Part shown: positions 1 through 64,000 of the stretch, piece by piece
Position numbering within the stretch: the first letter of the stretch is position 1
How the letters are laid out: each line of letters starts with the position of its first letter
Source of the DNA: an uncultured Bacteriovoracaceae bacterium
GTDB lineage: Bacteria > Bdellovibrionota > UBA1018
Length of the DNA: 64,000 nt
Assembly: GCA_964563795.1 (NCBI GenBank)
Contig: CAZLYB010000002.1
Span: 190,428-254,427 of the forward strand
Direction of reading: 5' to 3'
Notes under the pieces: generated by a model
What the model saw: the letters and a program-made list of their open reading frames with translations, nothing else
The model's database searches: none
Told to the model about the DNA's origin: nothing
Program-made: the position numbers and the translations under genes

Positions 1-1197
1 CCCGATCAGCGCAGTATAGACGGGATGCTCCTGAGTTTTCATGAAGATCAAAAGCCAGGATCGCGCCGGTAAAAAACCCACCACCCCAATCCAAGCCGGG
101 ATCGCCAAAAAAACGACGAGCTTGAATCCCCTGCTTGAAATGCCTTCCTTCTTGAGCCGCTCTCCCATGACCATCACCGCGAGGCTCCCCAGGCAAGCCG
201 CAATCAAAACTGAAAGGGAAGCTCGGATATCCGAAAACACGAGCGCGCTCGCCGCTAAACTCCAGCTGGAAATCAAAGCTGAGCGAAGAACTCCCCTCCA
301 TTCCAAGATCCACAATCCTGAGAGCGCCGAGAAAAAAGCGGAAGCGAGCGTGACCCAGCCAAAAATGATGAAAACATCCGAAGTCCTGATCTGAGCCTCC
401 AAGCGGACCAAGAGAGCGAATGTGGAAACTGCGGGGAGAACTTGCGCGAACCATTCCACCCGATCCGAGGAGACTTTAAGGTAGGAATTCAATCCACCGA
501 TCACCGGGAAAGGTTGGAGTTGAAACCAGGCTCCCGCCAAAAGCAGCGCGCAACCCAACGAATCGACGCTGTTGGTATCCGCCAGGCTCAGCCACAAAGG
601 CGAGGCGTCCCATCTCAATCCCGTTCGGGCGCCCGCCAAAACGCAGGCTCCCAGCAGGCAAAGCATCACGCCGCTCAGCTTCTCCCAAGCCAGGCGCATC
701 ACCGCGGGACTCCCCCCGAGGGCGAGCAACCCCCCGAGCGAGGTCACTCCCATTCCGAGAATCGTCAGCCAAGGCGTCAATGAAATCCAAGACAACGTCA
801 CGCCCGCCAAGCTGATCCATGTGGAGGCGGCGAAAACCAAACCGCGATCCGTTTTTGAGAACAAGCCCCGATCCAAAACCAAGCCCAGGCTGAGCAAGCC
901 CAAGAGCAGCACCATCAACGAAGCGACGCCGTCTTGAAGGATGCCGACCAACACCGCGCCGGACTGCGAATGCGGCAAAATCCAACCCTTCGACCAAATC
1001 AAGGATTGAGTCGGAGCGTGGATGAATTCACTCAAGCTCCAAATGAAAACCGAGAAAAAAGCGAGCCACGTGGCGCCGAGCACCCAGGGGATTTGCCTCG
1101 GAAACCTGCGAGTGAGCCATCTGGCGAAAAAACCGGAGAAACACAGGATGAAGAGGAACCAGCTCAAGAGCTGGGAGAATTGCGTTTCGAGCTTCAT
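1..1197 (-). CDS. nuoL: NADH-quinone oxidoreductase antiporter-like membrane subunit (NuoL/M/N family), 5' portion; truncated by window start
   Basis: Open minus-strand frame from ATG at 1197..1195 (ATGA overlap with the nuoK stop at 1194-1196) to the window edge with no stop, so it is absent from the ORF track. Translation MKLETQFSQLLSWFLFILCF... is polytopic and hydrophobic; LTILGMGVTSLGGLLALGG resembles the LGWEGVGLCSYLLIGF motif of antiporter-like subunits. Position immediately after nuoK. Confidence 0.55.
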   Translation of the reverse strand, partial: MKLETQFSQLLSWFLFILCFSGFFARWLTRRFPRQIPWVLGATWLAFFSVFIWSLSEFIHAPTQSLIWSKGWILPHSQSGAVLVGILQDGVASLMVLLLGLLSLGLVLDRGLFSKTDRGLVFAASTWISLAGVTLSWISLTPWLTILGMGVTSLGGLLALGGSPAVMRLAWEKLSGVMLCLLGACVLAGARTGLRWDASPLWLSLADTNSVDSLGCALLLAGAWFQLQPFPVIGGLNSYLKVSSDRVEWFAQVLPAVSTFALLVRLEAQIRTSDVFIIFGWVTLASAFFSALSGLWILEWRGVLRSALISSWSLAASALVFSDIRASLSVLIAACLGSLAVMVMGERLKKEGISSRGFKLVVFLAIPAWIGVVGFLPARSWLLIFMKTQEHPVYTALIG

Positions 1198-1484
1198 GGC
1201 GCCGGCCTCTCAGCGGGAGCAGGGGCCTTCCTCTTGAGCGCGAAAAATCTCATCGCCAGCGCGCAGCCCGTGACGAATTGGATCACTGAGCTCAGCACGA
1301 TGAAGTAGCCGAAAAGATTTCCCAGGACCCTTTGATTGGTCATCATCCCGGAGGCCACCGACATGACCGCCGCGCCCATGACCAGCAGCTGTATTCCGAT
1401 CATGAGTCCCAACAAAGTTCGGCGGGTAAACGCACAGATCAGCCCCATCCCCCCCAGAAAAAAGGCTAGAATGAGGACTTCCAT
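1194..1484 (-). CDS. nuoK: NADH-quinone oxidoreductase subunit K
   Basis: About 96-aa three-TM protein (MEVLILAFFLGGMGLICAFTRRTLLGLMIGIQLLVMG...) typical of NuoK/ND4L. The ORF-track frame extends to 1517; the internal ATG at 1484 lies one nt after the nuoJ stop and is the preferred start. Confidence 0.7.
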   Translation of the reverse strand: MEVLILAFFLGGMGLICAFTRRTLLGLMIGIQLLVMGAAVMSVASGMMTNQRVLGNLFGYFIVLSSVIQFVTGCALAMRFFALKRKAPAPAERPAP

Positions 1485-1485
1485 C

Positions 1486-2010
1486 TCAGGAATTCCCCCC
1501 TTCCATGGGGCCATCATTCGCCTGAGTGGATCGCGCGACGATCCCGGCCCCGATCAAGGTGACGAAAAGCATGAGCGCCAAGAGGGTCAATGAAACTCCG
1601 TGCTGGTTGACGAGGCTCATGCTGAACTCCGCCGCGTTCGTCTCCGGCCCTACGGCGGATCGATCTTCGTTCAGAGGCGAAAAAGAAGCGCTGAACCAGG
1701 AGAGGGCCGAAAAACCAATCCCAAGAACGAGGGAAATCAAAGGAATGCCCCATCTCTTCCCAAGCGACCGGCTGGGGGAGGATCGATACTCCCCGAACAA
1801 AACTGCGAAAAAAACGAAACCCAAGGCGATCAAAGTGCAGCTCAGCCACTGAATCATGGCCAAAGTCTCAAAATCCAAAATCAAATAGATCGCCCCCACG
1901 CTCGTTCCGGCGAGCCAAAGAGCCAAGATCGCGACGTAGATATCAGCTGAAAAAGCGGCGAGTAGAGTAGAGCTGAAAGTCAGGGCTGCGAAGAAGTAAT
2001 AGGCGATCAT
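1486..2010 (-). CDS. nuoJ: NADH-quinone oxidoreductase subunit J
   Basis: 174-aa polytopic membrane protein between nuoI and nuoK; size, hydrophobicity and operon position fit NuoJ/ND6. Confidence 0.65.
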   Translation of the reverse strand: MIAYYFFAALTFSSTLLAAFSADIYVAILALWLAGTSVGAIYLILDFETLAMIQWLSCTLIALGFVFFAVLFGEYRSSPSRSLGKRWGIPLISLVLGIGFSALSWFSASFSPLNEDRSAVGPETNAAEFSMSLVNQHGVSLTLLALMLFVTLIGAGIVARSTQANDGPMEGGNS

Positions 2011-2532
2011 TCATTCTTCCTCAATTTGCTTGCGCATCGCCGCCCAAACCTCGCGTTGCTGAGCGGTCACTTGACCCAAACCGAAATGGACGATCAATCC
2101 ATCCAAGGACTCCACTGAGCTTTCGTACTGCTTGGTGTGCTTCAAGGATGCGGGCTTGCAGACTTCAACACACAATCCGCAAAACATACACCTTGAAAAA
2201 TCGATATCAAAAGATGAAACCCAAATTTTGCTGGAATTCGCGGCGGGCTCGGTTTGAACTTGGATGCATTTCGAGGGGCAGAGCCGGGCGCAATCCCCGC
2301 AACCCGTGCACCGCTGAATGTCGTTCTCGAGCAATCCCCGCGAACGGGGGGGCAATTCATCCGCGGTCCGGGAGGAAATCGGATCCGGGTACTGCTCCGT
2401 GACTTCGCGATGGTGCTCGCCGAGGCTCAAGAGGTAAGGGAAAACGGAGCGGCAGGATCGCCACAATGACCGGAGCCCGAGCAGCGAATTCCTCACCTTA
2501 GACCAACTGGCCGAAAAAATGGAGTTCGTCAC
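2011..2532 (-). CDS. nuoI: NADH-quinone oxidoreductase subunit I (2x[4Fe-4S] ferredoxin-type)
   Basis: Two CxxCxxCxxxCP motifs (CTGCGDCARLCP and CMFCGLCVEVCKP) and a TEQYPD motif. The ORF-track frame runs to 2652, overlapping nuoH. A GTG at 2532..2530 overlaps the nuoH TGA (GTGA) and gives a 173-aa product of canonical size. Confidence 0.85.
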   Translation of the reverse strand: MTNSIFSASWSKVRNSLLGLRSLWRSCRSVFPYLLSLGEHHREVTEQYPDPISSRTADELPPRSRGLLENDIQRCTGCGDCARLCPSKCIQVQTEPAANSSKIWVSSFDIDFSRCMFCGLCVEVCKPASLKHTKQYESSVESLDGLIVHFGLGQVTAQQREVWAAMRKQIEEE

Positions 2533-3563
2533 CAGAAGTACCCCCAAAGGCTGGAGGCGATGAGCGAAAAAAGCGCAAGAGGGCTCAAGACCTTCCAAGC
2601 AAAGTCGGTGACTTGATCCACGCGGCTCCTGGGCAACGCGATCGAAATCCAATGAATCAACAGCATGAGGATGAGCGTTTTAAAGAGAAGCCAACTGAGC
2701 TCTACCAGGGGAAGCCATGACTCGTACTCACCGCCGAGCCAGCGGGCCGTCCAATCCTCGCTCAGATTCCACGCGCCTAAGAACAAGACGACCGAGATCA
2801 AGGACCACAGAAAAAACGCGTAAAAACGCCCGAATTTGAAAAAACTCAACACCGGCCCCGAGAACTGCTCGGAGAGGCTGTCGATTCCCGACGTGGCCAT
2901 GGGGGGAATCGAAAATGCGGTGAGCCCGCCCATCATGAAAACCGAAAATGAGATCCACTGGAACGGATTCGAAAAAATTGACCATTCCCACGGGTACGCG
3001 CCTTGAGCTGCGACAAGCGCGCTCCATTTGAAGCTGCCGGCATGAATCCCAATACTGAGGAGCGCGACCCAGGCGGGGAAAAAACCTGAGATCATCTGAG
3101 ATGCGATTCGGACCCCGCTCAGCCAGCTCACCACCGAATCGCGGCTGAGGCCGAAGAGCAAAAGCGAGAATCCGAAAATGGACGCTGACCAAAACGGGAG
3201 AAGCGCGCTCAAGGGGCGATCCACCAGGATCAGTTTGGAGCCGATCGGCAAAATCGCGACCGTTGAAAAAAGCGCCATCGCGTGCATGTAAAACCACAGC
3301 GACTCATCCCATTTCCAGGAGAGAGAGCTTCTTTTCTGCAGCAGCTTGAGCCAATCCGCGAGGGGCTGGAAGATGCCGGCTTTCCCGGCCCGGCTCGGTC
3401 CGACGCGGGCCTGCAAATCGGCCGCGAGCTTCCTGGAGATATAATGGAAGAAATAGGCCGAAGGAGTGAGCACCAAAGCGTAGATGCTTAAAAGCGCGAT
3501 CACGGAGATCACGAGGCTTGGCGTGCCCTCGGGCAAACGATAGAGGGATTGCCAATGATTCAT
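2529..3563 (-). CDS. nuoH: NADH-quinone oxidoreductase subunit H
   Basis: 344-aa polytopic protein with ARVGPSRAGKAGIFQPLADWLKLL, matching the conserved QxRxGPN..G..G.LQP.AD motif of NuoH/ND1. Confidence 0.85.
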   Translation of the reverse strand: MNHWQSLYRLPEGTPSLVISVIALLSIYALVLTPSAYFFHYISRKLAADLQARVGPSRAGKAGIFQPLADWLKLLQKRSSLSWKWDESLWFYMHAMALFSTVAILPIGSKLILVDRPLSALLPFWSASIFGFSLLLFGLSRDSVVSWLSGVRIASQMISGFFPAWVALLSIGIHAGSFKWSALVAAQGAYPWEWSIFSNPFQWISFSVFMMGGLTAFSIPPMATSGIDSLSEQFSGPVLSFFKFGRFYAFFLWSLISVVLFLGAWNLSEDWTARWLGGEYESWLPLVELSWLLFKTLILMLLIHWISIALPRSRVDQVTDFAWKVLSPLALFSLIASSLWGYFW

Positions 3564-4600
3564 CGGTCCACCTCGGCGATGCTGATGTCCAAGCTCGCGA
3601 TGAGCACGGGGAGATCCTCAACCAATGTCCCGGGGAAAAGCTCCGGCAACAGCAGAATGGCGAACGCGCTGGGCGTCTTGAACTGGACGCGCTGGGGTTT
3701 TTCACCCCCGCTTGAAACTAAATGACATCCTAATTCACCCCGGGTCGTCATGACTTTGAGCCATGACTCACCAGCAGGCACGCGAAAAGGCTCATCCATG
3801 TTCTTGTGAGATTTGGAGCTGATAAACGGCCCCTCGAGAGCCGAGCCCATGAGTTCCCTGAGTTTTTGAACGGACCTGAAAATCCCGTCCATCCGATGGC
3901 AATAGCGCGAGTAAGCGTCCCCTTGCAGCGAATGAAGCCCATACCTGGCCGCCTGATCCGCGCTGACTTCCCCCACTGAGCGCGTGCGATCGATGAAAAT
4001 CCGGTTCTTTGAGAGGAGGTCATTGTACTCCTGCATGCGGAGGAGGATCAGGTCGCAAAACTCTGCCGTCCTCTCCAGGAATCCCTCGGTGACATCAGCC
4101 GTCACCCCGCCGTAGCGCAGAAAATGCAAAGAGAAGCGCGCGCCCGCGATGAGTTCAAAAAGATCCAGGATCCGCTCCCGATCCCTGAGCGCGTAATGAA
4201 GCATTGTTTTGGAATTGAGCGCCTTCGCCATGCGAGCGAGAAAACTCAGGTGCGACTGCACGCGAGTCAGCTCAGCGAGCAGCTCCCGCACGAAACGGGC
4301 GCGCTCCGGAACTTCGATTTGAGCGACTTCCTCAACCGCGGAGCAGAGCGCCAGCTCCCCGAAAAAAGAATGTTCCGGATCGAGGTGGCCCGCGAGGACC
4401 AATGCCCCTTCCCAGTCACTCGCCTCAATCGAACGCTCCAAACCCCGGTGCAGGAATCCCGTCTCCACCTCGCCCGAAACGATGATCTCCCCATCCAAGC
4501 GCAAATGCAGCCGCATCGGCTCAACCAAGAAATCGTGGTACGGGCCGATGGTCCATTCGCTGTAATCCGTGGGGAATGTCTCATCCGTCAGGAAATTCAT
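3560..4600 (-). CDS. nuoD: NADH-quinone oxidoreductase subunit D (49-kDa subunit)
   Basis: 346-aa protein with ETGFLHRGLER near the N-terminus and overall NuoD/NiFe-large-subunit-like composition, but no CxxC nickel-binding motifs, which favours complex I over hydrogenase. 4-nt overlaps with its neighbours. Confidence 0.8.
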   Translation of the reverse strand: MNFLTDETFPTDYSEWTIGPYHDFLVEPMRLHLRLDGEIIVSGEVETGFLHRGLERSIEASDWEGALVLAGHLDPEHSFFGELALCSAVEEVAQIEVPERARFVRELLAELTRVQSHLSFLARMAKALNSKTMLHYALRDRERILDLFELIAGARFSLHFLRYGGVTADVTEGFLERTAEFCDLILLRMQEYNDLLSKNRIFIDRTRSVGEVSADQAARYGLHSLQGDAYSRYCHRMDGIFRSVQKLRELMGSALEGPFISSKSHKNMDEPFRVPAGESWLKVMTTRGELGCHLVSSGGEKPQRVQFKTPSAFAILLLPELFPGTLVEDLPVLIASLDISIAEVDR

Positions 4601-4995
4601 GAGGAAACGGCCTTCGGGGACTCGCTGAAGACGAGATTGAATCTTTGGGCCGCCTCTTTTTCAAAAATTTCCGCGGCGCCCCAAAAACCCCGGATTGAAG
4701 GAAGGGTGATCCCGCCTTCTTTGGGGATCGGCACCGCGCTCCTGAGGATCAATGGACCTGAACTCCCCCTGAAAAAATAGGTGACGACGAGGGCGTCGTC
4801 CACTTGCATGACTGAAATATTTTCCAAAAAATCGTACCCCAGGGATTCTTCTTCACAAAGAAGGCGGGCCACGGATTCAATGCCTTCCACCTTTAACCAG
4901 ATCAGCGGCAGACCGCGTCGGCCGAATTTCTGCTCCTGCAGAATGAATCGATTGAACGATTTGCGGAGTTCAGGCGAGGATGCCGTGCTTTCCAC
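4597..4995 (-). CDS. nuoC: NADH-quinone oxidoreductase subunit C (30-kDa subunit)
   Basis: 132-aa protein between nuoB and nuoD; VTYFFRGSSGP...EIFEKEAAQRFNL resembles the NuoC core. Shorter than typical NuoC. Confidence 0.65.
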   Translation of the reverse strand: MESTASSPELRKSFNRFILQEQKFGRRGLPLIWLKVEGIESVARLLCEEESLGYDFLENISVMQVDDALVVTYFFRGSSGPLILRSAVPIPKEGGITLPSIRGFWGAAEIFEKEAAQRFNLVFSESPKAVSS

Positions 4996-5446
4996 GAGCC
5001 CTCCCGCGGATCTTGGATTGAAGACGAATCAAGCCATGCATGATGGATTCCGGGCGCGGAGGGCAACCGGGAACATGTACATCCACCGGAACGACTTGAT
5101 CCGCTCCCGATAAAACGACGTCAGGCGCATGCTGGGCGAACGGCCCTCCGCTATTTGAGCAAGCTCCGACCGCCATCACGTACTTCGGCGTCAACATCGC
5201 CTCATACAAGGCCCGGAGATGAGGGGCGGCTTTTTGGGATACGGCGCCGCAAACGATGAGCAAATCGGCTTGGCCGGGCGTCTCTTGCGGCAAGCAGCCG
5301 AATCGCTCCAAATCATAGCGACACCCTTGGGCGCTCAGGACTTCATTGGCGCAACAACCCGATTGAGCCGTGATGTACCAAAGCGACTGCGAACGAGCCC
5401 ACTCCAATGCCCGATCGATAGTGGAAAGAAGCAGCGTCCCGCTCAT
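4970..5446 (-). CDS. nuoB: NADH-quinone oxidoreductase subunit B (PSST, N2 cluster)
   Basis: GCCANE, ...VCGAVS..., ACSNSGGPF and VDVHVPGCPPRPE motifs, which are the canonical NuoB Cys ligands. Confidence 0.9.
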   Translation of the reverse strand: MSGTLLLSTIDRALEWARSQSLWYITAQSGCCANEVLSAQGCRYDLERFGCLPQETPGQADLLIVCGAVSQKAAPHLRALYEAMLTPKYVMAVGACSNSGGPFAQHAPDVVLSGADQVVPVDVHVPGCPPRPESIMHGLIRLQSKIRGRARGKHGILA

Positions 5447-5838
5447 TTTTTAATCCCTTTGCTCGATGAAGAATAGGATCGTAGCCAACTTAGATCCCCT
5501 TTCTTCACTGAATAAAGTAGACCCAATCCCGCAAGCATCGCAATCCCTGCGATCAATAATAATCCCGTTTTATCCGGAGCGAGCGGTGCCGTCGCGCAAG
5601 GAATCAAGGCGACGATCATCATGATCAAGATGAGCGCTGAATTCACCGCGAAAAAAAAACGCGGGTTGATCCTCTGGCCCAATTGTGAAGGCGAGATCTG
5701 GGGGAGTTGGGAAGCGGAAATCGATTTTTCGTGATTGCGCGAAAAAAGCTTGGATAAGGCGCGAAGACCCAGGGGGATGCTCAGGGCGAAGATTGCCGCC
5801 CCATAATATATGGAGTAACCGCTCCAGGTGCTCGACAT
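5443..5838 (-). CDS. nuoA: NADH-quinone oxidoreductase subunit A
   Basis: 131-aa three-TM protein and first gene of the nuo block; 4-nt overlap with nuoB. Confidence 0.65.
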   Translation of the reverse strand: MSSTWSGYSIYYGAAIFALSIPLGLRALSKLFSRNHEKSISASQLPQISPSQLGQRINPRFFFAVNSALILIMMIVALIPCATAPLAPDKTGLLLIAGIAMLAGLGLLYSVKKGDLSWLRSYSSSSKGIKK

Positions 5839-5896
5839 TGGATGAGCCCAGGCTACAGAAGTTGAAATTGCGTGTCAAGCTCGGTAGGGTCCCGCG

Positions 5897-8800
5897 GTGG
5901 CCTCAAGTCGGATCGAAGATCTCGTCAAATCAGCCCGCGATTTAAATGAACCCATCCGCGTGAGCGGGGGAAACCTCTCCGCATACTCGCTCTGCGCGGC
6001 GAGGTGGCTTTCGAGCTCCGTGAAATCGGCGCATCATCAGGGATTGATCATCGCCCCGAGCGCTGAGCTCGCACTCCTGCTCGCGGAAGACTGCCGATTT
6101 TTCCTGGGATTGCTGGGTGTGGAAATCGCCGTCCTTGAGTTTCCGACTTGGGAGCAATCCCCGTACAGCCCCATTTCCCCCTCAATTCGGACCCGCCTCT
6201 CGCGCCTATCAACCTTGAGCGCCCTTCATCATGAGGCTCCGGCCTCTCGCCTCATCGTGACGACGATTGAAGCGGCGGCGCAAGCCACCTTGCCCCCGGT
6301 AAAATTTCTTCAAAGCGCGATCACTTTGATCGCGGAAGAATCCATCAAATCGCGCGAGGCTCTTGCGGAGCGGCTCGGAGCGATCGGTTACCAGCGCGTA
6401 GACACTGTTGAGGATCCCGGAACCTTCGCGATTCGGGGAGAAATCATCGATCTTTACCCTCTCGACCGCAAACAGCCGATCAGGATTGAACTCTTTGACG
6501 ATTTGATCGAGAGGATGAGGGAATTCGACCCATCGAGCCAGCGCGCCTCCACGCCCCTCAAGCGCTGCCAGGTTTTTCCCGCTCGTGAAGTCTTGATTCA
6601 CGGCGAAGCCTCCAAGACGCTTCGCGAGAGAATCAAGCTCTTCTCCGATGAAAATGGAATCTCCCGCTCTGTTCGCGATCCTTTGCTTGAATCCATCCAA
6701 AACGGGATTTATCCGGAACAGGCTGACGCGTGGGCCCCTTTCGCCTATGAAAACTCAGCGACGCTTTGGGATCACTTGCCTGAGTCCACCTCGGTTTTTT
6801 GGTATGATGAGCTGGGCTGCGATCAGAACTGGGATCAATTCATCGCCAAGCAAAAGGAGTTCGGTCCTGAAAGGATCATCCCTTCCCCCGAGGCTTTGTT
6901 CCCTTGGAACTCTGAGCGACATTCGTTGGCGCGCTCCAAGACGCGCTTTTATTTTGATCGCCTCGAACTCGCTTCGCTCGAAGAAAAAACGGAAGAGCCC
7001 GAAAATCAGGAAACATCGCCGCGGCTGACCGACCAACATCGAATTTCCATCAAGGGAAATTCCGATCTCATGAATCAGTCCAAGCCCACCTCCAAGACCA
7101 GCGCGCAAAACACCTTGGATTCCCTTCAAGACCGATTCGCGCTGTGGGACCGCCAAGGGTTTGAAGTCCACGTCCTCGCTTCCACGCAAAGCCAGGTGGA
7201 TCGAATCCGATTTCTGCTCCAAGAGCGCGACATGCTCTCCGCTCGCATCTCGGTGTCTCAAGGCCATCTGAACGAAGGGTTCCGCTGGCCCGCCGAAGGC
7301 CAAGTCTTCATCACCGAAAACGAGATTTTCGGCTCCAAGCGCGCCCGGAAAAATCAAAGCGCCACGAAAGATTGGATCGGCCTTCAAGCGCTCAGCGACT
7401 TGGCGCCGGGAGACCGAGTCGTGCACCGCGATCACGGGATCGGTCTTTACCAGGGCTTGGTTCGGTTAAACCTCTCGGGAGCGGCGAGCGATTTTCTGCT
7501 GCTCGAGTACGCGGGCAAGGACAAGCTTTACGTCCCCGTCTATCGGATGAACGTCATCCAAAAATATTCAGGCGGCGAAACCGCCGCCCTGGATCGCTTG
7601 GGCACCCAGCAATTCGCGAAGGCTAAAGAGAAAGCCAAGGACTCCATCAACAAGCTCGCGATCGATCTCGTTCGGCTTTACGCGGAACGCGAAATCCGGC
7701 CGGGAACGAGGTTTTCTCCGCCTGATTCATTGTTCAGCGAATTCGAGGGGAAATTCCCGTTCGATGAAACCCCGGATCAGCTCAAGGCCATTCAAAACGT
7801 GATGGAGGACCTTGAATCAGGAAAAGCCATGGATCGATTGGTCTGCGGCGACGTGGGCTATGGAAAAACAGAAGTGGCCATCCGCGCCGCTTTCAGGGCG
7901 GTTACCGAGGGCAAGCAAGTGGCCGTCCTCGTCCCGACCACGATTCTGGCCTACCAGCATGAGCTCTCCTTCAAATCCAGGCTCAAAGATTATCCGATGG
8001 CCGTTGAATCGGTATCGAGGTTCAAATCCCCCAAGGAGCAAAAGGCGGTGATCGACGCGCTCGCCGCGGGAAAGATCGATATCGTCATCGGAACTCATCG
8101 CCTCCTCTCAAAAGACGTCCGCTTCAAGGATTTGGGCCTAATCGTGATCGATGAGGAGCATCGCTTCGGCGTGGAGCACAAGGAGCGCCTCAAAACGCTC
8201 AAGGTCGACACTCATGTGCTCACCTTGAGCGCAACGCCGATACCCCGGACCTTGCACATGGCGCTTTCCGGGCTCAGGGACATCAGCCTGATTCATACGC
8301 CCCCGGTGGATCGCCTCCCCATTCGGACTTTCGTCTCGAAACTCGATGACGATTTGATCCGGAAATCCATTGAGTTTGAGCTCCAACGGGGCGGGCAGGT
8401 CTTCTACCTTCACAACCGCGTGCAGACGATTTACGAACGCGCCAACCACCTCAAGGAGCTGATTCCCAATGCGCAGCTCTCCGTGGCGCACGGTCAGATG
8501 CCAGAGACCGAACTCGAAAAAGCGATGCTCGAATTCTATGAGCGCCGATCCCAAATCCTGATCTGCACCTCCATCATCGAGTCGGGCCTGGATTTGCCGC
8601 TGGCCAACACCTTGATCGTTGAACGCGCGGACGCATTGGGATTGGCTCAGCTTTATCAAATCCGAGGGCGAGTGGGGCGCGGCGACCGCCGAGCTTACGC
8701 CTATCTGATGATCCCCTCGGAGGGGGCGATCACCGAAGACGCCAAAAAAAGGCTCGAAGTCATCCAAAAATTCGTGGAACTGGGGAGCGGCTTCAGCATC

Positions 8801-9466
8801 GCTTCGCACGACTTGGATTTGCGGGGCGGGGGAGATCTGCTCGGAGCCCAGCAATCTGGGCACATCGCAGCGGTGGGATTTGACCTCTATACGGAGCTTT
8901 TGGAGGAAGCGATTGCGGAACTAAGGACCGAGGAGTCCACCCCGAAACTCAAGGAGCCCGAGATTCAAATTCCATGGCCCGCGTTTTTGTCCGAGGATTA
9001 CGTCCCGGACATCCATCAGCGGCTCTCCCTTTATCGCCGACTCTCCGGGGCGACCGATCAAGCGGAGCTCACCTCCCTTGAAGAAGAACTCCAGGATCGA
9101 TTCGGAAAACTCCCCGAGGAGGCCATGAATCTCCTGGTCTTGATTCGGCTCAAGCAACTTCTCAAAGCGGTTGGCATTGAATCCATGAACGTGGGAAAAG
9201 AAAAGATATCCTTGCTCATCGGGGATCTCCAAGCCGTCGCCGCGTCTGGAACGCCGTCCTCCCACCGTCTCGATCCCGTCAAAGTAGTGGCGCTCGTGAC
9301 CGGGCAACCGCGCCAATATCAACTCACACCCGATTCCAAACTCGTGATTCAGTTTCTACCGTCCGATTCCTCTTCCCCTTCGACGCGCCATATCAGCGAT
9401 TTGCACTTGCAGCTGGAAAGTCTCTTTAAAAAAATTTCCCTCGCTGATAGCCTTAAAGAGATATGA
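5897..9466 (+). CDS. mfd: transcription-repair coupling factor Mfd
   Basis: 1189-aa protein with a UvrB-homology N-terminus, superfamily-2 helicase motifs (GDVGYGKTEVA, DEEHRFGV, SATPIPRTL, QLYQIRGRVGRG) and a TRCF C-terminal domain. Starts with GTG at 5897. Confidence 0.9.
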   Translation: MASSRIEDLVKSARDLNEPIRVSGGNLSAYSLCAARWLSSSVKSAHHQGLIIAPSAELALLLAEDCRFFLGLLGVEIAVLEFPTWEQSPYSPISPSIRTRLSRLSTLSALHHEAPASRLIVTTIEAAAQATLPPVKFLQSAITLIAEESIKSREALAERLGAIGYQRVDTVEDPGTFAIRGEIIDLYPLDRKQPIRIELFDDLIERMREFDPSSQRASTPLKRCQVFPAREVLIHGEASKTLRERIKLFSDENGISRSVRDPLLESIQNGIYPEQADAWAPFAYENSATLWDHLPESTSVFWYDELGCDQNWDQFIAKQKEFGPERIIPSPEALFPWNSERHSLARSKTRFYFDRLELASLEEKTEEPENQETSPRLTDQHRISIKGNSDLMNQSKPTSKTSAQNTLDSLQDRFALWDRQGFEVHVLASTQSQVDRIRFLLQERDMLSARISVSQGHLNEGFRWPAEGQVFITENEIFGSKRARKNQSATKDWIGLQALSDLAPGDRVVHRDHGIGLYQGLVRLNLSGAASDFLLLEYAGKDKLYVPVYRMNVIQKYSGGETAALDRLGTQQFAKAKEKAKDSINKLAIDLVRLYAEREIRPGTRFSPPDSLFSEFEGKFPFDETPDQLKAIQNVMEDLESGKAMDRLVCGDVGYGKTEVAIRAAFRAVTEGKQVAVLVPTTILAYQHELSFKSRLKDYPMAVESVSRFKSPKEQKAVIDALAAGKIDIVIGTHRLLSKDVRFKDLGLIVIDEEHRFGVEHKERLKTLKVDTHVLTLSATPIPRTLHMALSGLRDISLIHTPPVDRLPIRTFVSKLDDDLIRKSIEFELQRGGQVFYLHNRVQTIYERANHLKELIPNAQLSVAHGQMPETELEKAMLEFYERRSQILICTSIIESGLDLPLANTLIVERADALGLAQLYQIRGRVGRGDRRAYAYLMIPSEGAITEDAKKRLEVIQKFVELGSGFSIASHDLDLRGGGDLLGAQQSGHIAAVGFDLYTELLEEAIAELRTEESTPKLKEPEIQIPWPAFLSEDYVPDIHQRLSLYRRLSGATDQAELTSLEEELQDRFGKLPEEAMNLLVLIRLKQLLKAVGIESMNVGKEKISLLIGDLQAVAASGTPSSHRLDPVKVVALVTGQPRQYQLTPDSKLVIQFLPSDSSSPSTRHISDLHLQLESLFKKISLADSLKEI

Positions 9467-10317
9467 AAATTCAAAAAATCCTTGGGATTTCGTTGGGGGT
9501 TCTGGCAAGCGCCGTGAGCGCGAAAGCGGCTAAAGAAGTCGCGCGCGTCAATAATCAAATCATCACGCTCGAGGACTTCGACAAAAAATACCGGGAGAGC
9601 CTCAAATTTTTCCAGAACAACGCCCCGAGCAAGGAAAGCGTCTTGGACGACATGATCAAGCGCGAGACCGCCGTCCAAAAAGCGAAGGAAAAAGGCTTGG
9701 ACCGCGATCCCGAGATTCAAGACCGCATCAAGACGGTCCTCTATCATGCGTTGATCGAGAAAGAACTCACCCGCGAATTCGAGAAAATTCAGATCTCCGA
9801 TGATGAAGCGAAGGCGAATTACTCGAAAAACCCCGAGATTCGAACGAGCCACATCTTCCTTTCCGTGAAGCCGGGGGCGGGCCAGGACGAAGACCGCAAG
9901 ACGCTTGAGAAGCTCAAGACGATTCAAAACGATTATCTCAAGGACGGCAAGACGAGTTTCGCCGAAGTGGCCCAGAGATTCTCGGAAGGCGTGGCGGCCC
10001 CATTCGGCGGGGACATCGATTTTCAAACACGCGATAAGCTCGATCCTGCTTATTACAGCGCCGCTCTTCAGTTGAAGAGCCCGGGCAAGATCAGCGGAAT
10101 CGTCCGCTCCAAGCACGGCTACCACATCATCAAGCTCACGGCCGTGAAGTCCTGGGCCGAAGCCGATCATGCCGAATGGAAGAGAAAACTGTTTGATGAG
10201 AGGCGCTCCCAGATTTTCGACCGCTGGATCGCCCAGTACGTCAAATCAGCGCGCGTGAGCAAGAACCTCGCGTTAGTCCAGGACTCGAAGCCCTCCGCCC
10301 CGGCGGCCGGGCCCTAG
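9463..10317 (+). CDS. secreted parvulin-type peptidyl-prolyl cis-trans isomerase (PpiC/PrsA-like)
   Basis: N-terminal signal peptide (MKIQKILGISLGVLASAVSA) and a PpiC-type rotamase domain (TSHIFLSV...GGDIDFQTRDKL...KHGYHIIKL). ATGA overlap with the mfd stop. Confidence 0.7.
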   Translation: MKIQKILGISLGVLASAVSAKAAKEVARVNNQIITLEDFDKKYRESLKFFQNNAPSKESVLDDMIKRETAVQKAKEKGLDRDPEIQDRIKTVLYHALIEKELTREFEKIQISDDEAKANYSKNPEIRTSHIFLSVKPGAGQDEDRKTLEKLKTIQNDYLKDGKTSFAEVAQRFSEGVAAPFGGDIDFQTRDKLDPAYYSAALQLKSPGKISGIVRSKHGYHIIKLTAVKSWAEADHAEWKRKLFDERRSQIFDRWIAQYVKSARVSKNLALVQDSKPSAPAAGP

Positions 10318-10330
10318 CCGCTTCTCGCGA

Positions 10331-11542
10331 TTACCGCCCCACGCACCGAATATCTTTTGAGTTGGTGCGGATGTCCTCGAAGACGTGGCCGGCTTGCGTA
10401 AAAAAGTACCAGGCGTTCTCTCTCCAAAGGGAGTAAAGGGTCGCGGTCCAGTAATTTCTGTTTTCATCCATGTCCGGCAGGACCGCCTTGATGCCGTCGA
10501 TGTCGGCCTGGAGCCAGTCCGAACGCGTCGGCAATCTCCAGCGAACTGCCGGGCTGCTAACGGTCGCTACTTTGCCCATGTATCCCTTCGTTTCACTATA
10601 AACCCCGGTCGTCCAGTCCTCGGCCCCGATCGCTGGCGAAATCCCGGCCGCCTCAGCGCAGTAACTGAGCGCAGTCGGATAGGAGGGCTGCTGGGCCACG
10701 TTATTGCAGAAACCGGAAACGTCGCCTGCTTCGGCGTTCCCAGCGGCTTTGCACCAATTGTCGGCCCCCACGATGTCGCTCCAGAGCAGGCCCGTTCGCT
10801 GATCCTGCCAAATTTCCTTGCCTGCGGCGGTGCGGGTGACGAGTTTCCAGATTGATTCGCCTTGAATCCCTTTGGTCGTTGAATCCCAGGTCGAGGTCGC
10901 CGCGTTCTGAGCCGCGCAATGAGTGATTCGGGCAGCCACTGTAGTTTGGGTGGTCCCGCAAGTTGCCGCGGGTCGCGAGGCGTGCACGGCGTTCGTGCAG
11001 GTATGGAGGTTGCCGCCCCCTCCGTTGCAACCGCGAGTGGTATCCCACCAGCCGTCGTCGTCAGCTGAAATCTGCGGAATTTCCCTGAATCCAGCTGCGA
11101 GGTTTCCAGAAGATTTTTCGGAACTCAGCGTGATTTGAGTGGTGCCCACCGTCCGGTGAACCATGGAGTATATCTCATCCCCGAAGCTACGCGTCCCGCT
11201 GACGCCGAGGACGGTGCTGCCTGATGCGATGACTGAGGCGGTGGGGAGGTTGCTCACTGTGCCGTTGTAGTAACCGGCTCCAGGAAAAGTGACCGAAGCG
11301 TCGAAAGCCCCTCGATTAGCCATCGTCCCGGTGAGCATAATCCCTTGGCCGTTCCAAAATTCTTTTCCGGACAAAACATCGGCGATGCCGGCGGGATTGG
11401 TTGCTGTTCCCTGAACCGTGGTACCCGAACTGCCGCTTCCCGTGCTTACGGGCCCAACGACTTCCGCTTTACACCCCCAAAGGGCAAAAAGCAGGGCAAA
11501 AGCGAATGGAGCTTTGAAAGAGACTCTCTTCTTATGAAACAT
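10331..11542 (-). CDS. DUF1566 (Lcl C-terminal domain) lipoprotein with Gly/Thr/Ser-rich region
   Basis: The longest ORF runs to 11845, but ATG at 11542 gives MFHKKRVSFKAPFAFALLFALWGC, a lipoprotein signal with lipobox-like LWGC. The C-terminal DQRTGLLWSD...ALSYCAEAAG...VRWRLPTRSDW matches the hallmark W-R-L-P-T motif of DUF1566. Confidence 0.6.
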   Translation of the reverse strand: MFHKKRVSFKAPFAFALLFALWGCKAEVVGPVSTGSGSSGTTVQGTATNPAGIADVLSGKEFWNGQGIMLTGTMANRGAFDASVTFPGAGYYNGTVSNLPTASVIASGSTVLGVSGTRSFGDEIYSMVHRTVGTTQITLSSEKSSGNLAAGFREIPQISADDDGWWDTTRGCNGGGGNLHTCTNAVHASRPAATCGTTQTTVAARITHCAAQNAATSTWDSTTKGIQGESIWKLVTRTAAGKEIWQDQRTGLLWSDIVGADNWCKAAGNAEAGDVSGFCNNVAQQPSYPTALSYCAEAAGISPAIGAEDWTTGVYSETKGYMGKVATVSSPAVRWRLPTRSDWLQADIDGIKAVLPDMDENRNYWTATLYSLWRENAWYFFTQAGHVFEDIRTNSKDIRCVGR

Positions 11543-11686
11543 ACGTACCGCCTTAAAGAAAGAACGAGTTCCTTCTTTAATTTTAACGCTTGATCGCTTA
11601 TTTAAAAATGTGTCCGGATGGACCGTGTGTCCGCCGCGTTGGCCTTGCTTCACAGCGGCCTTGAGATATGACATAACTAGAAAATT

Positions 11687-12703
11687 ATGGGCCTTTTCAT
11701 CCTTTTCCTCTCCTCCTTTATATACGCCCCGCACAGCTACGCGAAACCCGTGGTCATTGAGCGGCTGGAGGCTTCTGTCAATTCTGGCCTGATCCTCAAG
11801 TCGGATTTGCAGGAATTCAGGAGCACGGAAAAACTCCGCACCCAACTCGACCCTCTTTTCAACGGCACTCCCTTGGCGAGCTCAGGCAAGTCGGCGAAGA
11901 ACGAGGAGATCATTAAGTTCTTGGTGAATGAAAAAATCATCTCCCTCAAGTTCCCGGTCAGTGACGGGGAGGTCGAGCAGGAGATCAATTCCATTCAATC
12001 CTCCAATCGACTGACCCGGGACACCTTGAAGCGGGCGATCACCGACCAAGGATTCAGTTTTTCGCAATATTTTGAGCTGATCCGAATCAGCACGAGCAAA
12101 CGAAACCTGATTGACCGTGAGATCCGGCCCAAGGTGAGCATCTCGGAGGATGACATCCTCAGTTATTACGCGATTCATTACCCCAACAGCGCTCCGGCCC
12201 CGAAATCCTACCACCTCAAGATCATCTCGATTTCCACCAAGAGCTTCAAAAAACCCGCTCTCGCGCAGGAAGCGGCGGTGAAAGCCCGCTCTCAGATCAA
12301 GAAACCGGACGATTTCGAAGAGGTCGCACGGAGTTTCAGCGACGGCCCAACCGCGTCCACCGGGGGAGAACTCGGAGTTCTTTCGGAGGAGCAGATGTCG
12401 CCTCTGATCCGGGAAGCCCTCAAAAAACTCAACTCAGGCGAAGTGAGCCCGGTGTTCGGCAGCATCAAAGCGGGGGGGTTTTTCATCCTGAAGCTCGCTG
12501 GCGTCCAGCTCGCGGAATCCGAGCGCTACCAAAAAATCAAAGAGGAAATCCGCGCTAAACTCGCCACCACCGAATATCAGCGGCAGATTGACTTCTGGCT
12601 AGAAAGAGAAAAACAAACCGCCTCGGTTCACCTCGCTCCCGAAGAGGGAACCGTCGCTCCACCCGCTCCATCGGACACCCCGAGCGCAAAACCCGGGAAA
12701 TGA
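11687..12703 (+). CDS. surA: periplasmic chaperone / PPIase SurA-like
   Basis: Signal peptide (MGLFILFLSSFIYAPHSYA), a SurA-N-like domain followed by one parvulin domain (KSYHLKIISI...GGELGVLSEEQMSPLIREAL...GGFFILKL). Immediately upstream of pdxA, as in the conserved surA-pdxA operon. Confidence 0.7.
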   Translation: MGLFILFLSSFIYAPHSYAKPVVIERLEASVNSGLILKSDLQEFRSTEKLRTQLDPLFNGTPLASSGKSAKNEEIIKFLVNEKIISLKFPVSDGEVEQEINSIQSSNRLTRDTLKRAITDQGFSFSQYFELIRISTSKRNLIDREIRPKVSISEDDILSYYAIHYPNSAPAPKSYHLKIISISTKSFKKPALAQEAAVKARSQIKKPDDFEEVARSFSDGPTASTGGELGVLSEEQMSPLIREALKKLNSGEVSPVFGSIKAGGFFILKLAGVQLAESERYQKIKEEIRAKLATTEYQRQIDFWLEREKQTASVHLAPEEGTVAPPAPSDTPSAKPGK

Positions 12704-13743
12704 GCTGGCCGACTTTTCTCCTCACGCCGGGTGACCCCGCGGGCATCGGCCCTGAAATCACCTGGAAACTCATTCAATCCGGGATCACGAAAGAACTCGG
12801 AATCCATCTCCTCGCCGTGGGGCCGAGAGCGCCCTTCAAAAAGATGGGCGTTCCGCTGATTGAAGTCCACCCGGAGGACCCGCTCAGCTTCAAAAATGAC
12901 GGTTCTGACGCCGGATTGTACCTGCTTGCGGCGCCGGAAAAATCCCCTCGCGGCCGATTTTTGCCGGGCTACCAGTCAGGGTGGGCGATTGAAAAAGCGG
13001 TGAGCCTCCTGTTTGAAAAGGATCCCACGCGCCGACCCCGAGCACTGGTCACGGGCCCGATCAGCAAGGAGCGCCTCCAAAGCGGGGGCTATCCCTACGA
13101 CGGCCACACTGAGATGCTCGCGGAACTCTGTTCGCGTCATACGCGCCGGCGTTACTCGCCCACGATGATGCTCGCCAATGATTTGCTGCGTGTGAGCCTC
13201 GTCACCACGCACTTGGCGCTCAAGGAGGTCCCTCGCGCCGTCACGCCAGCACGGTTGAAAAAAACGATCCTGCATACGGCGGAATTCCTCCGGGATTGCG
13301 CGGGAATCTCGAAGCCGCGAATCGCGGTTTGCGCGCTCAATCCCCATGCCGGAGAGGCCGGGATTTTCGGAAAAGAAGAAATCCGCGTCATCACCCCGGC
13401 CCTGAAAAAACTGAAAATCCAGGGGCGCGGAAGCTTTGAGCTCTTCGGTCCCGCGCCAGCCGATACCCTTTTTGCCCAACATCGCCTGGGAATGCATCCC
13501 CAAACGGGGAAGGCGGGCTTGTTTGACGCGGTCGTAGGGCTTTACCACGACCAAGCCCTGATCCCGGTGAAGCTCCTTGATTTCCCACGCACGGTGAATA
13601 TAACTCTAGGTTTGCCCTTGCTCCGGACCTCCGTGGATCATGGAGTGGGTTTTGACATCGCCGGGCAAGGCAAGGCAGACCCATCCAGCTTGATCTCCGC
13701 CCTCAGGCAAGCCGTGAAACTGGCGGATCGGAGAATTGAATGA
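12700..13743 (+). CDS. pdxA: 4-hydroxythreonine-4-phosphate dehydrogenase PdxA
   Basis: 347-aa protein with PdxA-family motifs (TGPISKE..., ALNPHAGEAGIFGKEE, SVDHGVGFDIAG). ATGA overlap with surA. Confidence 0.85.
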   Translation: MSWPTFLLTPGDPAGIGPEITWKLIQSGITKELGIHLLAVGPRAPFKKMGVPLIEVHPEDPLSFKNDGSDAGLYLLAAPEKSPRGRFLPGYQSGWAIEKAVSLLFEKDPTRRPRALVTGPISKERLQSGGYPYDGHTEMLAELCSRHTRRRYSPTMMLANDLLRVSLVTTHLALKEVPRAVTPARLKKTILHTAEFLRDCAGISKPRIAVCALNPHAGEAGIFGKEEIRVITPALKKLKIQGRGSFELFGPAPADTLFAQHRLGMHPQTGKAGLFDAVVGLYHDQALIPVKLLDFPRTVNITLGLPLLRTSVDHGVGFDIAGQGKADPSSLISALRQAVKLADRRIE

Positions 13744-15200
13744 CGCTGCAAATCCCTTCTCATGTGTTCAGAGAATATGACGTCCGTGGAATCGCGGGCA
13801 AAGACCTCACGCCCGAATTCGCCAGACTGCTGGGCCGCGGCTATTCAAAGATGCTTTTTGATCAAAATGGCTCCAGCCGAGCGCTGCGCGTCTCGGTCGG
13901 GAAAGACTGCAGGCTCTCCAGTGATGCGTACGCCGAGGCTTTGATCCAAGGGATGATTGAACAAGCCCCCGAAGGGCGTCTTCAAGTGGTTCGGCTTGGC
14001 GTTTGCCCCACTCCTTTGACTTACTTCAGCGTTTTTCATTTGGAGCTCGATGGCGGAATCATGGTGACCGGCTCCCACAATCCCGCGGACTACAATGGCT
14101 TCAAGATCGGCATCGGAAAAGGCACACTCCACGGGGAACGAATTCAGGAACTCAAATCGGTCATGCAAGCCTTGCTCAAGCAGCGTCCTGATTCACTCTT
14201 TCAGTCCTCGATGATCGAGGATTTTGAGATCATCCCCGCTTACATCGATTTTGTGGTCAAAGCTTCGCAAAATCGGGGATTGATCCGAAAGAAAATCGTC
14301 TTGGATGCGGGCAACGGAACCGCCGCGACCGTGGCTCCCAAACTTTTTGAGAAACTCGGAGCCCAAGTCATCCCGCTTTACTGCGAGCTGGATGGTCGAT
14401 TCCCCAACCATCACCCTGATCCCACAGTCCCGGAGAATCTCAAAGCGCTTACGGAGACGGTCAAGCGCGAGAAAGCGGATTTCGGCGTGGCCTTTGACGG
14501 CGACTCGGACCGCATCGGCGTGGTCGACGAGACGGGACGAATCCTTTTCGGCGATGAGTTGATGATTCTTTTTTCGCGCGACGTGCTCCAGGCGCTGCCG
14601 GGCTCGACGATCATCTCGGAGGTCAAATCGAGCTACCGCCTCTATGACGACATCGCGAAGCGGGGCGGAGTGCCTTTGATGTGGAAGACGGGCCATTCGC
14701 TCATCAAATCCAAGATGAAGGAGACGCATGCGGCGCTGGCCGGGGAGATGTCAGGCCATATTTTTTTCGCGGACCGTTACTTCGGTTACGATGACGCGAT
14801 TTACGCGGCCGTGCGCGCCTATGAAATCGCGTCCCGCGCCCAGGGCCCATTCTCAGCCCTTCTCGCGGATGTTCAAAAAACCGCCGCCACTCCTGAAATC
14901 AGGGTCGATTGCGAGGAGGAGCTCAAATTTCAGCTCGTCAGCAAAGTGAAAGAGCAATTGAAAAAAGACCCCGCGTTCGCACGCGCCAAGCTCAACGACA
15001 TCGACGGGGTTCGAATTGATTTGGGCGACGGGTGGGGATTGCTCCGCGCCTCGAATACCCAACCCGTGATCGTCCTGCGCTTTGAGGCTCAAACTCCAGC
15101 CCGTCTGCGTGAAATCCAAGGTTCCGTTGAGACCTTGCTGGTCAACGCCGCGAGCGCTTTGGGGCATCCCCCTCTTCAGCTTTCAGGCGGGCATGGATGA
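13740..15200 (+). CDS. phosphomannomutase/phosphoglucomutase (alpha-D-phosphohexomutase)
   Basis: Active-site loop [14 protein letters not shown] (phosphoserine loop), metal-binding [12 protein letters not shown] and [11 protein letters not shown] sugar-binding loop. 4-nt overlaps with pdxA and uvrA. Confidence 0.8.
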
Positions 15201-17854
15201 GGGAGCAGGAGCTCGAAAAACCCAAGGCTCGCGCGCGCCTAAAAGTCAAGGCCGGAGAGTCCGAAGCGCCGGAGCTTGAATCCATCACCGTGCGCGGCGC
15301 GCGGGCGCATAATCTCAAAAACATCGACGTCACTCTCCCCCGCGACCGCTTCGTGGTGATCACCGGCCCTTCCGGCTCCGGGAAATCCTCGCTCGCTTTC
15401 GACACGATCTACGCCGAGGGCCAGCGCCGCTACGTGGAGAGCCTGTCCACTTACGCCCGGCAGTTTTTGGATCAAATGAGCAAACCGGACGTGGAATCGA
15501 TCTCGGGCTTGAGCCCCACGATCTCGATCGAGCAGAAGACGATTCACTCCAACCCACGCTCCACCGTCGGCACGGTCACCGAAGTGTACGACTATCTCAG
15601 GCTGCTTTTCGCGAGGATCGGAAAACCATCGTGCTGGAAATGCGGCAAGCCCATTCAATCGCAGACGCCCCAGCAGATGGTAGATCGCATCGTGTCCTTG
15701 CCGGCTGAGACCCGCGTCTCCCTCCTCGCGCCCGTCGTCCGCGGCCGTAAGGGCGAGTATCAAAAAGAACTCCAGCAGCTCAGGCAGCGCGGGTTCGTGC
15801 GCGTGAGGATCGACGGCGAAGTCCTGGATCTCTCCGAGACGATCTCGCTTGATAAAAACAAAAAGCATGACATCGAGGTTTACGTCGACCGCATCGTCAT
15901 CAAGGGGGATCTCAGTTTGATCGCGGCCAGGCTAAGCGATTCCGTGGAGCTGGCGTTGAAACTGGGGGAAGGGCTTTTGATCCTGGAAACCCAGCAGGGC
16001 TCCAAAAAAAGCGAGAGCTTGCTTTCCCAAAAATTCGCCTGCTTGGATTGCCACGTCAATTACCCCTCGCCTGAACCCAGAACGTTTTCTTTCAATAGCC
16101 CTATGGGGGCCTGCCCCAAATGCGACGGGCTGGGGCTCGAGGTCCAGGATGAGCAGGAGGAAGAGGATGAGGAGGAAGGTGAAGCTTCACTGGAATCCCG
16201 CCCAGAAGTCCAAATGATCCGCGAGCACCGAGCCCAATCCCTGCCTTGTCCGGAGTGCAATGGGGCTCGCCTCAAAAAAGAGAGCCTCTTCTTCAAGATC
16301 GCGGACCGGAACATCGCGGAACTCTGCCGAATGCCGGTCAGCGAGCTCGTCGACTGGGTGAAGGACTTGAAGCTCCTCGAGCGCGAGCAGCTCATCTCGA
16401 GCCGAATCCTCAAGGAAATCTTGGAGCGTTCGCAGTTCCTGGCGCAAGTGGGGGTAGGTTACCTCACGCTCGACCGTTCGGCCCAAACACTCTCGGGCGG
16501 CGAAGCCCAGCGCATCCGCCTGGCGACGCAGATCGGGAGCTCGCTCACGGGCGTCATCTACGTGCTCGACGAACCCAGCATCGGCCTCCACCAGAGGGAC
16601 AATGAAAAACTCATCGGGACGTTGACGCAGCTCCGTGATCTGGGCAATACGGTGCTCGTCGTTGAGCACGATCAAGAGACGATCGAAAAAGCGGATTGGG
16701 TCGTGGACCTCGGCCCCGGCGCGGGAACCCATGGGGGCGAAGTGATGGCCTCGGGCCCGCTCGAGGCGATCCTCAAGAATAAAAAAAGCCTCACCGGCAG
16801 ATACTTGCGCGGCGAGCTTAAAATCGCCATCCCCGAAAAGCGCAGGCTGGTCCGGCAAGGCCACCGGATCCGCGTCCAAGGCGCGCGCCAAAATAATTTA
16901 AAGAGCGTCACTGCGGAGTTCCCCTTGGGCACGCTCACTTGCGTGACCGGCGTCTCAGGCAGCGGCAAGAGCACGCTCGTGATGGACACGCTTTACTTGG
17001 CGCTCGCTTCCAAACTTTACCGCGTCGATGCGGGCGACCTGCTAGTGGATTCCATCGACGGGATCGAGCAGATCGACAAAGTCGTCGTCATCGATCAAAG
17101 CCCCATCGGGCGAACGCCGCGCTCCAATCCAGCGACCTACACCGGGCTTTTCAGCCTCATCCGCGATTTGTTCGCCCGCCTCCCCGAAGCTCAGATCCGC
17201 GGCTTCAGTCCCGGGCGATTCTCCTTCAACGTCAAGGGCGGGCGATGCGAAGCGTGCGAGGGCGGAGGAGCCACTCGCGTGCAGATGCATTTTTTGCCGG
17301 ACGTGTACGTGCTCTGCGAGACGTGTCAAGGCAAGCGCTACCACCGCGACACGCTCGCCATTCGTTACAAGGGCAAGAACATCGCCGAAGTTCTTGATCT
17401 CACGGCGGCCGACGCTCTGCCCTTTTTCGATGCGATCCCCCAGATCAAATCCAAGCTCACGATCATGAACGACGTGGGATTGGGCTATGTCCATCTCGGA
17501 CAGGCTGCGACGACGCTCTCAGGAGGAGAAGCCCAGCGCATCAAGCTCTGCAAGGAGCTCTCGCGCCGCGGGACCGGAAAGACCGTTTACATCCTCGATG
17601 AACCCTCGACCGGACTGCATTTCGACGATGTTCAAAAACTCATCTCGATCCTCCAGGCGCTCGTCGATCAAGGCAACACCGTCATTGTCATCGAGCATCA
17701 CCTCGACATCATCAAAGTCGCAGATCACGTGATCGATCTCGGCCCCACTGGCGGCGGGGGAGGTGGACGCATCATCGCCACGGGAACCCCGGAGCAAGTG
17801 TCGCGCGTTACCCAAAGCGCGACGGGCGAGTTTTTGAAGCGGGTATTGAATTGA
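15197..17854 (+). CDS. uvrA: excinuclease ABC subunit A
   Basis: 885-aa protein with two ABC ATPase modules ([14 protein letters not shown] and [11 protein letters not shown] Walker A; [12 protein letters not shown] and [12 protein letters not shown] signature) and Zn-finger cysteines (CWKCGK, CLDCH, CPKC...CPEC, CEAC, CETC). The N-terminus [14 protein letters not shown] matches the canonical UvrA start. Confidence 0.95.
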
Positions 17855-18034
17855 GCCTCGGGATTTTTTCCCTCACTGCTGGGGCTATTCCGGACTTTTT
17901 TCGTGCGCTAATGCGGATTTTTCGCACGGAATATGACGAAATTGTCAGGCGTCCTTTTTGCACTGGCTTTTAATCCGTGCATCAAGTAGCTCACTCTTAT
18001 TCGTTATTTATAAATAGATAGAAGGAGTATTTTT

Positions 18035-18715
18035 ATGAGTTTTTCGTACAAAAACCTCGCTCTTTTGAGCTTATTGGCAGCGGGCCTCACCGTCACTTCA
18101 GGCTGCGGAAAAGACAGCGACAACAAGAAGAACGACAGTGCAGCGGCTCCGGCCGATCAGGCTTTGGCCGGTGATACTTCAGCCCAAAATGCCGGCTTTG
18201 AAGCGAAACTGAGCTGCAATGTCCAAAAAAATAAAGGACGCCGTGATATCAGCGTCAACGTGGATGGCCTCCTCTGGGTCAGCGCCTCCCCCCAACTCAC
18301 GAATGTGGACTACGAGATCAATAGCCGTCAAGCTGGGCCATTCCATGTGTCTGAGCAAGATGCGCTTTACGTAGGTCAGGCCACGGGATCCGAGATCGGC
18401 CTCGAAGGAGAAGCAGCGAGCCTTAATCTTGATAAATTCGAGATCAAAACTAAAACGGGCACCGCTTATCTGCTCCTTGCAGACCTTCCCTCTGAAGAAC
18501 CTCGCCGCAATTGGAGCCGAGGTAGGTGGATGAGAGGACGACCTGGCAGCACCGCTACGAGAATCACGGCTTACTGGCTAGATGACGCTAGCTCCGTTGC
18601 CGTTCCAGCGAACTGCTCCGTCAGCAAAGCCCCCCGGCAGCGTGATGCTCAGGGCGCCGAGCAGGATCAATCTCTGCAGCTCAATAGCAAGGGCAACCCT
18701 TCGGCGGTTCAATAA
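18035..18715 (+). CDS. hypothetical lipoprotein (paralog 1 of a tandem pair)
   Basis: AAGGAG RBS 9 nt upstream. Lipoprotein signal MSFSYKNLALLSLLAAGLTVTSGC. Low-complexity linker, then a domain bracketed by Cys (LSCN...NCSV). Homologous to the product of 18964..19755. Confidence 0.5.
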   Translation: MSFSYKNLALLSLLAAGLTVTSGCGKDSDNKKNDSAAAPADQALAGDTSAQNAGFEAKLSCNVQKNKGRRDISVNVDGLLWVSASPQLTNVDYEINSRQAGPFHVSEQDALYVGQATGSEIGLEGEAASLNLDKFEIKTKTGTAYLLLADLPSEEPRRNWSRGRWMRGRPGSTATRITAYWLDDASSVAVPANCSVSKAPRQRDAQGAEQDQSLQLNSKGNPSAVQ

Positions 18716-18748
18716 TCGCCGATTGTCCTTGATTTAAAATCATCACGG

Positions 18749-18784
18749 AAAGGGCCCTGCGTTTCCGCAGGGCCCTTTTCATTT
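18749..18784 (+). terminator. Rho-independent terminator
   Basis: 10-bp GC-rich stem gggccctgcg/cgcagggccc with tttc loop followed by TTTTcATTT, 33 nt after the stop of the 18035 gene. Confidence 0.7.
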
Positions 18785-18963
18785 CAGGGTCCCGAGGAAT
18801 TATTCCGCGACTTGAAGGGAGTTTGGGACCTTCTTCCCGCGCCTGTCCGTTTCTTCGCTCTCGTTCCCTCTAGCCAGCTTGGTCCCCATCTTGCAGAAGC
18901 TTGATCATTCAACAATCAAACCCCGCGAATGATCGCGCTTCAATCCCGATGGAGGACATGGAT

Positions 18964-19755
18964 ATGTTTTTCCCAAAAAAAAAGAATACGCTGCTTTCCG
19001 CGGCTGCAGCCGTGATGCTGGGAATCGCCGCAGTAGGCTGCAACGATGACAAGGACGACGGAAAAAAAACTACGAGCAATGACCCGACCGCGGCGGCGAA
19101 CCGGCAAGCCGTCACCGGATCCGCTGAGGTGAACGCGGATCCAGGCGCCGCCGTGAGCGGAGATAAGACCGCCTCCGCCGAGAATGCGGCGACTGAACAA
19201 GCCGCCGCCACGGATCCGCAACGGGATCCCGCTCAGAGCGGAGCCGCGATGCCAAGTGATCCCGCTTCCCAAGAGATGGTCGAAGGAGACTACGCCGCAA
19301 ATCTAGTCTGCGAGTGGTCTGGCGATCTTGCGAACAGCGCGGATGCTACTGAAGGCAACGCAAAATCGCGAAAAAAACTGGATCTCCGCCTCAGCGCCAC
19401 AGTGATCAAAGTCCAGGGTCCGCTTCAGCTATTGAACTTGGATTATTTTTTGAAGCGCACGAGTTGGGAGGAAGGAAAGAGGGCTCGCACTTCGTTCTTC
19501 GCGAAGGACCAGTCCGTCGGCTCCATGGCACAGCTTTCGGCCTCTGACCTGGGGATCGGGGACTCAAACGACCCCGCCTATGAAAAATTCGAGCTCAGAA
19601 CACAAGAAGGGCCCGTTTACTTAGCTCTCTCCATCCTTCCAAAAACCCTCAGGCGCTCATCTCAGGGGTTCTTCATTTATTGGATGGAGAGCGAGGATTC
19701 AAAGCCCACTGAGATCGAATGCTCGCTCACTCGCGCGGTAAGAGCGCTGATGTAA
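18964..19755 (+). CDS. hypothetical lipoprotein (paralog 2 of a tandem pair)
   Basis: The ORF-track frame starts at a TTG at 18901. ATG at 18964 is preceded by GGAGGA 7 nt upstream and gives MFFPKKKNTLLSAAAAVMLGIAAVGC, a lipoprotein signal. The C-terminal domain is bracketed by Cys (LVCEW...IECSL) and aligns with paralog 1 (KFELRTQEGPVYLAL vs KFEIKTKTGTAYLLL; FFIYWMESED vs ITAYWLDDAS). Confidence 0.5.
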   Translation: MFFPKKKNTLLSAAAAVMLGIAAVGCNDDKDDGKKTTSNDPTAAANRQAVTGSAEVNADPGAAVSGDKTASAENAATEQAAATDPQRDPAQSGAAMPSDPASQEMVEGDYAANLVCEWSGDLANSADATEGNAKSRKKLDLRLSATVIKVQGPLQLLNLDYFLKRTSWEEGKRARTSFFAKDQSVGSMAQLSASDLGIGDSNDPAYEKFELRTQEGPVYLALSILPKTLRRSSQGFFIYWMESEDSKPTEIECSLTRAVRALM

Positions 19756-19780
19756 TCGTCGTTCAGCCTGTCGAGTGAAT

Positions 19781-19822
19781 AAAAAAAGCCCTTGCAACAG
19801 TTGAGCTGCAAGGGCTTTTTTT
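19781..19822. terminator. bidirectional Rho-independent terminator between convergent genes
   Basis: A-tract, 9-bp stem gcccttgca/tgcaagggc, then T-tract (aaaaaaagcccttgca...tgcaagggcttttttt). Sits between the + lipoprotein gene and the - atpE. Confidence 0.7.
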
Positions 19823-19840
19823 GATTTTAAATCGGGCTTT

Positions 19841-20164
19841 TTAGATCTTGATCTTCAAGAAGCCGATGACGAATGCGTAGAGCACGAGAGACTCGATGAA
19901 CACGAGACCCAAAATCATCGGAACGAAGAGCTTCCCGGAAGAAGCGGGGTTGCGCGCGATGCCGTCCAGAGCCGCCGCAGCGACTTTGCCCTGACCGAGC
20001 GCGCCGCCGAAAGCAGCTACTGCGATCGCGATCGCCGCGCCGAGGGATGCGTAAGCATCTCCGCCGCCGCTATGCGCTTCCGCTTCAGCGGCGAACGCCA
20101 CCGTGCTTCCGAGGATCGCGATCAGGCTGACTGCTCCCGCGCTGACGAAGTTTAAAAGTTTCAT
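19841..20164 (-). CDS. atpE: F0F1 ATP synthase subunit c, with N-terminal signal-like extension
   Basis: C-terminal two-helix hairpin LGAAIAIAVAAFGGALGQGK...ARNP...ILGLVFIESLVLYAFVIGF, with the conserved carboxylate E in IESL. Preferred ATG at 20164 with AAAGGATGA RBS; the track ORF extends to 20203. About 35 residues precede the c-subunit core. Confidence 0.85.
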   Translation of the reverse strand: MKLLNFVSAGAVSLIAILGSTVAFAAEAEAHSGGGDAYASLGAAIAIAVAAFGGALGQGKVAAAALDGIARNPASSGKLFVPMILGLVFIESLVLYAFVIGFLKIKI

Positions 20165-20192
20165 AATGAAATCATCCTTTCTTCTCTTGGAG

Positions 20193-20903
20193 TTAGTGAT
20201 CATGTGAGGTGGACATGGAGATATAAACCATGGTCATCAAACTGAACACGAATGCTTGGACAAAACAGACGAAAAGCCCCAGCGCGTAAAAAGCCACCGG
20301 GACGAAATAAGGAACCAGGTCACTGAATACGCCCATGACGATGTGATCGCCCATGATATTTCCGCGCAGTCTCAGCCCGAGCGAAAACGGGCGAAAGAGG
20401 TGCGAAACCAGCTCGATCACGAACATCAAAGGCGCGAGCAAAAGCACCGGCCCCATGAAGTGCTTGAGGTACGAAAGTCCGTTCGCCCGCAAGCCCACCC
20501 AGTTGTAGTAAAGAAAAACGAAAATCCCCAGGGCGAACGTCGTGTTCATGTTGTCCGTCGCGGGCTGGAACCCGGGGATCAACCCCGCCAAATTCGACAC
20601 GAAAACGAAGGTAAAAAGCGTCCCGATGATGGGGAAGTAAAGCGGCGCATCGTGGTGCCCGATCACCATCTCGGTCATCTTGTAAAGGCTCTCCGCGAAG
20701 ATCTCGAAGAAATTCCGGTAGCTCAATTTGGGGTCGGGAATTAGGCCGTTCCCGCTCCGGATTTTTTTGGAGAGTTGAAGCCTCGCGATGCCCATGGAGA
20801 GGATCAGGACGACCCCGATCAAAACCGACATCATCACATGATTGGGGTAATCCCTCAGGACGGGGATCATCCCGAGCCAACGCAAACCATGCTCTTCATG
20901 CAT
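20193..20903 (-). CDS. atpB: F0F1 ATP synthase subunit a
   Basis: 236-aa protein with five or six TM segments. LGLRLRGNIMGDHIVM contains the conserved essential Arg of subunit a. Adjacent to atpE. Confidence 0.85.
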   Translation of the reverse strand: MHEEHGLRWLGMIPVLRDYPNHVMMSVLIGVVLILSMGIARLQLSKKIRSGNGLIPDPKLSYRNFFEIFAESLYKMTEMVIGHHDAPLYFPIIGTLFTFVFVSNLAGLIPGFQPATDNMNTTFALGIFVFLYYNWVGLRANGLSYLKHFMGPVLLLAPLMFVIELVSHLFRPFSLGLRLRGNIMGDHIVMGVFSDLVPYFVPVAFYALGLFVCFVQAFVFSLMTMVYISMSTSHDH

Positions 20904-21255
20904 GTGTGGGACCTCGGCGATTCCATTGAATACTATTGAGAAGGGGAACGATCAGTAAAGTTGCCATACCGAAAAATAATGCGACTCCAGGTATTTGATG
21001 GATCCGGGATTTCATGACCAACCCGAAAACTCCGAGGTACACTAGCTTAAGCAAGCCCCAGCTCAAAGCACGAAATGCGGAAAATCGCAAAATCGAGAGA
21101 ACCGCTTGGTGAAGAAACCAGAAGTTCAGCCCGCAAAACGCCCAAAGAGCGGTGAACCAGAGCAGCGCGCGCGTCGATTCCAAGGAACCTAGCGGCCCCA
21201 TCCAAGCGCCGGTCGCCAACCCTCCAAAAACAAGCCAAGCCAGCTGCACCAACAT
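20896..21255 (-). CDS. atpI: ATP synthase protein I-like membrane protein
   Basis: 119-aa, four-TM hydrophobic protein immediately upstream of atpB. Assignment by position and size only. Confidence 0.4.
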   Translation of the reverse strand: MLVQLAWLVFGGLATGAWMGPLGSLESTRALLWFTALWAFCGLNFWFLHQAVLSILRFSAFRALSWGLLKLVYLGVFGLVMKSRIHQIPGVALFFGMATLLIVPLLNSIQWNRRGPTHA

Positions 21256-21438
21256 TCAATCTCTTCCTCTTCGCGCGATCTTCCAAGCCGCGAGCGTCAA
21301 CCCCAGTAAGCTCATGAGGATCAGGACCCACCAGGGCGCACTGAGCTTTACCGTAAAAAAATACCCTAATGCAACGCCTGATAACGTTAATCCAACTAAT
21401 TCAGTCAGAATTACAAGATAAAGCCCTATTTCTTTCAT
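21256..21438 (-). CDS. AtpZ/AtpR-like small two-TM protein
   Basis: 60-aa two-TM protein ending in the basic tail KIARRGRD, located upstream of atpI, as in atpZ-atpI-atpB-atpE operons. Assignment by context. Confidence 0.35.
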   Translation of the reverse strand: MKEIGLYLVILTELVGLTLSGVALGYFFTVKLSAPWWVLILMSLLGLTLAAWKIARRGRD

Positions 21439-21733
21439 CGACTTAGTTCGTTGCCATATCAGAGTGATTTGCGTTTTACGATATGTAATTACTGAGAAAA
21501 ACTTATTAAATAAAGCTATTTAGCCGACATAGCTTATGTATGACGTACCGGGTTTTTTTCAAAAAAAAGCTCACTTTCTGTTTTGCGCTAATTTCCATTT
21601 TCACGACCTTTACTGAAGCTAAAGATACGAAAAAAAAACAGGAATCACCTCAGCTAAAAAAATTCAACGGTATCTAGCTTATGATCGGCGTAACTCCATC
21701 GAAAAAGAGCGGATAAAAACCGCGCTTGATCAA

Positions 21734-23269
21734 TTGAAAGTGGGCGAAGTCAAACCGCTTTATTACTTTGAGGTTCCTGAAAATGAGGCGAAAAAATATG
21801 AGTCTGACTTCATTGACGGTGAAACGCTGAATTTCGCGGTTCGTGTGAATCGATCAGGGAAACGATTCATTAGATTTCCGGTGATCCCCCGCGCGGGAAT
21901 GCCGGAAGTAAAGGTAGATGGGGCGAAAAAACCATACACGAAAATCGGCTCTAAAAAATATGCGCTCACTCTTTACGGGGAAGCGGCGTTCGTCACCTCT
22001 CATAACTCCTGGTTAGCTCGGAGCAGTGACAATAAAGAGGTGTTTTTCCTGAAATTGCAGCATTACGACGGGGAAGTCCTCTTTCACGACATAGAAAATG
22101 TCCGACAAACCATCAGCGCAAATGACTATATTGAAAGCGGCTTGAACGAAGCGCGAGAATCCAGGATTTTTTACGCACCTGAGCGATTCGGCGCCGGAAT
22201 TCAAAGTGGCGAGGATTCTCACGCATACAGCATACGATCAGCTAAAGAAATACTTTACGCGGAGGGCTCAATAGAAACATACCCTTTGCATGGAGTTTTA
22301 GCTTCTCCTGATATTCAATATTTTGCTGATCAGTACTCGAAGAATGAAGGGGGGAAAATCACCATTCGGGACTGGATGATCCAGGAGTTTGCCCTAAAAC
22401 TCGGTGAGTTCGCCGCTATCTCACAGATTGAACACGGGATTTGGGGCGTGTTTCACACTCAAAATCTTTTAATCCGAGTTGATCGATCCACTGGGAAAAT
22501 CATCTCTTTCGGGTTTCGAGACGCCAACGATGTGATGATGGATGCCATCGCTAGGATAGAAAAGGGAAGAAAGGTGATTTCTAACGGGGAAAATATTCGG
22601 TGGATCGCTCAACTCAATCAATCTCCCGTCGAAGGCGCTGGATGGGAAACGCCGGAAGCTACTTTCGAATACCTCAGCGATGTGATGAACCAAGCCGCCA
22701 ATCAAACGGACCAACGCGCTTCCCGTCAAATCAGCGCTAGCCGGGAAATGGCGGACGCTTTTTTCAGGGCTTATGAAAATAAAACGAAGCTGATTTTACC
22801 TGCTTTCTCCAAGAATCGACTTAAATTTTCTCCATATAATTCTGATATGTCCCAGGCGTTGAAAGAGGAGTTTTTTCAACTTGAGGGAAAAGCCCTAAAT
22901 CCAAGGGTTGAAATTCAAATTGCCAGCCGATTCAGGTTTCAATCATTTATGGATACACTGACGAAACTCCGCCTCCCGAAGATTGGGAAAAATGACCTCC
23001 TATACTCCCAAGAGCGGCTTCAAAGGATTTTTGATAAAAAAGTCGATGAGACCAAGGTCCACGCTTTCTCCAATGAGGTGATGAAAAATTACGCGAAAGA
23101 TAAATCATTGGGACGGGTAGGCTACGCTTTTGACGGGGAAAAAATTATTTTGTATCAAAAATCAAACTTAAAGCCTTTGGCTTTCGCGTATGATCTTAGC
23201 TCGAAAGAATCTAAAGGAATTACCTCTCGCAAAATCCGCTGCATAGCTTTGAAATTTCATTCCGAGTGA
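21734..23269 (+). CDS. hypothetical protein (511 aa), lower-GC, possible atypical kinase-like fold
   Basis: Long clean ORF preceded by a 295-bp AT-rich intergenic region. No signal peptide. Central segment HGIWGVFHTQNLLIRVDRSTGKIISFGFRDAND loosely resembles the HGDxHxxNxL...xIDF motif of the aminoglycoside/choline-kinase-like superfamily. This is a weak, unverified resemblance. Confidence 0.45.
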   Translation: MKVGEVKPLYYFEVPENEAKKYESDFIDGETLNFAVRVNRSGKRFIRFPVIPRAGMPEVKVDGAKKPYTKIGSKKYALTLYGEAAFVTSHNSWLARSSDNKEVFFLKLQHYDGEVLFHDIENVRQTISANDYIESGLNEARESRIFYAPERFGAGIQSGEDSHAYSIRSAKEILYAEGSIETYPLHGVLASPDIQYFADQYSKNEGGKITIRDWMIQEFALKLGEFAAISQIEHGIWGVFHTQNLLIRVDRSTGKIISFGFRDANDVMMDAIARIEKGRKVISNGENIRWIAQLNQSPVEGAGWETPEATFEYLSDVMNQAANQTDQRASRQISASREMADAFFRAYENKTKLILPAFSKNRLKFSPYNSDMSQALKEEFFQLEGKALNPRVEIQIASRFRFQSFMDTLTKLRLPKIGKNDLLYSQERLQRIFDKKVDETKVHAFSNEVMKNYAKDKSLGRVGYAFDGEKIILYQKSNLKPLAFAYDLSSKESKGITSRKIRCIALKFHSE

Positions 23270-24192
23270 TCATCTTCGGGCTCTTGCACCTTGAATTTCG
23301 GCGGGATTGCCGCCCCAATCCGGTGCTGCCCACGGTTCATTTTCCGTTGTTGAATCCGCGCGAGCTTGACTTCGATGACCGCCGGCGAAGGGTAGTCCTT
23401 GCGCAGCTCCTGATAGAGCTCCAGAGCCGGATCGAGCTGATCCATCTCCTCATAGCAGGATGCGATCCCGAAACGGGCCTCTGAAATCAAGGGGCTCTTG
23501 GGATACTGCTTGATGAAGGCGCGAAAAGCCGCGAGGGCCTGGGCGTAAAGGTCATGAGCGGCGGCTTCGTTCCGGCCCGCGCGCGTCATATGGACCATGC
23601 CGATTTGGTAGGAGGCTTTCTCGGCCCATTCGGTTCCCGAATATTGAGCCATGATTTTTTTGAAGACTTCAATGGATTGGGGGAAGCGGGAAAGGAAGAA
23701 ATGACTCTTCCCCTGGCGATAAAGAAACTCAGGGACCTCAGGGGCCACGGGATTCATCTGGATGAGTTTTTGGTACTGCTGAAGAGCGGCGTCGTAATGC
23801 TCGAGCTTGGAGAAGAGGATTTCACCGATCAGCTTCTGGGCTTGCCATCCCGTTTCGGCGTCCGTGGTCAATTCGGTGTAAGCCCTGAGTTTTCTCAGGC
23901 CCTCGTCGTACTGCGAGAGAAAATACACTTGGGTGGTCGCTGCCCGGTAAAGCGCTTGGAGACCGAGTTTTCCATGGGGATCCTTAGTGATCACTTCCTC
24001 GAATTCGCGCACTGAAGCGAGGTAATTGCCCTCATTCCAGAGTTTCTCGGCGAGAATGTAGCGATTCTTGGCCCGGTTCGAGCTGCAACCCGCGAGGCTC
24101 AGCGCCGCGATCAGGGTCGCCGCTGCGAACTGAGCGCGCTTTAATCCCGAAAAAACCTTATTGGGTCTCGGTCGGGGTGCTGCCACCGCCAC
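23257..24192 (-). CDS. TPR-repeat lipoprotein, BamD/YfiO(YbgF)-like
   Basis: GTG start at 24192. Signal peptide with lipobox LSLAGC. Repeated TPR-like units (YRAATTQVYFLSQYDEG, YQKLIQMNP, FIKQYPKSPLISEARFGIASCYEEM) similar in architecture to BamD. Confidence 0.5.
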   Translation of the reverse strand: MAVAAPRPRPNKVFSGLKRAQFAAATLIAALSLAGCSSNRAKNRYILAEKLWNEGNYLASVREFEEVITKDPHGKLGLQALYRAATTQVYFLSQYDEGLRKLRAYTELTTDAETGWQAQKLIGEILFSKLEHYDAALQQYQKLIQMNPVAPEVPEFLYRQGKSHFFLSRFPQSIEVFKKIMAQYSGTEWAEKASYQIGMVHMTRAGRNEAAAHDLYAQALAAFRAFIKQYPKSPLISEARFGIASCYEEMDQLDPALELYQELRKDYPSPAVIEVKLARIQQRKMNRGQHRIGAAIPPKFKVQEPEDDHSE

Positions 24193-26683
24193 TGCTGCCT
24201 TCAGTCAATTCAATGACTTCCGCGACCGCCATGTACTCGAATGAGACCACTTTCTCGCCGGACGACATCGTCATGAGGCGAACGCCCTGGGTATTTCTCC
24301 CTTGCTCTGAAATTTCCCCGACATGAATTCGGATCATCTGGCCCTTGTTCGAAACGAGCATCACGTCATCCTTGGGGAGGACTTGCTGCGCGCCGAGGAC
24401 CGCTCCGTTCTTGTCGGTGGTCTTCATCGTGATGACTCCCTTGCCGCCTCGGCTTTGAACTCGGTACTCGCTGACCGGGGTTCGCTTCCCATAGCCGCTT
24501 TCCGTCACGGTGAGGAGTTCATATTCTTGATGCCCATTGGAACCCTCTTTGGGATCCAGCACTTCCATCGCGACGACTTGGTCGTCAGGGTCGAGGCTCA
24601 TCCCGATGACGCCGCGGGCGGTGCGGCCCATGGAGCGCACGTCCTGCTCGCTGAAGCGGATGCTCATGCCGTGCTTCGAGCAGATGAAGACGTCGTTATT
24701 GCCCTGGGTGAGTTTCGCGCTGATCAAAACATCACCGTCATCGGTCGAGATCGCGAGGATGCCCGCGTTTCTCACGTTGCTGAAGTCGCTGAGCGGGGTC
24801 TTTTTAATGACGCCTGAGCGCGTGACCATGATGACGTATTCGTTTTCCTTGAACTCCTTGACGGGCAGGATCGCCTTGATCTTCTCCCCGGAATTCAAGG
24901 GCACGAGGTTCACGATGGCCTTGCCTTTGGCGGCGCGGCTGGCCTCCGGGACCTTGTAGACCTTGAGCCAGTAGAGCCGCCCCTGATCGGTGAAGCAGAG
25001 CAGGTAGCTCAGCGTCGTGGTGCGGTAGATGTCGGTGACGAAATCCTCGTCGCCTGTAGTCACCCCGCGGATGCCGCGCCCGCCTCGATGCTGGCTCTTG
25101 AACTGGTTGGGATCCGCACGCTTGATGTAGCCGGTGTGCGTGATCGAGACGAGGGTTTCCTCGTTGGCGATCAGATCCTCGACTTCAAAGTCGGTCGTGA
25201 TGCCTTGGACGATCTGCGTCCGGCGCTCATCGCCGTACTTCTCGCGAATCTCCGTGAGCTCCGTTTTGATGATGCCGTAAACGAGGGCTTCGGACGCTAG
25301 GATCTTCTTCAGCTCTTCGATGAGGGCCAGGATGCGGTGGTATTCCTCGATGATCTTGTCGCGCTCAAGCCCCGTGAGGCGCTGCAGGCGCATATCTAAG
25401 ATGGCTTGAGCCTGGATCTCAGTGAACTGGAATTTTTCCACCAAACCGCTGAGCGCTTGATCCGGCGACGCGGCCGCCTTGATCAGTTGAATGACCGCGT
25501 CGATGTTCTCGACCGCGCGCTTGAGCCCCTCCAAGATGTGCGCCCGGGCTTCGGCTTTCTTGAGGTCGAAGATCGTGCGCCGGACGATCACGTCCTTGCG
25601 GTGCTCGATGAACGCCCAGATGAGGTCGCGCAGGTTGAAGGATTTAGGCTGCCCTTGATGGATCGCAAGCAGGTGAATCCCGTAATTCTCCTGCATCTGG
25701 GTGAGCTTGTAGAGTTGGTTGAGGAGGACGTTGGAATTCTCGCCCTTCTTGATCTCGATCACGACCCGCATGCCTTTGCGGTCCGATTCATCCCGGAGAT
25801 CCGAGATGCCCTCGATCTTCTTGTCGCGCACGAGATCCGCGATCTTCTCGATGAGCTTGGCTTTGTTGACTTGGTAGGGGAGCTCGCTCACGATGATGCG
25901 CTCGCGATCGCTCTTGTAAACTTCGATCTCCGCCTTGGCGCGAATCGTGATGCTCCCACGACCCGTGAGGTACGCGGAGCGCAGCCCCTGATCGCCGAAC
26001 GCGAACCCCGCCGTCGGGAAATCCGGCCCCTGCACGTGCTTCATCAGCGCGAGCGAATCGAGCTCCGGGTGATCGATTAAATCGATCGTCGCGTTGATGA
26101 TCTCGGTCAAATTATGCGGGGGAATATTGGTCGCCATCCCCACCGCGATCCCGGTCGAACCATTGATCAGGAGGTTGGGGATTTTTGCCGGAAGCACTTG
26201 GGGTTCGGTGAGGCTGTCATCGTAGTTGGGAACGAAGCCGACCGTCTCCTTGTCGATGTCGGCCAGGAGCTCGTCGGTGATCTTGGCCATGCGGATTTCG
26301 GTGTAACGCATCGCTGCCGGGGCGTCGCCGTCGATGGAACCGAAGTTCCCTTGCCCATCGACGAGGGGGTAGCGCAGCGTGAAATCCTGCGCCATGCGGA
26401 CGATCGTGTCGTACACCGCGACTTCGCCGTGGGGATGGTATTTACCGATCACATCCCCGGCCACGCGCGCGGATTTTTTATAGGCCTTGTTGTGCGTGTT
26501 GCCCAAGTCGTGCATCGCGTACAGTACGCGCCGGTGCACGGGTTTCAATCCGTCGCGCGCGTCCGGCAGCGCGCGGCCCACGATCACGCTCATCGCGTAA
26601 TCGAGGTAAGCCCCACGCATCTCGTCTTCGATGGTGACTATCGTTAAATTCTTGTCGGGAGTCGTCATTCCGTTTTCAGTCAT
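24158..26683 (-). CDS. gyrA: DNA gyrase subunit A
   Basis: 841-aa protein whose N-terminus contains YAMSVIVGRALPDARDGLKPVHRRVLYAM with the catalytic Tyr region, plus C-terminal beta-pinwheel repeats. Confidence 0.95.
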   Translation of the reverse strand: MTENGMTTPDKNLTIVTIEDEMRGAYLDYAMSVIVGRALPDARDGLKPVHRRVLYAMHDLGNTHNKAYKKSARVAGDVIGKYHPHGEVAVYDTIVRMAQDFTLRYPLVDGQGNFGSIDGDAPAAMRYTEIRMAKITDELLADIDKETVGFVPNYDDSLTEPQVLPAKIPNLLINGSTGIAVGMATNIPPHNLTEIINATIDLIDHPELDSLALMKHVQGPDFPTAGFAFGDQGLRSAYLTGRGSITIRAKAEIEVYKSDRERIIVSELPYQVNKAKLIEKIADLVRDKKIEGISDLRDESDRKGMRVVIEIKKGENSNVLLNQLYKLTQMQENYGIHLLAIHQGQPKSFNLRDLIWAFIEHRKDVIVRRTIFDLKKAEARAHILEGLKRAVENIDAVIQLIKAAASPDQALSGLVEKFQFTEIQAQAILDMRLQRLTGLERDKIIEEYHRILALIEELKKILASEALVYGIIKTELTEIREKYGDERRTQIVQGITTDFEVEDLIANEETLVSITHTGYIKRADPNQFKSQHRGGRGIRGVTTGDEDFVTDIYRTTTLSYLLCFTDQGRLYWLKVYKVPEASRAAKGKAIVNLVPLNSGEKIKAILPVKEFKENEYVIMVTRSGVIKKTPLSDFSNVRNAGILAISTDDGDVLISAKLTQGNNDVFICSKHGMSIRFSEQDVRSMGRTARGVIGMSLDPDDQVVAMEVLDPKEGSNGHQEYELLTVTESGYGKRTPVSEYRVQSRGGKGVITMKTTDKNGAVLGAQQVLPKDDVMLVSNKGQMIRIHVGEISEQGRNTQGVRLMTMSSGEKVVSFEYMAVAEVIELTEGSSGGGSTPTETQ

Positions 26684-26689
26684 AAGCCC

Positions 26690-31342
<4,653 letters not shown>

Positions 31343-31355
31343 AGGGGATAAAAAC

Positions 31356-32465
31356 CTAAATGCGCATCGGCATGATGACGTAGGTGTGGTTGGCGTGTCC
31401 CACCCCTTTTAAAACGCCAGGGCTGAGCCGATCTTTCAGTTGAAGCTCCAGCACTTCCGTATTCATCACCGCCAAGCAATCGAGCAAGTAGCGCGAATTG
31501 AAACCGATCTCCAGAGGCTCCCCGGAGTAATCCAAATCCAACTCCTCATTGGCATCCCCCATATCCGGGTTGCTGGAGGAGAGAGAGAGGGAACCCGCTT
31601 GGAGGGAGAGTTTCACACCCCGGCTTTTTTCATGAGCGAGCAAGCTCACTCGCTTCAACGCCGCGTTCAGCTCTTCTCGGTTCATCTTGAAGGAAGGGTG
31701 CACTTCTTTCGGGATGACCATTCGGTAGTCCGGATATTCACCCTCGATCAGTCGGATGAAAAGGTGCTCCTCACCCAAGCGAGCGAATAGGTGACCCCGT
31801 TCAAAAGAAAGACCAATGGAGGCTCCCGCTTCAGGAAGCAGCTTTCGAAGCTCCATCAGGCCTTTTTTAGGGATGATCACACCGCGCTTGAGATCCGGGG
31901 CTCCTAAAAAAACCTCTTGATCGACGAACGAAAGGCGATGGCCATCCGTCGCGGTCATCCTCATCACGTTGTTCTCGAGATGCTCAAAGTAAACGCCGTT
32001 CAAGTGATACCGGGTTGCATCGGTTGAAACCGCGAATTGAGTGCGGTCAATCATGTCGATGAGCGCTTCGGTCCGGGTCTCGAGATATTGCTTTGAGGCG
32101 AAATCAGGGAGAGCAGGGTATTCCTCGGCGGGTAAGCTCACGATGTTGAATCGCGACTTTCCGCAGAGAAGCTCGACCCATTGGTTTTCTTTTTGGGAGA
32201 GCTTGATTTCTTTTTCCGGGAGCTCGCGGACGATATCGAGAAAATTCTTAGCGGCGAGGGTCGTTTTTCCGGGCTGAGTTCCTTGAGCCGGAATTGAGAG
32301 CTGGATTCCCACTTCCAAATCTGTGGTGCTAAGGGAAAGGCGATCGCGCTCTACGACGCAGAGGATGTTTCCTAAAATCGGGATCGTGTTTTTTTTCTCG
32401 ACTACGGATTGGACTTTTTGAAGGGCTTCAAGAAGAGGAGCTCTTTGAATCGTGAAGTTCATCAA
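31356..32465 (-). CDS. dnaN: DNA polymerase III beta sliding clamp
   Basis: 369-aa protein of three-domain beta-clamp size. N-terminus MMNFTIQRAPLLEALQKVQSVVEKKNTIPILGNILC is typical. recF lies downstream. Confidence 0.9.
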   Translation of the reverse strand: MMNFTIQRAPLLEALQKVQSVVEKKNTIPILGNILCVVERDRLSLSTTDLEVGIQLSIPAQGTQPGKTTLAAKNFLDIVRELPEKEIKLSQKENQWVELLCGKSRFNIVSLPAEEYPALPDFASKQYLETRTEALIDMIDRTQFAVSTDATRYHLNGVYFEHLENNVMRMTATDGHRLSFVDQEVFLGAPDLKRGVIIPKKGLMELRKLLPEAGASIGLSFERGHLFARLGEEHLFIRLIEGEYPDYRMVIPKEVHPSFKMNREELNAALKRVSLLAHEKSRGVKLSLQAGSLSLSSSNPDMGDANEELDLDYSGEPLEIGFNSRYLLDCLAVMNTEVLELQLKDRLSPGVLKGVGHANHTYVIMPMRI

Positions 32466-32689
32466 AATCTTTATGAACGCTCGCTCGCCTTTTGTCCAGA
32501 CTTCCTCACCTAAAGTATTCTAGAAAAAATTAGGGCATCCATCCGTGGACTTCTTGTGAACGCTCCCTGCTTGTAAGAACCCAAGCCATTCCTAAACTTT
32601 CTAGATGAGGAGGTGCGCACGAATGAAAAACCAAACAAGGGAGGGGGAGTGTCCCCCTTCTTAAAAGAGATATATCTTAATCGTAGTAG

Positions 32690-33150
32690 TAGTAGAGCGT
32701 GTGGATATGTGGATAAGTGGGTTAAGTTTTCAGAGTTGCAGGAAAAACTATGTGGACAACCGTGGGGATAACTTTGGGGATAAAGCCGATGAATTTGTGG
32801 ATAACTTTCAAAAGCAGTGAAGTTTCGAGTTATCCACAGAGTTATCCCCATTCTTTTGTGGATAACTTTTTTAGCCATTTGTTTTAGTCTGATGAAGATC
32901 AAAGAAACGGTAGATCTAAGTGTTTTTTTAAGAGTTATCCCCAAAAACTGAGTTTTTCATTTTTAATTAAAACTCCAAAAACACTGACTACTCAGTGTGG
33001 ATATGTGGATAAGTTTGCAACTTAATGGAATCAAGGCTGAAAAAATTAAAATGATGGGGATAAGTATGGGGATAACTTGTGGATAGCGATGGGGATAAAA
33101 AACTTATCCACAAGTTATCCCCATACTTATCCACAGAGTTATCCCCAAAA
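32690..33150. other. oriC: chromosomal replication origin (oriC): DnaA-box cluster with AT-rich unwinding element
   Basis: Seven perfect TTATCCACA/TGTGGATAA boxes (starting at 32708, 32797, 32830, 32858, 33005, 33105, 33128) and at least 12 single-mismatch boxes (TGGGGATAA, TTATCCCCA, TGTGGATAT, TGTGGATAG) in both orientations within about 450 bp. AT-rich tracts at 32941-32990 and 33030-33055. Directly upstream of dnaN. Confidence 0.8.
33055..33147. repeat. tightly packed DnaA-box array (8 boxes in 93 bp, alternating orientation)
   Basis: tggggataa(33055) tggggataa(33068) tgtggatag(33079) tggggataa(33090) ttatccaca(33105) ttatcccca(33116) ttatccaca(33128) ttatcccca(33139), with 11-13 bp spacing. 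Confidence 0.8.
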
Positions 33151-33206
33151 ATCAGGTTCTTGAGAAAAGAAGTCGGATCGCTCTCGCTCTGATCATGTCC
33201 TAGAGA

Positions 33207-34259
33207 TCAAGGGCGAGGACGAACCGGTTTCGGTTTGGGTTGCGCTTCATCGGAGTGATAGTCTTCGTAAGTCAATGTGCAGGTGGCGTCCTGATAGGCA
33301 GCATTATTCCGGCCGAGATTTTCCCGCGCGATTTTGAAAGGCCCTCTATAGTTCACTAGATTTACCACCCCTCCTTGCGTGGAGCTGCCGATTCTCTTAA
33401 CGGTTCTCTGCCCATTGTAGCCGTCTGAATAGACGGTGAGGTTGTAAGTCAAGCTGTCGTTGGGAGTGCTGCTGTTTTTGAAGACAGAGTTGACCGTCAT
33501 TTGAGGCCATCGACTTCCCATATCATGGGCGTTGAAATGATAAATCCGATAGGAAGGCGCGGGCGTTTGAGGGTTCAACGTTGGCAGGTAATCCAGGATC
33601 AAATGCTTTTTCGTAGCGCCCAAGCTCACCACCGCTTCTTTCCCAGCTTTGAAATCATTTGAATGACAAACGAGCTCCTTGAGTTTGAAGTGCGGGTCCA
33701 TGAAAGGAAGTGAGTTTGGTTCAAGGCGGGCGGTAGGATCATTTGAGGAAGCGGAAGAGGGAATGTTTTCCTTAATCGTATAATCAATGTCGCAAGTAAG
33801 GAGGAGAGCATCGCGCCCCGTTTGATTGCTCTTGAACTGACCATCACTGCCCATGATGTAGCTATTCGCCAAAACCACGCCCCGGTATTTCAACACGGAT
33901 CCCGGCCGATAACGGATGCGTTCATTATGATTGGACCACTCGGAGTCCGTGAAAAAAGTCAGCGCATAACGATCCTTAGCGTCGGTAAATTTGGAATGAA
34001 TGGTGATGTTTTTTAAATCGCAATCCAAAGCTTGGATAGAGAAATTTACGGGATAAGCTCCTTTTCCATCCTGGAAATTCACCAAAACCGAAGCAGAGTT
34101 TTTTTCAAACGAGGAGGAATGAAACGAAACACCCGAATCTTGGGATTCCATCCCGCACGACATTCTCTCGATCTCGCATACTAATGCGGAGGCATAACTA
34201 TAGGAATGAGTAAACAGAGCAAGAGCCGCAACAGCGGAAGCGTTAAGCGTTTTTTTCAT
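33207..34259 (-). CDS. hypothetical secreted protein (350 aa)
   Basis: Signal peptide MKKTLNASAVAALALFTHSYSYASA. Asn/Ser/Thr-rich, with several Cys. GC lower than flanking DNA. No recognisable motif. Confidence 0.45.
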   Translation of the reverse strand: MKKTLNASAVAALALFTHSYSYASALVCEIERMSCGMESQDSGVSFHSSSFEKNSASVLVNFQDGKGAYPVNFSIQALDCDLKNITIHSKFTDAKDRYALTFFTDSEWSNHNERIRYRPGSVLKYRGVVLANSYIMGSDGQFKSNQTGRDALLLTCDIDYTIKENIPSSASSNDPTARLEPNSLPFMDPHFKLKELVCHSNDFKAGKEAVVSLGATKKHLILDYLPTLNPQTPAPSYRIYHFNAHDMGSRWPQMTVNSVFKNSSTPNDSLTYNLTVYSDGYNGQRTVKRIGSSTQGGVVNLVNYRGPFKIARENLGRNNAAYQDATCTLTYEDYHSDEAQPKPKPVRPRP

Positions 34260-34388
34260 GCGACTTCATTAAACTAAATGAATTCAAAAATCAATTTCAA
34301 TCCAAGCCCCTCGGATAGCGGGAAATGGGGCATTTTTGTACCTCCAGCTACCTTGTTTATTGATAAAAATTAAGTAAGTTGAGGCGTT

Positions 34389-35519
34389 GTGCGCCGTTTT
34401 TTACTCATTTTCTTATCTTTGAGTTTGAGCTCAGGAGGCTTTGCGGCCAACCCATCTTCCTCGCGTCTTTGTTCATCCGCCTTGGTTGCCGTCTCAGATC
34501 GGATCACTGAGAATGCCGCGCGTAAGGCGGAACAGGCTCTTTTAGCGAAGATTCAGGCGGCGAGGCAAGTTGAACTCCCCGTTCCCGCCCCGATTCGGGG
34601 CGCTCAAATGAGCTACTCAGCGAGATTGGCGATGATGAAGTCGATTCCCGCCGATGAGTATCGCCCGTGGATCACGATGATGAGATGGAGTTTAACGCTC
34701 GTTCTTCATCAAAAAAACGGATCCCTCGATTCTTCGATCGCTTGGGTGATCAGTGAGATGGATAAAGCCCTCTCTCAGTCGAACCTCAGTTACTACAACC
34801 TCATGAAGATGATGGAGGGATATGCGATTGCTTTGAGTTTGGACGGCAAGACGGTGGGAGCGACCAAAGTGGAGCTCAAATTAAAAATGCGGGATCACGC
34901 CATTTTGTTCCCGGAGGTCGCAGTCATTCCCACTCGCACATTCTTCGATCCCGATCAGACCGCTGCGCAATCCGCATTGGATGAAGTCGATTACGTGCCC
35001 GTCGATTTCATATGGGAATTTGACGAACCTTCCGGTTACTCCGCCTTTCTGAGGAAAAAACTGGATCGACCTCTCCGTGTTTACGAGTTCTGGGCGGCGA
35101 AGATTCAGCACTCCGAAAAAGCGGTGCCCATTCATTTTTTCATGAGCGCGTTCGAGCGGCACACGAAAAAAGTTTATGAAGACTTGAGGCAGGAGGTCCA
35201 ATCCTCGAATAATTTTTCGGAGAAGCCGGTCGATCACCTTTTAGTGATGAACCTCATTTGGGAAGAGCTCCATTACGGTCGGGAATCACTGTCGCTGACC
35301 AGGGAAGCCGTATTGAGCAAGGAGAAAATAAAAACGATCAATCTCTTGGCGATTGAAGCCAAGCTGAACCGGCTCGGGTACGAGAAAGGAAAAATTAAGT
35401 CCGATCTTTTGAAGATGATTCAAAAGATCGAGGATATTTTCAAATTCAATCCTCTTTTAACTTTGAATGAGCTCAGGGAAAAAATTCACGGTGAGTGGGT
35501 CGCGTCCCGAAAGAATTAA
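34389..35519 (+). CDS. hypothetical secreted protein (376 aa)
   Basis: Signal peptide [20 protein letters not shown]. Lower GC. Divergent from the 33207..34259 gene. No recognisable motif. Confidence 0.45.
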
Positions 35520-35947
35520 CGCTTCGGCGCGTTCTTCGCGATGTACTCCACCACGTCCTTCAAGCTCGCTCCCGGCGTGAAAATCATGTGCACGCCCGCT
35601 TTCTTGAGCGGCCCAAAATCCTCGTCCGGGATGATCCCACCCACGACGAAGATCACATCCTGAAGCCCGGCATTTCTCACTCCATGAATGACCTCAGGCA
35701 CAAGCGCATTATGCGCGCCTGAGAGGATGCTGAGGCCCACGACCTGAACGTCTTCTTGAACAGCGGCGCGCACAATCATGTCCACCGTTTGGTGAAGGCC
35801 CGTGTAAATCACTTCAAAACCCGCGTCCCTAAGCGCCCGGGCGATGACCTTGGCGCCGCGGTCGTGGCCGTCGAGCCCGGGTTTGGCGACGAGCACCCTG
35901 ATTTTTTCGTGTTCGGTTCTAGCGGTTTCAGATGGTCTCTTGCTCAT
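35516..35947 (-). CDS. methylmalonyl-CoA mutase small subunit-like, cobalamin-binding domain
   Basis: 143-aa protein with the B12-binding DxHxxG motif ([13 protein letters not shown]) and a Rossmann-like fold ([24 protein letters not shown]). Adjacent to the catalytic subunit. Confidence 0.8.
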
Positions 35948-35956
35948 GATTTTTTC

Positions 35957-37611
<1,655 letters not shown>

Positions 37612-37615
<4 letters not shown>

Positions 37616-38799
37616 GCGCCCCCCAGCTCCTGAGCGGCGATCACGAGGCGCTGGATCTCCGAAGTCCCCTCGTAAATTTCGGTGATCTTGGAGTCACGGT
37701 AATTTCGCTCGACGACGTACTCCTTGGTGTAGCCGTAGCCGCCGTGGACCTGGATGGCTTTGGTCGCGATCCAAGTGGATGCCTCGGATGCGGCGAGCTT
37801 CGCCATGGCGGCTTCTTTGGTGTACTTGAGCCCGAGGTCTTTGGTGCGGGCTGCGTTCCAGGTGAGGAGGCGCGCCGCTTGGAGGCGCGTGGCCATATCG
37901 GCGATGTGGAATTGAATGGCCTGGAGCTTGGCGATCGGCGCCCCGAATTGCTCGCGCTCGAGCGCGAATTTCTTCGAAGCGTCGAGCGCGCAGCGGGCGA
38001 TGCCCAATGCCTGGGCCGCGATCCCGATGCGTCCGCCATCCAGCGTGTGCAGCGCGATCTTGAGGCCTTGGCCGATTTCGCCCAGGAGCGCGTTCTCCGG
38101 CACGAACACGTCGTCGAAGAAAAGCTGCGCCGTCGAAGACGCGTTGATGCCGAGCTTGTCCTCGAGCTTCGAAACTTGAAATCCCTTGGCTTTAGTGTCG
38201 ACGATGAAGGCGGCGATTCCTTTGTAGCCTTTCGCGGGATCGACATTCGCGAATAGGATGCAGGTGTCGGCTTCTTTTCCGTTGGTGATCCAGTTCTTGG
38301 TGCCTCGGATGCTGTAGCCGCCCGCGATTTTCTTGGCTTGGCACTTCAAACCTGCGGGATCGGATCCGTGTCCTGGCTCCGAGAGCGCGAAGCATCCGAG
38401 CTTTTCGCCGCGGGCGAGGGGCGCGAGGAACGTCTTTTTTTGCTCAGGCGTCCCGAAGTGCTGGATCGGGGAGCAGGTGAGGGAATTGTTCACCGAGAGG
38501 ATCACCGCGGTCGAAGCGCAGGCGGCCGCGATTTCTTCAATCACCATGGCGTAAGAAACCGCGTCGCAACCCGAGCCTCCGAACTCCTCAGGGACCATCA
38601 TTCCCATGAGGCCCATCCCGCCCAGGGATTTGATGATCTCGGCGGGGAACTTCCCGCTTTCATCGAGATGCTTGGCCTGGGGGGCGATCTTGGATTGCGC
38701 GAAGCTCCGAACTTGCTCGAGGAGGAGCTTTTTGGATTCATCAACTTCAGGCCAGCCGAAATAGGGGACCAAGGATTCAGCGTTCATGCTCAAAGCCAC
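37612..38799 (-). CDS. acyl-CoA dehydrogenase
   Basis: 395-aa protein with ACAD motifs ([60 protein letters not shown]). Confidence 0.9.
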
Positions 38800-38802
38800 T
38801 CC

Positions 38803-39594
38803 TCAAAGCCCCTTGAACTGGGGTTTTCTTTTTTCAGTGAAAGCGCCCATGCCTTCGCGTTGATCCGCGCTGCCGAAAAGCTGCCCGAACGAAAGCGCCT
38901 CGGCGTCGAGCTTGAAGTTGAGGCCGATGGATTCGGAGAATTCGTTCATGAGCAACTTGGCGCGCGCGATGGCGGGCTTCGATTGCGAGCCGATTTTTTT
39001 CGCAAGCTCCAGCGCCTGCGCGAGGAAAGTTTCGGCATCCTTGGCTTCAAACACGTGGTTGACGAGCCCCATCTCCTTGGCCTGGGCGGCGTTGATCCGC
39101 TCCCCGCTGAAGATCAGCTCTTTAGCGCGGGGAAATCCCACGAACTTCGCGAGCCTCACCGTGCCGCCGAACCCAGGGATGATCCCCAGGCCCACTTCGG
39201 GCTGGCCGAAGACCGCTTTTTCGCTCGCGACGATGAAGTCGCAGGAAATCGCGAGCTCCGTCCCACCGCCCAAGGCGTAACCGTGAACCGCGGCGATGGT
39301 GGGCATCGGCGCGAGCTCTAATAACTTAGTCACTTCATGCCCGAGCTGCGCGAAGCGAACGGCCTCAGCTGAGTTCTTGTCCCGCATTTCTGCGATGTCC
39401 GCGCCCGCGACGAAGGCCTTTTCGCCGTCGCCCGTCAGCACGATCACGCGGACGGACGAGTCACGCGTTTTTTCGGAGAGCACGGCTTTCAGCTCGTGGA
39501 GCACTTCGGTGTTCAGCGCGTTCAACGCTTGCGGACGCGAGATTTTAATCAGGCAAATTCCGGGCTCAATTTGGGAGAGAATGAGGTTTGGCAT
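38803..39594 (-). CDS. enoyl-CoA hydratase (crotonase family)
   Basis: 263-aa protein with VIVLTGDGEKAFVAGADI, AAVHGYALGGGTELAISCD and catalytic Glu residues. Confidence 0.85.
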   Translation of the reverse strand: MPNLILSQIEPGICLIKISRPQALNALNTEVLHELKAVLSEKTRDSSVRVIVLTGDGEKAFVAGADIAEMRDKNSAEAVRFAQLGHEVTKLLELAPMPTIAAVHGYALGGGTELAISCDFIVASEKAVFGQPEVGLGIIPGFGGTVRLAKFVGFPRAKELIFSGERINAAQAKEMGLVNHVFEAKDAETFLAQALELAKKIGSQSKPAIARAKLLMNEFSESIGLNFKLDAEALSFGQLFGSADQREGMGAFTEKRKPQFKGL

Positions 39595-40478
39595 CAGGCT
39601 TTCGATTCATAGCGGTGGAAGCCGCGCCCTGTTTTTCGTCCCAGCCATCCAGCAGCGACGTGGTTTTTGAGCAGCGGCGCCGGGCGGTAGCGGGGGTCCC
39701 CCAGTCCTTCGTGCAGGACTTGAAGGATGGCGAGGCACGTGTCGAGTCCGATGAAATCCGCGAGCTCAAGCGGGCCCATGGGTTGGTTCGTGCCGAGCTT
39801 CATCGCAGTGTCGATTCCCTCGGCGCTCGCAACGCCTTCTGAGAGCGCGGTGATCGCTTCGTTAATCATCGGCATGAGGATGCGGTTGACCGCGAAGCCG
39901 GGAAAGTCTTTGGCTTCGACGAAGGTCTTGCCCATTTTTTCTGAGACTGCTCGTACGGTTTGAAAGGTCTCGTCGGAGGTTTGGAGTCCACGGATTCCTT
40001 CCACGAGCTTCATGAGGGGGACGGGGTTCATGAAGTGGATGCCGGCGACGAGCGATGGGCGCTGCGTTTGCGCCGCGATCGCGGTCACGCTGATCGAAGA
40101 AGTATTGGTCGCGAGAATGACGCCTGGGGGGCAAGCGGCGTCGAGCTCCTTGAACAGGCGGTATTTGAGTGCGGGGTTTTCGGTGGCGGCTTCGATGACG
40201 AATCCCGCCGCTGAGAGATCTTTGAGACCCGCCACTGGCTGGATCATGGCTAAGGTTTTGTCGCGATCTGCGGCTTGGATTTTCGCTTTTTCGACGAGCT
40301 TGCTGAGCTGAGCTTCGATCTTGGCCTTGCCCTTTTGAGCGAGCTCAAGGCTCTGGTCAGCGAGTAGGACCGAGAAACCGGATTGAGCCGCGGTTTGGGC
40401 AATGCCGATGCCCATTTGGCCCGCGCCCAGGACGCCGAGCACTCGAGGAAGATTGGATTGAGTCATACTCCAACTCAA
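39594..40478 (-). CDS. 3-hydroxyacyl-CoA / 3-hydroxybutyryl-CoA dehydrogenase
   Basis: 294-aa protein with NAD-binding LGVLGAGQMGIGIAQ, the 3HCDH N- and C-domain pattern (ATNTSSISVT, HFMNPVPLMKLVE). Confidence 0.85.
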   Translation of the reverse strand: MSWSMTQSNLPRVLGVLGAGQMGIGIAQTAAQSGFSVLLADQSLELAQKGKAKIEAQLSKLVEKAKIQAADRDKTLAMIQPVAGLKDLSAAGFVIEAATENPALKYRLFKELDAACPPGVILATNTSSISVTAIAAQTQRPSLVAGIHFMNPVPLMKLVEGIRGLQTSDETFQTVRAVSEKMGKTFVEAKDFPGFAVNRILMPMINEAITALSEGVASAEGIDTAMKLGTNQPMGPLELADFIGLDTCLAILQVLHEGLGDPRYRPAPLLKNHVAAGWLGRKTGRGFHRYESKA

Positions 40479-40515
40479 GTATCCAATGCTTACGTCAAGT
40501 GCAAGGGGTAGTGAA

Positions 40516-41205
40516 TTATTGGCTCACCGGGGGGCAATAGCAGTAATTTAGATTTCCCTCGCATTTTTTAGCGCCAGCTTTTTTAAGTAGCGAAACAATG
40601 GTGTTTCCCATGAAATCCCTAACGACAGCGCCGACACTCGCAAGGTCGGCTTCATCGGCGATCGCATCATCGAGGTCAGAATGAGGTGTACGAATTCGGC
40701 AGGAGAACTTATTGAGGTCGATCGTATTTTTTATATTTTTCAGCCTCATTTTTTTTGATGCCTCCAATAGGAGGTTTACCGCCAAAATCGAGTGACGGCT
40801 GATTGCATAGCCCAACGGGGTATTTGGAGGCAGCATCCCTCTTGAAATCCCTTCCCTGAATGAAAGAGTGTTGATCAGTTGGCTGACTTCATCCAAGAGC
40901 ACTCCATTTTCAGCGAGGAACTCGATGAGTTCAGGATGACACTTAATTTCTTTTCCTTGATTAACCCCTAAATGGCATCCGATCGCCGCATAAGCGATGA
41001 GGTTGAGCCCAAAAACCCTGTCATTTGGAAAAAATTCGCCATTTTGAATCATATCCTGCAGCGCTTTTTTATCACCCCGGTCGATTACATTTTTAATATG
41101 GAGAAGAGGATTCTCCTGAGAAAATGCGCTCCATGAATTCGCTGCAAATGCTGCCAAAACCAAGCCACAACACACCGATTTATTTATTAAACTAAAAAAT
41201 TTCAT
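40516..41205 (-). CDS. secreted ankyrin-repeat protein (lower-GC islet)
   Basis: ATG at 41205 with GGAG RBS; the track ORF begins at a GTG at 41220. Signal peptide MKFFSLINKSVCCGLVLAAFAANSWSA. Ankyrin-like units (NTPLGYAISRHSILAVNLLLEASKK; DRVFGLNLIAYAAIGCHLGVNQG). The region is visibly more AT-rich than its neighbours. Confidence 0.5.
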   Translation of the reverse strand: MKFFSLINKSVCCGLVLAAFAANSWSAFSQENPLLHIKNVIDRGDKKALQDMIQNGEFFPNDRVFGLNLIAYAAIGCHLGVNQGKEIKCHPELIEFLAENGVLLDEVSQLINTLSFREGISRGMLPPNTPLGYAISRHSILAVNLLLEASKKMRLKNIKNTIDLNKFSCRIRTPHSDLDDAIADEADLASVGAVVRDFMGNTIVSLLKKAGAKKCEGNLNYCYCPPVSQ

Positions 41206-41243
41206 TTGCTCCGAATACACTAAAATAGTTAATCAGTGAAGCC

Positions 41244-42644
41244 TTATTTCCCAATGCAAAACCCCGTAAAAATCCGCGTGAGCAGGTCATCGGCCAAAGT
41301 GACACCAATGATGGGACCTAGCGAATGAAGCGCCTGGCGCAGATCCGCCGCTAGAAATGCTGGCTCCTGAGCCAGGCGAGCGCGGTTGAGGTGTTCCAGT
41401 GCCTCACGAACGGCACGTAGGTGGTCCAAGCGAGTGAGGAGCACTTCTTGAGGGGAGCGGTGAATTTTCGCTTCGCAAAGCGAGACCAGCTGTTCAACCG
41501 TTTCTCTAAGGCCCTGGCCGTTTTGAGTGGAAGTGGCGATCCACTGCCGAATTCCTCTGAAGGAGGTTGGAGTAGGCGCAGTCCCCACTAGATCGAGCTT
41601 CGTGAAAATCCCAAGGGCCTCCGGCGGATGGGGAGTGCCGCTTAGGATCGAATTCCATGACGCCTCAATCTCCATCAGCTGCTTGGACGAGCTTGAGGCT
41701 TCGACAAGCAAGAGCACCAAATCCGCTTTTCTCGCTGCGGCCGTGGCGCGCTGAATTCCCTCACGTTCAATGGGATCGAGCGAGGCGCGGAGTCCTGCCG
41801 TATCTTCGAGGTTCAAGGTGATGCTGCTGGATTTTCCACGAAGCGTGATCCGCTCCCGCACGAGGTCGCGCGTGGTACCGGCGATTTCAGAGACGATGGA
41901 GCGGTTCTCGCCCAGGATCGCGTTGAAGAAGCTCGATTTTCCGACGTTGGGAAGACCGATGAGCGCGATCCTGAACCCTTCTTGGAGCCGGGTACCCCGG
42001 TCAAAACTGTTTTCGAGGCGCTCCAGCGTCCCGATGAGCGGCGGAATTTTCCGGATCAACCGACTGAGGCTCACTTCATCGATGTCCTGATCCGAGAAAT
42101 CAATCCCCAGTTCCGCAAGCGCGGCGAGCTGCCGGAGCTCCTCGGCGAGCTCCGAGAACAAGCGTTGCTGCGTGCCCGAAAGTTTCTCGAGCGCGAGCGC
42201 GAGCGCTCCATCGTTGCTCGCGGAAATCACTTCCGAGACGGCCTGAGCCTGTGAGAGCGTGAGGCGCCCGTTCCTCACCGCGCGAAAACTGAATTCCCCC
42301 GGCAGCGCCTGGCGCGCGCCGAGTGAGACGATCGCCTCAAGAACCCGCTCCGCAACGAAACTCCCGCCATGCAGGAAATATTCGACGCAGTCTTCGCCCG
42401 TGTAACTGCGTGGCGCATCGAAGCGCGCCGCGAGCGCATCATCAAGCAGCGCGTCCGTGGAAGGGTTTCGAAGCAGCACGCGAGTCATGGAGCGCGGTTG
42501 GAATTTGCTCAAATCAGGAACACGCGAAAGTTTGAGCAATGTTTCGTGCGCCCGCGGGCCGCTCACGCGCAGTATCGAAAGGGCACCACCGGTCGCCGCG
42601 GCGATCGCCGCGATCGTGTCTTCGGCGAAATAATCAGCGGACAT
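41244..42644 (-). CDS. mnmE: tRNA modification GTPase MnmE
   Basis: 466-aa protein with a G domain (GLPNVGKSSFFNAILG, DTAGLR, TKLD) and the diagnostic C-terminal CIGK. Confidence 0.9.
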   Translation of the reverse strand: MSADYFAEDTIAAIAAATGGALSILRVSGPRAHETLLKLSRVPDLSKFQPRSMTRVLLRNPSTDALLDDALAARFDAPRSYTGEDCVEYFLHGGSFVAERVLEAIVSLGARQALPGEFSFRAVRNGRLTLSQAQAVSEVISASNDGALALALEKLSGTQQRLFSELAEELRQLAALAELGIDFSDQDIDEVSLSRLIRKIPPLIGTLERLENSFDRGTRLQEGFRIALIGLPNVGKSSFFNAILGENRSIVSEIAGTTRDLVRERITLRGKSSSITLNLEDTAGLRASLDPIEREGIQRATAAARKADLVLLLVEASSSSKQLMEIEASWNSILSGTPHPPEALGIFTKLDLVGTAPTPTSFRGIRQWIATSTQNGQGLRETVEQLVSLCEAKIHRSPQEVLLTRLDHLRAVREALEHLNRARLAQEPAFLAADLRQALHSLGPIIGVTLADDLLTRIFTGFCIGK

Positions 42645-42661
42645 TTTCGCTCACAAAAAAA

Positions 42662-44302
42662 TCAGCGGGCCTGAACCACCACGTTCGTGTTCACGCGAGG
42701 TTTGAGATCGAGCTTCTTATTGAGGTAGAGCTGCTGCGCGATGCTCGCGATCGCGTTGACCAGCATGTAGAGCGTGAGGCCCGAAGGCAATGAGATCATG
42801 AGCAGGCCGAAGAACACCGGCATGAACTGCATCATCTTTTGCTGAGCGGGATCCGCGGCCGGAGTCGGCGAAAGTTTTTGCTGAAGGTACATCGTCACGG
42901 TCAGGAGGATCGGGGTGACGTAAAAAGGATCGTGGCTTGAGAGGTCCTTGATCCAGAAGATGAAAGGCGCGTGATACAGCTCGATCGAGCTGTAGAGCAC
43001 CCGGTAGAGCGCGAAGAACACCGGCATCTGAATCAGGATCGGCAAGCAACCCGACATGGGGTTGTAGCCATGGCTCCGCATCAGTGACAGCATTTCTCGG
43101 TTGAGCGCCTCTTTATTGTCTTTGTATTTTTCGCGGAGCTTCTGAAGTTGAGGCTGGATGCGAGCCATTTCCTTCATGCTCTTCATGCTCTTGTAAGTCA
43201 GCGGATAGGTGATGAGCTTGATAAAGAGCGTGAGGACGATGACGGACCATCCGTAGTTTCCGATGAACAAATAGAGCCACTTCAAAAGCTTCAAAATCGG
43301 ATAGGCCACCAAAGTAAACCAACCCAAATCAATTGTATGATCCAAGAGAGGATCGACGGCGCGAAGGGCGTGGAGCTCCTTGGGTCCGAAGTAAGCTTTC
43401 AGGGGAATCGAAATCGAAGTCCCTGCTCCCGGAGCTGCGGTGATCGGATAGACCAAACTCAAGCGACCCGCCTTGGGCCCGGCGGATTGCAGAAGTCCCC
43501 GTGGTTCGGAGCCTTCGCCGGCGAGAACGCTCATGAGAAAGTAGCGGTTCGTCGCCCCGATGTATTTGACGTTGGTGGCGATCGGCGTGAGATCAACCTC
43601 TTTTTCCACGGTGTGGCGCTCCAGTTTGGACGCACTCCAATAGATCAGCTGCCGATCCGCCGCTTCGGGGTCTTTTTCCAAAATACTTTTTGAATAAAGG
43701 GAGACGAACGCGTGAGCGGGGGCTTGCGCCTTGAATTGGGCGTCGATGCGGATTTGAACCGAAAGCTGATCCGGCGCGGGGGTGAAAAGCCGGGTGAGCT
43801 TTACTTTCGCATCCTCATAACTCCAGAGCACGCCTTGTGGAGTTGAAGAGAGTTGGCCTTTGACTTCATTGAGGTAGCTGTATTGGGCATCATCGAATGC
43901 GAGCTCGATTTCGCCATTTTCATGGGTGACCGAGGAAAGGTCCACTCGCGCGGCATTCGCATTGATGTTGAGTTTGTAGCTTTTCAGCTCCCACCCAACG
44001 AAAAAGCGATGGCCGCTGCCGATTTTCGCTTCACCGGTCCCTGTGGAAAGCGGGAGAAAGTCGGGGCCAGCATTTCCACGCAGAGCCGCGGAAGGCGGAG
44101 TTTTTTGGAGGGTCGCAGGGGCGAGCGCTTGGGTGGGGGAAGAGGGAGGGTTCGGCGAGGTCGACTGGGTCGTTACGGCGACCGGCGCAGATTTGCCGGG
44201 TTCGAGATAATACTTTTGCCAAGCGACGAAGATGGCAAAACTCAAAGCAAAAGCGATTACGGTTTTACGATCCATTCGAGAGTTCCTTTGGAACAGGGTC
44301 AA
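42662..44302 (-). CDS. yidC: membrane protein insertase YidC
   Basis: 546-aa protein with an N-terminal TM, a large periplasmic domain and a C-terminal five-TM core ([29 protein letters not shown]..., [16 protein letters not shown]). Confidence 0.9.
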
Positions 44303-44540
44303 ACCCCGGGTTGGAAAAAGGGTGGCAACGAGAAATCCGTTTCAGCGCGAACCATGAACCTTTGAGGAGGCCATGCCTTTGAATCGCTTCCTCGCAGTAC
44401 CGGCTGCAGGTGGGATCAAACCGGCATCCCGAAGATGAGCCCACGAGGAGGTGCAAAGCGGGGCTAATGAAGATTCGATAGACTTTAAAAATCATGAGGA
44501 TCGAGCCTGCGAGCCTTGGGACTTTAGATGGTCGGCCCAT
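44265..44540 (-). CDS. yidD: membrane protein insertion efficiency factor YidD
   Basis: YidD/haemolytic-domain signature [40 protein letters not shown]. Overlaps the yidC start, the standard arrangement. Confidence 0.8.
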
Positions 44541-44878
44541 TCCTGAGAGAGCGCATTTTGCAGCTTCTGCGCGTAGAGGTAAGTCATTTTTTTATGAGCG
44601 GGGATGACGACGTTGTAATCATAGGGGCCCAACAGAGGAGCCTGTCTCCTGAATGCCTCTCGAACGACGCGTTTGACTCGGTTTCTTTCAACCGAACTTC
44701 CACGGGCTTTCAAGGTGATTCCGAGGCGGAAAGAATTCATTTCATTCTGAATGCGGAAAACCACGGCTTCCGTCAGGCGGAAGGCTTGACTGCCCTGGAA
44801 AAAACGCCGGTACTCCCAGCGATAATGCAGGCGGTTCTTGAATTCGAGCCGCTGAGGATTATTTGCCAGCTGCTTCAA
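44492..44878 (-). CDS. rnpA: ribonuclease P protein component
   Basis: 128-aa basic protein with the RnpA motif region ([27 protein letters not shown]). Lies between rpmH and yidD. Confidence 0.8.
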
Positions 44879-45008
44879 CGGTCAGGCGCTTGCGACCCTT
44901 TGCGCGGCGGCGCTTGAGGATGAGCCTTCCGGTTGGGGTTGCCATTCTGGCGCGAAAACCGTGCCTCCTCCGGCGTTTTGTTCGGCTGGGCTGATAAGTT
45001 CTTTTCAT
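44859..45008 (-). CDS. rpmH: 50S ribosomal protein L34
   Basis: Not in the ORF track (49 aa). Minus-strand translation [49 protein letters not shown] is a near-consensus L34. Divergent from dnaA. Confidence 0.9.
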
Positions 45009-45129
45009 AATAAATTTACCGTCCGCTGGTGTTAACGGACAGCGTCGTCATTGTCAAGATCGTCGCAGTAGTGCAAATAGTTTTTTTAAACCCTGCAGGC
45101 CCGGTGTTATAGAGGTTGAAGAGCGTTTT

Positions 45130-46644
45130 ATGGACCACTCCCTTTCCAATTCTATCCCCGCTTCCCAGCCTTGGAGCAATTCTGAAGAGCTTTGGGCGGC
45201 GATCCTTCGTCAGCTGGAGCAGCAGGTCGTCTCCCATCAGATGCAAACATGGATTGCCCCCTTGAAGTGCCTCGAAATCAACGAGGAAGCCACCACTCTA
45301 GTCTTGAGAGTGACGGTTCCCAATGACTTCTCCTCGCAGTGGGTGAAGGATCACTATAAAAAACAAATTGAAACCCATGCGGAGCAGTTGACGGGGCGGG
45401 AATGCGTTTTGTCCCTCGAGGTCCAGCAGGAAGTGATGCCTTTTTTCAGGCGCGGAGGAGGGGGAACTGCGCCGGGCTTGACGGTAGGAGCATCCTCCCA
45501 AGCTTCTGAAGAATCTTCCCTTCCTCACGCTTCAGATGACCTTTTGCTTCCTTCGAATAGTTCCCCGCCCCCGCGTCCGTCCGGGATTTACGGGCCTCCC
45601 GCAGCCCCGACGTCTAAATCTCTCGAAGAAGCGAGCCTCGATCCTCGTTATGTTTTTGAAAGCTTCGTCGTTGGCGCGAGCAATCAGTTCGCGCACGCAT
45701 CAGCCGTGGCCGTGGCGGAGCAACCAGCGCGCCAATACAACCCGCTTTTTTTATATAGCCCCCCGGGCCTCGGTAAAACTCATCTCCTGCACGCGATCGG
45801 CAATTACTGGATGGCTAAAAACCCGCGCGCCCGCGTAGCCTATCTCTCGGCCGAGCGATTCGTGAACGAGCTCATTGATTCGCTCCAGCACCGAAAGATG
45901 CCGGACTTTCGCGCGAAATACCGCAATAGCTACGATATGATTTTGATTGATGACATCCAATTCATCGCCGGAAAAAACACCAGCGAAGAGGAGTTTTTTC
46001 ACACCTTTAACGCGCTTCATGGTTCCAAGCGCCAGATCGTCGTGACCAGCGATCGCGCGCCGAAGGAGATCGAAGGGCTAGAGGAACGAATCCGCACCCG
46101 CTTCGAGTGGGGTCTAGTCGCCGATATCAGCCCCCCCGAGATCGAGACCCGGATCGCGATCCTGAAGGCCAAGGCAGAGCGCGACGATATCTACCTACCC
46201 GATGAAGTGGCGACATTCCTCGCGACTTATATCAAATCCAACGTGCGCGAGCTCGAGGGCGTTCTGATCCGTCTGCAAGCGCAGGCTTCGCTCACGGGGG
46301 CGGAGATCTCGCTTGAGATGGCCAAGCAAGAACTCAAGACCGCGGTTCCGGAAGAAGGGTCACACTTCACCCTCGAGTCAATTCAGAACGCGGTGGCACG
46401 GCATTTTCAGCTCAAGGTGCAGGATCTCAAGGCTCCCGGCAGGACCAAAAGTGTCGCGCTTGCCCGTCAGATCGCGATGTACCTCATCCGCAAATACACC
46501 GGCATGGGTTTCAAGGAGATCGGTCAATTCTTCGGCGGCAAAGATCACACGACGATCATGCACGCGTGCACGAAGATCGAGCGCAACGTGGAGTCGGATC
46601 CCGCGATCCGCGATGCGGTGGAGTCCGTGCAGAACTTGCTTTGA
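45130..46644 (+). CDS. dnaA: chromosomal replication initiator protein DnaA
   Basis: 504-aa protein with a Pro/Ser-rich linker, AAA+ domain III (NPLFLYSPPGLGKTHLLHAIGN, ILIDDIQF, SDRAPKE) and a domain IV HTH (ALARQIAMYLIRKYTGMGFKEIGQFFGGKDHTTIMHACTKIE). Confidence 0.95.
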   Translation: MDHSLSNSIPASQPWSNSEELWAAILRQLEQQVVSHQMQTWIAPLKCLEINEEATTLVLRVTVPNDFSSQWVKDHYKKQIETHAEQLTGRECVLSLEVQQEVMPFFRRGGGGTAPGLTVGASSQASEESSLPHASDDLLLPSNSSPPPRPSGIYGPPAAPTSKSLEEASLDPRYVFESFVVGASNQFAHASAVAVAEQPARQYNPLFLYSPPGLGKTHLLHAIGNYWMAKNPRARVAYLSAERFVNELIDSLQHRKMPDFRAKYRNSYDMILIDDIQFIAGKNTSEEEFFHTFNALHGSKRQIVVTSDRAPKEIEGLEERIRTRFEWGLVADISPPEIETRIAILKAKAERDDIYLPDEVATFLATYIKSNVRELEGVLIRLQAQASLTGAEISLEMAKQELKTAVPEEGSHFTLESIQNAVARHFQLKVQDLKAPGRTKSVALARQIAMYLIRKYTGMGFKEIGQFFGGKDHTTIMHACTKIERNVESDPAIRDAVESVQNLL

Positions 46645-46656
46645 TTCGAACGAATT

Positions 46657-47169
46657 TTATTCTCGGCAGTGGATGTTGCCTGAAAGCTCCAACTCACCGA
46701 TGCAATCCAAGTGAACGCGCCCGCCGCTGCATCTCGCATAAGGAGTCACTCTTACCACTTCAACTCTATCTAACACGTAGGATACGAAATTCATTCCATG
46801 CGCAAAACTGCAAACGTCTCTCAGATATTGCTCTGAGGGAAGATGGTGGACGAAACGGGTATTGATGCAGGAATAAAGAAAGGGTTGCACGTTAACAGGC
46901 CCCTCCACATAGCAAGTGCCATAAGTTTGTCCGACGGTAGATTGGATCCGCTCTTGAAAAAGATCCCCAACATACCGATCTGCGCTTACCTTGACGGGTT
47001 GAGTAGGTATTGAAGGCAGTGTTGATGATGTTTGTTGGGTACCACTGATTCGAGCGGGTCCAACGCCTCGAGTGAGGCCATTAACTGCATTGGCTTCGGG
47101 TGTCTGAACCCAGAGCAAAAATCCCATCGTAAATGATCGAACAAGAATTGAGCGTAGAAGATTTTTCAT
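46657..47169 (-). CDS. hypothetical secreted Cys-containing protein (170 aa)
   Basis: Signal peptide MKNLLRSILVRSFTMGFLLWVQTPEANA, with six Cys. Convergent with dnaA, 12 bp between the two stops. No recognisable motif. Confidence 0.4.
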   Translation of the reverse strand: MKNLLRSILVRSFTMGFLLWVQTPEANAVNGLTRGVGPARISGTQQTSSTLPSIPTQPVKVSADRYVGDLFQERIQSTVGQTYGTCYVEGPVNVQPFLYSCINTRFVHHLPSEQYLRDVCSFAHGMNFVSYVLDRVEVVRVTPYARCSGGRVHLDCIGELELSGNIHCRE

Positions 47170-47318
47170 ATTCCCCCCGGATTTGTAGTTCAGGAATGTA
47201 ACTGCAACATAAATGCCGGCTGGATAGTATTTGATATAATTGGTTTTTTTATTTTTGTTAAACTATTGAATGCGAAAAAAATAGTCATTGTCAAGTCTTT
47301 GCAAGGGTCATTTCAGAC

Positions 47319-48875
47319 TCAGATCCGGCGCTCTTTTTTGAGCCACTGCACCCACTGCGAGAGCAGGTGCGGAATCGTTTTTAGCTTGGCGATCCAGGAG
47401 CGACGGTGAAGTCCGAGAAGCAATTTAAATACATCATATTGAGCCGTGGAATAGGGGAACCACCAGGGTGATTTGAAAGTAAGGAATCCCCAGCTAGGCT
47501 GGTGGATGTGCTGAGTTCGCACGAGCTCGTAAAGCCCTTCGTCTGAATGAGTCCGTCCAAATCCGCTGTCTTTGACCCCTCCCCAGGGGGTTTCGGCGAG
47601 GCCCGCGGTGTAAAGCACCTCATTGATCGTCACGGTCCCAACCTCGAGCTGCCGAGCAACGCGGTTGCCCAGGGCCAGATCGCGCGTGATCACGCTTGCG
47701 AGGAGGCCGTAAGGGCTGCGGTTCACTTTTTGGACGCCCTCAGCGATGGACTGATAAGTGGTCATCGCGATGACCGGGCCGAAAGTCTCCTCCCGGTAGA
47801 TCAGGAGCGACTCTACGTCGCGGCTGCTGATGAGCGTAGGCTGGAGCGATCGCCCATCTGCCGAGAATTCCCCGCCAGACAAAAAATCCGCGCCCGCTTG
47901 CTTCGCTTCTTGGAGGTGTTTGGAGTAGATTTCTTTCTGTTTCTCGAAAGTAATGGATCCCAAGTCGGTATTGAGTGCGTCTTGAGGGTGGCGCCGGAGA
48001 AGCGCGATCTTGGCCCGGAGTTTTTCGGAGAACGCTGCGGCGATGCTCTCGTGGACGATGAGGCGCTCCGTCGAGGCGCACGCTTGGCCCGAGTTGGTGA
48101 ATCCCCCCCAGAGCGCGGCGCTCGTCGCGAAATCCAGGTCAGCGTCCGGCAGGACGAGCATGGCGTCTTTTCCACCCAGTTCCAGGAGGAGGGGTGTCAG
48201 ATTTTGTGAAGCCGCGCTCATGATTTTTTTTCCGGTAGCGACGCTCCCAGTGAAAATAATTTTATCTGGTTTTTGTTGAACGATGGCTGCGCCCAGCTCC
48301 GGGCCCCCGATCAAAGTCTGGATCAGGCCGGGCGGGAAGCTGCAGCGGTCGAAAAGCTCCTGGATTTTCAGCCCGACCAGGGGAGTAACCTCGCTGGGTT
48401 TGAAAACGACCGCGTTTCCCGCCGCAATCGCCGTGGCGATCTGCCCGAAGGGCAGGAGCAATGGGTAGTTCCAAGGGGCGATGACCGCGATCACTCCCCA
48501 AGGGACGGAGTGCAGCGCGCTTTTTCGATGCTTCATCATTTGAAGCTTCACCCGCCGCGGGCGCAGAAGCTTCGGAGCTCGCTTCGCGAAATAACTGAGG
48601 AGCTCGACACTCGGGAGAACCTCATTCGAAAGCGCCTCGAACCGCGGCTTGCCGTTCTCCCGGGAGATCAACTCCGAGACCGCGTCCGCTTGATCGATCA
48701 GGACTTCGCGCAGTTCCAGGAGCACGCTCGCGCGTCTTCGCGGGGATTCAACGGACCAGCGGGTCTGGGCATCCTTCGCGCGGAGAAAGGTTTTTTCGAG
48801 CGATTCAACTGGGGTTTGATCGAGCTCCGCCAAAATTTCGCCGGTCGACGGGTTCTTCGTGATGAGTTTTTCCAT
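47319..48875 (-). CDS. NAD(P)-dependent aldehyde dehydrogenase
   Basis: 518-aa protein with ALDH motifs: the Glu active site LELGGKDAMLVL, catalytic Cys in FTNSGQACASTERL, and Rossmann-fold GSVATGKKI. Confidence 0.85.
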   Translation of the reverse strand: MEKLITKNPSTGEILAELDQTPVESLEKTFLRAKDAQTRWSVESPRRRASVLLELREVLIDQADAVSELISRENGKPRFEALSNEVLPSVELLSYFAKRAPKLLRPRRVKLQMMKHRKSALHSVPWGVIAVIAPWNYPLLLPFGQIATAIAAGNAVVFKPSEVTPLVGLKIQELFDRCSFPPGLIQTLIGGPELGAAIVQQKPDKIIFTGSVATGKKIMSAASQNLTPLLLELGGKDAMLVLPDADLDFATSAALWGGFTNSGQACASTERLIVHESIAAAFSEKLRAKIALLRRHPQDALNTDLGSITFEKQKEIYSKHLQEAKQAGADFLSGGEFSADGRSLQPTLISSRDVESLLIYREETFGPVIAMTTYQSIAEGVQKVNRSPYGLLASVITRDLALGNRVARQLEVGTVTINEVLYTAGLAETPWGGVKDSGFGRTHSDEGLYELVRTQHIHQPSWGFLTFKSPWWFPYSTAQYDVFKLLLGLHRRSWIAKLKTIPHLLSQWVQWLKKERRI

Positions 48876-48886
48876 GCCCTTCCCTC

Positions 48887-50629
48887 ATGTATACTGGAGC
48901 GGTGAAGATAAAGACAAGCGAACTCGAGCCGAATCTCGCTCCCAACGCAATCGCCGTCCTTGAAAAGCGCTATCTATGGAAAGAGGAGTCGGGGCGGATC
49001 ACCGAGTCCCCGCGGGAACTTTTTCTCCGGGTCGCCGATGCGATCGCTCAGCCGGAGAAAAAGAATCGGGGGAAATGGAAGGACCGCTTCGCCGAGATGA
49101 TGATTTCGCTCCGCTTTCTTCCCAATAGCCCAACCCTCATGAATGCTGGGAAAAAGCACGGGCAGCTTTCCGCCTGTTTCGTCCTGCCAGTTGAGGATTC
49201 TTTGGATGGGATTTTCGAAACTTTGAAGCAAGCCGCAAAAATCCATCAATCTGGGGGGGGCACGGGTTTTGGATTCTCGAGGTTGCGTCCCTCGGGAAGT
49301 TCGGTGCACACCACTCATGGAGTCGCCTCGGGGCCGGTCTCCTTCATCAAAATTTTTGACATGGCGACGGAGACGATCAAGCAGGGCGGCGCCCGGCGGG
49401 GCGCCAACATGGCTATTTTAAGGGTGGACCATCCCGATATCCTGGAATTCATACAAGCTAAGCGGGATCAGAGCTCGATCCTCAATTTCAACCTCTCGGT
49501 GGGCGTGACGGACGTGTTCATGCGCGCAGTCCGTGAAAAATCCTCATACTCACTCATCCATCCCCATCACCGGCGCTTCAGCGGGACTCTACGAGCGGAC
49601 GAAGTCATGGAGAAGATCGCCCAAGCCGCTTGGGAATGCGGGGACCCGGGATTGGTTTTTTTGGATCGCATCAATTTATTTAATCCCACGCCCGCTGAAG
49701 GCTTCATGGAGAGCACTAACCCCTGCGGTGAACAGCCTCTTTTGGCTTATGAATCCTGCAATCTGGGATCATTGAATGTTTCAGCTTATTTCATTGAAAA
49801 AACCGGATTTGATTGGGTCCAGTTTCGCCAGGACGTGCACGATGCCGTTCGCTTTTTGGATAACGTGATCGACGTCAATCGCTTTCCAGTCCAGGAATGC
49901 GCTAAAATCACGCATAAAAACCGTAAAATCGGTTTAGGCGTGATGGGGTTCGCCGATCTTCTCCTGCTTTTGGGAGTTCCCTACGCCAGTGACGAAGGGC
50001 GGAGCTGGGGCGAGCGGATCATGAGCGTTCTGGATCGCGAGGCAAAACGCGCTTCGATGAATTTAGCGAAGGAGCGGGGCGCGTTCCGCGGCTATTCCCG
50101 ATCTCTTTGGAAGCGGCTTGGCTATCCCGAGCTTCGCAATGCGACGGTGAGCACAGTGGCCCCCACCGGGACGATCAGCATGATCGCCGGCGTTTCCAGC
50201 GGCATCGAGCCGATTTTTTCGGCGTCTTTCGTGCGCAACGTGCTTTCGGGAGCGCGCCTTCAAGAAGTTCATCCGGTCGTGAAACGGCTCTTTGAATCGG
50301 AGGGAGGAAAAATCCCTCAAGATATGGATCAGGCTCTTCGTGATCGGCTCGGCGCGGTGTGGAGCCCAGCCCAGGACCTCTCCGTGCGGGATCATATCCG
50401 CATGCAAGCCGTTTTTCAGCGGCACTCGGACAGCGCGGTTTCGAAGACGATCAACCTGTCTGAATCCGCGACGATCCAGGATGTGAGAACGGCTTATGAA
50501 TTGGCTTACCAAACGGGCTGCAAGGGAATCACAGTTTACCGGGATCGAAGCCGCTCTTCTCAAGTCTTGGATCGATTTCCCCCGCCCATCGCCCCTTTGG
50601 ACGGGGAATCTTATTGCCCTTCTTGCTGA
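48887..50629 (+). CDS. nrdJ: class II (adenosylcobalamin-dependent) ribonucleotide reductase NrdJ
   Basis: 580-aa protein with the class II hallmark NPCGEQPLLAYESCNLGSLN (catalytic Cys region), N-terminal VLEKRYL and C-terminal paired Cys (CPSC). The track start at 48887 is only 11 bp from the divergent ALDH start, so the true start may be downstream. Confidence 0.8.
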   Translation: MYTGAVKIKTSELEPNLAPNAIAVLEKRYLWKEESGRITESPRELFLRVADAIAQPEKKNRGKWKDRFAEMMISLRFLPNSPTLMNAGKKHGQLSACFVLPVEDSLDGIFETLKQAAKIHQSGGGTGFGFSRLRPSGSSVHTTHGVASGPVSFIKIFDMATETIKQGGARRGANMAILRVDHPDILEFIQAKRDQSSILNFNLSVGVTDVFMRAVREKSSYSLIHPHHRRFSGTLRADEVMEKIAQAAWECGDPGLVFLDRINLFNPTPAEGFMESTNPCGEQPLLAYESCNLGSLNVSAYFIEKTGFDWVQFRQDVHDAVRFLDNVIDVNRFPVQECAKITHKNRKIGLGVMGFADLLLLLGVPYASDEGRSWGERIMSVLDREAKRASMNLAKERGAFRGYSRSLWKRLGYPELRNATVSTVAPTGTISMIAGVSSGIEPIFSASFVRNVLSGARLQEVHPVVKRLFESEGGKIPQDMDQALRDRLGAVWSPAQDLSVRDHIRMQAVFQRHSDSAVSKTINLSESATIQDVRTAYELAYQTGCKGITVYRDRSRSSQVLDRFPPPIAPLDGESYCPSC

Positions 50630-50632
50630 ACG

Positions 50633-51652
50633 TTAAGGAGTCGCGAGACGATCGAGCAGTTCTTTTTTGAATCCGCTGCGCATTTTCGTGCAATAAAGCG
50701 CGTGATCCGGAGTTTCAAGATCGGGCGAAGCCAACAAATAGGGCTTATAATTGCCAGAAGCTTTCGGGGTCGTCTCCTCGTCATTAGGGAGCGATTGAAT
50801 TTGGACGGGCTGGGTTTCGCAATCAATGCCTTCAGCACGAATCGCATAACCCATCGCCGCGGACTCAAAGGGATTCAACCCATCCACCGAAAAAAGTTTT
50901 TTCCAGAGCTTGAGCCATTCCAAAGCATGGGGAGCCAGCCATTGAGCCGCAGCCCCCCCTTTTTGAAGAAGCTTCAAATCTTCTTCGTTCAGCCAAATCT
51001 GGGATGAGAGTTCAAATGGAATCAAGACCACCGGGACATTCGCATTGAAAAGAGCCTGAAAGGCGGCCGGGTCCATCTCGAAATTGAAATCCCGGTGGGC
51101 TCTCGTGTTGGTCGTTCCCGTCGTAAAGCGTGCGAGCGGGCGTCGTCCCCCCATGGCGATCACCTGAATGATGTTGGCTTTGAGCTCAGGATGATTTTTG
51201 ATCACCGTGGCGATGTTGGTCAGAGGGCCCAGAGCGACTAAAGTGAGTGGCTCTTTTTTGAGAGACTCTGTCATCGCGCGACTCGCCGGAGTCTCTTGCC
51301 CGAGCGCATCCGCGTTCGAAGCACCGGCATAAACTTTTAAGCCGACGGGTCCAAAGCGCTCCACGACGGATTGAGCGATGGGCGTGACGCGGTCCAAGGG
51401 GATGTTTCCGAATACGGTGCTCACGCCTTTGAGGGTGATTTCGGGGGAGTGGAACGCTTGAATCAGAGCGATGGCGTCATCCAAGTCCCGGTTCTTCTCA
51501 GCGGCGCTGATGTCGGTGTCGATCCAGAGAGCGGAGTTGAGCCGCGGTGCTGCAGGGGTGGGGAGGGGGCGAGTCGTGGAACAATGGGAAGTGAAAATCA
51601 AAATCGCTCCCCAAAAGCTGAGGAGTATGAGTCGTTTTTTCTTCGTGAGCAT
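50633..51652 (-). CDS. secreted inosine-uridine preferring nucleoside hydrolase family protein
   Basis: Signal peptide. N-terminal Asp cluster IDTDIS...DLDDAIAL and TVFGN, resembling IU_nuc_hydro motifs, though the Asp motif is interrupted. Confidence 0.55.
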   Translation of the reverse strand: MLTKKKRLILLSFWGAILIFTSHCSTTRPLPTPAAPRLNSALWIDTDISAAEKNRDLDDAIALIQAFHSPEITLKGVSTVFGNIPLDRVTPIAQSVVERFGPVGLKVYAGASNADALGQETPASRAMTESLKKEPLTLVALGPLTNIATVIKNHPELKANIIQVIAMGGRRPLARFTTGTTNTRAHRDFNFEMDPAAFQALFNANVPVVLIPFELSSQIWLNEEDLKLLQKGGAAAQWLAPHALEWLKLWKKLFSVDGLNPFESAAMGYAIRAEGIDCETQPVQIQSLPNDEETTPKASGNYKPYLLASPDLETPDHALYCTKMRSGFKKELLDRLATP

Positions 51653-51760
51653 CGCCCAAGTCTAGCCAGAAATATTGCCGCTAAGAAAGTTGTTTTATCT
51701 GAAAGCGGTCATGGGCTTGTCATGTCCGGGGGGCTGCGGTAGAAGCAGGTTGCTTAAGGT

Positions 51761-51837
51761 GCGGGTGTAGCTCAGTTGGCTAGAGTGCGAGCTTCCCAAG
51801 CTTGAGGTCGAGGGTTCGAGCCCCTTCACCCGCTCCA
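51761..51837 (+). tRNA. tRNA-Gly (anticodon CCC)
   Basis: Hand-folded cloverleaf: acceptor GCGGGTG/CACCCGC, D-arm GCTC..GAGT, anticodon stem CGAGC/GCTTG with loop TTCCCAA (anticodon CCC), T-arm GAGGG TTCGAGC CCCTT, discriminator T, encoded CCA. Confidence 0.85.
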
Positions 51838-51937
51838 TTAGAATCCGACGCCAAGGCGTCGGCGCATTCGCTAGCGCTTTGCGCGCATCTTTATGCAAAA
51901 AAGCCGAGCCAGTATTTAATCTGTAGGCGCCGTTCGA

Positions 51938-53203
51938 CTAAGGCTTCGTAACCTGTCCGTGATCAATTTCCAGAATGACAACCTTGCCCTCCTGAAAATT
52001 TAGCGCGAGACGGTTCCCTGTCCTTGAAAATGCCATATTTTGAAGTGTCATGCGGGATGTGATGGCGTAAGTCCCTATTCTTTCCGTGCGCAGACTGAGC
52101 AACTCAATCTTATTTAAGCTGGTTTTGACAGCGAGAGTGGAACCATCATCTGAGAGGAGGATTTTCTCCACTTCCCCTCGCACTATGCCTCGACCTAGCC
52201 GCCACGGATCTCCGCTCGCAGCATTTGGAAGATAAGTATGAATATGAATTGTAGTTTTGCGGCCCTCTTCAGCAGCAGGCAGAACTTCGGCGATCACCGG
52301 CGCATGCGCAGCCAGGGTGTATAGACCGGATTTAAGCCTTGGACTTGGAGGCTGGCCGGAAAACAAAGTATAATTCAAAGATTTGCTATCTTCATCCCAA
52401 GGAATTTGAATCAAAAAAGGGCCGCCGAATGGGCCATCGGGATGCCGATCCCATTGCCAGAGCCACTTGCGATCTGGACTCAGCCATGGAGTGGAAATGG
52501 GATGAGCGAAAAGCTTCTGATGCTGAATTTCTTGAGTAGCGCCATTAAGGGTATGAATGAATAATTTAGTCTCAGTTTTTGCGAAAAGAGTGGGTGGGAC
52601 GCCGTTATCTGGCGAAGATTGCACCATTGAAAGGCCAAAAACCGCCTCATTCAATTCGATTATCAGGTTTTGTTCGTGAGACGATGCATTCATCGAAGGC
52701 ACCTGAAACCTAAAAAGCCGAGTTTTTCGGCCCTTCTTCATTTCCACAGAAGCAAAAAAACCAAAATCTTCTGGCCTATAGAGGGAGTCATTGGATTCAA
52801 GATGGATGAGGGTTCCATCCAGGTCCGTCTTAAAAACCTCTTGTTCTTTGACTATATCGTAAACGACGAGACGGGTCAGCGTTTGATGACCGGCGATCGC
52901 GATCGTTTTCCAGAGATAAATAAATTTTGAATAGTTCGAGAAACGAACTGCAGTTGGCGCACCGTCATTCAAGAAAGCGGCTGCTAGCGGCCCGGTTCTA
53001 AAATGAGAAGGCAAGTCTAGCGTCACGGTATGAGTGATCAAGAGCGGGGGCAGTGAAGCAGACTTGCAGGGACTGACGGGTGATGAGCTGCTCGCGTTCA
53101 AGGTTGAATGACTGAAAAAAAGGAACGAAATCCCCAGGAGCGCTCCGTGAGCCCACATTTTTAGTGATGTGAATTGCATTCTTGGCTGCCGTTTTCGGCT
53201 CAA
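51938..53203 (-). CDS. hypothetical secreted protein, beta-propeller-like repeats
   Basis: Signal peptide MQFTSLKMWAHGALLGISFLFFSHS. Repeated strand-turn units (SPDRKWLWQWD, SDDGSTLAV, SRTGNRLAL) resembling TolB/WD40-like propeller blades. Inference only. Confidence 0.4.
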   Translation of the reverse strand: MSRKRQPRMQFTSLKMWAHGALLGISFLFFSHSTLNASSSSPVSPCKSASLPPLLITHTVTLDLPSHFRTGPLAAAFLNDGAPTAVRFSNYSKFIYLWKTIAIAGHQTLTRLVVYDIVKEQEVFKTDLDGTLIHLESNDSLYRPEDFGFFASVEMKKGRKTRLFRFQVPSMNASSHEQNLIIELNEAVFGLSMVQSSPDNGVPPTLFAKTETKLFIHTLNGATQEIQHQKLFAHPISTPWLSPDRKWLWQWDRHPDGPFGGPFLIQIPWDEDSKSLNYTLFSGQPPSPRLKSGLYTLAAHAPVIAEVLPAAEEGRKTTIHIHTYLPNAASGDPWRLGRGIVRGEVEKILLSDDGSTLAVKTSLNKIELLSLRTERIGTYAITSRMTLQNMAFSRTGNRLALNFQEGKVVILEIDHGQVTKP

Positions 53204-53274
53204 GGGGGCGCTAAGTCAATGAAATTCAATTTTGCTTCCCAAGCCGCCTGAGCAAGGTTATTTCTACAAAACTT

Positions 53275-55152
53275 ATGAATTTTGACGTTTTAGTGATTGG
53301 GGGAGGTCATGCGGGCTGCGAAGCGGCTCATGCCGCCGCTCGCCTTGGCTGTTCCACAGCGCTCGCCACTTTGAACCCGGACCGGATTGGATTTCTCTCG
53401 TGCAATCCCGCGATGGGAGGACTTGCGAAAGGTCAGCTCGTCAAAGAAATCGACGCTTTAGGCGGGGTGATGGGAAGGATCACTGACCGCGCGGCGATTC
53501 AATATCGGCGGTTGAATTCAAGTAAGGGGCCAGCGGTTCGGTCTTCACGAGCTCAATGCGACAAAGCCCGCTATTCGAACGAGATGAAATCGTTTTTGAA
53601 ACAGGTTCCTCGCTTGGAATTTTTGCCAGTTGAAATTACTGAGATCTTGGTCGAAGGCGGTAGGGTTGCCGGAGCCATTACTGCAGAAAGGACCCGGATC
53701 GAAGCTAAAACAGTAGTAATTACATCAGGTACTTTTTTGAGAGCAATCATGCACACGGGGTCAGATCAACTCGAGGGAGGAAGATTAGGGGATTCTTCCG
53801 CCAAGGGTTTGAGTCAATCTCTCGAGCGAATGGGTTTTCGGTTGAGACGGCTTAAAACAGGGACTCCGCCTCGACTTCACCGTGAAAGCATTGATTGGAC
53901 GCGCGTTGCCCCTCAAGACGGAGATTTAAATCCTCTCCCTTTTTCATTTTATCACCGACCTCATCCCTTTCCTTATCTCCCCCAGATTCAGTGTTTTATC
54001 ACTTATACGAACGAGCGGACCCATGAGGTGATTGAACAGAACTTTGCTCGCTCCCCTTTGTTTACTGGGATCATTCAGGGAGTTGGACCTCGGTATTGCC
54101 CTTCAATCGAAGACAAAGTGAAGCGTTTTCGCGACAAGACGCGTCATCAGCTTTTTTTAGAGCCAGAGGGATTGGAAACTCCAGAGATCTACGTAAATGG
54201 AATTTCAACGAGCCTCCCGCGTGATGTTCAAGACGCATTTGTGCGCACCATCGAGGGGCTGGAAAACGCTGTTTTTATGAAGCACGGGTATGCCGTGGAG
54301 TATGACAGCGTTGATGCACGGCAATTGAAGCGCACTTTGGAATCAAAAGAAATCCCTGGTTTATTTTTCGCGGGCCAAGTCAACGGAACTTCGGGCTACG
54401 AAGAAGCTGGTGCCCAAGGGTTGATGGCTGGGATTAACGCCGCTCTTGTTGTTCAAGAGCGTGATTCTTTTACTTTAGGAAGACATGAAGGGTACATCGG
54501 CGTTCTAGTGGATGACCTCGTTTTAAACGGAGTGGATGAGCCCTATCGTATGTTCACTTCGCGCGCTGAGTATCGGCTTTTGCTCCGTGAAGATAACGCA
54601 GATCTTCGCCTCGGTGAAAAAGCGGGAAAACTAGGGCTTTTGTCGCCCTTAGAACAAGAGCGGTTGCAGTTTAAAGCACAAGCGATTCAAGAAGAGCGAG
54701 AGCGACTGGAGTCCACTTTCTTTTTCCCCGTTCAAACCGCCGAATACTTTGAGTCGCGGCAGTGGCCCCTCCTGAAAGATCGAATTTCTGCTTCGACGCT
54801 CTTAAGACGTCCTGAGGTAGGATGGGCAGAATTAGAAGCACTGGGTCTGAAGAGATTTGAGGGGAGTGATTCAAAAGAACTTGCCTTTGAAATCAAGGAG
54901 CAAGTTGAGATCCAAATCAAGTATGAGGGGTATATCAAGAGGGATCTCGAGCTCCTTAAAACCGTAAACCAGTATGAAAACTTAGAAATCCCTCACGACA
55001 TTGATTATGGGGTGATCCCAGGACTTTCAAATGAAATAAAGGGAAGGCTTTCGGATACAAAACCTGAAACCCTTGGGCAAGCAAAGCGAGTCCCAGGAGT
55101 TACGCCAGCCGCAGTAGCGAATCTCATGATTTTTCTCAAGATGTCAGCATGA
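53275..55152 (+). CDS. mnmG: tRNA uridine 5-carboxymethylaminomethyl modification enzyme MnmG (GidA)
   Basis: 625-aa protein with the FAD-binding N-terminus FDVLVIGGGHAGCEAA and conserved GidA core (NPAMGG, GPRYCPSIEDK), plus the C-terminal MnmE-interaction domain. Confidence 0.95.
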   Translation: MNFDVLVIGGGHAGCEAAHAAARLGCSTALATLNPDRIGFLSCNPAMGGLAKGQLVKEIDALGGVMGRITDRAAIQYRRLNSSKGPAVRSSRAQCDKARYSNEMKSFLKQVPRLEFLPVEITEILVEGGRVAGAITAERTRIEAKTVVITSGTFLRAIMHTGSDQLEGGRLGDSSAKGLSQSLERMGFRLRRLKTGTPPRLHRESIDWTRVAPQDGDLNPLPFSFYHRPHPFPYLPQIQCFITYTNERTHEVIEQNFARSPLFTGIIQGVGPRYCPSIEDKVKRFRDKTRHQLFLEPEGLETPEIYVNGISTSLPRDVQDAFVRTIEGLENAVFMKHGYAVEYDSVDARQLKRTLESKEIPGLFFAGQVNGTSGYEEAGAQGLMAGINAALVVQERDSFTLGRHEGYIGVLVDDLVLNGVDEPYRMFTSRAEYRLLLREDNADLRLGEKAGKLGLLSPLEQERLQFKAQAIQEERERLESTFFFPVQTAEYFESRQWPLLKDRISASTLLRRPEVGWAELEALGLKRFEGSDSKELAFEIKEQVEIQIKYEGYIKRDLELLKTVNQYENLEIPHDIDYGVIPGLSNEIKGRLSDTKPETLGQAKRVPGVTPAAVANLMIFLKMSA

Positions 55153-55799
55153 ACCTCTTAGACCAAGAACTTAAAGCGGTTGGAATCGAGCTTTCAAGCG
55201 AAGCTGAGCAGAAACTCACGCGTTTTTATGAACTCCTTAAGGAAGAGAATAAAAAACAAAACCTCACTCGCTTAATCGAGCCCAGAGATTTTATAGAAGG
55301 GCATGTTTACGACGCTTGGAAGCTGCATCACTCTGGATTTCTCCATTCTCCTTCACTTGATTTAGGAAGTGGGGCAGGGAGTCCTGGCCTGATCTGCGCA
55401 CTCTTTAATCCCCAGCATCAGTGGGTGCTTACTGATTCAGAAAAAAGAAAGGCTGCTTTTTTAATCCAGGCTCAGAAGCAGCTCCAACTCGAGAATTGCC
55501 AAGTATTCGCAGATCGTGCAGAGAGGCTTCTTAAAAGCAAACCCGTTCCCTGTATTACGGTGCGTGCAGTAGGAACAGTTTCTAAAATTTTTGCGCTTCT
55601 GAGCACATGTTCTACGTGGAACACACTCCTTTTACTCAAAGGCCCTCGATGGCAAGAAGAATGGACTGAATTTCAGGGCGGCTCCTTTCGTTCGCAATTA
55701 AAAATCGAGGCCGTTCAAAACTACGAAGTAGGAATTGAAAGAAAAAAACGACTACTCATCAACCTAAAAAGAGTTCCACGTGGAACAAAAAGGGAATGA
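55149..55799 (+). CDS. rsmG: 16S rRNA (guanine527-N7)-methyltransferase RsmG (GidB)
   Basis: 216-aa protein with SAM motif LDLGSGAGSPGL. 4-nt overlap with mnmG, the classic gidA-gidB pair. Confidence 0.85.
   Translation: MNLLDQELKAVGIELSSEAEQKLTRFYELLKEENKKQNLTRLIEPRDFIEGHVYDAWKLHHSGFLHSPSLDLGSGAGSPGLICALFNPQHQWVLTDSEKRKAAFLIQAQKQLQLENCQVFADRAERLLKSKPVPCITVRAVGTVSKIFALLSTCSTWNTLLLLKGPRWQEEWTEFQGGSFRSQLKIEAVQNYEVGIERKKRLLINLKRVPRGTKRE
55608..55623. promoter_or_regulatory. parS-like palindrome (3 mismatches to TGTTTCACGTGAAACA)
   Basis: tgttctacgtggaaca inside the 3' half of rsmG; shares the core with the stronger site at 55772. Confidence 0.35.
55772..55787. promoter_or_regulatory. parS-like perfect 14-bp palindrome GTTCCACGTGGAAC
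   Basis: agttccacgtggaaca is a perfect inverted repeat around CACGTG and has a 13/16 match to the universal parS consensus. It lies in the last codons of rsmG, about 200 bp upstream of parA, a typical parS location. Confidence 0.5.
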
Positions 55800-55939
55800 G
55801 TATTCAAAAATATTTATTAAAAACATCTTGCACCGGCGGTGATTCATGGCTAACCTGAAAGAGTAGTCGAAATTGATGATTCAAAAAAAGTTTCTTCTGA
55901 TGAAAAGGTTATTCGCACCAACCACAAACCACAGACCTC

Positions 55940-55970
55940 GGGGCGCCGTAACTGGCGCCCCTTCTGGTTT
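55940..55970 (+). terminator. Rho-independent terminator after rsmG
   Basis: ggggcgcc-gtaact-ggcgcccc, an 8-bp GC stem, followed by ttctggtttt. Confidence 0.6.
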
Positions 55971-55991
55971 TCAGGGGATAAGGGGAATCCA

Positions 55992-56846
55992 GTGGGCAAA
56001 GTGATTTCTGTTGCGAACCAAAAGGGTGGAGTGGGTAAGACCACCACCACGATTAATTTAGCCGCCTCTCTGGCGCTTGCTGAGAGAAAAACATTGGTCA
56101 TCGATTTTGATCCTCAAGGAAATGCGACGTCAGCATTGGGAATCGATCGAGCTTCAATCGAACCTGGCAAAACCATTTATCACGCTCTCATTGGGCATAC
56201 GCCAATGCCTGAAGTGATTCGACCAACCGAGATGGATTGCTTGTTCATCGCACCCGCAACGGGCGATTTGACCGGCGCTGAGATTGAGCTGGTAAGCGCT
56301 TTTTCGCGAGAAATGAAGCTCAAAACGGCGCTTCAAGAAATTCGTAAACAGTATGACTATATTTTGATTGATAGCCCGCCGTCGCTGGGATTGCTGACGG
56401 TGAATGCGCTGACGGCCGCGGATAGTTTTTTGGTGCCGCTCCAGTGTGAATATTTCGCTCTTGAAGGTCTGAGTCAGCTTTTGAAAACCGTCTCGCTCAT
56501 TCGACAAAGCACGAATCCCCAGCTCGCTGAAGAGGGGATTGTGCTCACGATGTTTGATGGGAGAAACAACTTGGCGAATGAAGTCGTCAAGGAAGTTCGC
56601 ACCCATTTCAGCCAGCAAGTGTTTGAGACAGTCGTTCCGCGGAACGTGCGATTGAGCGAATGCTCAAGCTTCGGCAAGCCCATCCTGCTTTATGACATTG
56701 ATTCAAAGGGCTGCCTGGCTTATTTGAACCTCGCGAAGGAAGTCCTGGCACGAAATCAACCCGAGCAGGGTTTAGCGGTTTCAGCCGGATTGAATCATTC
56801 GTCGCAGCCGGGTCCGGAGCTAGGAATGGCTCAAGTCAGTAATTAA
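55992..56846 (+). CDS. parA: chromosome partitioning ATPase ParA (Soj)
   Basis: GTG start. Deviant Walker A KGGVGKTTT, ParA/MinD fold (DFDPQGNAT, ILIDSPPSLG). Confidence 0.9.
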   Translation: MGKVISVANQKGGVGKTTTTINLAASLALAERKTLVIDFDPQGNATSALGIDRASIEPGKTIYHALIGHTPMPEVIRPTEMDCLFIAPATGDLTGAEIELVSAFSREMKLKTALQEIRKQYDYILIDSPPSLGLLTVNALTAADSFLVPLQCEYFALEGLSQLLKTVSLIRQSTNPQLAEEGIVLTMFDGRNNLANEVVKEVRTHFSQQVFETVVPRNVRLSECSSFGKPILLYDIDSKGCLAYLNLAKEVLARNQPEQGLAVSAGLNHSSQPGPELGMAQVSN

Positions 56847-56855
56847 ATATTATTT

Positions 56856-57833
56856 ATGGAAAATTCCTCACCTCAAAAAGGAGCGAAAGTGGCGCAAAAA
56901 CCCGTTCTCGGAAAAGGATTGGCTTCGCTGCTCCCGTCGGGCCCGCCCTCGGGGGCGATCGCCGCTGGGCTCGCCGTCCCTGCGAGCGCGGTCGTCGAGG
57001 ATAATCGCGATCGCCACCCTGGGATCAGTTTAGCCGCGGTTGAGGAGATCGAGGAGAATCCGTATCAGCCTCGCCATCAATTCAATGACCAAGCAATCGA
57101 TGAGCTTTCGCAGTCGATCCGCGAAAATGGCATCATTCAGCCATTGGTTGTGAGAAAGCGCGCGCAAGGCGGCTACCAGTTGATCGCCGGAGAGCGCCGC
57201 TTAAGAGCCGCCAAAAAAGCGGGTCTCAAGCAAGTGCCCGTGGTGATTCGCAAGTCCACGGATAAGGAAGCGCTCGAATTGGCGTTGATCGAAAATATTC
57301 AACGACAGGATTTGAATTGCATCGACGTGGCGCTCGCCTATTCGCAGCTGATGCAGGATTTTTCGCTGACTCAGGAATTAGTAGCCACGCGCGTGGGCAA
57401 GGATCGAGCGACCGTCGCGAACCATCTTCGCCTATTAAAATTGCCGGACGCGATTCAAGATGATTTAAAAAAACAGATCCTCAGTTTTGGCCACGGCAAA
57501 GCGCTATTGTCCCTTGAAGATCAGGACCAGAGGCTGCAAGTCAGGGCTAGGATCGTCGAAAAGAAGCTCAGCGTCCGCGATGCGGAGGCGCTCATCGAGG
57601 AAATCAAGCAGTCTCAAAACCGTGCTGGGAGCGGTTCTTCAGCCGCTTCAGAGCCGGAATCCACCCTTCCGCCAGTCACTCGCTTGGGAGCCGCATCTCA
57701 GGATTTAACACGCTATTGGGCGACAAAAGTTGAAATTCGAGGAACGGAGCGGCGCGGCAAAATCGTGCTTCACTATGGATCTCGCCAAGAGCTTGATCGA
57801 ATCCTGGAATTGATGCAAAATCAAAAGAGATGA
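56856..57833 (+). CDS. parB: chromosome partitioning protein ParB (Spo0J)
   Basis: ParB box GERRLRAAK, HTH region and a C-terminal dimerisation domain; directly downstream of parA. Confidence 0.9.
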   Translation: MENSSPQKGAKVAQKPVLGKGLASLLPSGPPSGAIAAGLAVPASAVVEDNRDRHPGISLAAVEEIEENPYQPRHQFNDQAIDELSQSIRENGIIQPLVVRKRAQGGYQLIAGERRLRAAKKAGLKQVPVVIRKSTDKEALELALIENIQRQDLNCIDVALAYSQLMQDFSLTQELVATRVGKDRATVANHLRLLKLPDAIQDDLKKQILSFGHGKALLSLEDQDQRLQVRARIVEKKLSVRDAEALIEEIKQSQNRAGSGSSAASEPESTLPPVTRLGAASQDLTRYWATKVEIRGTERRGKIVLHYGSRQELDRILELMQNQKR

Positions 57834-58237
57834 AGCAGCGTCCCGTCGTACTTAGTGCTCCTGCGTCCTCGCCTCAAGTCACAGGGGTGATTGAGCAGGG
57901 GTGCGAATTTGAAGGTAAGCTTTGCTTTCAGGGGACTCTCCGAATTGGGGGGGTATTCCGGGGGCAGATTTACACGCCAGACACTTTGATCATTGGGGAA
58001 GGCGCCCGAGTTCACGCTGAGATCGAAGCAGGGACCGTAATCATCAGCGGCGAAGTCAATGGGACGATCGTAGCTAAAAACCGGGTTGAAATCCATAAAC
58101 CCGCTGTTTTTCGAGGCGATATCCTGACACCCAGCCTCAGCGTTGATGAAGGCGTCATTTTCGACGGCCGCAGCAAAATGGGGCAGATTCAAGCGGCTCC
58201 GCAGCGCTCCTACCTGATTTCCCAGCAAAAGCCCTAA
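57830..58237 (+). CDS. bactofilin (polymer-forming cytoskeletal protein)
   Basis: 135-aa protein with beta-helical bactofilin/DUF583 repeat pattern (LCFQGTLRIGGVFRGQIYTPDTLIIGEGARVHAEIEAGTVIISGEVNGTIVAKNRVEIHKPAVFRGDILTPSLSVDEGVIFDG). ATGA overlap with the parB stop. Confidence 0.8.
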   Translation: MKQRPVVLSAPASSPQVTGVIEQGCEFEGKLCFQGTLRIGGVFRGQIYTPDTLIIGEGARVHAEIEAGTVIISGEVNGTIVAKNRVEIHKPAVFRGDILTPSLSVDEGVIFDGRSKMGQIQAAPQRSYLISQQKP

Positions 58238-58357
58238 AATCAGTTTCATCTTCTTCTAAAGAAGCCGAATTGCGCATGATGCGCTTGACCTCTCGCAATC
58301 GCCCATGTTAGCTCACTCAAGCAATCTGATCGGTTAAAGAGGAGCGACGGTCGTCAC

Positions 58358-58801
58358 GTGAATGGCCTATTGGACCAGCTTGGCCTGGATTCTACATTTT
58401 TTATTGAGTTTTTCCTGTTCGTTTTCCTGTTCTTGATTTTGGGAAGGCTTTACTTCCGCCCATTCCAAAAACTTTTTCATGAACGCCATCAAAAGACGGC
58501 GGAAGACCGAAAAACGGCTGAGAAATGGATGCTCGAAGCTCAAAACAAGCTGGATGAGTATCAAAGGCGCCTCCAGCAGGAGCGCGCGGACGCCCAGAAG
58601 CATTTGGAAGAGGCGCTCATGACGGCGAAGCAGAAAGAAAATGAGATCCTGGCTCACGCTCGTGATGAGGCGAAACGCGTGACTCAAGAAGCCCTTGAAA
58701 ACGTGGCAGCGCAAAAAGAGCAACTGAAAAAGCAGCTCGAAATCGAAGTGGAGAGCATGGCTCGACAGATTTCAGAGCGACTCGTTTCCAGGAAAGTCTA
58801 A
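58358..58801 (+). CDS. atpF2: F0F1 ATP synthase subunit b' (b-type, copy 1)
   Basis: GTG start. Single N-terminal TM then a long charged coiled coil (AEDRKTAEKWMLEAQNKLDEYQRRLQQERADAQK), first of two tandem b-like genes. Confidence 0.6.
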   Translation: MNGLLDQLGLDSTFFIEFFLFVFLFLILGRLYFRPFQKLFHERHQKTAEDRKTAEKWMLEAQNKLDEYQRRLQQERADAQKHLEEALMTAKQKENEILAHARDEAKRVTQEALENVAAQKEQLKKQLEIEVESMARQISERLVSRKV

Positions 58802-59274
58802 TGGCAAAGATTTTACCGTCATTCTTCAATTTAGCGGTCCTCGTTGGGATTCTATTTTATTATTTGAAAAAACCGCTCAGGGATTGGGTTTTTCAACGCC
58901 ATCATTCCACCAAAAAAGAGTTGGAAGATGTGGCGAATCTCTTGAAACAAGCTCAAAAAGACACTCAAGACCTGCAAATCAAATTGCGGACCCTCGACCA
59001 AGAAGTGGCGGCGCTTCATGAGCAGTATCGATCGGATGCCATTGAGGCGAGCGCGCGGGTTTTGAAGGAAGCGCAACAGCTTTCTAGCCGAATCGTGGCG
59101 GACTCCAGCACGGCGGCGCAGGCGATGATCTCAGATTTGCGCCAGCAAATGCTCACCGAGATCGGAAACCGGGTATTGGATCGGGCTGAGACCCTTCTCC
59201 GAGATAAGTTAACGCGTGATGATCGCGTGCGCATTCGCCAAGAGTTTTCCCAGCAAATGGGAGGTGCGGCGTGA
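58801..59274 (+). CDS. atpF: F0F1 ATP synthase subunit b
   Basis: Single TM then a coiled coil. The stop of the upstream gene overlaps this start; followed by atpH. Confidence 0.65.
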   Translation: MAKILPSFFNLAVLVGILFYYLKKPLRDWVFQRHHSTKKELEDVANLLKQAQKDTQDLQIKLRTLDQEVAALHEQYRSDAIEASARVLKEAQQLSSRIVADSSTAAQAMISDLRQQMLTEIGNRVLDRAETLLRDKLTRDDRVRIRQEFSQQMGGAA

Positions 59275-59825
59275 GCGTTTACCAGTCTTATGGAAAAGCG
59301 CTTCAAGAGGCGGCTTTTGAATCGAAAATGGACGCTAATGCTCAGGCTCAGATCGAGTCGCAGCTGGATGCTGTTTTGAAGTTGCTGAAGGACTCAAAGG
59401 AATTGCGCACGGCGCTTTCTGGGCCGGTTTGCAGCGCTGCTGAAAAAAATTCGATCAGTGAGCAGATCGCGGCAAAAATAGGGCTTTCGCCGCTAGTGAC
59501 TCGTTTTTTGAAGTTGGTCATCGCCCGGAGGCGGCTGGATCGCCTTGAAGAGATCATTCAGGCGTTCCGGGAAGTCAGAATTCAAGCTGAAGGGGGCGTG
59601 GCTGGGACCTTGGTCGCGGCAGATCCCTTGGGCGAGGAAGATGTGAAGAGTTTGGCGCAATCGTTCGGTCAAAAGCTGGGGAAAAGGGTCGCCTTTCGCG
59701 TGCTCGTGGACCCCTCGCTGCTCGCCGGGGTGAAGGCGACCGTGAATGGGGTGACTTACGATGGAACGCTTCGGGCTCAGCTCGCGCGTCTTCGTAACCA
59801 AGTTTTATCTTTAGGGAATGGATGA
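59271..59825 (+). CDS. atpH: F0F1 ATP synthase subunit delta (OSCP)
   Basis: 184-aa helical protein positioned between atpF and atpA, with an OSCP-like C-terminus ([20 protein letters not shown]). Confidence 0.7.
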
Positions 59826-61338
59826 GGAGTTTATGCAAATTCGACCAGAAGAAATTACACAGATCTTAAAAACACAGCTTTCGAATTTCGAGAAGCGGTT
59901 GGACGTCTCCGAGACGGGTACCGTCCTTTCGGTGGGCGATGGCGTCGCGCGAGTCTATGGCCTTGAAAAGGCGATGGCGGGCGAGCTGGTGGATTTCGGC
60001 GGCGGCGTTGGGGGAATGGTGCTCAACTTGGAAAAAGACTCCGTAGGGGTCGTGATCTTGGGCGATGATACCCAGATCAAAGAAGGGTCCACCGTCAAGA
60101 GAACCAATAAGATTGTTCAGGTTCCGGTGGGCGAAGAGCTCCTGGGCCGCGTCGTGAACGCCCTCGGACAGCCTGTGGACGGCAAAGGAGAGTTGAACGC
60201 CAAGCATTCGCGCCGCATTGAGATCAAAGCGCCCGGGATCGTGGCACGCGAATCGGTGAAAGAGCCGCTCCAGACGGGGATCAAGGCGATTGACTCCATG
60301 ATTCCAATTGGCCGTGGGCAAAGAGAACTAATCATCGGCGATCGCCAAACCGGAAAGACTGCGGTCGCGATCGACACCATCATCAATCAAAAGGGCAGGG
60401 GAGTTTTCTGCATCTACGTGGCGATTGGTCAAAAGCAATCCACGGTCGCGCAAGTAGTGGATAAGTTGAAGCAGCACGGTGCGATGGAGCATACGATCGT
60501 AGTGATCGCTGGCGCAGCGGAGCAAGCTCCGCTTCAGTTCCTCGCCCCATACACGGGCGTTACGATGGGGGAGTGGTTCCGCGACAATGGAAAACATGCC
60601 CTGATCGTTTACGATGATTTGACCAAGCAAGCTCAAGCTTATCGCCAGCTCTCGCTCCTCCTTCGCCGCCCCCCCGGCCGCGAAGCTTACCCCGGCGACG
60701 TGTTTTACTTGCATTCCCGTTTGCTAGAGCGCGCGGCGAAGCTCTCCTCCAAGTTAGGAGGGGGTTCGCTCACTGCGCTTCCGATCATTGAGACCCAAGC
60801 GGGCGACGTTTCGGCGTACATTCCCACGAACGTGATTTCAATCACCGACGGGCAAATCTTCCTTGAGACCGATCTGTTTTACTCCGGCGTTCGCCCAGCG
60901 GTGAACGTGGGGATTTCAGTGTCGCGTGTGGGTGGTTCCGCTCAGATCAAGGCCATGCGCCAGGTAGCTGGTGCTCTTCGTTTGGAACTTGCGCAATATC
61001 GCGAAAAAGCGGCCTTCGCGCAGTTCGGGAGCGATCTCGACGCCGCGACCAAAAAACAAATCGCACGCGGTCAGCGACTCGTTGAAATCCTGAAACAGGA
61101 TCAGTACGTTCCCATGCCCGTAGAGAGACAGGTTCTCATGATCTACGCAGCGACGAATGGGTTCCTTGATCAGCTGGCGGTGGAGCGCCTCAAGGGTTAT
61201 GAGCAGCAGCTCTTCGCATTCGCCGAGAAAAAATATCCGATGATTTTCAAGGAGATCGTCAATTCAGGGAAAATCGACGACGAACTCAAGAAGACCGTCG
61301 AGCAGTGCCTGAAGGAGTTTGCGCAGGCTTTCGGTTGA
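59818..61338 (+). CDS. atpA: F0F1 ATP synthase subunit alpha
   Basis: Walker [62 protein letters not shown]. Confidence 0.95.
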
Positions 61339-61341
61339 TCT

Positions 61342-62268
61342 ATGCCAAGCATCAAAGATCTTAAAAAACGCATCGTCAGCGTGAAGAACACCCAGCAAAC
61401 GACCAAGGCCATGAAGATGGTTTCGGCCGCGAAGCTGCGCCGTGCGCAGGATGCGATTTTGAGTCAGCGGCCTTATTCGAGGCAAGTGGAAGGTCTGATT
61501 CGCAAGCTGCTTCCTTTTGCGAGTGAGGATTTGCGGCAGGGTTTCGCGCAGAGCCATCGGGATCTTTCCGGGGCAGAGGGCGTGGAGCCTCGCACTAAGA
61601 CGCTCTTGGTCCTGGTGACCTCGGATCGCGGGCTCTGCGGCGGGTTCAATAGCAGCGTGATCAAGGCGGCGCTCCGCTGGAGAGCTCAGAAAGGCGCCGA
61701 AACCCAGGTTCAGATGGCCTATGTCGGCCGCAAAGGGAATGAATTTTTCAAGAACAAGGCGGGTTATTCCGGGATTTATTTCGAGGAAATCACGGGCAAG
61801 GTGAGTTTCGCGCATGCGCAAATGCTGTCGAAGGAACTTATGAAGCGCTTTTTGGAAGGCGAGTACGACGAAATCAAGATCGTCTATAACGAATTCAAGA
61901 ACGCGATTTCCCAGCGGGTGGTTGTGGAGGATTTCCTGCCGCTCCAATCCGGGGAACCTGCTCTGGAAGAAGCAGAATCCATGAGCGCCATCCCCGCTGA
62001 AAACTATTTAGTCAAACCCAGCGCGAAGGAAGTCCTTGACCGTTTGCTTGAAAAGCATTTTTCCATCCAGGCTTACCGGATTCTGCTCGAATCCCAGGCG
62101 GGCGAGCACGGTGCGCGGATGTCTGCGATGGAAAACGCCACCAAGAACGCAGGGGAGATGATCCGCAAGCTGACGCTGTTGTACAACAAGCAGCGCCAAG
62201 CGAGCATCACCAAGGAATTGTTGGAAATTATTTCAGGAAGCGAATCCCAAAAGAGCGCTTCCGCATAA
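61342..62268 (+). CDS. atpG: F0F1 ATP synthase subunit gamma
   Basis: 308-aa protein with N-terminal MPSIKDLKKRIVSVKNTQQTTKAMKMVSAAKLRRAQ and C-terminal ...ITKELLEIISGSES; canonical gamma termini. Confidence 0.9.
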   Translation: MPSIKDLKKRIVSVKNTQQTTKAMKMVSAAKLRRAQDAILSQRPYSRQVEGLIRKLLPFASEDLRQGFAQSHRDLSGAEGVEPRTKTLLVLVTSDRGLCGGFNSSVIKAALRWRAQKGAETQVQMAYVGRKGNEFFKNKAGYSGIYFEEITGKVSFAHAQMLSKELMKRFLEGEYDEIKIVYNEFKNAISQRVVVEDFLPLQSGEPALEEAESMSAIPAENYLVKPSAKEVLDRLLEKHFSIQAYRILLESQAGEHGARMSAMENATKNAGEMIRKLTLLYNKQRQASITKELLEIISGSESQKSASA

Positions 62269-62335
62269 ATAGTTTGTATTGAGGTTGAGATTAAAGGATG
62301 CGCCGGTAGGCGCTAGCGAATGCGCCGATGCCTAG

Positions 62336-63784
<1,449 letters not shown>

Positions 63785-63795
63785 AAGAGTCTCAA

Positions 63796-64000
63796 GTGGA
63801 AACCCTCAAGCTCAGCATTTACACCCCTGAACGCAAACTGCTCGAGAGCGCGCTTGCGCTCGAAGTGACTCTTCCGACCAGCGAGGGCCAGATCCAAGTG
63901 TTACCTGGCCACGCCGCGATGATTGGAACGCTTGAGACGGGCGTATTCAGTTACAGCGTCGCGGAGAATCAAACTGAGGTCGGCGTGATTTCGACCGGTT
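63796..64000 (+). CDS. atpC: F0F1 ATP synthase subunit epsilon (5' part; runs off window end)
   Basis: GTG start. VETLKLSIYTPERKLLESALALEVTLPTSEGQIQVLPGHAAMIGTLETGVFS matches the epsilon beta-sandwich N-domain (the ...VLPGHAP... motif region). Confidence 0.7.
   Translation, partial: METLKLSIYTPERKLLESALALEVTLPTSEGQIQVLPGHAAMIGTLETGVFSYSVAENQTEVGVISTG

Follow-up and report, generated by a model that had tools for sequence, protein, structure and literature searches.

The locus and its reading frames

A single gene, rather than a leader followed by an orphan open reading frame (ORF), lies between an ATP synthase gene block and a TPR lipoprotein gene in the DNA analysed here, a stretch of 64,000 nucleotides from an uncultured Bacteriovoracaceae bacterium that is called the window below. 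The original prediction had described an AT-rich intergenic region of 295 bp, with homopolymer A/T runs and a mini-ORF, that precedes a 511-aa ORF. Each of these elements is real. The ORF runs from 21734 to 23269 on the forward strand, starts with TTG and encodes 511 aa; the 295 bp before it (21439-21733) have a GC content of 0.359; the mini-ORF (21540-21677) encodes 45 aa. The runs are T7 at 21553, A8 at 21561, A9 at 21630 and A7 at 21656, all four within about 110 nt, an arrangement that none of 20000 mononucleotide shuffles reproduced.

The word that does not survive is "intergenic." Only 21439-21539 is non-coding. The remainder, 21540-21733, carries the 5' end of the gene, which a frame change of one nucleotide separates from the rest. 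The ATG of the mini-ORF at 21540 is the true N-terminus, and most of the "AT-rich leader" is the beginning of the gene itself, which codes for the signal peptide and is detached from the main frame by a shift of one base in an A run (Table 1).

Table 1. Features of the locus, in window coordinates.
Feature	Position	Strand	Basis or content
True intergenic spacer	21439..21539	none	101 bp, GC 0.33
Signal peptide (predicted) MTYRVFFKKKLTFCFALISIFTTFTEA	21540..21620	+	Frame of the mini-ORF
Zero-frame 45-codon ORF	21540..21677	+	Signal peptide plus KDTKKKQESPQLKKFNGI; stop TAG at 21675-77
A9 run	21630..21638	+	One added A brings the signal-peptide and main frames together
A7 run	21656..21662	+	A_AAA_AAA in register with the signal-peptide frame
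Main reading frame	21662..23269	+	535 codons plus stop; NIS-synthetase-like/kinase-like body
Phosphate-binding strand-loop-strand	21998..22054	+	S113-H114-N115-S116, K131
E174 and R192 region	22181..22237	+	E174 in 68/71, R192 in 71/71
Catalytic core flagged earlier, HGIWGVFHTQNLLIRVDRSTGKIISFGFRDAND	22454..22543	+	H265-T-Q267-N268 ... R286-D287-x-x-D290 ... D294
C-terminal tail CIALKFHSE plus stop	23240..23269	+	Family alignment
TPR lipoprotein gene stop and derived 21-aa C-terminal tail RIGAAIPPKFKVQEPEDDHSE	23257..23322	-	Junction comparison

The main frame is itself open from 21623 (548 codons without interruption), with TTG 21734 as its first listed start codon. Similarity to homologues begins directly past the A7 run, upstream of that TTG; the alignments start at residues 14-17 of the 548-aa extension. 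Either of two one-base changes joins the frames. An extra A in the A9 run, whether present in the DNA itself or added to the mRNA by RNA-polymerase slippage, gives a 576-aa product that reads ...KDTKKKTGITSAKKIQRYLAYD... at the joint; A8 in place of A7 at 21656-62 gives ...QESPQLKKIQRYLAYD..., also 576 aa. Without a frame change, the product would stop after the zero-frame ORF. The repaired protein matches the family HMM from end to end (positions 5-534, 402 bits), compared with 397 bits for the main reading frame, 386 for the 511-aa ORF and 341 for the database gene call, a 456-aa fragment that begins at an internal ATG. Altering each homopolymer in the window by plus or minus one base was, as a general test, non-discriminating, most gains falling at gene junctions.

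The spacer separates the real start of the gene from a divergent atpZ-like gene (start 21438, minus strand). A consensus scan detected no sigma-70-like promoter within it, and the leader had no match in Rfam. Promoter-like and terminator-like matches occur only inside the ORF, in numbers not above chance.

An uncharacterised family of the Bdellovibrionota

The 511-aa protein had been considered an orphan of no obvious family. An exhaustive HMMER search finds 82 distant relatives at E<1e-3, with 25-34% identity, named "hypothetical protein" in the database throughout. Genomic loci of these relatives were found using a hand-made degenerate motif pattern, and all 15 that were confirmed belong to Bdellovibrionota. 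This is an uncharacterised family, found here only in that phylum, which is the phylum of the predatory Bdellovibrio-like bacteria. The residue counts given below refer to alignment columns of 71 members, which are only about 15-25% identical overall. One feature of the alignment is a single Cys placed 5-15 residues before the C-terminus in 61 of them.

Standard searches with the window protein return no real match in Pfam, NCBIfam, PHROGs, PADLOC or the PDB sequences, and a word-indexed homology search retrieved only the protein itself. A MutS_IV match (24.7 bits, residues 13-61) covers a short Lys/Glu-rich helix and was dismissed as spurious. Searches of the literature turned up no account of exported NIS-like proteins as a family.

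A siderophore-synthetase fold without a thumb

NIS (NRPS-independent siderophore) synthetases, whose chemistry is ATP-dependent adenylation of a carboxylate and then closure of an amide or ester bond, are known as cytoplasmic builders of siderophores. As modelled by AlphaFold (pLDDT 88.2, pTM 0.90), the body of the family is a divergent, thumb-less form of this NIS siderophore synthetase (IucA/IucC) fold, with a protein-kinase-like nucleotide-binding core. The 50 best Foldseek matches in the PDB are all NIS synthetases, with E values down to 9e-9. The best PDB sequence matches of the family profile, AsbB and SbnC, align over K131, E174, R192, HxQN and RD; the best structural and sequence matches together are AcsD, SbnC, AsbB, IucA/IucC and DesD. 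With Pfam, the link is fainter. FhuF (PF06276) is matched weakly by 43 of the 71 members at E<0.1 (best E 1.2e-6) and not by the window protein; IucA_IucC (PF04183) is matched by one member (E 4e-5), and the window protein, below the gathering threshold, has no match to it at E<10. Aligning the family with five NIS enzymes by hhalign, the NIS comparison sequences coming from annotated plasmid genes, gave an E of 1.3e-6 with a probability of only 82% and low per-column confidence outside the core.

The NIS fold has three domains, called thumb, fingers and palm (PMC9356276); here, the thumb, with its adenine-stacking His, is absent. The model does have the marks of a protein-kinase-like core: a bilobal fold, a Lys on a strand, an Asn in the catalytic loop and, following the next pair of strands, an Asp that binds Mg. 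Compared with AcsD (3FFE), SbnC (7CBB), AsbB (3TO3), NcdF (9NOM), IucC (6CN7), IucA (5JM7) and DesD, the window protein is 10-14% identical and falls below Pfam thresholds. It lacks the N-terminal thumb domain and the GHPxHP motif, has its own segment at the N-terminus as well as an alpha/beta subdomain and a Cys tail at the C-terminus, and carries a predicted Sec signal peptide, whereas the characterised NIS enzymes are, to our knowledge, all cytoplasmic. Its family, unlike theirs, is not encoded among siderophore genes, and the only phylum in which it was found here is Bdellovibrionota. The FhuF-like domain (PF06276) in NIS enzymes is the part that holds the H-x-Q-N...D region. FhuF carries a C-terminal 2Fe-2S Cys motif; that Cys cluster is absent in the family, where only the single C-terminal Cys is conserved.

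The nucleotide site

The ATP-phosphate ligands that are invariant in NIS enzymes are, in DesD numbering, S275, R277, K291, R303, R370, H440, E/Q442, N443 and D460 (PMC9356276). To judge from the alignment, the nucleotide/Mg2+ site that these residues form is kept in the family as Lys131, Arg192, His265-x-Gln267-Asn268, Asp287 and Asp290, and all of these are present in the window copy. K131 (70 of 71 members) aligns with the ATP-binding Lys. The invariant R192 aligns with the arginine of the NIS "iwRE" motif, R370 in DesD, which contacts the gamma-phosphate. In the core segment HGIWGVFHTQNLLIRVDRSTGKIISFGFRDAND, Q267, N268 and D287 are invariant (71/71), and H265 (70/71) and D290 nearly so; this segment corresponds to H440-x-E/Q442-N443 ... 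D460 ... E463 of the NIS enzymes, the ligands of the alpha-phosphate and of Mg2+.

S113-H114-N115-S116 is the family's version of the NIS S-x-R-T motif, with S or G at position 113 and H, K or R at position 114 in 59/71. The column of the S-x-R-T arginine (R277) holds S, N or A, the adjoining column being basic in those 59; the ATP-loop arginine (R303) falls in a 6-residue deletion, in a part of the alignment outside the core where confidence is low.

Predicted export

The absence of a signal peptide from the 511-aa ORF had also been remarked upon. The predicted signal peptide lies in the frame of the mini-ORF. There, the N-terminus reads MTYRVFFKKK-LTFCFALISIFTTF-TEA|K, with a KKK n-region, a hydrophobic core of 14 residues and a T-E-A cleavage-type end. 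By the heuristic for type I Sec signals (a basic n-region, a hydrophobic h-region of 10-15 residues, small residues at -3 and -1), this is a signal peptide, and it contains no lipobox. Across the family, a heuristic based on hydrophobicity was used to recognise signal peptides. The window protein passes with an N-terminal hydrophobic window of KD 2.5, as do 55 of the 59 N-terminally complete homologues, compared with 10 of 495 internal control segments (2%). By this heuristic, the repaired protein and nearly all members of its family are predicted to be exported via a Sec-type signal peptide.

An insertion at a conserved junction

The flanks are as originally read, with an atpZ/atpI-like/atpB/atpE block on one side and, on the other, a TPR lipoprotein that is weakly YfiO/BamD-like. 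Its closest relatives are Bdellovibrionota/Oligoflexia proteins. In four syntenic relatives, the atp block (atpZ/I-atpB-atpE) begins 15-314 bp beyond the TPR gene, and no family homologue lies in the locus. The TPR gene of the window ends in a tail, RIGAAIPPKFKVQEPEDDHSE, that six relatives lack and that shares 13 bp with the family gene; this derived tail marks the right-hand edge of a rearrangement. The gene is a lineage-specific insertion, in inverted orientation, at an otherwise conserved TPR-atpZ junction. No flanking direct or inverted repeats and no mobility genes were found at the locus.

Horizontal acquisition had been suggested, and the observation of a lower GC is accurate: the ORF has a GC of 0.448 and a GC3 of 0.475, while the neighbours have GC3 values of 0.68-0.80 and the window a mean of 0.636 +/- 0.104. 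GC alone is nevertheless weak evidence for acquisition, because core genes in the window (gidA, rsmG and recF) are equally low. The family gene lies 10 points under the window in GC; its homologues match their own loci. It is synteny, in the form of the four relatives that lack the gene and the derived TPR tail, that supports acquisition.

Elsewhere in the phylum, the neighbours are ankyrin-repeat or unrelated genes. In 8 of the 15 related loci, a gene for an ankyrin-repeat protein abuts or overlaps the family gene; these are giant, secreted proteins of 800-1045 aa with a large N-terminal part of no known kind. The window copy has no such partner. Genes for siderophore biosynthesis or export, or for TonB receptors, adjoin the gene neither in the window nor in the 15 related loci. 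A partial parallel exists in Bd3460 of Bdellovibrio, a small ankyrin protein that inhibits DD-endopeptidases for self-protection (PMC4686830). As in Bd3460-type pairs, a predicted exported enzyme stands beside an ankyrin-repeat protein, an analogy of context that applies to the 8 loci. Unlike the small Bd3460, however, the ankyrin neighbours are giants, and their pairing with the family is one of gene adjacency.

What the protein might do

The explanation that is, on balance, probably correct is that one frame-changed gene, inserted at the TPR-atpZ junction, encodes an exported NIS-fold protein with a kept ATP/Mg site, a putative adenylating enzyme. The gene opens at ATG 21540 with the codons of a predicted signal peptide of the Sec type, followed by a Lys-rich linker holding the A9 and A7 runs. 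A frame change of 1 nt leads into the 535-codon main frame, which ends at 23269, to give a repaired product of 576 aa. The comparisons above show the structure of the gene, its family and fold, the conserved site, the taxonomic range and the insertion; chemistry, substrate class and site of action, and the expression of the window copy, are what we infer. By homology, the protein would bind Mg-ATP in the manner of NIS synthetases, and would activate a carboxylate or transfer AMP at the alpha-phosphate, as an adenylating ligase or AMP-transferase, rather than transfer the gamma-phosphate. An exported ATP-dependent adenylating enzyme is its likely identity. The protein would do its work beyond the cytoplasm of the producer, either within the producer's envelope or in putative prey, since signal peptides are near-universal in the family, siderophore genes are not nearby, and ankyrin neighbours occur in 8/15 loci. 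The giant ankyrin-repeat proteins could serve as partner, targeting or self-protection proteins.

Some enzymes of the protein-kinase fold put ATP to use in transferring AMP or in the chemistry of acyl-adenylates, the SidJ-type glutamylases among them. SelO (6EAC), whose kinase fold transfers AMP, has no detectable sequence similarity to the window protein and different catalytic-loop motifs, and is not exported by a Sec signal. The periplasm and the cell exterior normally lack available ATP, and an exported enzyme that depends on it would have to work in a special setting, for example the prey cytoplasm or the bdelloplast. The favoured explanation also has against it the two unconserved NIS-invariant arginines, the absent thumb domain, the hhalign probability of 82%, the lack of Pfam, NCBIfam and PADLOC matches for the window protein, and a window copy whose frames do not join in the assembly and which lacks an ankyrin neighbour.

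Other functions must, of course, be weighed. The original prediction saw in the core segment the catalytic loop of an aminoglycoside/choline-kinase-like phosphotransferase, which would move the gamma-phosphate of ATP to a hydroxyl through an H-x-D...N loop and a DFG-like Asp. At the level of the fold, that was perceptive: the model places residues at the catalytic-loop and Mg-Asp positions, and of the Lys/Glu/Asp triad both the Lys (K131) and the Asp (D287) hold, the helix Glu (E158) being found in only 43/71. The family assignment does not hold, and this function is very unlikely. NIS synthetases are much closer to the window protein, structurally and by sequence alike, with scores about double those of such kinases and alignments over about 340 residues. 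The Brenner motif of such kinases is H-x-D-x4-N, followed by an Asp of the D-(F/I)-G type; the family has the NIS motif H-x-Q-N...D-x-x-D, here H-T-Q-N, in which the catalytic Asp is missing, no Asp is conserved upstream of N268, and the column five before N268 holds E, A, V or Q. No APH or choline-kinase Pfam model matches at E<10, the sequence links of the family lead to IucA/IucC and FhuF only, and the protein is roughly twice as long as these kinases.

Should the fold instead be taken at face value, the protein would be a genuine cytoplasmic NIS synthetase that joins citrate, alpha-ketoglutarate or succinyl-hydroxamate to an amine or alcohol to make a siderophore. Its best matches are such enzymes, and the Mg-ATP ligands are conserved. 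Yet signal peptides on the window protein and nearly all homologues, the missing thumb and GHPxHP region, the two lost arginines, a score under the IucA_IucC threshold, and loci free of adjoining siderophore and TonB-receptor genes make this extremely improbable. The loss of the two arginines and of the thumb, together with a periplasm without ATP and FhuF-type domains as the commonest Pfam match among members, would suit an exported binding protein or pseudoenzyme, a scaffold for a ferric siderophore, another ligand or the ankyrin partner that does not turn over ATP. This we consider improbable; K131, R192, H265, Q267, N268, D287 and D290 are invariant or nearly so in sequences that have otherwise diverged so far, a pattern typical of active enzymes, and the FhuF 2Fe-2S Cys motif is absent, with one C-terminal Cys as the only conserved Cys.

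If the favoured explanation is correct, an exported, thumb-less family with the NIS nucleotide site and no iron context would carry the chemistry of this fold into a cellular compartment new to it. The little-known repertoire of enzymes that Bdellovibrio-like predators secrete would likewise gain a candidate class, because the family was found here only in their phylum and often beside giant ankyrin proteins.

The state of the window copy

The frame change may be an assembly error, the mark of a gene expressed by slippage, or a fresh pseudogene. Programmed -1 ribosomal frameshifting was also considered, the slippery heptamer A_AAA_AAA being in register in the window gene. It was rejected, as there is no significant RNA structure downstream of A7 (z = 0.18 relative to shuffles) to stimulate it and no conservation in homologues, which are single ORFs with no A9 or equivalent tract at this position.

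If the A7 or A9 tract is truly one base short, this genome's copy would be a recently inactivated pseudogene, a locus without function that yields no more than a peptide of 45 aa or a cytoplasmic fragment with a shortened N-terminus. Such a verdict would apply to the condition of the window copy and leave the nature of the family untouched. Frames that do not join as assembled, a database call limited to the 456-aa fragment with its internal ATG start, the missing stimulatory structure, and an A9 tract seen in no homologue all speak for inactivation, which we still judge unlikely. The 548-codon frame is unbroken and every invariant residue is kept; any inactivation would, as a consequence, be very recent. 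In vivo, runs of 9 A or T make bacterial RNA polymerase slip with high efficiency (PMC5009743). The A9 run has just this length, and some full-length product is therefore to be expected even from an out-of-frame template. An error of assembly in homopolymer length may also explain the frame; exact-sequence look-ups found no independent assembly of the locus in which A7 could be checked against A8.

A bolder view, speculative and decidedly doubtful, would have Bdellovibrio-like bacteria export enzymes of a class not recognised before, which descend from the siderophore-synthetase fold and form acyl-adenylates or transfer AMP, as putative prey- or envelope-directed effectors paired with, or restrained by, giant secreted ankyrin proteins. 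The window copy would then be newly acquired and expressed only via RNA-polymerase slippage on the A9/A7 tract directly behind the signal peptide, in a stochastic on/off (phase-variable) manner.

There is also a lesson for annotation. The 456-aa model, from an internal ATG, and the 511-aa model, from a TTG, both leave out the signal peptide, owing to a single-base problem in a homopolymer, and with the start missed, a member of the family looked like a cytoplasmic orphan with an "AT-rich leader."

A gene whose start lies in two frames

The 511-aa ORF beside the atp genes appears to be the larger part of a gene for an exported protein resembling the NRPS-independent siderophore (NIS) synthetases. 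The account as a whole, in which an exported NIS-like family gene with a frame-changed start was inserted here and acts by adenylating chemistry in the envelope or in prey, is reasonably probable. Much firmer than this, each taken singly, are the gene structure, the family, the fold and the insertion; the chemistry and the site of action are much less certain.

The main frame is open upstream as far as 21623, but the TTG is preceded by no start codon in it. A second frame, from ATG 21540, reads MTYRVFFKKKLTFCFALISIFTTFTEA followed by KDTKKKQESPQLKKFNGI and a stop, a predicted signal peptide of textbook form and then a Lys-rich linker. This is the mini-ORF that the original prediction had placed, with homopolymer A/T runs, in an AT-rich intergenic leader. 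The runs are indeed there, and four such within ~110 nt occurred in 0 of 20000 mononucleotide shuffles. One added A in the A7 or the A9 run fuses both frames to give a 576-aa protein.

Homologue alignments begin at residues 14-17 of the in-frame extension, directly after the A7 run, and at residues 33-48 of the homologues themselves. The 32-47 residues that precede this point in the homologues are signal peptides; a hydrophobicity test was passed by 55 of 59 N-terminally complete members (against 2% of internal segments), and the window's upstream peptide also passes. On the family HMM, the repaired protein covers positions 5 to 534 (402 bits), whereas the match begins at position 56 (386 bits) for the 511-aa ORF and at position 106 (341 bits) for the database gene call P0001 (456 aa, internal ATG). 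The alignment start, the homologues' signal peptides and the repaired match together show the joined frame to be the real gene. The signal-peptide frame therefore belongs to the gene, leaving a much shorter true spacer (see the table). Thus, the supposed leader is mostly coding, and the signal peptide thought to be missing is encoded in the mini-ORF.

Features of the locus (window coordinates)
Feature	Position	Strand	Remark
Family ORF	21734-23269	+	511 aa; first start codon TTG; GC 0.448, GC3 0.475
Region ahead of ORF	21439-21733		295 bp; GC 0.359
True intergenic spacer	21439-21539
T7 run	21553
A8 run	21561
A9 run	21630-38
A7 run	21656-62
C-terminal Cys tail	23240-23266
Left flank		-	AtpZ-like gene, atpI-like gene, atpB, atpE
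Right flank			TPR lipoprotein (weak YfiO/BamD match), then gyrA, fabH, gyrB
TPR C-terminal tail	23257-23322	-	21 aa, RIGAAIPPKFKVQEPEDDHSE; absent from six relatives
Conserved gene order around fabH	24158-30144
GC-poor core genes	53275-55799, 30110-31342		mnmG/gidA, rsmG, recF
Low-GC ORFs without Pfam family	40516-41220, 46657-47169, 51938-53203, 33207-35519		five in all
Paralogous lipoprotein-like ORFs	18035-18715, 18901-19755	+	25% identity, E 3e-10; no Pfam family

Three readings of the frame change remain. The homopolymer length may be an assembly error; an inactivating mutation may have occurred, very recently; or the template may truly be out of frame, with slippage of RNA polymerase restoring part of the product. 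Tracts of 9 A or T give efficient in vivo slippage by the bacterial enzyme (PMC5009743), and the A9 of the window is of exactly that length. As for mutation, the 548-codon frame is intact and all family-invariant residues are kept, so that long-standing decay is excluded. An independent assembly of the locus was looked for and none was found. Frameshifts are not rare in these MAGs, since the family gene is likewise split into two overlapping ORFs in Bdellovibrionales RBG_16_40_8 (L011:2338-4123, minus strand), and gyrA and gyrB lie in pieces in a syntenic relative (L037:2651-7001), the latter pointing to error-prone assembly.

The data do not support programmed -1 frameshifting by the ribosome. 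Although the A7 run is in register as A_AAA_AAA, the folding of the RNA downstream of it is not above that of shuffled sequences (z 0.18), and each homologue is one uninterrupted ORF that lacks the A9 tract.

The family and its range

A word-indexed homology search with the window protein returned only itself. When HMMER was run exhaustively over 1.84 billion representatives, it gave 82 proteins at E<1e-3, 39 of them <1e-10, with 25-34% identity and lengths mostly of 500-610 aa; the gene is thus no orphan, as it had been called. Named members are annotated “hypothetical protein.” A degenerate DNA pattern of the invariant core (H-T-Q-N, 8 residues, T-G, 7 residues, R-D) was run over 185,579 species genomes and found 31 loci. 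The family HMM confirmed 15, all in Bdellovibrionota (Bdellovibrio, Pseudobdellovibrio, Bacteriovoracaceae, Bdellovibrionia, others); the 16 in other phyla are chance matches. At 46-54% identity, the nearest named relatives of the TPR neighbour are listed under “Bdellovibrionota bacterium” and “Oligoflexia bacterium”; the window's source is a deep-branching member of that phylum.

At 8 of the 15 loci (L004, L011, L012, L014, L019, L022, L025, L026; for example L014:1350-4412), one to three ankyrin-protein genes lie directly next to the family gene or overlap it, in the same orientation, with as many as three tandem copies at L019:999-7006. These proteins are 800-1045 aa long, carry a signal peptide and end in ankyrin repeats; the ankyrin part matches PDC-M72A, a candidate-defence model of PADLOC (E 2.8e-54), and no known domain was found in the N-terminal ~700 aa. 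The window has no such gene. In Bdellovibrio, an ankyrin protein is known to shield the predator from endopeptidases that it secretes itself (PMC4686830), which may be a parallel for the pairing, not evidence. A HipA-type toxin kinase gene near the family gene at two of the 15 loci (L003:1604-2923, L026:79-1392) is probably coincidence.

Fold and active site

An AlphaFold2 model from a 71-sequence alignment is confident, with a mean pLDDT of 88.2 and a pTM of 0.90. In a Foldseek search of the PDB, the top 50 matches were all NIS synthetases (SbnC, IucA, IucC, DesD, AcsD, AsbB, AlcC, DfoC, NcdF), at probability 1.00, E down to 9e-9, and 380-470 aligned columns. The modelled body therefore has a protein-kinase-like nucleotide-binding core, but its nearest structural relatives, by a wide margin, are adenylating NIS ligases. 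The kinase-like segment originally suspected stands to that extent; the suggested likeness to aminoglycoside/choline kinases does not, for the catalytic Asp in the H-x-D-x4-N signature of those kinases has no counterpart in the motif.

The family profile ranks AsbB and SbnC highest among PDB sequences, aligned exactly across the motif, and hhalign against IucA, IucC, AsbB and two further NIS enzymes gives E 1.3e-6. The FhuF-type domain, which is the C-terminal half of IucA/IucC enzymes, matches weakly in 43 of 71 members; IucA_IucC itself matches in one of 71. The invariant or near-invariant columns (K131, E174, R192, H265, Q267, N268, D287, D290) map to the DesD ATP/Mg ligands K291, R370, H440, E442, N443, D460 and E463, described as conserved across all NIS types (PMC9356276).

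There are also differences. The S-x-R-T arginine is replaced by S/N/A (the adjoining column is H/K/R in 59 of 71), the position of the ATP-binding-loop arginine (R303) is deleted, and the thumb domain (~130 residues, GHPxHP region) has no counterpart. The family instead has its own N-terminal segment, a C-terminal alpha/beta subdomain, and, in 61 of 71 members, an extra tail with a single Cys 5-15 residues before its end. This Cys is followed by a short stretch of hydrophobic or amphipathic character, and the feature may serve in sorting, in anchoring or in forming a disulfide. Several marks of an NIS synthetase are missing: the protein stays below the Pfam threshold, has no thumb domain, apparently lacks two of the invariant arginines, is not expected in the cytoplasm and is not encoded in a siderophore cluster. 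The family fits best as a new variant of the NIS fold, one that is exported and has no thumb; a literature search found no description of an exported NIS-like family of this kind.

Possible chemistry and site of action

From the residues kept, we infer that the protein works like NIS synthetases, its distant kin. In those enzymes, the ligand set positions Mg-ATP for carboxylate attack on the alpha-phosphate (PMC9356276). Because the family appears to keep this set, the most likely chemistry is AMP transfer, or adenylation with ligation as a second step, rather than phosphorylation. With the arginines and the thumb domain missing, the nucleotide may also sit in another pose, or the role may be non-catalytic. 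The main difficulty is the supply of ATP outside the cytoplasm. Siderophore synthesis, the function of the nearest structural relatives, is argued against by export signals on nearly all members, by the absence of iron-related neighbours, and by a range limited here to the phylum of Bdellovibrio-like predators. These same three points suggest that the protein would act in the envelope or in prey.

Insertion at the TPR-atp junction

Four relatives with long contigs share a co-directional backbone, recF-gyrB-fabH-gyrA-TPR-(atpZ/atpI)-atpB-atpE ... uvrA, with a gene-free TPR-to-atp gap of 15-314 bp and no family homologue in their loci. The family gene lies exactly at this junction, on the opposite strand, with flanks as originally described. 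The ancestral stop is gone from the window's TPR gene: six relatives terminate at ...KLARIRERKAQRS[H/R], and its added tail shares 13 bp with the 3' end of the family gene. HSE is the C-terminal tripeptide of both proteins. In the homologues' genomes (GC 35-56%), gene GC is within 0.04 of locus GC, against a shortfall of 0.10 for the gene in the window. Together, the gene-free junction, altered TPR end and GC mismatch show a lineage-specific insertion, bearing out the proposal of horizontal acquisition. The donor was plausibly another member of the phylum, with lower GC. The ends are marked by neither repeats nor mobility genes.

As had been noted, the ORF is clearly lower in GC than its neighbours (GC3 0.68-0.80; window mean 0.636 +/- 0.104). 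Low GC is not peculiar to it within this window, where GC is very uneven: core genes have equally low GC3 (mnmG/gidA 0.46, rsmG 0.39, recF 0.53), and five more ORFs are GC-poor.

The placing of fabH between gyrB and gyrA, with recF upstream of gyrB, recurs in all four relatives (L036-L039); this order is conserved in this Bdellovibrionota lineage. The paralogous lipoprotein-like ORFs, both with the Cys-containing C-terminal motif CS[VL][ST][KR]A.R, occupy the atpE-uvrA slot. Each of the four relatives has different accessory genes there (PIN, TRL, transposase, metallophosphatase, cytochrome bd), as would suit a local hot spot of gene turnover.

Follow-up and report, generated by a model that had tools for sequence, protein, structure and literature searches.

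The locus is the intergenic region between the minus-strand gene dnaN and a 350-aa open reading frame (ORF) in the window, by which we mean the whole 64-kb stretch of DNA that was analysed (Table 1). dnaN heads a dnaN-recF-gyrB block (27706-32462) that is always found attached to oriC. The 350-aa ORF has an N-terminus that, judged by eye, resembles a signal peptide, and neither its product (hyp350) nor hyp376, hyp234 or hyp170 matched a family in Pfam/NCBIfam searches. These neighbours confirm the earlier note on this DNA, which had placed a DnaA-box cluster between minus-strand dnaN and a lower-GC gene for a secreted protein.

In the canonical arrangement, dnaA lies directly upstream of oriC and dnaN; here, that place is taken by the 350-aa ORF, followed by mcmS. 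The canonical sub-blocks are nevertheless intact, with rpmH-rnpA divergent from dnaA and dnaN-recF-gyrB downstream of oriC. A 144-aa ORF inside the spacer had no Pfam/NCBIfam family and was regarded as spurious. An Rfam search of the whole window returned nothing in the spacer, its sole match being a tRNA at 51761-51834, and a sigma-70 promoter scan revealed no dnaN promoter above background.

Table 1. Features of the putative origin and of the genes around it (positions in the window)
Feature	Position	Strand	Details
dnaN	31356..32462 (or to 32465), ATG at 32462	-	TIGR00663, 346 bits
Probable oriC, whole dnaN/350-aa-ORF intergenic region	32466..33206		741 bp, GC 0.394
G/C-rich hairpin AGGGGGACACTCCCCCT bordering the AT tract on the dnaN side	32642..32658
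27-nt AT tract, predicted first-unwound segment (DUE)	32657..32683		74% AT
Four consensus DnaA-trios TAGTAGTAGTAG, reading 3'-GAT-5' x4 on the plus strand	32684..32695	+	unique in 64 kb
Short GC-rich spacer, CGCT on the minus strand	32696..32699	-	spacer rule PMC8287927
Tandem DnaA boxes of the unwinding module (BUS), TTATCCACA + TATCCACA	32700..32716	-	one-base overlap; box scan + conservation
Proximal box group	32751..32865		minus 32751, 32763, 32775, 32796; plus 32830, 32842; minus 32857
Central AT-rich spacer	32866..32990		125 bp, 71% AT; one box at 32935
Second tandem box pair TTATCCACATATCCACA	32996..33012	-	one-base overlap; kept in 15/15 aligned origins
Distal opposed arrays	33055..33147		4 minus boxes (33055-33098) + 4 plus boxes (33104-33147)
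350-aa ORF (hyp350)	33207-34259	-	no family; GC 0.48 vs window 0.545
Proposed inverted block, divergently transcribed	35516..46644		minus: mcmS, mcmL, acd, ech, hbd, hyp234, mnmE, yidC, yidD, rnpA, rpmH; plus: dnaA
rpmH	44859-45008	-
rpmH/dnaA divergent promoter region	45009..45129		121 bp, box-free
dnaA, predicted trans-acting initiator	45130..46644	+	TIGR00362, 527 bits; 11,983 bp from distal oriC box
mnmG-rsmG-parA-parB, unchanged right flank	53275..57833	+	directly after mcmS in canonical relatives

The DnaA-box cluster and its unwinding module

The window contains seven exact matches to TTATCCACA, all of them within 32708-33135. Dinucleotide-preserving shuffles (n=100) had a mean of 0.13 exact matches and a maximum of 1, and none of the 100 reached seven. 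With up to one mismatch allowed, 23 boxes were observed in the 64-kb window versus 6.4 expected, and 20 of these (7 perfect and 13 one-mismatch) lay inside 448 bp, from 32700 to 33147. Box density is therefore ~45 per kb in the cluster compared with 0.05 per kb elsewhere in the window. The variant TTATCCCCA accounts for nine of the 13 one-mismatch boxes, and all nine of its copies in the window are in the cluster. In the other 63.5 kb only three isolated one-mismatch boxes were found (at 29222, 49855 and 60456); at this threshold positions 1-29 kb and 33148-49854 were empty. These counts agree with those of the earlier note, which had reported seven perfect and at least 12 one-mismatch boxes and had called the cluster the only one in the window. 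Enriched intergenic clusters of DnaA boxes, such as this one, are characteristic of DnaA-dependent bacterial oriCs.

The dnaN-proximal edge of the cluster has the layout of an unwinding module, or BUS. A BUS is defined by a DnaA box located no more than 16 bp (modally 10-13 bp) from the first of at least three consecutive DnaA-trios, 3'-NAN-5', with the consensus 3'-GAT-5'; the box is frequently doubled in tandem, and the upstream copy is then nearer the consensus (PMC8287927). Here, the upstream member of a tandem pair is a perfect TTATCCACA box, the second member, which overlaps it, is ATATCCACA, and the distance from the perfect box to the first trio is 12 bp. Four consecutive GAT trios follow, and the trio run CTACTACTACTA occurs once in the 64-kb window, with 0 occurrences expected. 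The polarity of the trios is the same as in the dnaA-to-dnaN origins of relatives and presumably also the same as in the incC sequence of Bacillus subtilis. We predict that the plus strand at 32684-32695 is the strand bound as single-stranded DNA by the DnaA filament.

The AT-rich tracts that the earlier note had described in the cluster region correspond to the 27-nt tract beside the trios and to the central spacer. Calculation of nearest-neighbour energies placed the least stable 27 bp within oriC at 32662-32688, overlapping the 27-nt tract, and the least stable 100 bp of the entire 64-kb window at 32876-32975, in the central spacer. These two segments provide the weak, AT-rich unwinding element that is expected beside the boxes of an oriC. 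Because the AT tract at the trios is short and the most AT-rich stretch lies ~200 bp away, adjoining the second box pair, the exact point of unwinding is one that we infer. The G/C-rich hairpin on the dnaN side of the tract is ~180 bp from the dnaN ATG, and several relatives have a G-run at the same position.

The distal opposed arrays have a start-to-start spacing of 11-12 bp and form a 31-nt inverted repeat (97%). Between these arrays and the central spacer, the second tandem box pair is contained in an exact 20-nt copy (32995-33014) of the pair in the unwinding module. We considered this second pair as a second unwinding module and rejected it; only two NAN trios follow the pair, and its flank is not conserved in relatives. 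We treat it as a conserved distal box pair.

Gene orders in relatives and the displacement of dnaA

We scanned GTDB species representatives with MnmE, which identified metagenome-assembled genomes of Oligoflexia/Bdellovibrionota (best match 54% identity), and we scanned metagenomes with DnaN, which identified 47 loci with 54-71% identity. Gene orders in these relatives, most of which are metagenome contigs, were determined from tblastn with the proteins of the window together with box scans. In all but one of 35 related loci (34 of 35), and in both of the gene orders described below, the unwinding module precedes dnaN by 45-224 bp, with the consensus TTATCCAC[A/T]TATCCACA, a 3-4 nt GC spacer, (CTA)2-5 and an AT tract. 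It was also present in more distant Bdellovibrionales loci and in locus L010. Fifteen origins could be aligned box by box over ~450 bp, with a mean column identity of 60%; the positions of the proximal box group are kept across these origins, and the alignment covers the distal 4+4 arrays and the second tandem pair. The related loci, the Bdellovibrionales and the origin alignment thus all show the module to be conserved in evolution. The experimentally mapped origin of Bdellovibrio bacteriovorus, located between dnaA and dnaN, contains eight boxes, and a short GC-rich stretch lies between box 1 and the four GAT trios of its unwinding element (PMC5124646).

Two gene orders were found, in which arrowheads give the direction of transcription. 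Eighteen loci (e.g., L010, L045, L061, L064, L069 and L076) have the canonical order mcmL< acd< ech< hbd< mnmE< yidC< yidD< rnpA< / dnaA> [boxes + trios] dnaN> recF> gyrB>, and 17 loci (e.g., L001, L036-L040, L044, L048, L050, L052, L055 and L058) have the order of the window, dnaA< / rnpA> … mcmS> [boxes + trios] dnaN> recF> gyrB>. In L010, L004, L006 and L007, the far end of the block reads …mcmL>mcmS>mnmG>rsmG, with (-parA) after it, and L010 also has gyrB<recF<dnaN<dnaA< / rnpA>. The right flank of the window past dnaA is mnmG-rsmG-parA-parB, in unchanged orientation. Other events that uncoupled dnaA from dnaN exist in the phylum: L005, L006 and L008 have no dnaN downstream of dnaA, yet they keep mcmS>mnmG.

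A single inversion of dnaA…mcmS explains the separation of dnaA from the origin, because it interconverts the two orders and fits both junctions and the flanks. The inverted block is [dnaA / rpmH-rnpA-yidD-yidC-mnmE-hbd-ech-acd-mcmL-mcmS]; one breakpoint fell within the few bases that separate the distal-most box from the end of dnaA, the other at the mcmS/mnmG junction, and the origin, the unwinding module and dnaN-recF-gyrB kept their place. The box-by-box alignment of the 15 origins is what places the first breakpoint in that short gap and indicates that the origin stayed intact on dnaN. As transcription diverges within the block, the genes at either end face outward, and the distal side of the origin still has a gene directed toward it, a position that dnaA held before the inversion. 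From the order and orientation of the genes, the inversion would have made dnaA co-directional with replication and turned ~11 genes, including rpmH, rnpA and yidC, head-on to it.

In a neighbour-joining tree of DnaN alone, built without bootstrap support, the window and the window-order loci form one clade nested among the canonical loci; this monophyly indicates a single ancestral event. A search of the inversion ends for inverted repeats and for traces of mobile elements found neither. The lack of inverted repeats at the block ends and the strand skew of the block, which has re-equilibrated (see below), both fit an inversion that is old. Later insertions and losses have affected the junctions: in the window, hyp350/hyp376 and 46.6-53.3 kb, and, in L001, L046, L051 and L081, the loss of mcm or acd.

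The alternatives to a single inversion are several independent events, a transposition of dnaN-recF-gyrB with oriC, or a recurrent or reversible flip. The loci L005, L006 and L008, with their different uncoupling and retained mcmS>mnmG, and the later changes at both junctions would be compatible with such a history. However, one inversion accounts exactly for the two junctions and the two flanks, the window-order loci are monophyletic in the DnaN tree, and the inverted repeats by which a reversible switch could operate are no longer present. We consider a more complicated history improbable, and we retain the single ancient inversion.

The region from which dnaA is transcribed contains no boxes. 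The earlier note had found the rpmH/dnaA intergenic region box-free, and this holds even when two mismatches are allowed, both for 45009-45129, which also lacks any TCCACA-type core, and for the wider interval 44950-45200. The note's remark that boxes are usually also found at this position does not extend to this clade. At up to one mismatch, the rnpA/rpmH-dnaA interval is box-free in nine of nine close canonical-order relatives and in eight of eight window-order relatives; DnaA boxes in the dnaA promoter, the expected sign of autoregulation, are thus missing from the window and from all 17 of these relatives. Nor does the window have boxes on both sides of dnaA, as does a bipartite oriC of the B. 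subtilis or H. pylori type, and in L003 six perfect boxes directly follow dnaA with none upstream of it. Because neither gene order has promoter boxes, the box-free dnaA promoter is ancestral to the clade and not a result of the uncoupling, and no promoter autoregulation was lost through the rearrangement. The sole change at dnaA is that the boxes of the origin no longer lie just downstream of the gene. The uncoupling of dnaA proposed in the earlier note is therefore upheld in that the origin is linked to dnaN and dnaA lies ~12 kb away without nearby boxes, but its corollary, a loss of autoregulation in cis, is not, since promoter boxes were already missing in the canonical relatives.

Strand skew and the position of the origin

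The cumulative G-C skew over all sites of the 64-kb window falls to a minimum at 31,566 and then rises. This minimum is ~0.9 kb inside dnaN, not in the spacer. The sign changes within ~1 kb of the cluster, on whose left side the skew is -0.028 (z = -3.8) and on whose right side it is +0.053 (z = 6.8). The segment at 33.2-45.0 kb has a skew of +0.052 (z = 4.2) despite all of its genes being on the minus strand; the sign change is thus not an effect of gene orientation. Per-gene GC3 skew also differs between the two sides of the cluster (Mann-Whitney p = 0.002).

We also scanned for the position of the switch with a strand-corrected GC3 model, which has separate terms for codon-usage bias and for the leading/lagging strand. 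For the full set of genes, the best fit was at 21.25 kb (interval 18.5-31.75 kb), and 32.75 kb was worse by 2.45 quasi-log-likelihood units; without gyrA, the best fit was at 30.75 kb (interval 27.25-34.75 kb). In L001, the closest genome-derived relative, the sign of the GC3 skew switches precisely at the dnaN-linked cluster rather than at dnaA: the skew is negative for seven genes on one side, including those flanking dnaA, and positive for four genes on the opposite side. The earlier note had asked for a whole-replicon skew minimum at about 33 kb and had offered a minimum elsewhere, for example at rpmH/dnaA (~45 kb), as a finding that would speak against its reading. Within the 64 kb analysed, the minimum is near the cluster, and in every variant of the GC3 scan a 45-kb switch was rejected, by a margin of 9.5-11 quasi-log-likelihood units. 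Over these 64 kb, the skew thus tends to support the cluster and excludes rpmH/dnaA, with the position resolved no finer than a few kb. An origin at rpmH/dnaA or downstream of dnaA was rejected for this reason and for the lack of boxes at up to two mismatches.

These data make it very probable that the 741-bp spacer upstream of dnaN is the chromosomal oriC of an uncultured member of the Oligoflexia (Bdellovibrionota) and that dnaA was displaced from it by one ancient inversion.

DnaA-box clusters outside origins occur in E. coli and B. subtilis. The cluster could in principle be one of these, with a datA- or DARS-like role in titrating DnaA or in regulation, or it could be a dnaN promoter under DnaA control, with the true origin elsewhere; our survey covers 64 kb of the replicon, and in the all-gene GC3 scan the switch falls a little left of the cluster. 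However, the region carries a full unwinding module, with four trios and an AT tract, which is typical of unwinding and not of titration sites, and the position of this module is kept across a phylum whose type origin was mapped at the homologous place. In addition, the skew changes sign within ~1 kb, and the cluster contains the 100-bp stretch of lowest stability in the window. A role in titration or regulation alone is therefore very unlikely, and we favour an origin in the dnaN-upstream spacer.

Slightly less likely still is a replication switch at ~18-25 kb, in the low-GC region to the left of gyrA, which would make the dnaN cluster a relic. The all-gene GC3 fit at 21.25 kb, with its interval of 18.5-31.75 kb, and a low-GC stretch at 20-24 kb would agree with a switch there, but the fit moves to 30.75 kb (27.25-34.75 kb) on the removal of gyrA alone, and the all-site cumulative skew is still falling until 31.6 kb. 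Moreover, there is no box with up to one mismatch between 1 and 29 kb, and no module of boxes and trios in this region. Finally, a mis-joined or mis-oriented contig segment could have separated dnaA from oriC artificially during assembly, and the exact DnaA and DnaN sequences of the window had no entry in the protein collection. The probability of such an artefact is negligible, since the same order is present in 17 independently assembled contigs from different samples, including the 1.68-Mb contig CAVWVI010000003.1 (L001), the block has no flanking repeats that could mislead an assembler, and its skew has re-equilibrated to the present orientation.

Proposed mechanism and comparison with known origins

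With oriC upstream of dnaN, the architecture of the locus and established DnaA biology suggest that DnaA acts in trans, its gene being 12 kb distant. It would fill the ~20 boxes, which are partly phased at 11-12 bp, and the phased arrays and the distal pair would raise its local concentration. DnaA would nucleate on the dnaN-proximal tandem pair, from which an ATP-DnaA filament would extend onto the four 3'-GAT-5' trios of the plus strand; the adjacent 27-nt AT tract would then open, leading to helicase loading and bidirectional replication. This scheme is modelled on the BUS as established in B. subtilis (PMC6669920, PMC8287927).

Similar to the oriC of B. bacteriovorus, a member of the same phylum (Makowski et al. 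2016, PMC5124646), the origin proposed here has TCCACA-type boxes and dnaN-recF-gyrB downstream, with an unwinding element on the dnaN-proximal edge, four GAT trios and a short GC-rich spacer. In B. bacteriovorus, the dnaA-dnaN spacer that forms the origin is 232 bp long, and two of the 8 boxes fall within dnaA (PMC5124646), whereas here the spacer is 741 bp, it has 20 boxes (9 of them TTATCCCCA), and dnaA is inverted and 12 kb away. The tandem boxes, GC spacer, trios, AT tract and dnaN also follow one another in the same order as at the incC BUS of B. subtilis (Richardson 2016; PMC6669920; PMC8287927), and, as in B. subtilis, the distal boxes probably raise the local DnaA concentration. In contrast, B. 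subtilis has a bipartite oriC, whose boxes flank dnaA on either side, and its dnaA and dnaN genes share an autoregulated operon; in the window there are no boxes near dnaA, and dnaN must have its own transcription.

An oriC next to dnaN with dnaA elsewhere is also found in cyanobacteria and Sorangium cellulosum (Gao & Zhang 2008, PMC2650636; Gao 2014, PMC4009838). Such dnaN-linked origins are universal in cyanobacteria and occur also in Sorangium, and the displacement of dnaA or dnaN from an ancestral dnaA-oriC-dnaN arrangement has already been proposed (PMC4009838, PMC2650636). Those organisms belong to other phyla, have other box motifs (TTTTCCACA, TTATCCCCC) and usually have dnaA far off, whereas here the displacement is only 12 kb and the inversion that probably caused it can be read from sister lineages. 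The Escherichia coli oriC likewise is not beside dnaA, uses DnaA in trans and has phased, opposed arrays of strong and weaker boxes. It lies in an mnmG-mioC context, ~42 kb from dnaA (review, PMC4285127). It has moved from both dnaA and dnaN and lacks the canonical layout of boxes plus trios, and the E. coli dnaA gene has promoter boxes for autoregulation, which the clade of the window lacks.

An oriC apart from dnaA (PMC4285127), an oriC linked to dnaN alone and a DnaA that acts in trans are therefore already known, and the present locus leaves the understanding of initiation unchanged. In the literature, we found no description of Oligoflexia origins or of the dnaA…mcmS inversion. One could speculate that the inversion was not neutral and was kept throughout the clade because it removed dnaA from the cis-neighbourhood of the origin, and, relatedly, that the second tandem pair is a second site of nucleation or unwinding; we think this unlikely. 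If it were so, read-through from dnaA into the boxes, or a silencing of dnaA coupled to the origin, would have ended, and a dnaA co-directional with the fork would have been gained at the cost of having the essential rpmH-rnpA-yidC-mnmE head-on beside the origin. Were the second pair active, next to the least stable 100 bp, the origin would have two modules.

The sister lineages amount to a natural experiment, in that they differ only by an inversion ending just past the distal DnaA box. The conserved unit is thus [box array – unwinding module – dnaN] and not dnaA-oriC. It also follows that ~11 genes, essential ones included, can stay head-on beside an origin over long evolutionary time. For uncultured Oligoflexia, the locus permits confident origin annotation, of use in replichore, skew and growth-rate (peak-to-trough) analyses of metagenome-assembled genomes; an origin annotated "at dnaA" would here be misplaced by 12 kb.

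Boxes, hairpin and reading frame within the origin

Within the origin, nine of the 20 DnaA boxes at window positions 32700-33147 are TTATCCCCA, which often alternates with TTATCCACA at a phasing of 11-12 bp. In the alignment of 15 origins (A1), the homologous positions in most relatives are occupied by TTATCCACA, and in one related locus (L010) the boxes are of the TTATCCCCC and ATTCACC types. Within the clade, box positions are fixed while box sequence drifts. Four other related loci carry minor secondary groups, each with 4-8 box-like sites, situated within or downstream of dnaN/recF/gyrB; the window holds no counterpart of these groups.

Immediately adjoining the unwinding module's AT tract is a G/C-rich hairpin; in several relatives a G-run occupies the equivalent place. 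This hairpin may restrict how far unwinding extends toward dnaN. We also considered a 144-aa ORF lying inside the origin. This ORF most probably does not represent a gene, because a family search returned no match and because it overlaps conserved boxes.

Coordinates of features in the window and in related loci (L-numbers, mostly metagenome contigs)
Feature	Locus	Position	Strand	Remarks
gyrA	window	24158-26683		
144-aa ORF	window	32510-32944	minus	TTG start; wholly within origin
Hairpin	window	32642-32658		AGGGGGACACTCCCCCT; terminator-like on minus strand
ORF pair	window	33207-35519	minus (350 aa), plus (376 aa)	GC 0.48-0.49
dnaA-mnmG interval	window	46645-53274		170-aa ORF, aldehyde dehydrogenase, B12-dependent ribonucleotide reductase (nrdJ), nucleoside hydrolase, tRNA (51761-51834), 421-aa ORF
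parS-like palindrome	window	55609-55622		GTTCTACGTGGAAC
parS-like palindrome	window	55773-55786		GTTCCACGTGGAAC
Secondary box-like groups	L048	11371-11503		4-8 sites per group
	L074	1637-2039		
	L039	3108-3159		
	L109	1882-2880, 4606-4832		
Box upstream of dnaA	L023	6454		TTTTCCACA
	L024	6732		TTTTCCACA
	L028	6667		TTTTCCACA
mcmS-dnaN interval	L049	2728-8457		
DnaA-like stretch	L049	6730-7128	opposite	

The two inversion junctions

The lower-GC pair of 350-aa and 376-aa ORFs, located exactly at the oriC-mcmS junction, belongs to no Pfam or NCBIfam family. Since mcmS and dnaN are just 0.56-1.8 kb apart in other loci with the window's order, this segment looks like a later, lineage-specific insertion. 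In L049, another related locus, mcmS and dnaN lie 5.7 kb apart, and the interval includes a stretch that is 36% identical to DnaA. This stretch may represent the insertion, next to the origin, of an IstB/IS21-type ATPase or of a dnaA fragment.

At the second inversion junction, 6.6 kb separate dnaA from mnmG, which in canonical relatives directly follows mcmS. An aldehyde dehydrogenase gene likewise adjoins dnaA in the related loci L001 and L002.

Surroundings of dnaA in other Bdellovibrionota

In three of four Bdellovibrionales loci, a single TTTTCCACA box lies 59-80 bp upstream of dnaA and is a candidate autoregulatory site; the window's clade is without a counterpart. In three further Bdellovibrionota loci (L005 1-6304, L006 1-6288 and L008 1-4808), dnaA is adjoined by an ORF of 1181-1190 aa with zero Pfam matches, and no dnaN, box cluster or trio run follows it, despite a canonical mcmS>mnmG order. 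This suggests that dnaA has been uncoupled independently more than once in the phylum.

Skew of gyrA and parS-like sites

Third codon positions of the window's gyrA are strongly C-rich on the coding strand (GC3 skew -0.17), the reverse of the sign expected for a leading-strand gene, and this gene alone moves the strand-corrected estimate of the skew switch by ~10 kb. The same tendency, weaker, is seen in gyrB and dnaN; all three genes have a GC3 skew of the expected sign in L001.

Two parS-like palindromes are found at the end of rsmG, immediately upstream of parA-parB and ~22.5 kb to the right of the origin; shuffled sequences predict 0.2 at no more than two mismatches.

Follow-up and report, generated by a model that had tools for sequence, protein, structure and literature searches.

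We propose that the origin region described here carries an old, fixed and inherited inversion: in a lineage of Oligoflexia/Bdellovibrionota, a segment of about 11 kb, running from the methylmalonyl-CoA mutase (mcm) genes to rpmH and dnaA, was turned around while the origin was kept with dnaN, and genes of low GC content came in later. We consider this account likely, based on gene order, the anatomy of the origin, the order common to relatives, and skew patterns. The window (the whole 64-kb stretch of DNA that we analysed) belongs to an uncultured bacterium of this group and contains a dnaA origin cluster with gyrB-recF-dnaN on the minus strand, a 20-box oriC, a block of mostly minus-strand genes, dnaA on the plus strand, and then mnmG-rsmG-parAB-atp on the plus strand (Table 1).

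The gene identities and strands given in the first-pass annotation agree with NCBIfam. Its description of the layout as a canonical origin cluster in which one segment is inverted is also correct: flipping 33207-46656 in silico restores the canonical order. Its statement that the block lies entirely on the minus strand fails for the 376-aa ORF. The gyrB-recF-dnaN genes are half of the canonical origin cluster, still joined to oriC, and with fabH and gyrA they form a collinear run that is also present in L005, L082, L127, L128, and L129. The dnaA gene is 12 kb from oriC and is divergent from rpmH over a 121-bp spacer; no DnaA box (with up to one mismatch) was found in this spacer or otherwise near dnaA. 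In the right flank, mnmG, rsmG, parA, and parB were named by length and position, plus tblastn orthology to loci with matching Pfam families. Beyond parB are a bactofilin gene and then atpF-atpD (plus strand).

Table 1. Features of the origin region, in window coordinates.
Feature	Position	Strand	Basis or remark
gyrA	24158-26683		left of fabH; Pfam match
fabH	26690-27709		left of gyrB; Pfam match
gyrB	27706-30144	-	NCBIfam equivalog
recF	30110-31342	-	NCBIfam equivalog
dnaN	31356-32465	-	NCBIfam equivalog
oriC region	32466-33206		GC 39%; DnaA-box cluster at 32700-33147
putative unwinding core of oriC	32658-32716	-	dnaN-proximal end
AT-rich stretch, 23% GC	32683-32658	read on -	unwinding core
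DnaA-trios, CTA x4	32695-32684	read on -	unwinding core
CGCT spacer	32699-32696	read on -	unwinding core
overlapping tandem boxes TTATCCACATATCCACA	32716-32700	read on -	unwinding core
350-aa ORF	33207-34259	-	left junction; low GC (48-49%), signal-peptide-like N-terminus
376-aa ORF	34389-35519	+	left junction; low GC (48-49%), signal-peptide-like N-terminus
mcmC/mcmN (methylmalonyl-CoA mutase)	35516-37615	-	NCBIfam
acyl-CoA dehydrogenase	37612-38799	-	NCBIfam
enoyl-CoA hydratase	38803-39594	-	NCBIfam
3-hydroxybutyryl-CoA dehydrogenase	39594-40478	-	NCBIfam
234-aa ORF	40516-41220	-	inside block; low GC (44%), signal-peptide-like N-terminus
mnmE	41244-42644	-	NCBIfam
yidC	42662-44302	-	NCBIfam
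yidD	44265-44540	-	NCBIfam
rnpA	44492-44878	-	NCBIfam
rpmH	44859-45008	-	NCBIfam
dnaA	45130-46644	+	TIGR00362, 527 bits
170-aa ORF	46657-47169	-	right junction; low GC
right flank, not inverted	47319-57833		aldehyde dehydrogenase(-), ribonucleotide reductase(+), nucleoside hydrolase(-), tRNA-Gly, 421-aa ORF(-), mnmG-rsmG-parA-parB(+)

The arrangement had at first been taken for a recent rearrangement or a mis-assembly. A recent inversion confined to this genome, or a contig that was mis-joined in it, would fit a layout that breaks a gene order among the most conserved in bacteria, that places rpmH-rnpA-yidC head-on to replication, and that has foreign-looking low-GC genes at both junctions. 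However, we found the inverted-type order in at least nine other assemblies, from genomes and metagenomes of Oligoflexia/Bdellovibrionota relatives whose DnaA is 61-70% identical (L001, L002, L004, L013, L121/L128, L122, L123, L124, L125/L129, and the P0007 contig). These assemblies come from different samples and species. Both junctions (dnaN-oriC-block and the dnaA side) are seen in five of them (L013, L121/L128, L123, L124, and L125/L129), with the order dnaN(-) oriC block(-) dnaA(+). In L001, L002, L004, L122, and the P0007 contig, the dnaA-side junction is seen, and the other junction is off the contig or past an inserted gene. Because the synteny is shared with relatives, the idea of a recent event or a mis-join is refuted, and we regard it as almost certainly wrong.

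That the order is the product of an inversion, as the first-pass annotation held, is borne out by canonical relatives that have the same gene content (L005, L082, L126, L127, and L081). Close relatives outside the inverted group have retained dnaA-oriC-dnaN in canonical order, and the same beta-oxidation genes are next to their mnmE. L005 and L082 have acad-ech-hbd-mnmE-yidC-yidD-rnpA(-) dnaA(+) oriC dnaN recF gyrB fabH gyrA(+), and in L005 mcmC was also found upstream. In L126, L127, and L081, an oriC of 16-17 boxes follows dnaA, and dnaN-recF comes next in L127 and L081. The more distant L014, L015, and L023 have parB-parA-rsmG-mnmG-mnmE...dnaA-oriC(-dnaN). Relative to dnaN, the segment is oriented as in the window in L013, L121/L128, L123, L124, and L129, and it has the opposite orientation in L005 and L082.

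Comparison with relatives puts the ancestral inverted segment at mcmC to dnaA (35516-46644, or 11.1 kb). The first-pass annotation had placed a breakpoint 12 bp past the dnaA stop, and there is indeed a 12-bp gap (46645-46656) before the next ORF, but its extent of 13.4 kb includes 33207-35519, which was inserted later. In inverted genomes whose left junction is seen, oriC follows the 3' end of mcmC, either immediately or with one inserted gene between them; the stop codon of mcmC is directly against oriC in L121, L123, and L124. The exception is L013, which is without mcm genes and where acad adjoins oriC. At the right junction, relatives have aldh convergent with, and abutting, dnaA: its stop is 6 bp past dnaA in L121, and in L122 and L123 there is a 4-nt overlap between the genes. 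Three loci (L004, L121, and the P0007 contig) have the window's gene order 3' of dnaA, and mnmG comes directly after dnaA in L125. We found no repeats or recombinase remnants at the breakpoints.

The low-GC ORFs (33207-35519, 40516-41220, and 46657-47169) have no tblastn match in 129 related loci, so we consider them to be later insertions in this lineage only, and not cargo of the inversion, as had been suggested for the low-GC secreted genes. As the genes at the junctions are missing from relatives with the same inversion, they do not argue for a recent event. The 350-aa, 376-aa, and 170-aa ORFs matched no Pfam or NCBIfam family. The 234-aa ORF, which lies between hbd and mnmE, is absent in L004 and L121-L125. 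It had been called an ankyrin gene, but its sole Pfam match is to Ank_4 (E = 0.027), at 15.2 bits, which is under the 22.7-bit cut-off.

If the inversion were recent, then the GC skew of the block should be reversed relative to its flanks, and relatives should differ in gene order; these checks had been suggested in the first-pass annotation, and both speak against a recent event. The block has the polarity of the right flank (plus-strand skew of +0.041, z = +3.5, versus +0.063 in the right flank and -0.028 in the left flank), and the cumulative skew has its minimum, a local one within the 64-kb window, at 31566, still beside oriC, and not at 46.6 kb. The relatives have the same order, and the skew fits the current orientation.

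We also computed the coding-strand skew at fourfold-degenerate sites. Pooled across the block genes, it ranges from -0.085 to -0.336 in the nine inverted loci with enough sites, versus +0.146 in L126, +0.074 in L005, +0.010 in L082, and +0.210 in L006, which are the near canonical loci. The dnaA gene mostly shows the reverse of the block-gene pattern. For the four genes mnmE-rnpA, the skew is -0.064 in the window, -0.01 to -0.36 in the other inverted genomes, and +0.06 to +0.20 in near canonical ones. The window's skews for dnaA (-0.10) and for mnmE-rnpA are weaker than in other inverted genomes, and skew from the window alone is noisy, as the co-directional genes of the left flank are also negative (-0.073). 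Taken across orthologues, the fourfold-site skew of the block genes has re-equilibrated to the inverted orientation, which also counts against a recent inversion or a mis-join. As previously claimed, the block genes are head-on to a fork that leaves oriC rightward: reading orientations from the sequence, mnmE-yidC-yidD-rnpA-rpmH are head-on and dnaA is co-directional.

The window has 23 matches to TTATCCACA (with up to one mismatch), versus 6.4 expected by chance, and none of 100 shuffles reached 23. Twenty of the 23 matches are inside 32700-33147: 7 of these boxes are identical to TTATCCACA, and 13 differ from it by one mismatch and mostly read TTATCCCCA. A 144-aa ORF within oriC (32510-32944) has no family match in NCBIfam or Pfam and is spurious. 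The oriC region is colinear with the oriC of inverted and canonical relatives alike (alignment A1); the alignment extends to about 25 nt from the outermost box, and the orientation relative to dnaN is identical in both states. By this alignment, the oriC is homologous between the two arrangements. The basal unwinding system of bacterial origins combines one or more DnaA boxes with DnaA-trios and with a region rich in AT (Richardson 2016; Pelliciari et al. 2021, PMC8287927). By the sequence criteria of PMC8287927, 32658-32716 would be such a system, with no difference in sequence, and it is conserved in relatives: the tandem boxes, the short GC spacer, and (CTA)4-5 are kept in the 7 relatives whose sequence covers the dnaN-proximal end of oriC.

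The box cluster beside dnaN might instead be a relic or a site that titrates DnaA, with the true start near dnaA or elsewhere, in which case the block would not be head-on. The skew covers 64 kb only, which would be compatible with this. But all of the elements for basal unwinding are present (tandem boxes, a 4-nt spacer, four 3'-GAT-5' trios, and an AT-rich stretch) and are conserved in both arrangements; dnaA has no DnaA box within 12 kb; the sign of the skew switches at 31.6 kb; and the fourfold-site skews of the block genes and of dnaA have opposite signs in inverted and canonical genomes, as forks from a dnaN-adjacent origin predict. A relic or titration site is therefore very improbable, and the cluster beside dnaN is probably the active origin.

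All of the inverted genomes, together with canonical L126, form a clade (100% bootstrap), with canonical L005, L082, and L006 outside. One canonical lineage (L126/L127/L081) is at the base of the inverted clade or just inside it, and the inverted genomes are not robustly monophyletic. By maximum likelihood (six taxa, 3,969 columns), the inverted genomes are monophyletic and the L126/L127 lineage is their sister, with RELL support for monophyly of 94% if rooted with the nearer outgroup L082 and 32% if rooted with L005. Neighbour-joining trees (DnaN+RecF; GyrB; GyrB+DnaA; DnaN+RecF+GyrB+GyrA) place the L126/L127/L081 lineage inside the inverted genomes, whose monophyly has 0-32% bootstrap; L127 groups with L128 in the RecF tree (94%), and monophyly has 0% in the GyrB tree. 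Also, the oriC of L121, which is inverted, and of the canonical lineage have lost the same two DnaA boxes. There might have been more than one flip in this clade, with L126/L127/L081 being a reversion, or with independent inversions at the same two intergenic sites. We think that this is rather unlikely. Pairing L121 with the canonical lineage costs 40 lnL units in the six-taxon analysis, and the canonical lineage is pulled inward by distance methods because its branches are short. The skew of L126 is fully of the canonical type (its dnaA is at -0.245), there are no inverted repeats or recombinase to drive repeated precise flipping, and the position of oriC past mcmC, outside of L013, is consistent with one event. 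We favour a single inversion.

Such an inversion would have had one breakpoint in the few tens of bases that separate the stop codon of dnaA from oriC's first DnaA box, and the other just beyond the 3' end of mcmC. All genes and origin elements were left undamaged. The whole origin (box arrays, tandem boxes, DnaA-trios, and AT-rich element) would have remained with dnaN-recF-gyrB, and dnaA would have moved 8-12 kb off, to the opposite strand relative to dnaN. Replication would still start at the dnaN-adjacent origin; rpmH-rnpA-yidD-yidC-mnmE and the beta-oxidation and mutase genes would have become head-on to the rightward fork, and dnaA co-directional. The inverted state would be so old that strand-specific mutation bias has had time to re-equilibrate, and the inversion was presumably tolerated by selection. 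Later, and in this lineage alone, low-GC genes for secreted proteins would have been gained at both junctions and within the block. The inversion would be an event of an ordinary kind, but in an unusually conserved locus.

In Bdellovibrio bacteriovorus, the canonical rnpA-rpmH-dnaA-oriC-dnaN-recF-gyrB-gyrA cluster has been characterised experimentally, including tests of the oriC between dnaA and dnaN (Makowski et al. 2016, PMC5124646). The window is from the same phylum and has the same genes, with oriC directly upstream of dnaN, with rpmH and dnaA as divergent neighbours, and with DnaA boxes followed by a short GC-rich spacer, GAT trios, and an AT-rich unwinding element (PMC5124646). Unlike in B. 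bacteriovorus, the rpmH-side genes and dnaA lie inverted as a unit, which puts 12 kb between dnaA and oriC and places dnaA on the strand opposite to dnaN. The window's origin is also larger (about 450 bp and 20 boxes, versus a 232-bp spacer with 8 boxes), and fabH lies between gyrB and gyrA.

In E. coli, oriC lies between mnmG (gidA) and mioC and is separated from dnaA by about 40 kb. There as here, the origin is not next to the gene for the initiator, so their adjacency is dispensable. In that species, however, dnaA-dnaN-recF-gyrB is intact and the origin is elsewhere, whereas in the window the origin was kept with dnaN and dnaA was moved by the inversion. Origin-symmetric inversions reportedly give rise to X-shaped genome alignments, and like them, the proposed event is a chromosomal inversion that lies near the origin and was fixed in a lineage. 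A symmetric inversion includes the origin and leaves its genes oriented as before with respect to replication. In contrast, the window's inversion is confined to one replichore, with one end at the edge of the origin, so the orientation of every gene inside it is reversed.

In this window, dnaA lies 12.0 kb from the cluster of DnaA boxes and on the strand opposite to dnaN, so the canonical dnaA-oriC-dnaN adjacency is absent. Two canonical traits are kept: rpmH and dnaA are divergent neighbours with a 121-bp spacer, and dnaN, recF, gyrB, fabH and gyrA are collinear beyond oriC, all on the minus strand (32465 to 24158). The first-pass annotation, made from the sequence alone, had proposed that 33207-46656 is inverted. 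Its gene calls agree with our ORF listing and with scans against NCBIfam and Pfam. When 33207-46656 is flipped, the canonical order (gyrB-recF-dnaN-oriC-dnaA / rpmH-rnpA-yidD-yidC-mnmE ... mnmG-rsmG-parAB-atp) is obtained as its reverse complement, so the observation of an inversion-type layout is correct. The names mnmG, rsmG, parA and parB rest on where the genes lie, how long they are, and their tblastn orthologues in loci with matching Pfam families, not on a direct family scan. The tRNA-Gly gene is the sole Rfam match. A 144-aa ORF within oriC has no family match and was rejected as spurious.

Features of the window around the origin and the inverted block
Feature	Position	Strand
atpE, atpB	19.8-20.9 kb (19841-20903)	-
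Low-GC ORF region	21734-23269	
TPR protein, gyrA, fabH, gyrB, recF, dnaN	23.3-32.5 kb	-
Non-coding stretch, 741 bp	32466-33206	
DnaA-trios (predicted)	32684-32695	+ (as TAG)
Tandem DnaA boxes	32700-32716	
DnaA-box cluster (oriC)	32700-33147	
First oriC module	~32700-32865	
Second oriC module	~32996-33147	
350-aa ORF	33207-34259	-
376-aa ORF	34389-35519	+
mcmC, mcmN, acyl-CoA dehydrogenase, enoyl-CoA hydratase, 3-hydroxybutyryl-CoA dehydrogenase	35516-40478	-
234-aa ORF	40516-41220	-
mnmE, yidC, yidD, rnpA, rpmH	41244-45008 (rpmH 44859-45008)	-
dnaA	45130-46644	+
Gap, 12 bp	46645-46656	
170-aa ORF	46657-47169	-
Aldehyde dehydrogenase (-), ribonucleotide reductase (+), nucleoside hydrolase (-), tRNA-Gly, 421-aa ORF (-)	47.3-53.2 kb	mixed
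mnmG, rsmG, parA, parB, bactofilin, atpF-atpD	53.3-63.8 kb (atp genes 58358-63784)	+

The predicted origin has stayed with dnaN. With at most one mismatch, TTATCCACA has 23 matches in the window, and 20 of these are within the box cluster; 6.4 matches are expected by chance in the whole 64 kb, and none of 100 shuffles reached 23. There is no such match near dnaA, and the dnaA-rpmH spacer lacks a box. Read on the minus strand, the dnaN-proximal end of oriC is TTATCCACATATCCACA-CGCT-CTACTACTACTA followed by a stretch with 23% GC. The predicted elements here are a tandem pair of DnaA boxes, a short GC spacer, four 3'-GAT-5' DnaA-trios, and an AT-rich element. Judged by its sequence, the window oriC fits the basal unwinding system as defined for searches in PMC8287927. 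That definition asks for a DnaA box with at most two mismatches, often in a tandem pair; no more than 16 bp from the better box to the first trio, with a short GC-rich gap among them; and three or more DnaA-trios that have adenine in the middle, most commonly as 3'-GAT-5'. The tandem boxes are a perfect TTATCCACA overlapped by ATATCCACA, the better box is 12 nt from the first trio (8 nt of the second box plus CGCT), and TAG is repeated four times at the trio site. A (CTA)4-5 run is kept in the seven relatives whose sequence reaches this site. The arrangement of the elements agrees with the one found experimentally in Bdellovibrio bacteriovorus (PMC5124646).

We also note that oriC looks internally duplicated. 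Both modules start with identical overlapping tandem boxes (GTGTGGATATGTGGATAAGT), and perfect TTATCCACA boxes alternate with TTATCCCCA variants at a spacing of ~11-12 bp. The DnaA-trios follow the first module only.

A DnaA-based scan with one genome per species identified MAGs of uncultured Oligoflexia, Bdellovibrionales and 'Bacteriovoracaceae' as the nearest relatives (53-66% DnaA identity), and a protein search found about 120 further DnaA proteins (61-70% identity). We determined the arrangement of related loci (numbered with L) by tblastn mapping and gene-context look-ups. We use "block" for the mcm and beta-oxidation genes and mnmE-yidC-yidD-rnpA-rpmH, and "inverted-type" for the order dnaN(-), oriC, block(-), dnaA(+). 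Five inverted-type loci have both junctions: L013 (on a 1.68-Mb contig), L121/L128 (GCA_023701205.1, in a single stretch), L123, L124, and L125/L129 (Bdellovibrionales GWB1_55_8; L125 and L129 overlap at 99.985% identity). Another five have the dnaA-side junction (L001, L002, L004, L122, and the contig that encodes the related protein P0007). The DnaA-box cluster is between dnaN and the block, not beside dnaA, in every inverted-type genome whose dnaN side is seen. Excepting the close pair L122/L123, these genomes are diverse (53-68% identity for YidC and 48-62% for MnmE). The dnaA of L013 (10001-11384) matches the query in two pieces (residues 20-341 and ~348-504), which suggests a frameshift, probably from a sequencing error.

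Other relatives are canonical. L005 and L082 have acad-ech-hbd-mnmE-yidC-yidD-rnpA(-), dnaA(+), oriC, and dnaN, recF, gyrB, fabH and gyrA(+), and mcmC was also detected upstream in L005. In L006, L126, L127 and L081, the box cluster is right after dnaA. The more distant L014, L015 and L023 have parB-parA-rsmG-mnmG-mnmE-yidC-yidD(-), dnaA(+) and oriC, and in L015 and L023 this is followed by dnaN-recF-gyrB-gyrA. The loci thus include examples of the ancestral and of the derived order, with the genes that a single inversion would need to turn one into the other. In L125, mnmG directly follows dnaA, and this is the neighbour that is expected if the segment from mcm to dnaA was cleanly inverted from ...mnmG / mcm...dnaA / oriC.

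The first-pass annotation had suggested that the inversion is recent or a mis-assembly. Each type of junction is also present in other species, in independent assemblies from NCBI, ENA and JGI, which argues against mis-assembly, and the order shared with at least nine other assemblies argues against a recent event. GC skew gives the same answer: a recent inversion would leave the block with the opposite sign and the cumulative minimum at 46.6 kb, but plus-strand skew rises from -0.028 left of oriC to +0.041 within the block and +0.063 beyond it, and the cumulative minimum for the 64-kb window is at 31566. In the window's genome, flank genes that run with the fork have a C bias at fourfold sites too, so the fourfold skew within the window cannot by itself date the event, and we compared orthologues across genomes. 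The clear age signal comes from this comparison of inverted and canonical genomes. The pooled coding-strand fourfold skew of the block genes is -0.085 to -0.336 in all nine inverted loci with enough sites, versus +0.146 (L126), +0.074 (L005), +0.010 (L082) and +0.210 (L006) in the near canonical loci. For dnaA, the skew is about 0 to +0.21 in inverted genomes (the window is the exception, at -0.10) and -0.13 to -0.30 in the near canonical ones; across all canonical loci it is -0.12 to -0.38, except for L014 (+0.09). These signs imply that both arrangements have lasted long enough for strand-specific mutation bias to reach equilibrium. Their pattern is as expected from forks that leave a dnaN-adjacent origin, which argues against the box cluster being a relic.

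Did the order change once or more often? Neighbor joining with DnaA, YidC and MnmE gives a clade (100% bootstrap) of all of the inverted genomes plus the canonical L126, with L005, L082 and L006 outside. Bootstrap values of 93-96% join the canonical L081 with L127, and L126 and L127 have DnaA proteins that are 90% identical, so we treat the three as one lineage. Its place with respect to the inverted genomes is not stable. In distance trees it falls inside them (their monophyly has 0-32% support, and RecF pairs L127 with L128 at 94%). However, the lineage has short branches, which can mislead distance methods. We also compared all 105 topologies by maximum likelihood (Poisson+F+gamma; 3,969 columns from eight proteins), with a simple model and with one taxon that is a composite of two related contigs (L126+L127). 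The best tree has monophyletic inverted genomes, and pairing L121 with the canonical lineage costs 40 lnL units. With both outgroups, this monophyly has 51% RELL support; a single outgroup gives 94% if it is the nearer L082 and 32% if it is L005. Since gamma-rate maximum likelihood reverses the neighbor-joining nesting, we do not rely on the latter. The two sides of oriC seemed to disagree about the position of L082, but this conflict is only apparent, as each side is consistent with L082 being the nearest outgroup. We prefer the reading that one inversion took place at the base of the clade, and it is probably correct; a reversion is less favoured but retains an appreciable chance.

Across nine oriC regions of both arrangements, the alignment is colinear, has the same orientation relative to dnaN, and reaches ~25 nt past the outermost box. 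In the canonical L127, the outermost box is 30 nt from the dnaA stop. Together these place the first breakpoint between dnaA and oriC, within a few tens of bases. The second breakpoint would lie just beyond the mcmC stop; mcmC is directly abutted by the origin in L121, L123 and L124. On the other side, dnaA and the aldehyde dehydrogenase gene are tail to tail, either 6 bp apart (L121) or with a 4-nt overlap (L122, L123). The window has additional ORFs of 350 and 376 aa at the left junction, 170 aa at the right junction, and 234 aa between hbd and mnmE. These have 44-49% GC (versus 56-60% for their neighbours) and signal-peptide-like N-termini, and they have no Pfam or NCBIfam family and no homologue among the 129 related loci. 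(A match of the 234-aa ORF to ankyrin repeats scored under the threshold.) They are later, lineage-specific insertions, so the ancestral inverted segment corresponds to 35516-46644. At the oriC-block junction, other inverted genomes have an ankyrin-repeat protein (L122), an esterase (the P0007 contig) or a 416-aa protein (L129), and this junction next to the origin seems to accept new genes readily. Another low-GC ORF region near the origin, left of gyrA, also has no family and no homologue in the relatives.

The event does not look like a site-specific or repeat-mediated invertible segment. No inverted-repeat pair joins the junctions at 33.2-35.5 kb and 46.6 kb; the longest pairs are all composed of DnaA boxes inside oriC. 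We found no mobile-element remnants at either junction, and no recombinase or transposase family among the ORFs tested from 23 to 53 kb. Inversions that are symmetric about the origin are common in bacteria, with breakpoints on opposite replichores at about equal distances from oriC, and they keep the orientation of genes relative to the fork. In contrast, this inversion is one-sided: oriC lies to the left of both breakpoints (~33.2 or 35.5 kb, and 46.65 kb), and the genes between them have changed direction relative to the fork.

The rpmH-rnpA-yidD-yidC-mnmE genes and the beta-oxidation and mutase genes would have been head-on to the rightward fork throughout the history of the inverted clade, and dnaA would have changed from head-on in the canonical layout to co-directional. 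Of the 45 ORFs called in the flanks, outside the block, 30 run in the direction of their fork, so the strand bias of this organism is only moderate. Relative to dnaN-side proteins, YidC+MnmE have rates of 1.78, 2.30 and 2.13 in three inverted genomes and 1.54 in the canonical lineage, while DnaA has rates of 0.40, 0.72 and 0.63 in the inverted genomes and 0.83 in the canonical one. These rates run in the direction that the conflict hypothesis predicts, but they come from a simple model, with a single canonical lineage and a taxon that is a composite, so we view the difference as a hint, a lead rather than a result. It is conceivable, though we think unlikely, that the clade is a natural experiment in which the essential rpmH-rnpA-yidD-yidC-mnmE operon and dnaA have long lain in opposite orientations to the fork in sister lineages, that the head-on orientation evolves faster, and that the canonical lineage may be a reversion. 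If it truly reverted, selection would have favoured a return to co-orientation. Canonical and inverted lineages form pairs that offer a controlled test of whether head-on orientation hastens protein evolution.

Bacteria have few gene orders as conserved as the dnaA-dnaN neighbourhood, a routine anchor for finding origins. An oriC apart from dnaA is known in other bacteria. The kind of event is ordinary: a fixed chromosomal inversion that takes the origin region off the canonical order. What is particular to this clade is the precise cut in a highly conserved locus, which left a complete classical origin on dnaN alone, together with the one-sided form of the inversion and its persistence across a deep clade. 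We found no account of this rearrangement in full-text literature searches. In Bdellovibrionota, a whole environmental clade cleanly breaks the dnaA-dnaN order, which implies that a complete classical origin requires only the dnaN-side context, and that adjacency to dnaA is dispensable. It also implies that an essential and presumably highly expressed operon can remain head-on over long evolutionary time. In inverted-type genomes, origin finders that are anchored on dnaA would misplace oriC by 8-12 kb. The inversion is also usable as a rare genomic character for the clade.

Some other layouts in the group differ as well. In the more distant L007 (9983-21458), the same mcm, beta-oxidation, mnmE and yidC genes are upstream of dnaA (skew +0.19), and a TylF-like methyltransferase starts 9 bp after dnaA, followed by unknown genes. 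Neither a DnaA-box cluster nor dnaN lies within 10 kb there, so this is a third arrangement with dnaA parted from oriC. In a distant lineage (L087 4132-11122 and L088 3578-15586; DnaN 37% identical), yidD-yidC-mnmE-acyl-CoA dehydrogenase-dnaN-gyrB(-gyrA) are on one strand, with <300 bp upstream of dnaN, and neither dnaA nor recF was detected between them. The polarity is as in the inverted layout, and this may be a parallel case.

The ATP synthase operon of the window is divided by the origin. atpB and atpE are left of gyrA and the TPR gene, and atpF, atpF', atpH, atpA, atpG and atpD are right of parB and the bactofilin gene. The same division is seen in L128/L129 and L121/L125. The canonical L127 has an atpI-like gene after its TPR gene, so the split is older than the inversion or independent of it. 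Finally, gyrB contains an intein in some related organisms: GyrB proteins P0161, P0162 and P0172 are 1,247-1,383 aa long and have intein or homing-endonuclease Pfam domains (PF14890, PF14528).

What the first reader, a model, noticed from the sequence alone, without database searches (positions are those of the whole stretch)
40479..41243. Secreted ankyrin-repeat protein in an AT-rich islet between mnmE and the beta-oxidation operon
Ankyrin repeats are uncommon in free-living bacteria and are typical of host- or prey-interacting effectors. This 229-aa protein has a Sec signal peptide and at least two ankyrin-like units, and sits in an AT-rich islet between mnmE and a beta-oxidation/methylmalonyl-CoA mutase cluster. 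That is consistent with acquisition; it may be an extracellular protein-interaction factor.
Basis: inference. Interest (0 to 1): 0.5.

Follow-up and report, generated by a model that had tools for sequence, protein, structure and literature searches.

The report
Orphan exported protein with weak ankyrin-like repeats
A small gene found only in this bacterial lineage has been inserted between two housekeeping genes; it probably encodes an exported protein with three or four badly degraded ankyrin-type repeats, which makes it a mildly interesting orphan and not a demonstrated effector.

Summary
The ORF is real: window 40516..41205, minus strand, 229 aa. It fills a 765-bp AT-rich gap (GC 43.5%; ORF GC3 45%, neighbours 67-78%) between mnmE and hbd-ech-acd-mcm. 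In 17 Oligoflexia/Bdellovibrionota relatives mnmE is followed directly by hbd, and none encodes a homologue. So it is a lineage-specific insertion, not a conserved periplasmic component.

It has no close homologue among about 15 billion proteins.

The ankyrin call is only partly supported:
- The native sequence gives one Pfam hit, below threshold (Ank_4, 15.3 bits; cut-off 22.7).
- A home-made ankyrin-repeat HMM scores it 17.3 bits. None of 2000 shuffles exceeds 7.5, and it is the only hit among 853 six-frame segments of the window.
- Removing a 12-residue loop between Cys77 and Cys89 brings out five ANK-clan hits, all still below cut-off.
- Structure prediction is inconclusive: pLDDT 39 without an alignment, and 61.7 with an ankyrin-based alignment.

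The Sec signal peptide was judged by eye only.

Best reading: a Sec-exported, cysteine-containing, degenerate ankyrin-like binding protein, probably periplasmic, with no identified partner. An extracellular effector role is neither supported nor excluded. Interest is modest.

The parts
40479..41243 (.). Inserted AT-rich interval between the hbd start and the mnmE stop (765 bp, 43.5% GC)
   Evidence: In 17 relatives the same junction is only a short spacer with no gene.
40516..41205 (-). Coding sequence of the 229-aa orphan protein (stop codon TAA at 40516-40518)
   Evidence: The ORF length exceeds all 5000 shuffles. Only itself was found among about 15 billion proteins at close range.
41209..41212 (-). 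GGAG Shine-Dalgarno-like motif 3 nt upstream of the ATG. It lies downstream of the alternative GTG, which favours the ATG start.
   Evidence: Read directly from the sequence.
41119..41205 (-). Putative Sec signal peptide, residues 1-29 (MKFFSLINKSVCCGLVLAAFAANSWSAFS)
   Evidence: Hydropathy (core window 2.6). Cleavage motifs AFA (19-21) or AFS (27-29) judged by eye. No predictor was run.
41014..41115 (-). ANK-like unit 1, residues 31-64 (ENPLLHIKNVIDRGDKKALQDMIQNGEFFPNDRV), resembling an N-terminal capping repeat
   Evidence: Residues 30-80 align in ANK register with P0005, a genuine ANK protein (37% identity over 51 residues). pLDDT is 73-87 in the alignment-guided model.
40882..41013 (-). 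ANK-like unit 2, residues 65-108, with a loop inserted between its two helices
   Evidence: Pfam Ank_4 matches residues 88-107. After the loop is deleted, Ank_3 (21.0 bits), Ank_2 (20.6) and Ank_4 (18.4) match this unit. The home-made HMM gives 3.3 bits at residues 89-101.
40939..40977 (-). Cys77...Cys89 segment (CHLGVNQGKEIKC): the loop insertion that interrupts unit 2, bracketed by two cysteines (possible disulfide staple)
   Evidence: Sequence. The effect of deleting it is shown. The disulfide is inferred, not shown.
40729..40830 (-). ANK-like unit 3, residues 126-159 (PPNTPLGYAISRHSILAVNLLLEASKKMRLKNIK), the best-preserved repeat
   Evidence: Home-made ANK HMM 9.7 bits at residues 128-149. 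Pfam Ank 14.5 bits in the edited fragment. hhalign probability 65%, E=6e-5. BLASTP to P0005 over residues 125-182. pLDDT is about 85.
40567..40686 (-). Possible fourth, very degenerate unit, residues 174-213 (only ...IVSLLKKAGA is recognisable)
   Evidence: HMM score -0.3 bits at residues 203-212. pLDDT is low for most of it. Weak.
40519..40566 (-). Cysteine-rich C-terminal tail, residues 214-229 (KCEGNLNYCYCPPVSQ). Together with Cys169 this gives six cysteines in the mature protein.
   Evidence: Cys at 77, 89, 169, 215, 222, 224. No known sorting motif was recognised (own knowledge).

Best explanation
The interval holds a genuine protein-coding gene that this lineage gained after it split from its nearest sampled relatives. 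The gene sits in the short spacer of a conserved yidC-mnmE-hbd-ech-acd-mcm gene string. It lies on the same strand, 38 nt after mnmE and 37-49 nt before hbd, and no terminator was predicted. It is therefore probably transcribed together with these housekeeping genes (inferred).

The product is likely exported by Sec: an N-terminal signal peptide is followed by a mature part of about 200 residues with six cysteines, which suits an oxidising compartment (inferred). The mature part is a helical repeat protein. Three recognisable units (residues 31-64, 65-108, 126-159) and one doubtful unit (174-213) follow the ankyrin pattern but are strongly degraded. Unit 2 is interrupted by a cysteine-bracketed loop (shown at sequence level; the fold is not shown).

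The most likely mode of action is that of small Sec-exported bacterial ankyrin proteins. It would stay in the periplasm or cell envelope and bind another exported protein, as an inhibitor/'immunity' factor or as a helper. The partner is not encoded next to it and remains unknown (inferred by analogy with Bd3460 and AnkB).
For: Real gene:
- A stop-free run of 238 codons in 43.5% GC DNA; 5000 shuffles reached at most 188.
- A GGAG motif precedes the ATG.
- Codon-position GC is 0.50/0.36/0.45.

Insertion:
- mnmE is followed directly by hbd in L001-L010, L036-L041 and L048.
- tblastn found no match to the ORF in any of those loci.
- There were no matches in the phage or plasmid collections.

Orphan:
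- Only the protein itself was found, in a singleton cluster.
- The exhaustive search of 1.84 billion representatives gave nothing closer than E=3e-6.

ANK-like:
- Pfam Ank_4, E=0.026.
- Five ANK-clan families match after the Cys-bracketed loop is deleted, with the best E=4e-4.
- 17.3 bits against a 33-residue ANK HMM, with 0 of 2000 shuffles reaching it.
- Sole hit among 853 six-frame segments of the window.
- In-register alignments to P0005, a genuine secreted ANK protein.
- hhalign probability 65%.

Periplasmic-binder analogy:
- Bd3460 is a 23-kDa signal-peptide-bearing ANK protein that is kept in the periplasm and inhibits secreted DD-endopeptidases. One of these, Bd0816, is encoded elsewhere in the genome (PMC4686830).
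- AnkB is cited as a periplasmic ankyrin-like protein needed for KatB activity (reference list of PMC12754779).
Against: - No ANK profile reaches its curated cut-off, even after the sequence was edited.
- There is no sequence match to any PDB chain at E<=10, so none to Bd3460 or AnkB.
- The best three hits of the exhaustive search are repeat-inflated false positives, so the E-value of the P0005 hit is also suspect.
- The signal peptide was not checked with a predictor.
- No partner gene, catalase, DD-endopeptidase or secretion system lies in the 64-kb window.
- Low GC3 is shared by some core genes, so composition alone does not prove foreign origin.
Confidence: 0.45

Rival explanations
1. Extracellular or prey/host-directed effector. 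After Sec export the protein would be passed across the outer membrane, for example by a type II system or during prey contact. It would then bind a target protein of prey or host.
For: - The organism belongs to Oligoflexia/Bdellovibrionota, a group rich in predators (record titles).
- Several other low-GC ORFs without Pfam matches and with signal-peptide-like N-termini lie in the same window. One of them (46657..47169) is also a lineage-specific insertion. This suggests a fast-evolving secretome.
- ANK proteins are classic interaction modules of host-associated bacteria (statement in PMC4686830).
Against: - A Sec signal gives periplasmic delivery only.
- No secretion-system gene is nearby.
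- The well-known translocated ANK effectors use type IV or type I signals and not Sec (own knowledge).
- The probable co-transcription with housekeeping genes does not suggest contact-induced expression (inference).
- The lifestyle of this particular lineage is unknown.
Confidence: 0.2
2. Not an ankyrin protein. It would be an exported orphan helical protein of another, possibly new, fold, whose ANK-like motifs (TPLGYA..., ...LLLEA, ...KKAGA) are convergent or fortuitous.
For: - All Pfam ANK scores are below the cut-offs.
- There are no PDB sequence hits.
- Foldseek finds nothing even for the ANK-guided model.
- Only about 100 of the 199 mature residues superpose on ANK structures.
- Residues 107-123 and 160-193 have pLDDT below 50.
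Against: - The ANK hypothesis passes composition-matched and same-genome controls by a wide margin.
- Three separate segments align in the correct ANK register.
- The only Pfam families that ever appear belong to the ANK clan.
- The helix pairs predicted without any alignment (33-42/46-54, 63-75/91-99, 130-152) coincide with the proposed units.
Confidence: 0.25
3. Non-functional leftover. The ORF would be an unexpressed or decaying remnant of a foreign ankyrin gene that happens to remain open.
For: - The repeats are degenerate, there are no homologues with which to test selection, the composition is atypical, and the Shine-Dalgarno spacing is short.
Against: - The reading frame is intact across 229 codons in AT-rich DNA, where stop codons arise easily.
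- An intact signal-peptide-like N-terminus and an even number of mature cysteines are present.
- The ORF fills 690 of the 765 inserted bases, on the operon strand.
Confidence: 0.07

Closest known systems
Bd3460, the periplasmic ankyrin self-protection protein of Bdellovibrio bacteriovorus (PMC4686830)
   Same: Same phylum-level group. Both are small (about 23 kDa against about 25 kDa for this precursor), carry an N-terminal signal peptide and consist of little more than ankyrin-type repeats. Bd3460 also protects against one target (Bd0816) encoded elsewhere in the genome, so an unlinked partner has a precedent.
   Different: Bd3460 has six largely regular 33-residue repeats; this protein has three or four degenerate ones with inserted loops. 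Bd3460 sits next to its target gene bd3459; this gene sits between mnmE and hbd. There is no detectable sequence similarity to any PDB chain. No DD-endopeptidase is in the window. The function here is untested.
AnkB of Pseudomonas aeruginosa (katB-ankB operon; Howell et al. 2000, cited in PMC12754779)
   Different: AnkB is encoded in an operon with catalase katB and is induced by peroxide. No catalase is near the present gene, and there is no sequence similarity.
Generic bacterial ankyrin-repeat proteins, several with hydrophobic signal-like N-termini (e.g. P0005, P0006, P0011, P0013 from metagenome-assembled genomes)
   Same: P0005 gives the best genuine sequence alignments found: residues 30-80 at 37% identity and 125-182 at 33%, both in ANK register. 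P0005, P0006, P0011 and P0013 also begin with hydrophobic signal-like N-termini.
   Different: Those proteins pass all Pfam ANK cut-offs by a wide margin (Ank_2 E=1e-72 for P0005) and have many regular repeats. The present protein passes none, and it has Cys-bracketed and other loop insertions plus a Cys-rich tail.
Translocated ankyrin effectors of intracellular bacteria (Legionella/Coxiella Ank proteins, Anaplasma AnkA)
   Different: Those effectors are delivered by type IV (or type I) secretion and lack a Sec signal peptide (own knowledge). Here a Sec-type N-terminus is present and no such secretion system is in view.

Membership tests
Ankyrin repeat superfamily (Pfam clan: Ank, Ank_2, Ank_3, Ank_4, Ank_5) | Profile match at or above the curated gathering score | tested here: not met
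   Native protein: Ank_4 only, 15.3 bits against 22.7. Fragment with the 12-residue loop deleted: Ank_3 21.0 against 22.3, Ank_2 20.6 against 27.3, Ank_4 18.4 against 22.7, Ank 14.5 against 21.1, Ank_5 13.5 against 27.
Ankyrin repeat superfamily (Pfam clan: Ank, Ank_2, Ank_3, Ank_4, Ank_5) | Tandem units of about 33 residues carrying the TPLH...helix-turn-helix...LLxxGA motif, beyond chance | tested here: inconclusive
   17.3 bits against a 33-residue ANK HMM; 0 of 2000 shuffles reach it. Sole hit among 853 window segments. Three segments are in register. hhalign probability is only 65%. The units are irregular (34, 44 and 34 residues) and are separated by a 17-residue linker.
Ankyrin repeat superfamily (Pfam clan: Ank, Ank_2, Ank_3, Ank_4, Ank_5) | Stacked helix-hairpin solenoid fold | tested here: inconclusive
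Bd3460-type periplasmic self-protection ankyrin proteins | Gene adjacent to the secreted DD-endopeptidase it neutralises | tested here: not met
   The neighbours are MnmE and 3-hydroxyacyl-CoA dehydrogenase. No peptidase was found among the window ORFs scanned.
Bd3460-type periplasmic self-protection ankyrin proteins | Sequence homology to Bd3460 | tested here: not met
   phmmer against all PDB chains, which include the Bd3460 structures described in PMC4686830, found no match at E<=10.
Bd3460-type periplasmic self-protection ankyrin proteins | Signal peptide and periplasmic retention | not testable with these tools
   The N-terminus looks like a Sec signal by eye. No predictor or experiment was available.
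AnkB-type catalase helper | Operon with a katB-type catalase | tested here: not met
   No catalase domain was found in any scanned ORF of the window.
Type IV-translocated ankyrin effectors | No Sec signal; C-terminal translocation signal; a Dot/Icm or VirB system in the genome | not testable with these tools
   A Sec-like N-terminus argues against membership. The rest of the genome was not available, and no T4SS gene is in the window.

The most novel reading that the evidence does not exclude
This lineage may seed conserved, probably constitutively transcribed, intergenic junctions near its replication origin with small low-GC genes for exported orphan proteins. Two such insertions lie within 6 kb: this ANK-like gene between mnmE and hbd, and a 170-aa gene between dnaA and an aldehyde dehydrogenase gene. 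The ANK-like one could be a new, cysteine-stapled class of periplasmic inhibitor that protects the cell against its own unlinked secreted weapon, or that is delivered to prey.
Probability: 0.1. Interest if true: 0.5.

Novelty: new member of a known kind. Interest (0 to 1): 0.27.

Why it matters
If the protein is a periplasmic ankyrin-type binder, it would be a second, sequence-unrelated case in Bdellovibrionota of the Bd3460 principle: a small exported repeat protein guarding the cell against its own secreted enzymes. Its partner would then point to a lineage-specific secreted activity.

More generally, it shows how far an ankyrin repeat protein can drift below profile thresholds and still be recognisable with controls. 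It also documents gene gain inside a very conserved origin-proximal operon.

As it stands, it is one uncharacterised orphan with no partner, no expression data and no confident structure, so the practical value is small.

Tried and rejected
1. Word-indexed homology search with the protein alone returned only the protein itself. Look-up of its contig found nothing on record. The cluster look-up showed a singleton without a name.
2. The exhaustive search gave four weak hits. P0002, P0003 and P0004 are highly repetitive non-ANK proteins whose scores are inflated by repeats, so I rejected them as homologues. Only P0005 was kept.
4. Profile searches seeded with the query plus P0005, and then with nine sequences, returned only generic ankyrin proteins and no intermediate relatives. 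I used them only to build a control HMM and an alignment.
5. The two small ANK genes next to P0005 in L068 are not closer relatives.
6. PADLOC, PHROGs and NCBIfam gave no hits. tblastn against the phage and plasmid collections gave no match. There is thus no sign of a defence system, a prophage or a plasmid origin.
7. I looked for mobile-element signatures around the insert. There are no convincing flanking direct or inverted repeats and no terminator, and the single promoter-like site is at chance level. A short motif (GCAAATGGAT) shared by the L001 and L002 spacers has partial look-alikes at both ends of the insert, but this is too short to count as a target-site duplication.
8. I searched the metagenome contigs for closer relatives of the genome in order to date the insertion. 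None is closer than 54% MnmE identity.
9. A lipoprotein reading was rejected by eye: there is no lipobox before Cys12 or Cys13.

Full report
**What is at the coordinates**

The interval 40479..41243 is exactly the gap between the start of the hbd ORF as listed (TTG at 40478) and the stop of mnmE (41244). It contains one long ORF on the minus strand, 40516..41205. This is 229 aa from the ATG, which has GGAG three bases upstream. A GTG five codons further upstream would give 234 aa, but it lies before that ribosome-binding motif.

The interval is 43.5% GC. Its longest stop-free run is 238 codons, whereas 5000 shuffles gave a mean of 81 and a maximum of 188. The frame is therefore not open by chance. 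The ORF has GC 43.8% and GC3 45%; the seven genes around it have GC3 of 67-78%.

**Neighbours**

- Pfam confirms MnmE immediately upstream.
- Downstream lie a 3-hydroxyacyl-CoA dehydrogenase, an enoyl-CoA hydratase, an acyl-CoA dehydrogenase, the methylmalonyl-CoA mutase large subunit and its B12-binding subunit.
- YidC and DnaA lie on the other side of mnmE.
- All genes from yidC to mcm are on the same strand.
- The spacers around the ORF are 38 nt (to mnmE) and 37-49 nt (to hbd), and no terminator-like site was found.
- Co-transcription with these housekeeping genes is therefore likely, but it is inferred.

**Lineage and synteny**

- The closest MnmE relatives in 185,579 species genomes are metagenome-assembled Oligoflexia/Bdellovibrionales genomes, at only 43-54% identity.
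- The metagenome contig collection holds nothing closer.
- In ten genome loci and seven metagenome loci the order yidC-mnmE-hbd-(ech)-acd-mcm is kept, and mnmE is followed directly by hbd.
- In the ten genome loci the stop-to-start spacers are 11-47 bp. In the seven metagenome loci the tblastn gaps are comparably short.
- tblastn with the ORF finds nothing in any of the 67 loci fetched around mnmE relatives.
- The ORF is therefore an insertion into a conserved junction and not a conserved component. Because the nearest relatives are distant, the gain can only be dated to 'after the split from the L001/L002 lineage'.

**Composition caveat**

- The orthologous regions of the relatives are 37-48% GC, and the window as a whole is 54.5%. 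The ORF has the composition of the wider clade and not of its own genome.
- Some core genes in the window are equally AT-rich at third positions: rsmG 0.39, mnmG 0.46, recF 0.53, parA 0.54.
- Low GC alone would not prove foreign origin here. The synteny carries the argument.

**Homologues**

- The word-indexed search of 5.8 billion clusters returned only the protein itself, a singleton from an NCBI contig of 264,575 bp.
- The exhaustive HMMER scan of 1.84 billion representatives gave four hits at E<1e-3.
- Three of these are extremely repetitive non-ankyrin proteins and are best read as repeat-inflated false positives.
- The fourth, P0005, is a 540-aa protein with massive ANK signal (Ank_2, E=1e-72) and an N-terminal signal-like sequence.
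- BLASTP aligns query residues 30-80 to it at 37% identity without gaps, and residues 125-182 at 33%. Both alignments are in the ankyrin register.
- There were no matches in the phage or plasmid collections or in PADLOC, PHROGs, NCBIfam or PDB sequences.

**Is it an ankyrin-repeat protein?**

- By curated profiles, no. The native sequence gives a single hit, Ank_4, at 15.3 bits against a cut-off of 22.7 (E=0.026).
- I noticed that the second putative unit is interrupted by a segment bracketed by Cys77 and Cys89, so I deleted twelve residues there. The edited fragment then matches five ANK-clan families (Ank_3 21.0, Ank_2 20.6, Ank_4 18.4, Ank 14.5, Ank_5 13.5 bits). All remain below their cut-offs, and the edit was chosen after the fact.
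- For an unbiased control I built a 33-residue ANK HMM from 1377 repeats of unrelated ankyrin proteins. The mature sequence scores 17.3 bits; 2000 composition-matched shuffles reach at most 7.5.
- Among all 853 six-frame segments of the window, this ORF is the only hit (E=2.9e-4, next best 0.56).
- The best unit is NTPLGYAISRHSILAVNLLLEA (residues 128-149).
- hhalign against eleven ankyrin proteins gives 65% probability for residues 127-171.
- The resemblance is therefore real in the statistical sense, but the repeats are badly eroded. My estimate that the fold is ankyrin-type is about 0.7.

**Structure**

- With an alignment of 35 ankyrin proteins the mature part reached pLDDT 61.7 and pTM 0.48. 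Units 1 and 3 were confident. Residues 107-123 and 160-193 (77-93 and 130-163 in mature numbering) were below 50.
- Foldseek against the PDB found nothing significant.
- Because the alignment consisted of ankyrin proteins, this is a consistency check and not independent evidence.
- Structure prediction therefore neither confirms nor refutes the call.

**Export**

- The N-terminus MKFFSLINKSVCCGLVLAAFAANSWSAFS has two lysines, a 13-residue hydrophobic core (hydropathy 2.6) and AFA/AFS sites that obey the -3/-1 rule.
- There is no lipobox, and the core is too short for a membrane anchor. This is judged by eye, because no predictor was available.
- The mature part has six cysteines (77, 89, 169, 215, 222, 224), which fits an oxidising compartment. 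Two of them bracket the loop in unit 2, and three sit in a short C-terminal tail.

**Most likely mechanism**

- A Sec signal takes a protein only as far as the periplasm of a diderm bacterium.
- The characterised small Sec-exported bacterial ankyrin proteins act there on the cell's own exported enzymes.
- Bd3460 of Bdellovibrio is 23 kDa, has a signal peptide and is retained in the periplasm. It sterically blocks the predator's DD-endopeptidases, including one encoded at another locus (PMC4686830).
- AnkB of Pseudomonas is cited as a periplasmic ankyrin-like protein required for catalase KatB activity (reference in PMC12754779).
- By analogy I favour a periplasmic binder/inhibitor or helper whose partner is encoded elsewhere.
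- This protein is not a member of either family. It has no sequence similarity to them, no adjacent endopeptidase or catalase, and fewer and irregular repeats.
No secretion system is in the window, and classical translocated ANK effectors do not use Sec signals (own knowledge).

**Verdict**

This is a genuine, lineage-specific orphan gene for a probably exported, degenerate ankyrin-like protein. The 'acquired' inference is supported by synteny. The 'ankyrin' label is plausible but below threshold. The 'effector' function is speculation. Novelty is that of a very divergent new member of a known kind, and interest is modest (0.27).

**Seen in passing**

- A second low-GC ORF with a signal-peptide-like N-terminus (46657..47169) is inserted between dnaA and an aldehyde dehydrogenase gene. 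These two genes are adjacent in the two closest relatives.
- Twenty DnaA boxes cluster at 32700-33147, upstream of dnaN and 12 kb from dnaA. They mark the replication origin, and they show that the 144-aa 'ORF' there is spurious.

Noticed in passing
window 46657..47169 (-): A second lineage-specific insertion. It is a 170-aa ORF with GC3 0.43, a signal-peptide-like N-terminus (MKNLLRSILVRSFTMGFLLWVQTPEANA) and no Pfam, PADLOC or PHROGs match. It lies between dnaA and an aldehyde dehydrogenase gene. In the closest relatives, L001 and L002, these two genes are convergent neighbours only about 20-30 bp apart.
   Followed up: partly
window 32700..33147: Twenty DnaA boxes (TTATCCACA, at most 1 mismatch) cluster in the AT-rich gap upstream of dnaN (31356..32465 -). 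The whole window has 23 boxes against 6.4 expected. This is very probably oriC, next to dnaN-recF-gyrB and 12 kb from dnaA. The 144-aa 'ORF' at 32510..32944 (GC3 0.37) is then not a gene.
   Followed up: partly
window 33207..34259 (-), 34389..35519 (+), 21734..23269 (+), 51938..53203 (-): Further low-GC3 ORFs without Pfam matches above threshold. Three of them (33207, 34389, 51938) have signal-peptide-like N-termini, and 51938..53203 shows only faint WD40-like hits. Together with the ANK-like gene they suggest a fast-evolving set of exported proteins scattered among origin-proximal housekeeping genes.
   Followed up: no
window 51938..56846, and L001-L010: Compositional mosaic. The housekeeping genes mnmG (GC3 0.46), rsmG (0.39) and parA (0.54) are much more AT-rich than most core genes of the window (GC3 about 0.64 on average, up to 0.80). 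The orthologous regions of all ten relatives are 37-48% GC, against 54.5% for the window. The lineage may have shifted to higher GC unevenly, or these blocks may have been exchanged with lower-GC relatives.
   Followed up: no
window 41203..41212 and 40484..40494; L001 7411..7420; L002 7393..7402: The mnmE-hbd spacers of the two closest relatives share GCAAATGGAT. In the window, GCAAATG overlaps the ORF's start codon at the left end of the insert, and GCATTGGATAC lies near its right end. This could be a remnant of the split target site, but it is too short to distinguish from chance.
   Followed up: partly
L068 2028..5342: The best genuine ANK match (P0005, 540 aa) sits in a roughly 40% GC metagenome-assembled genome (GCA_902589845.1), between two further small ankyrin-repeat genes (263 and 216 aa). 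Neither of these is detectably related to the query.
   Followed up: yes
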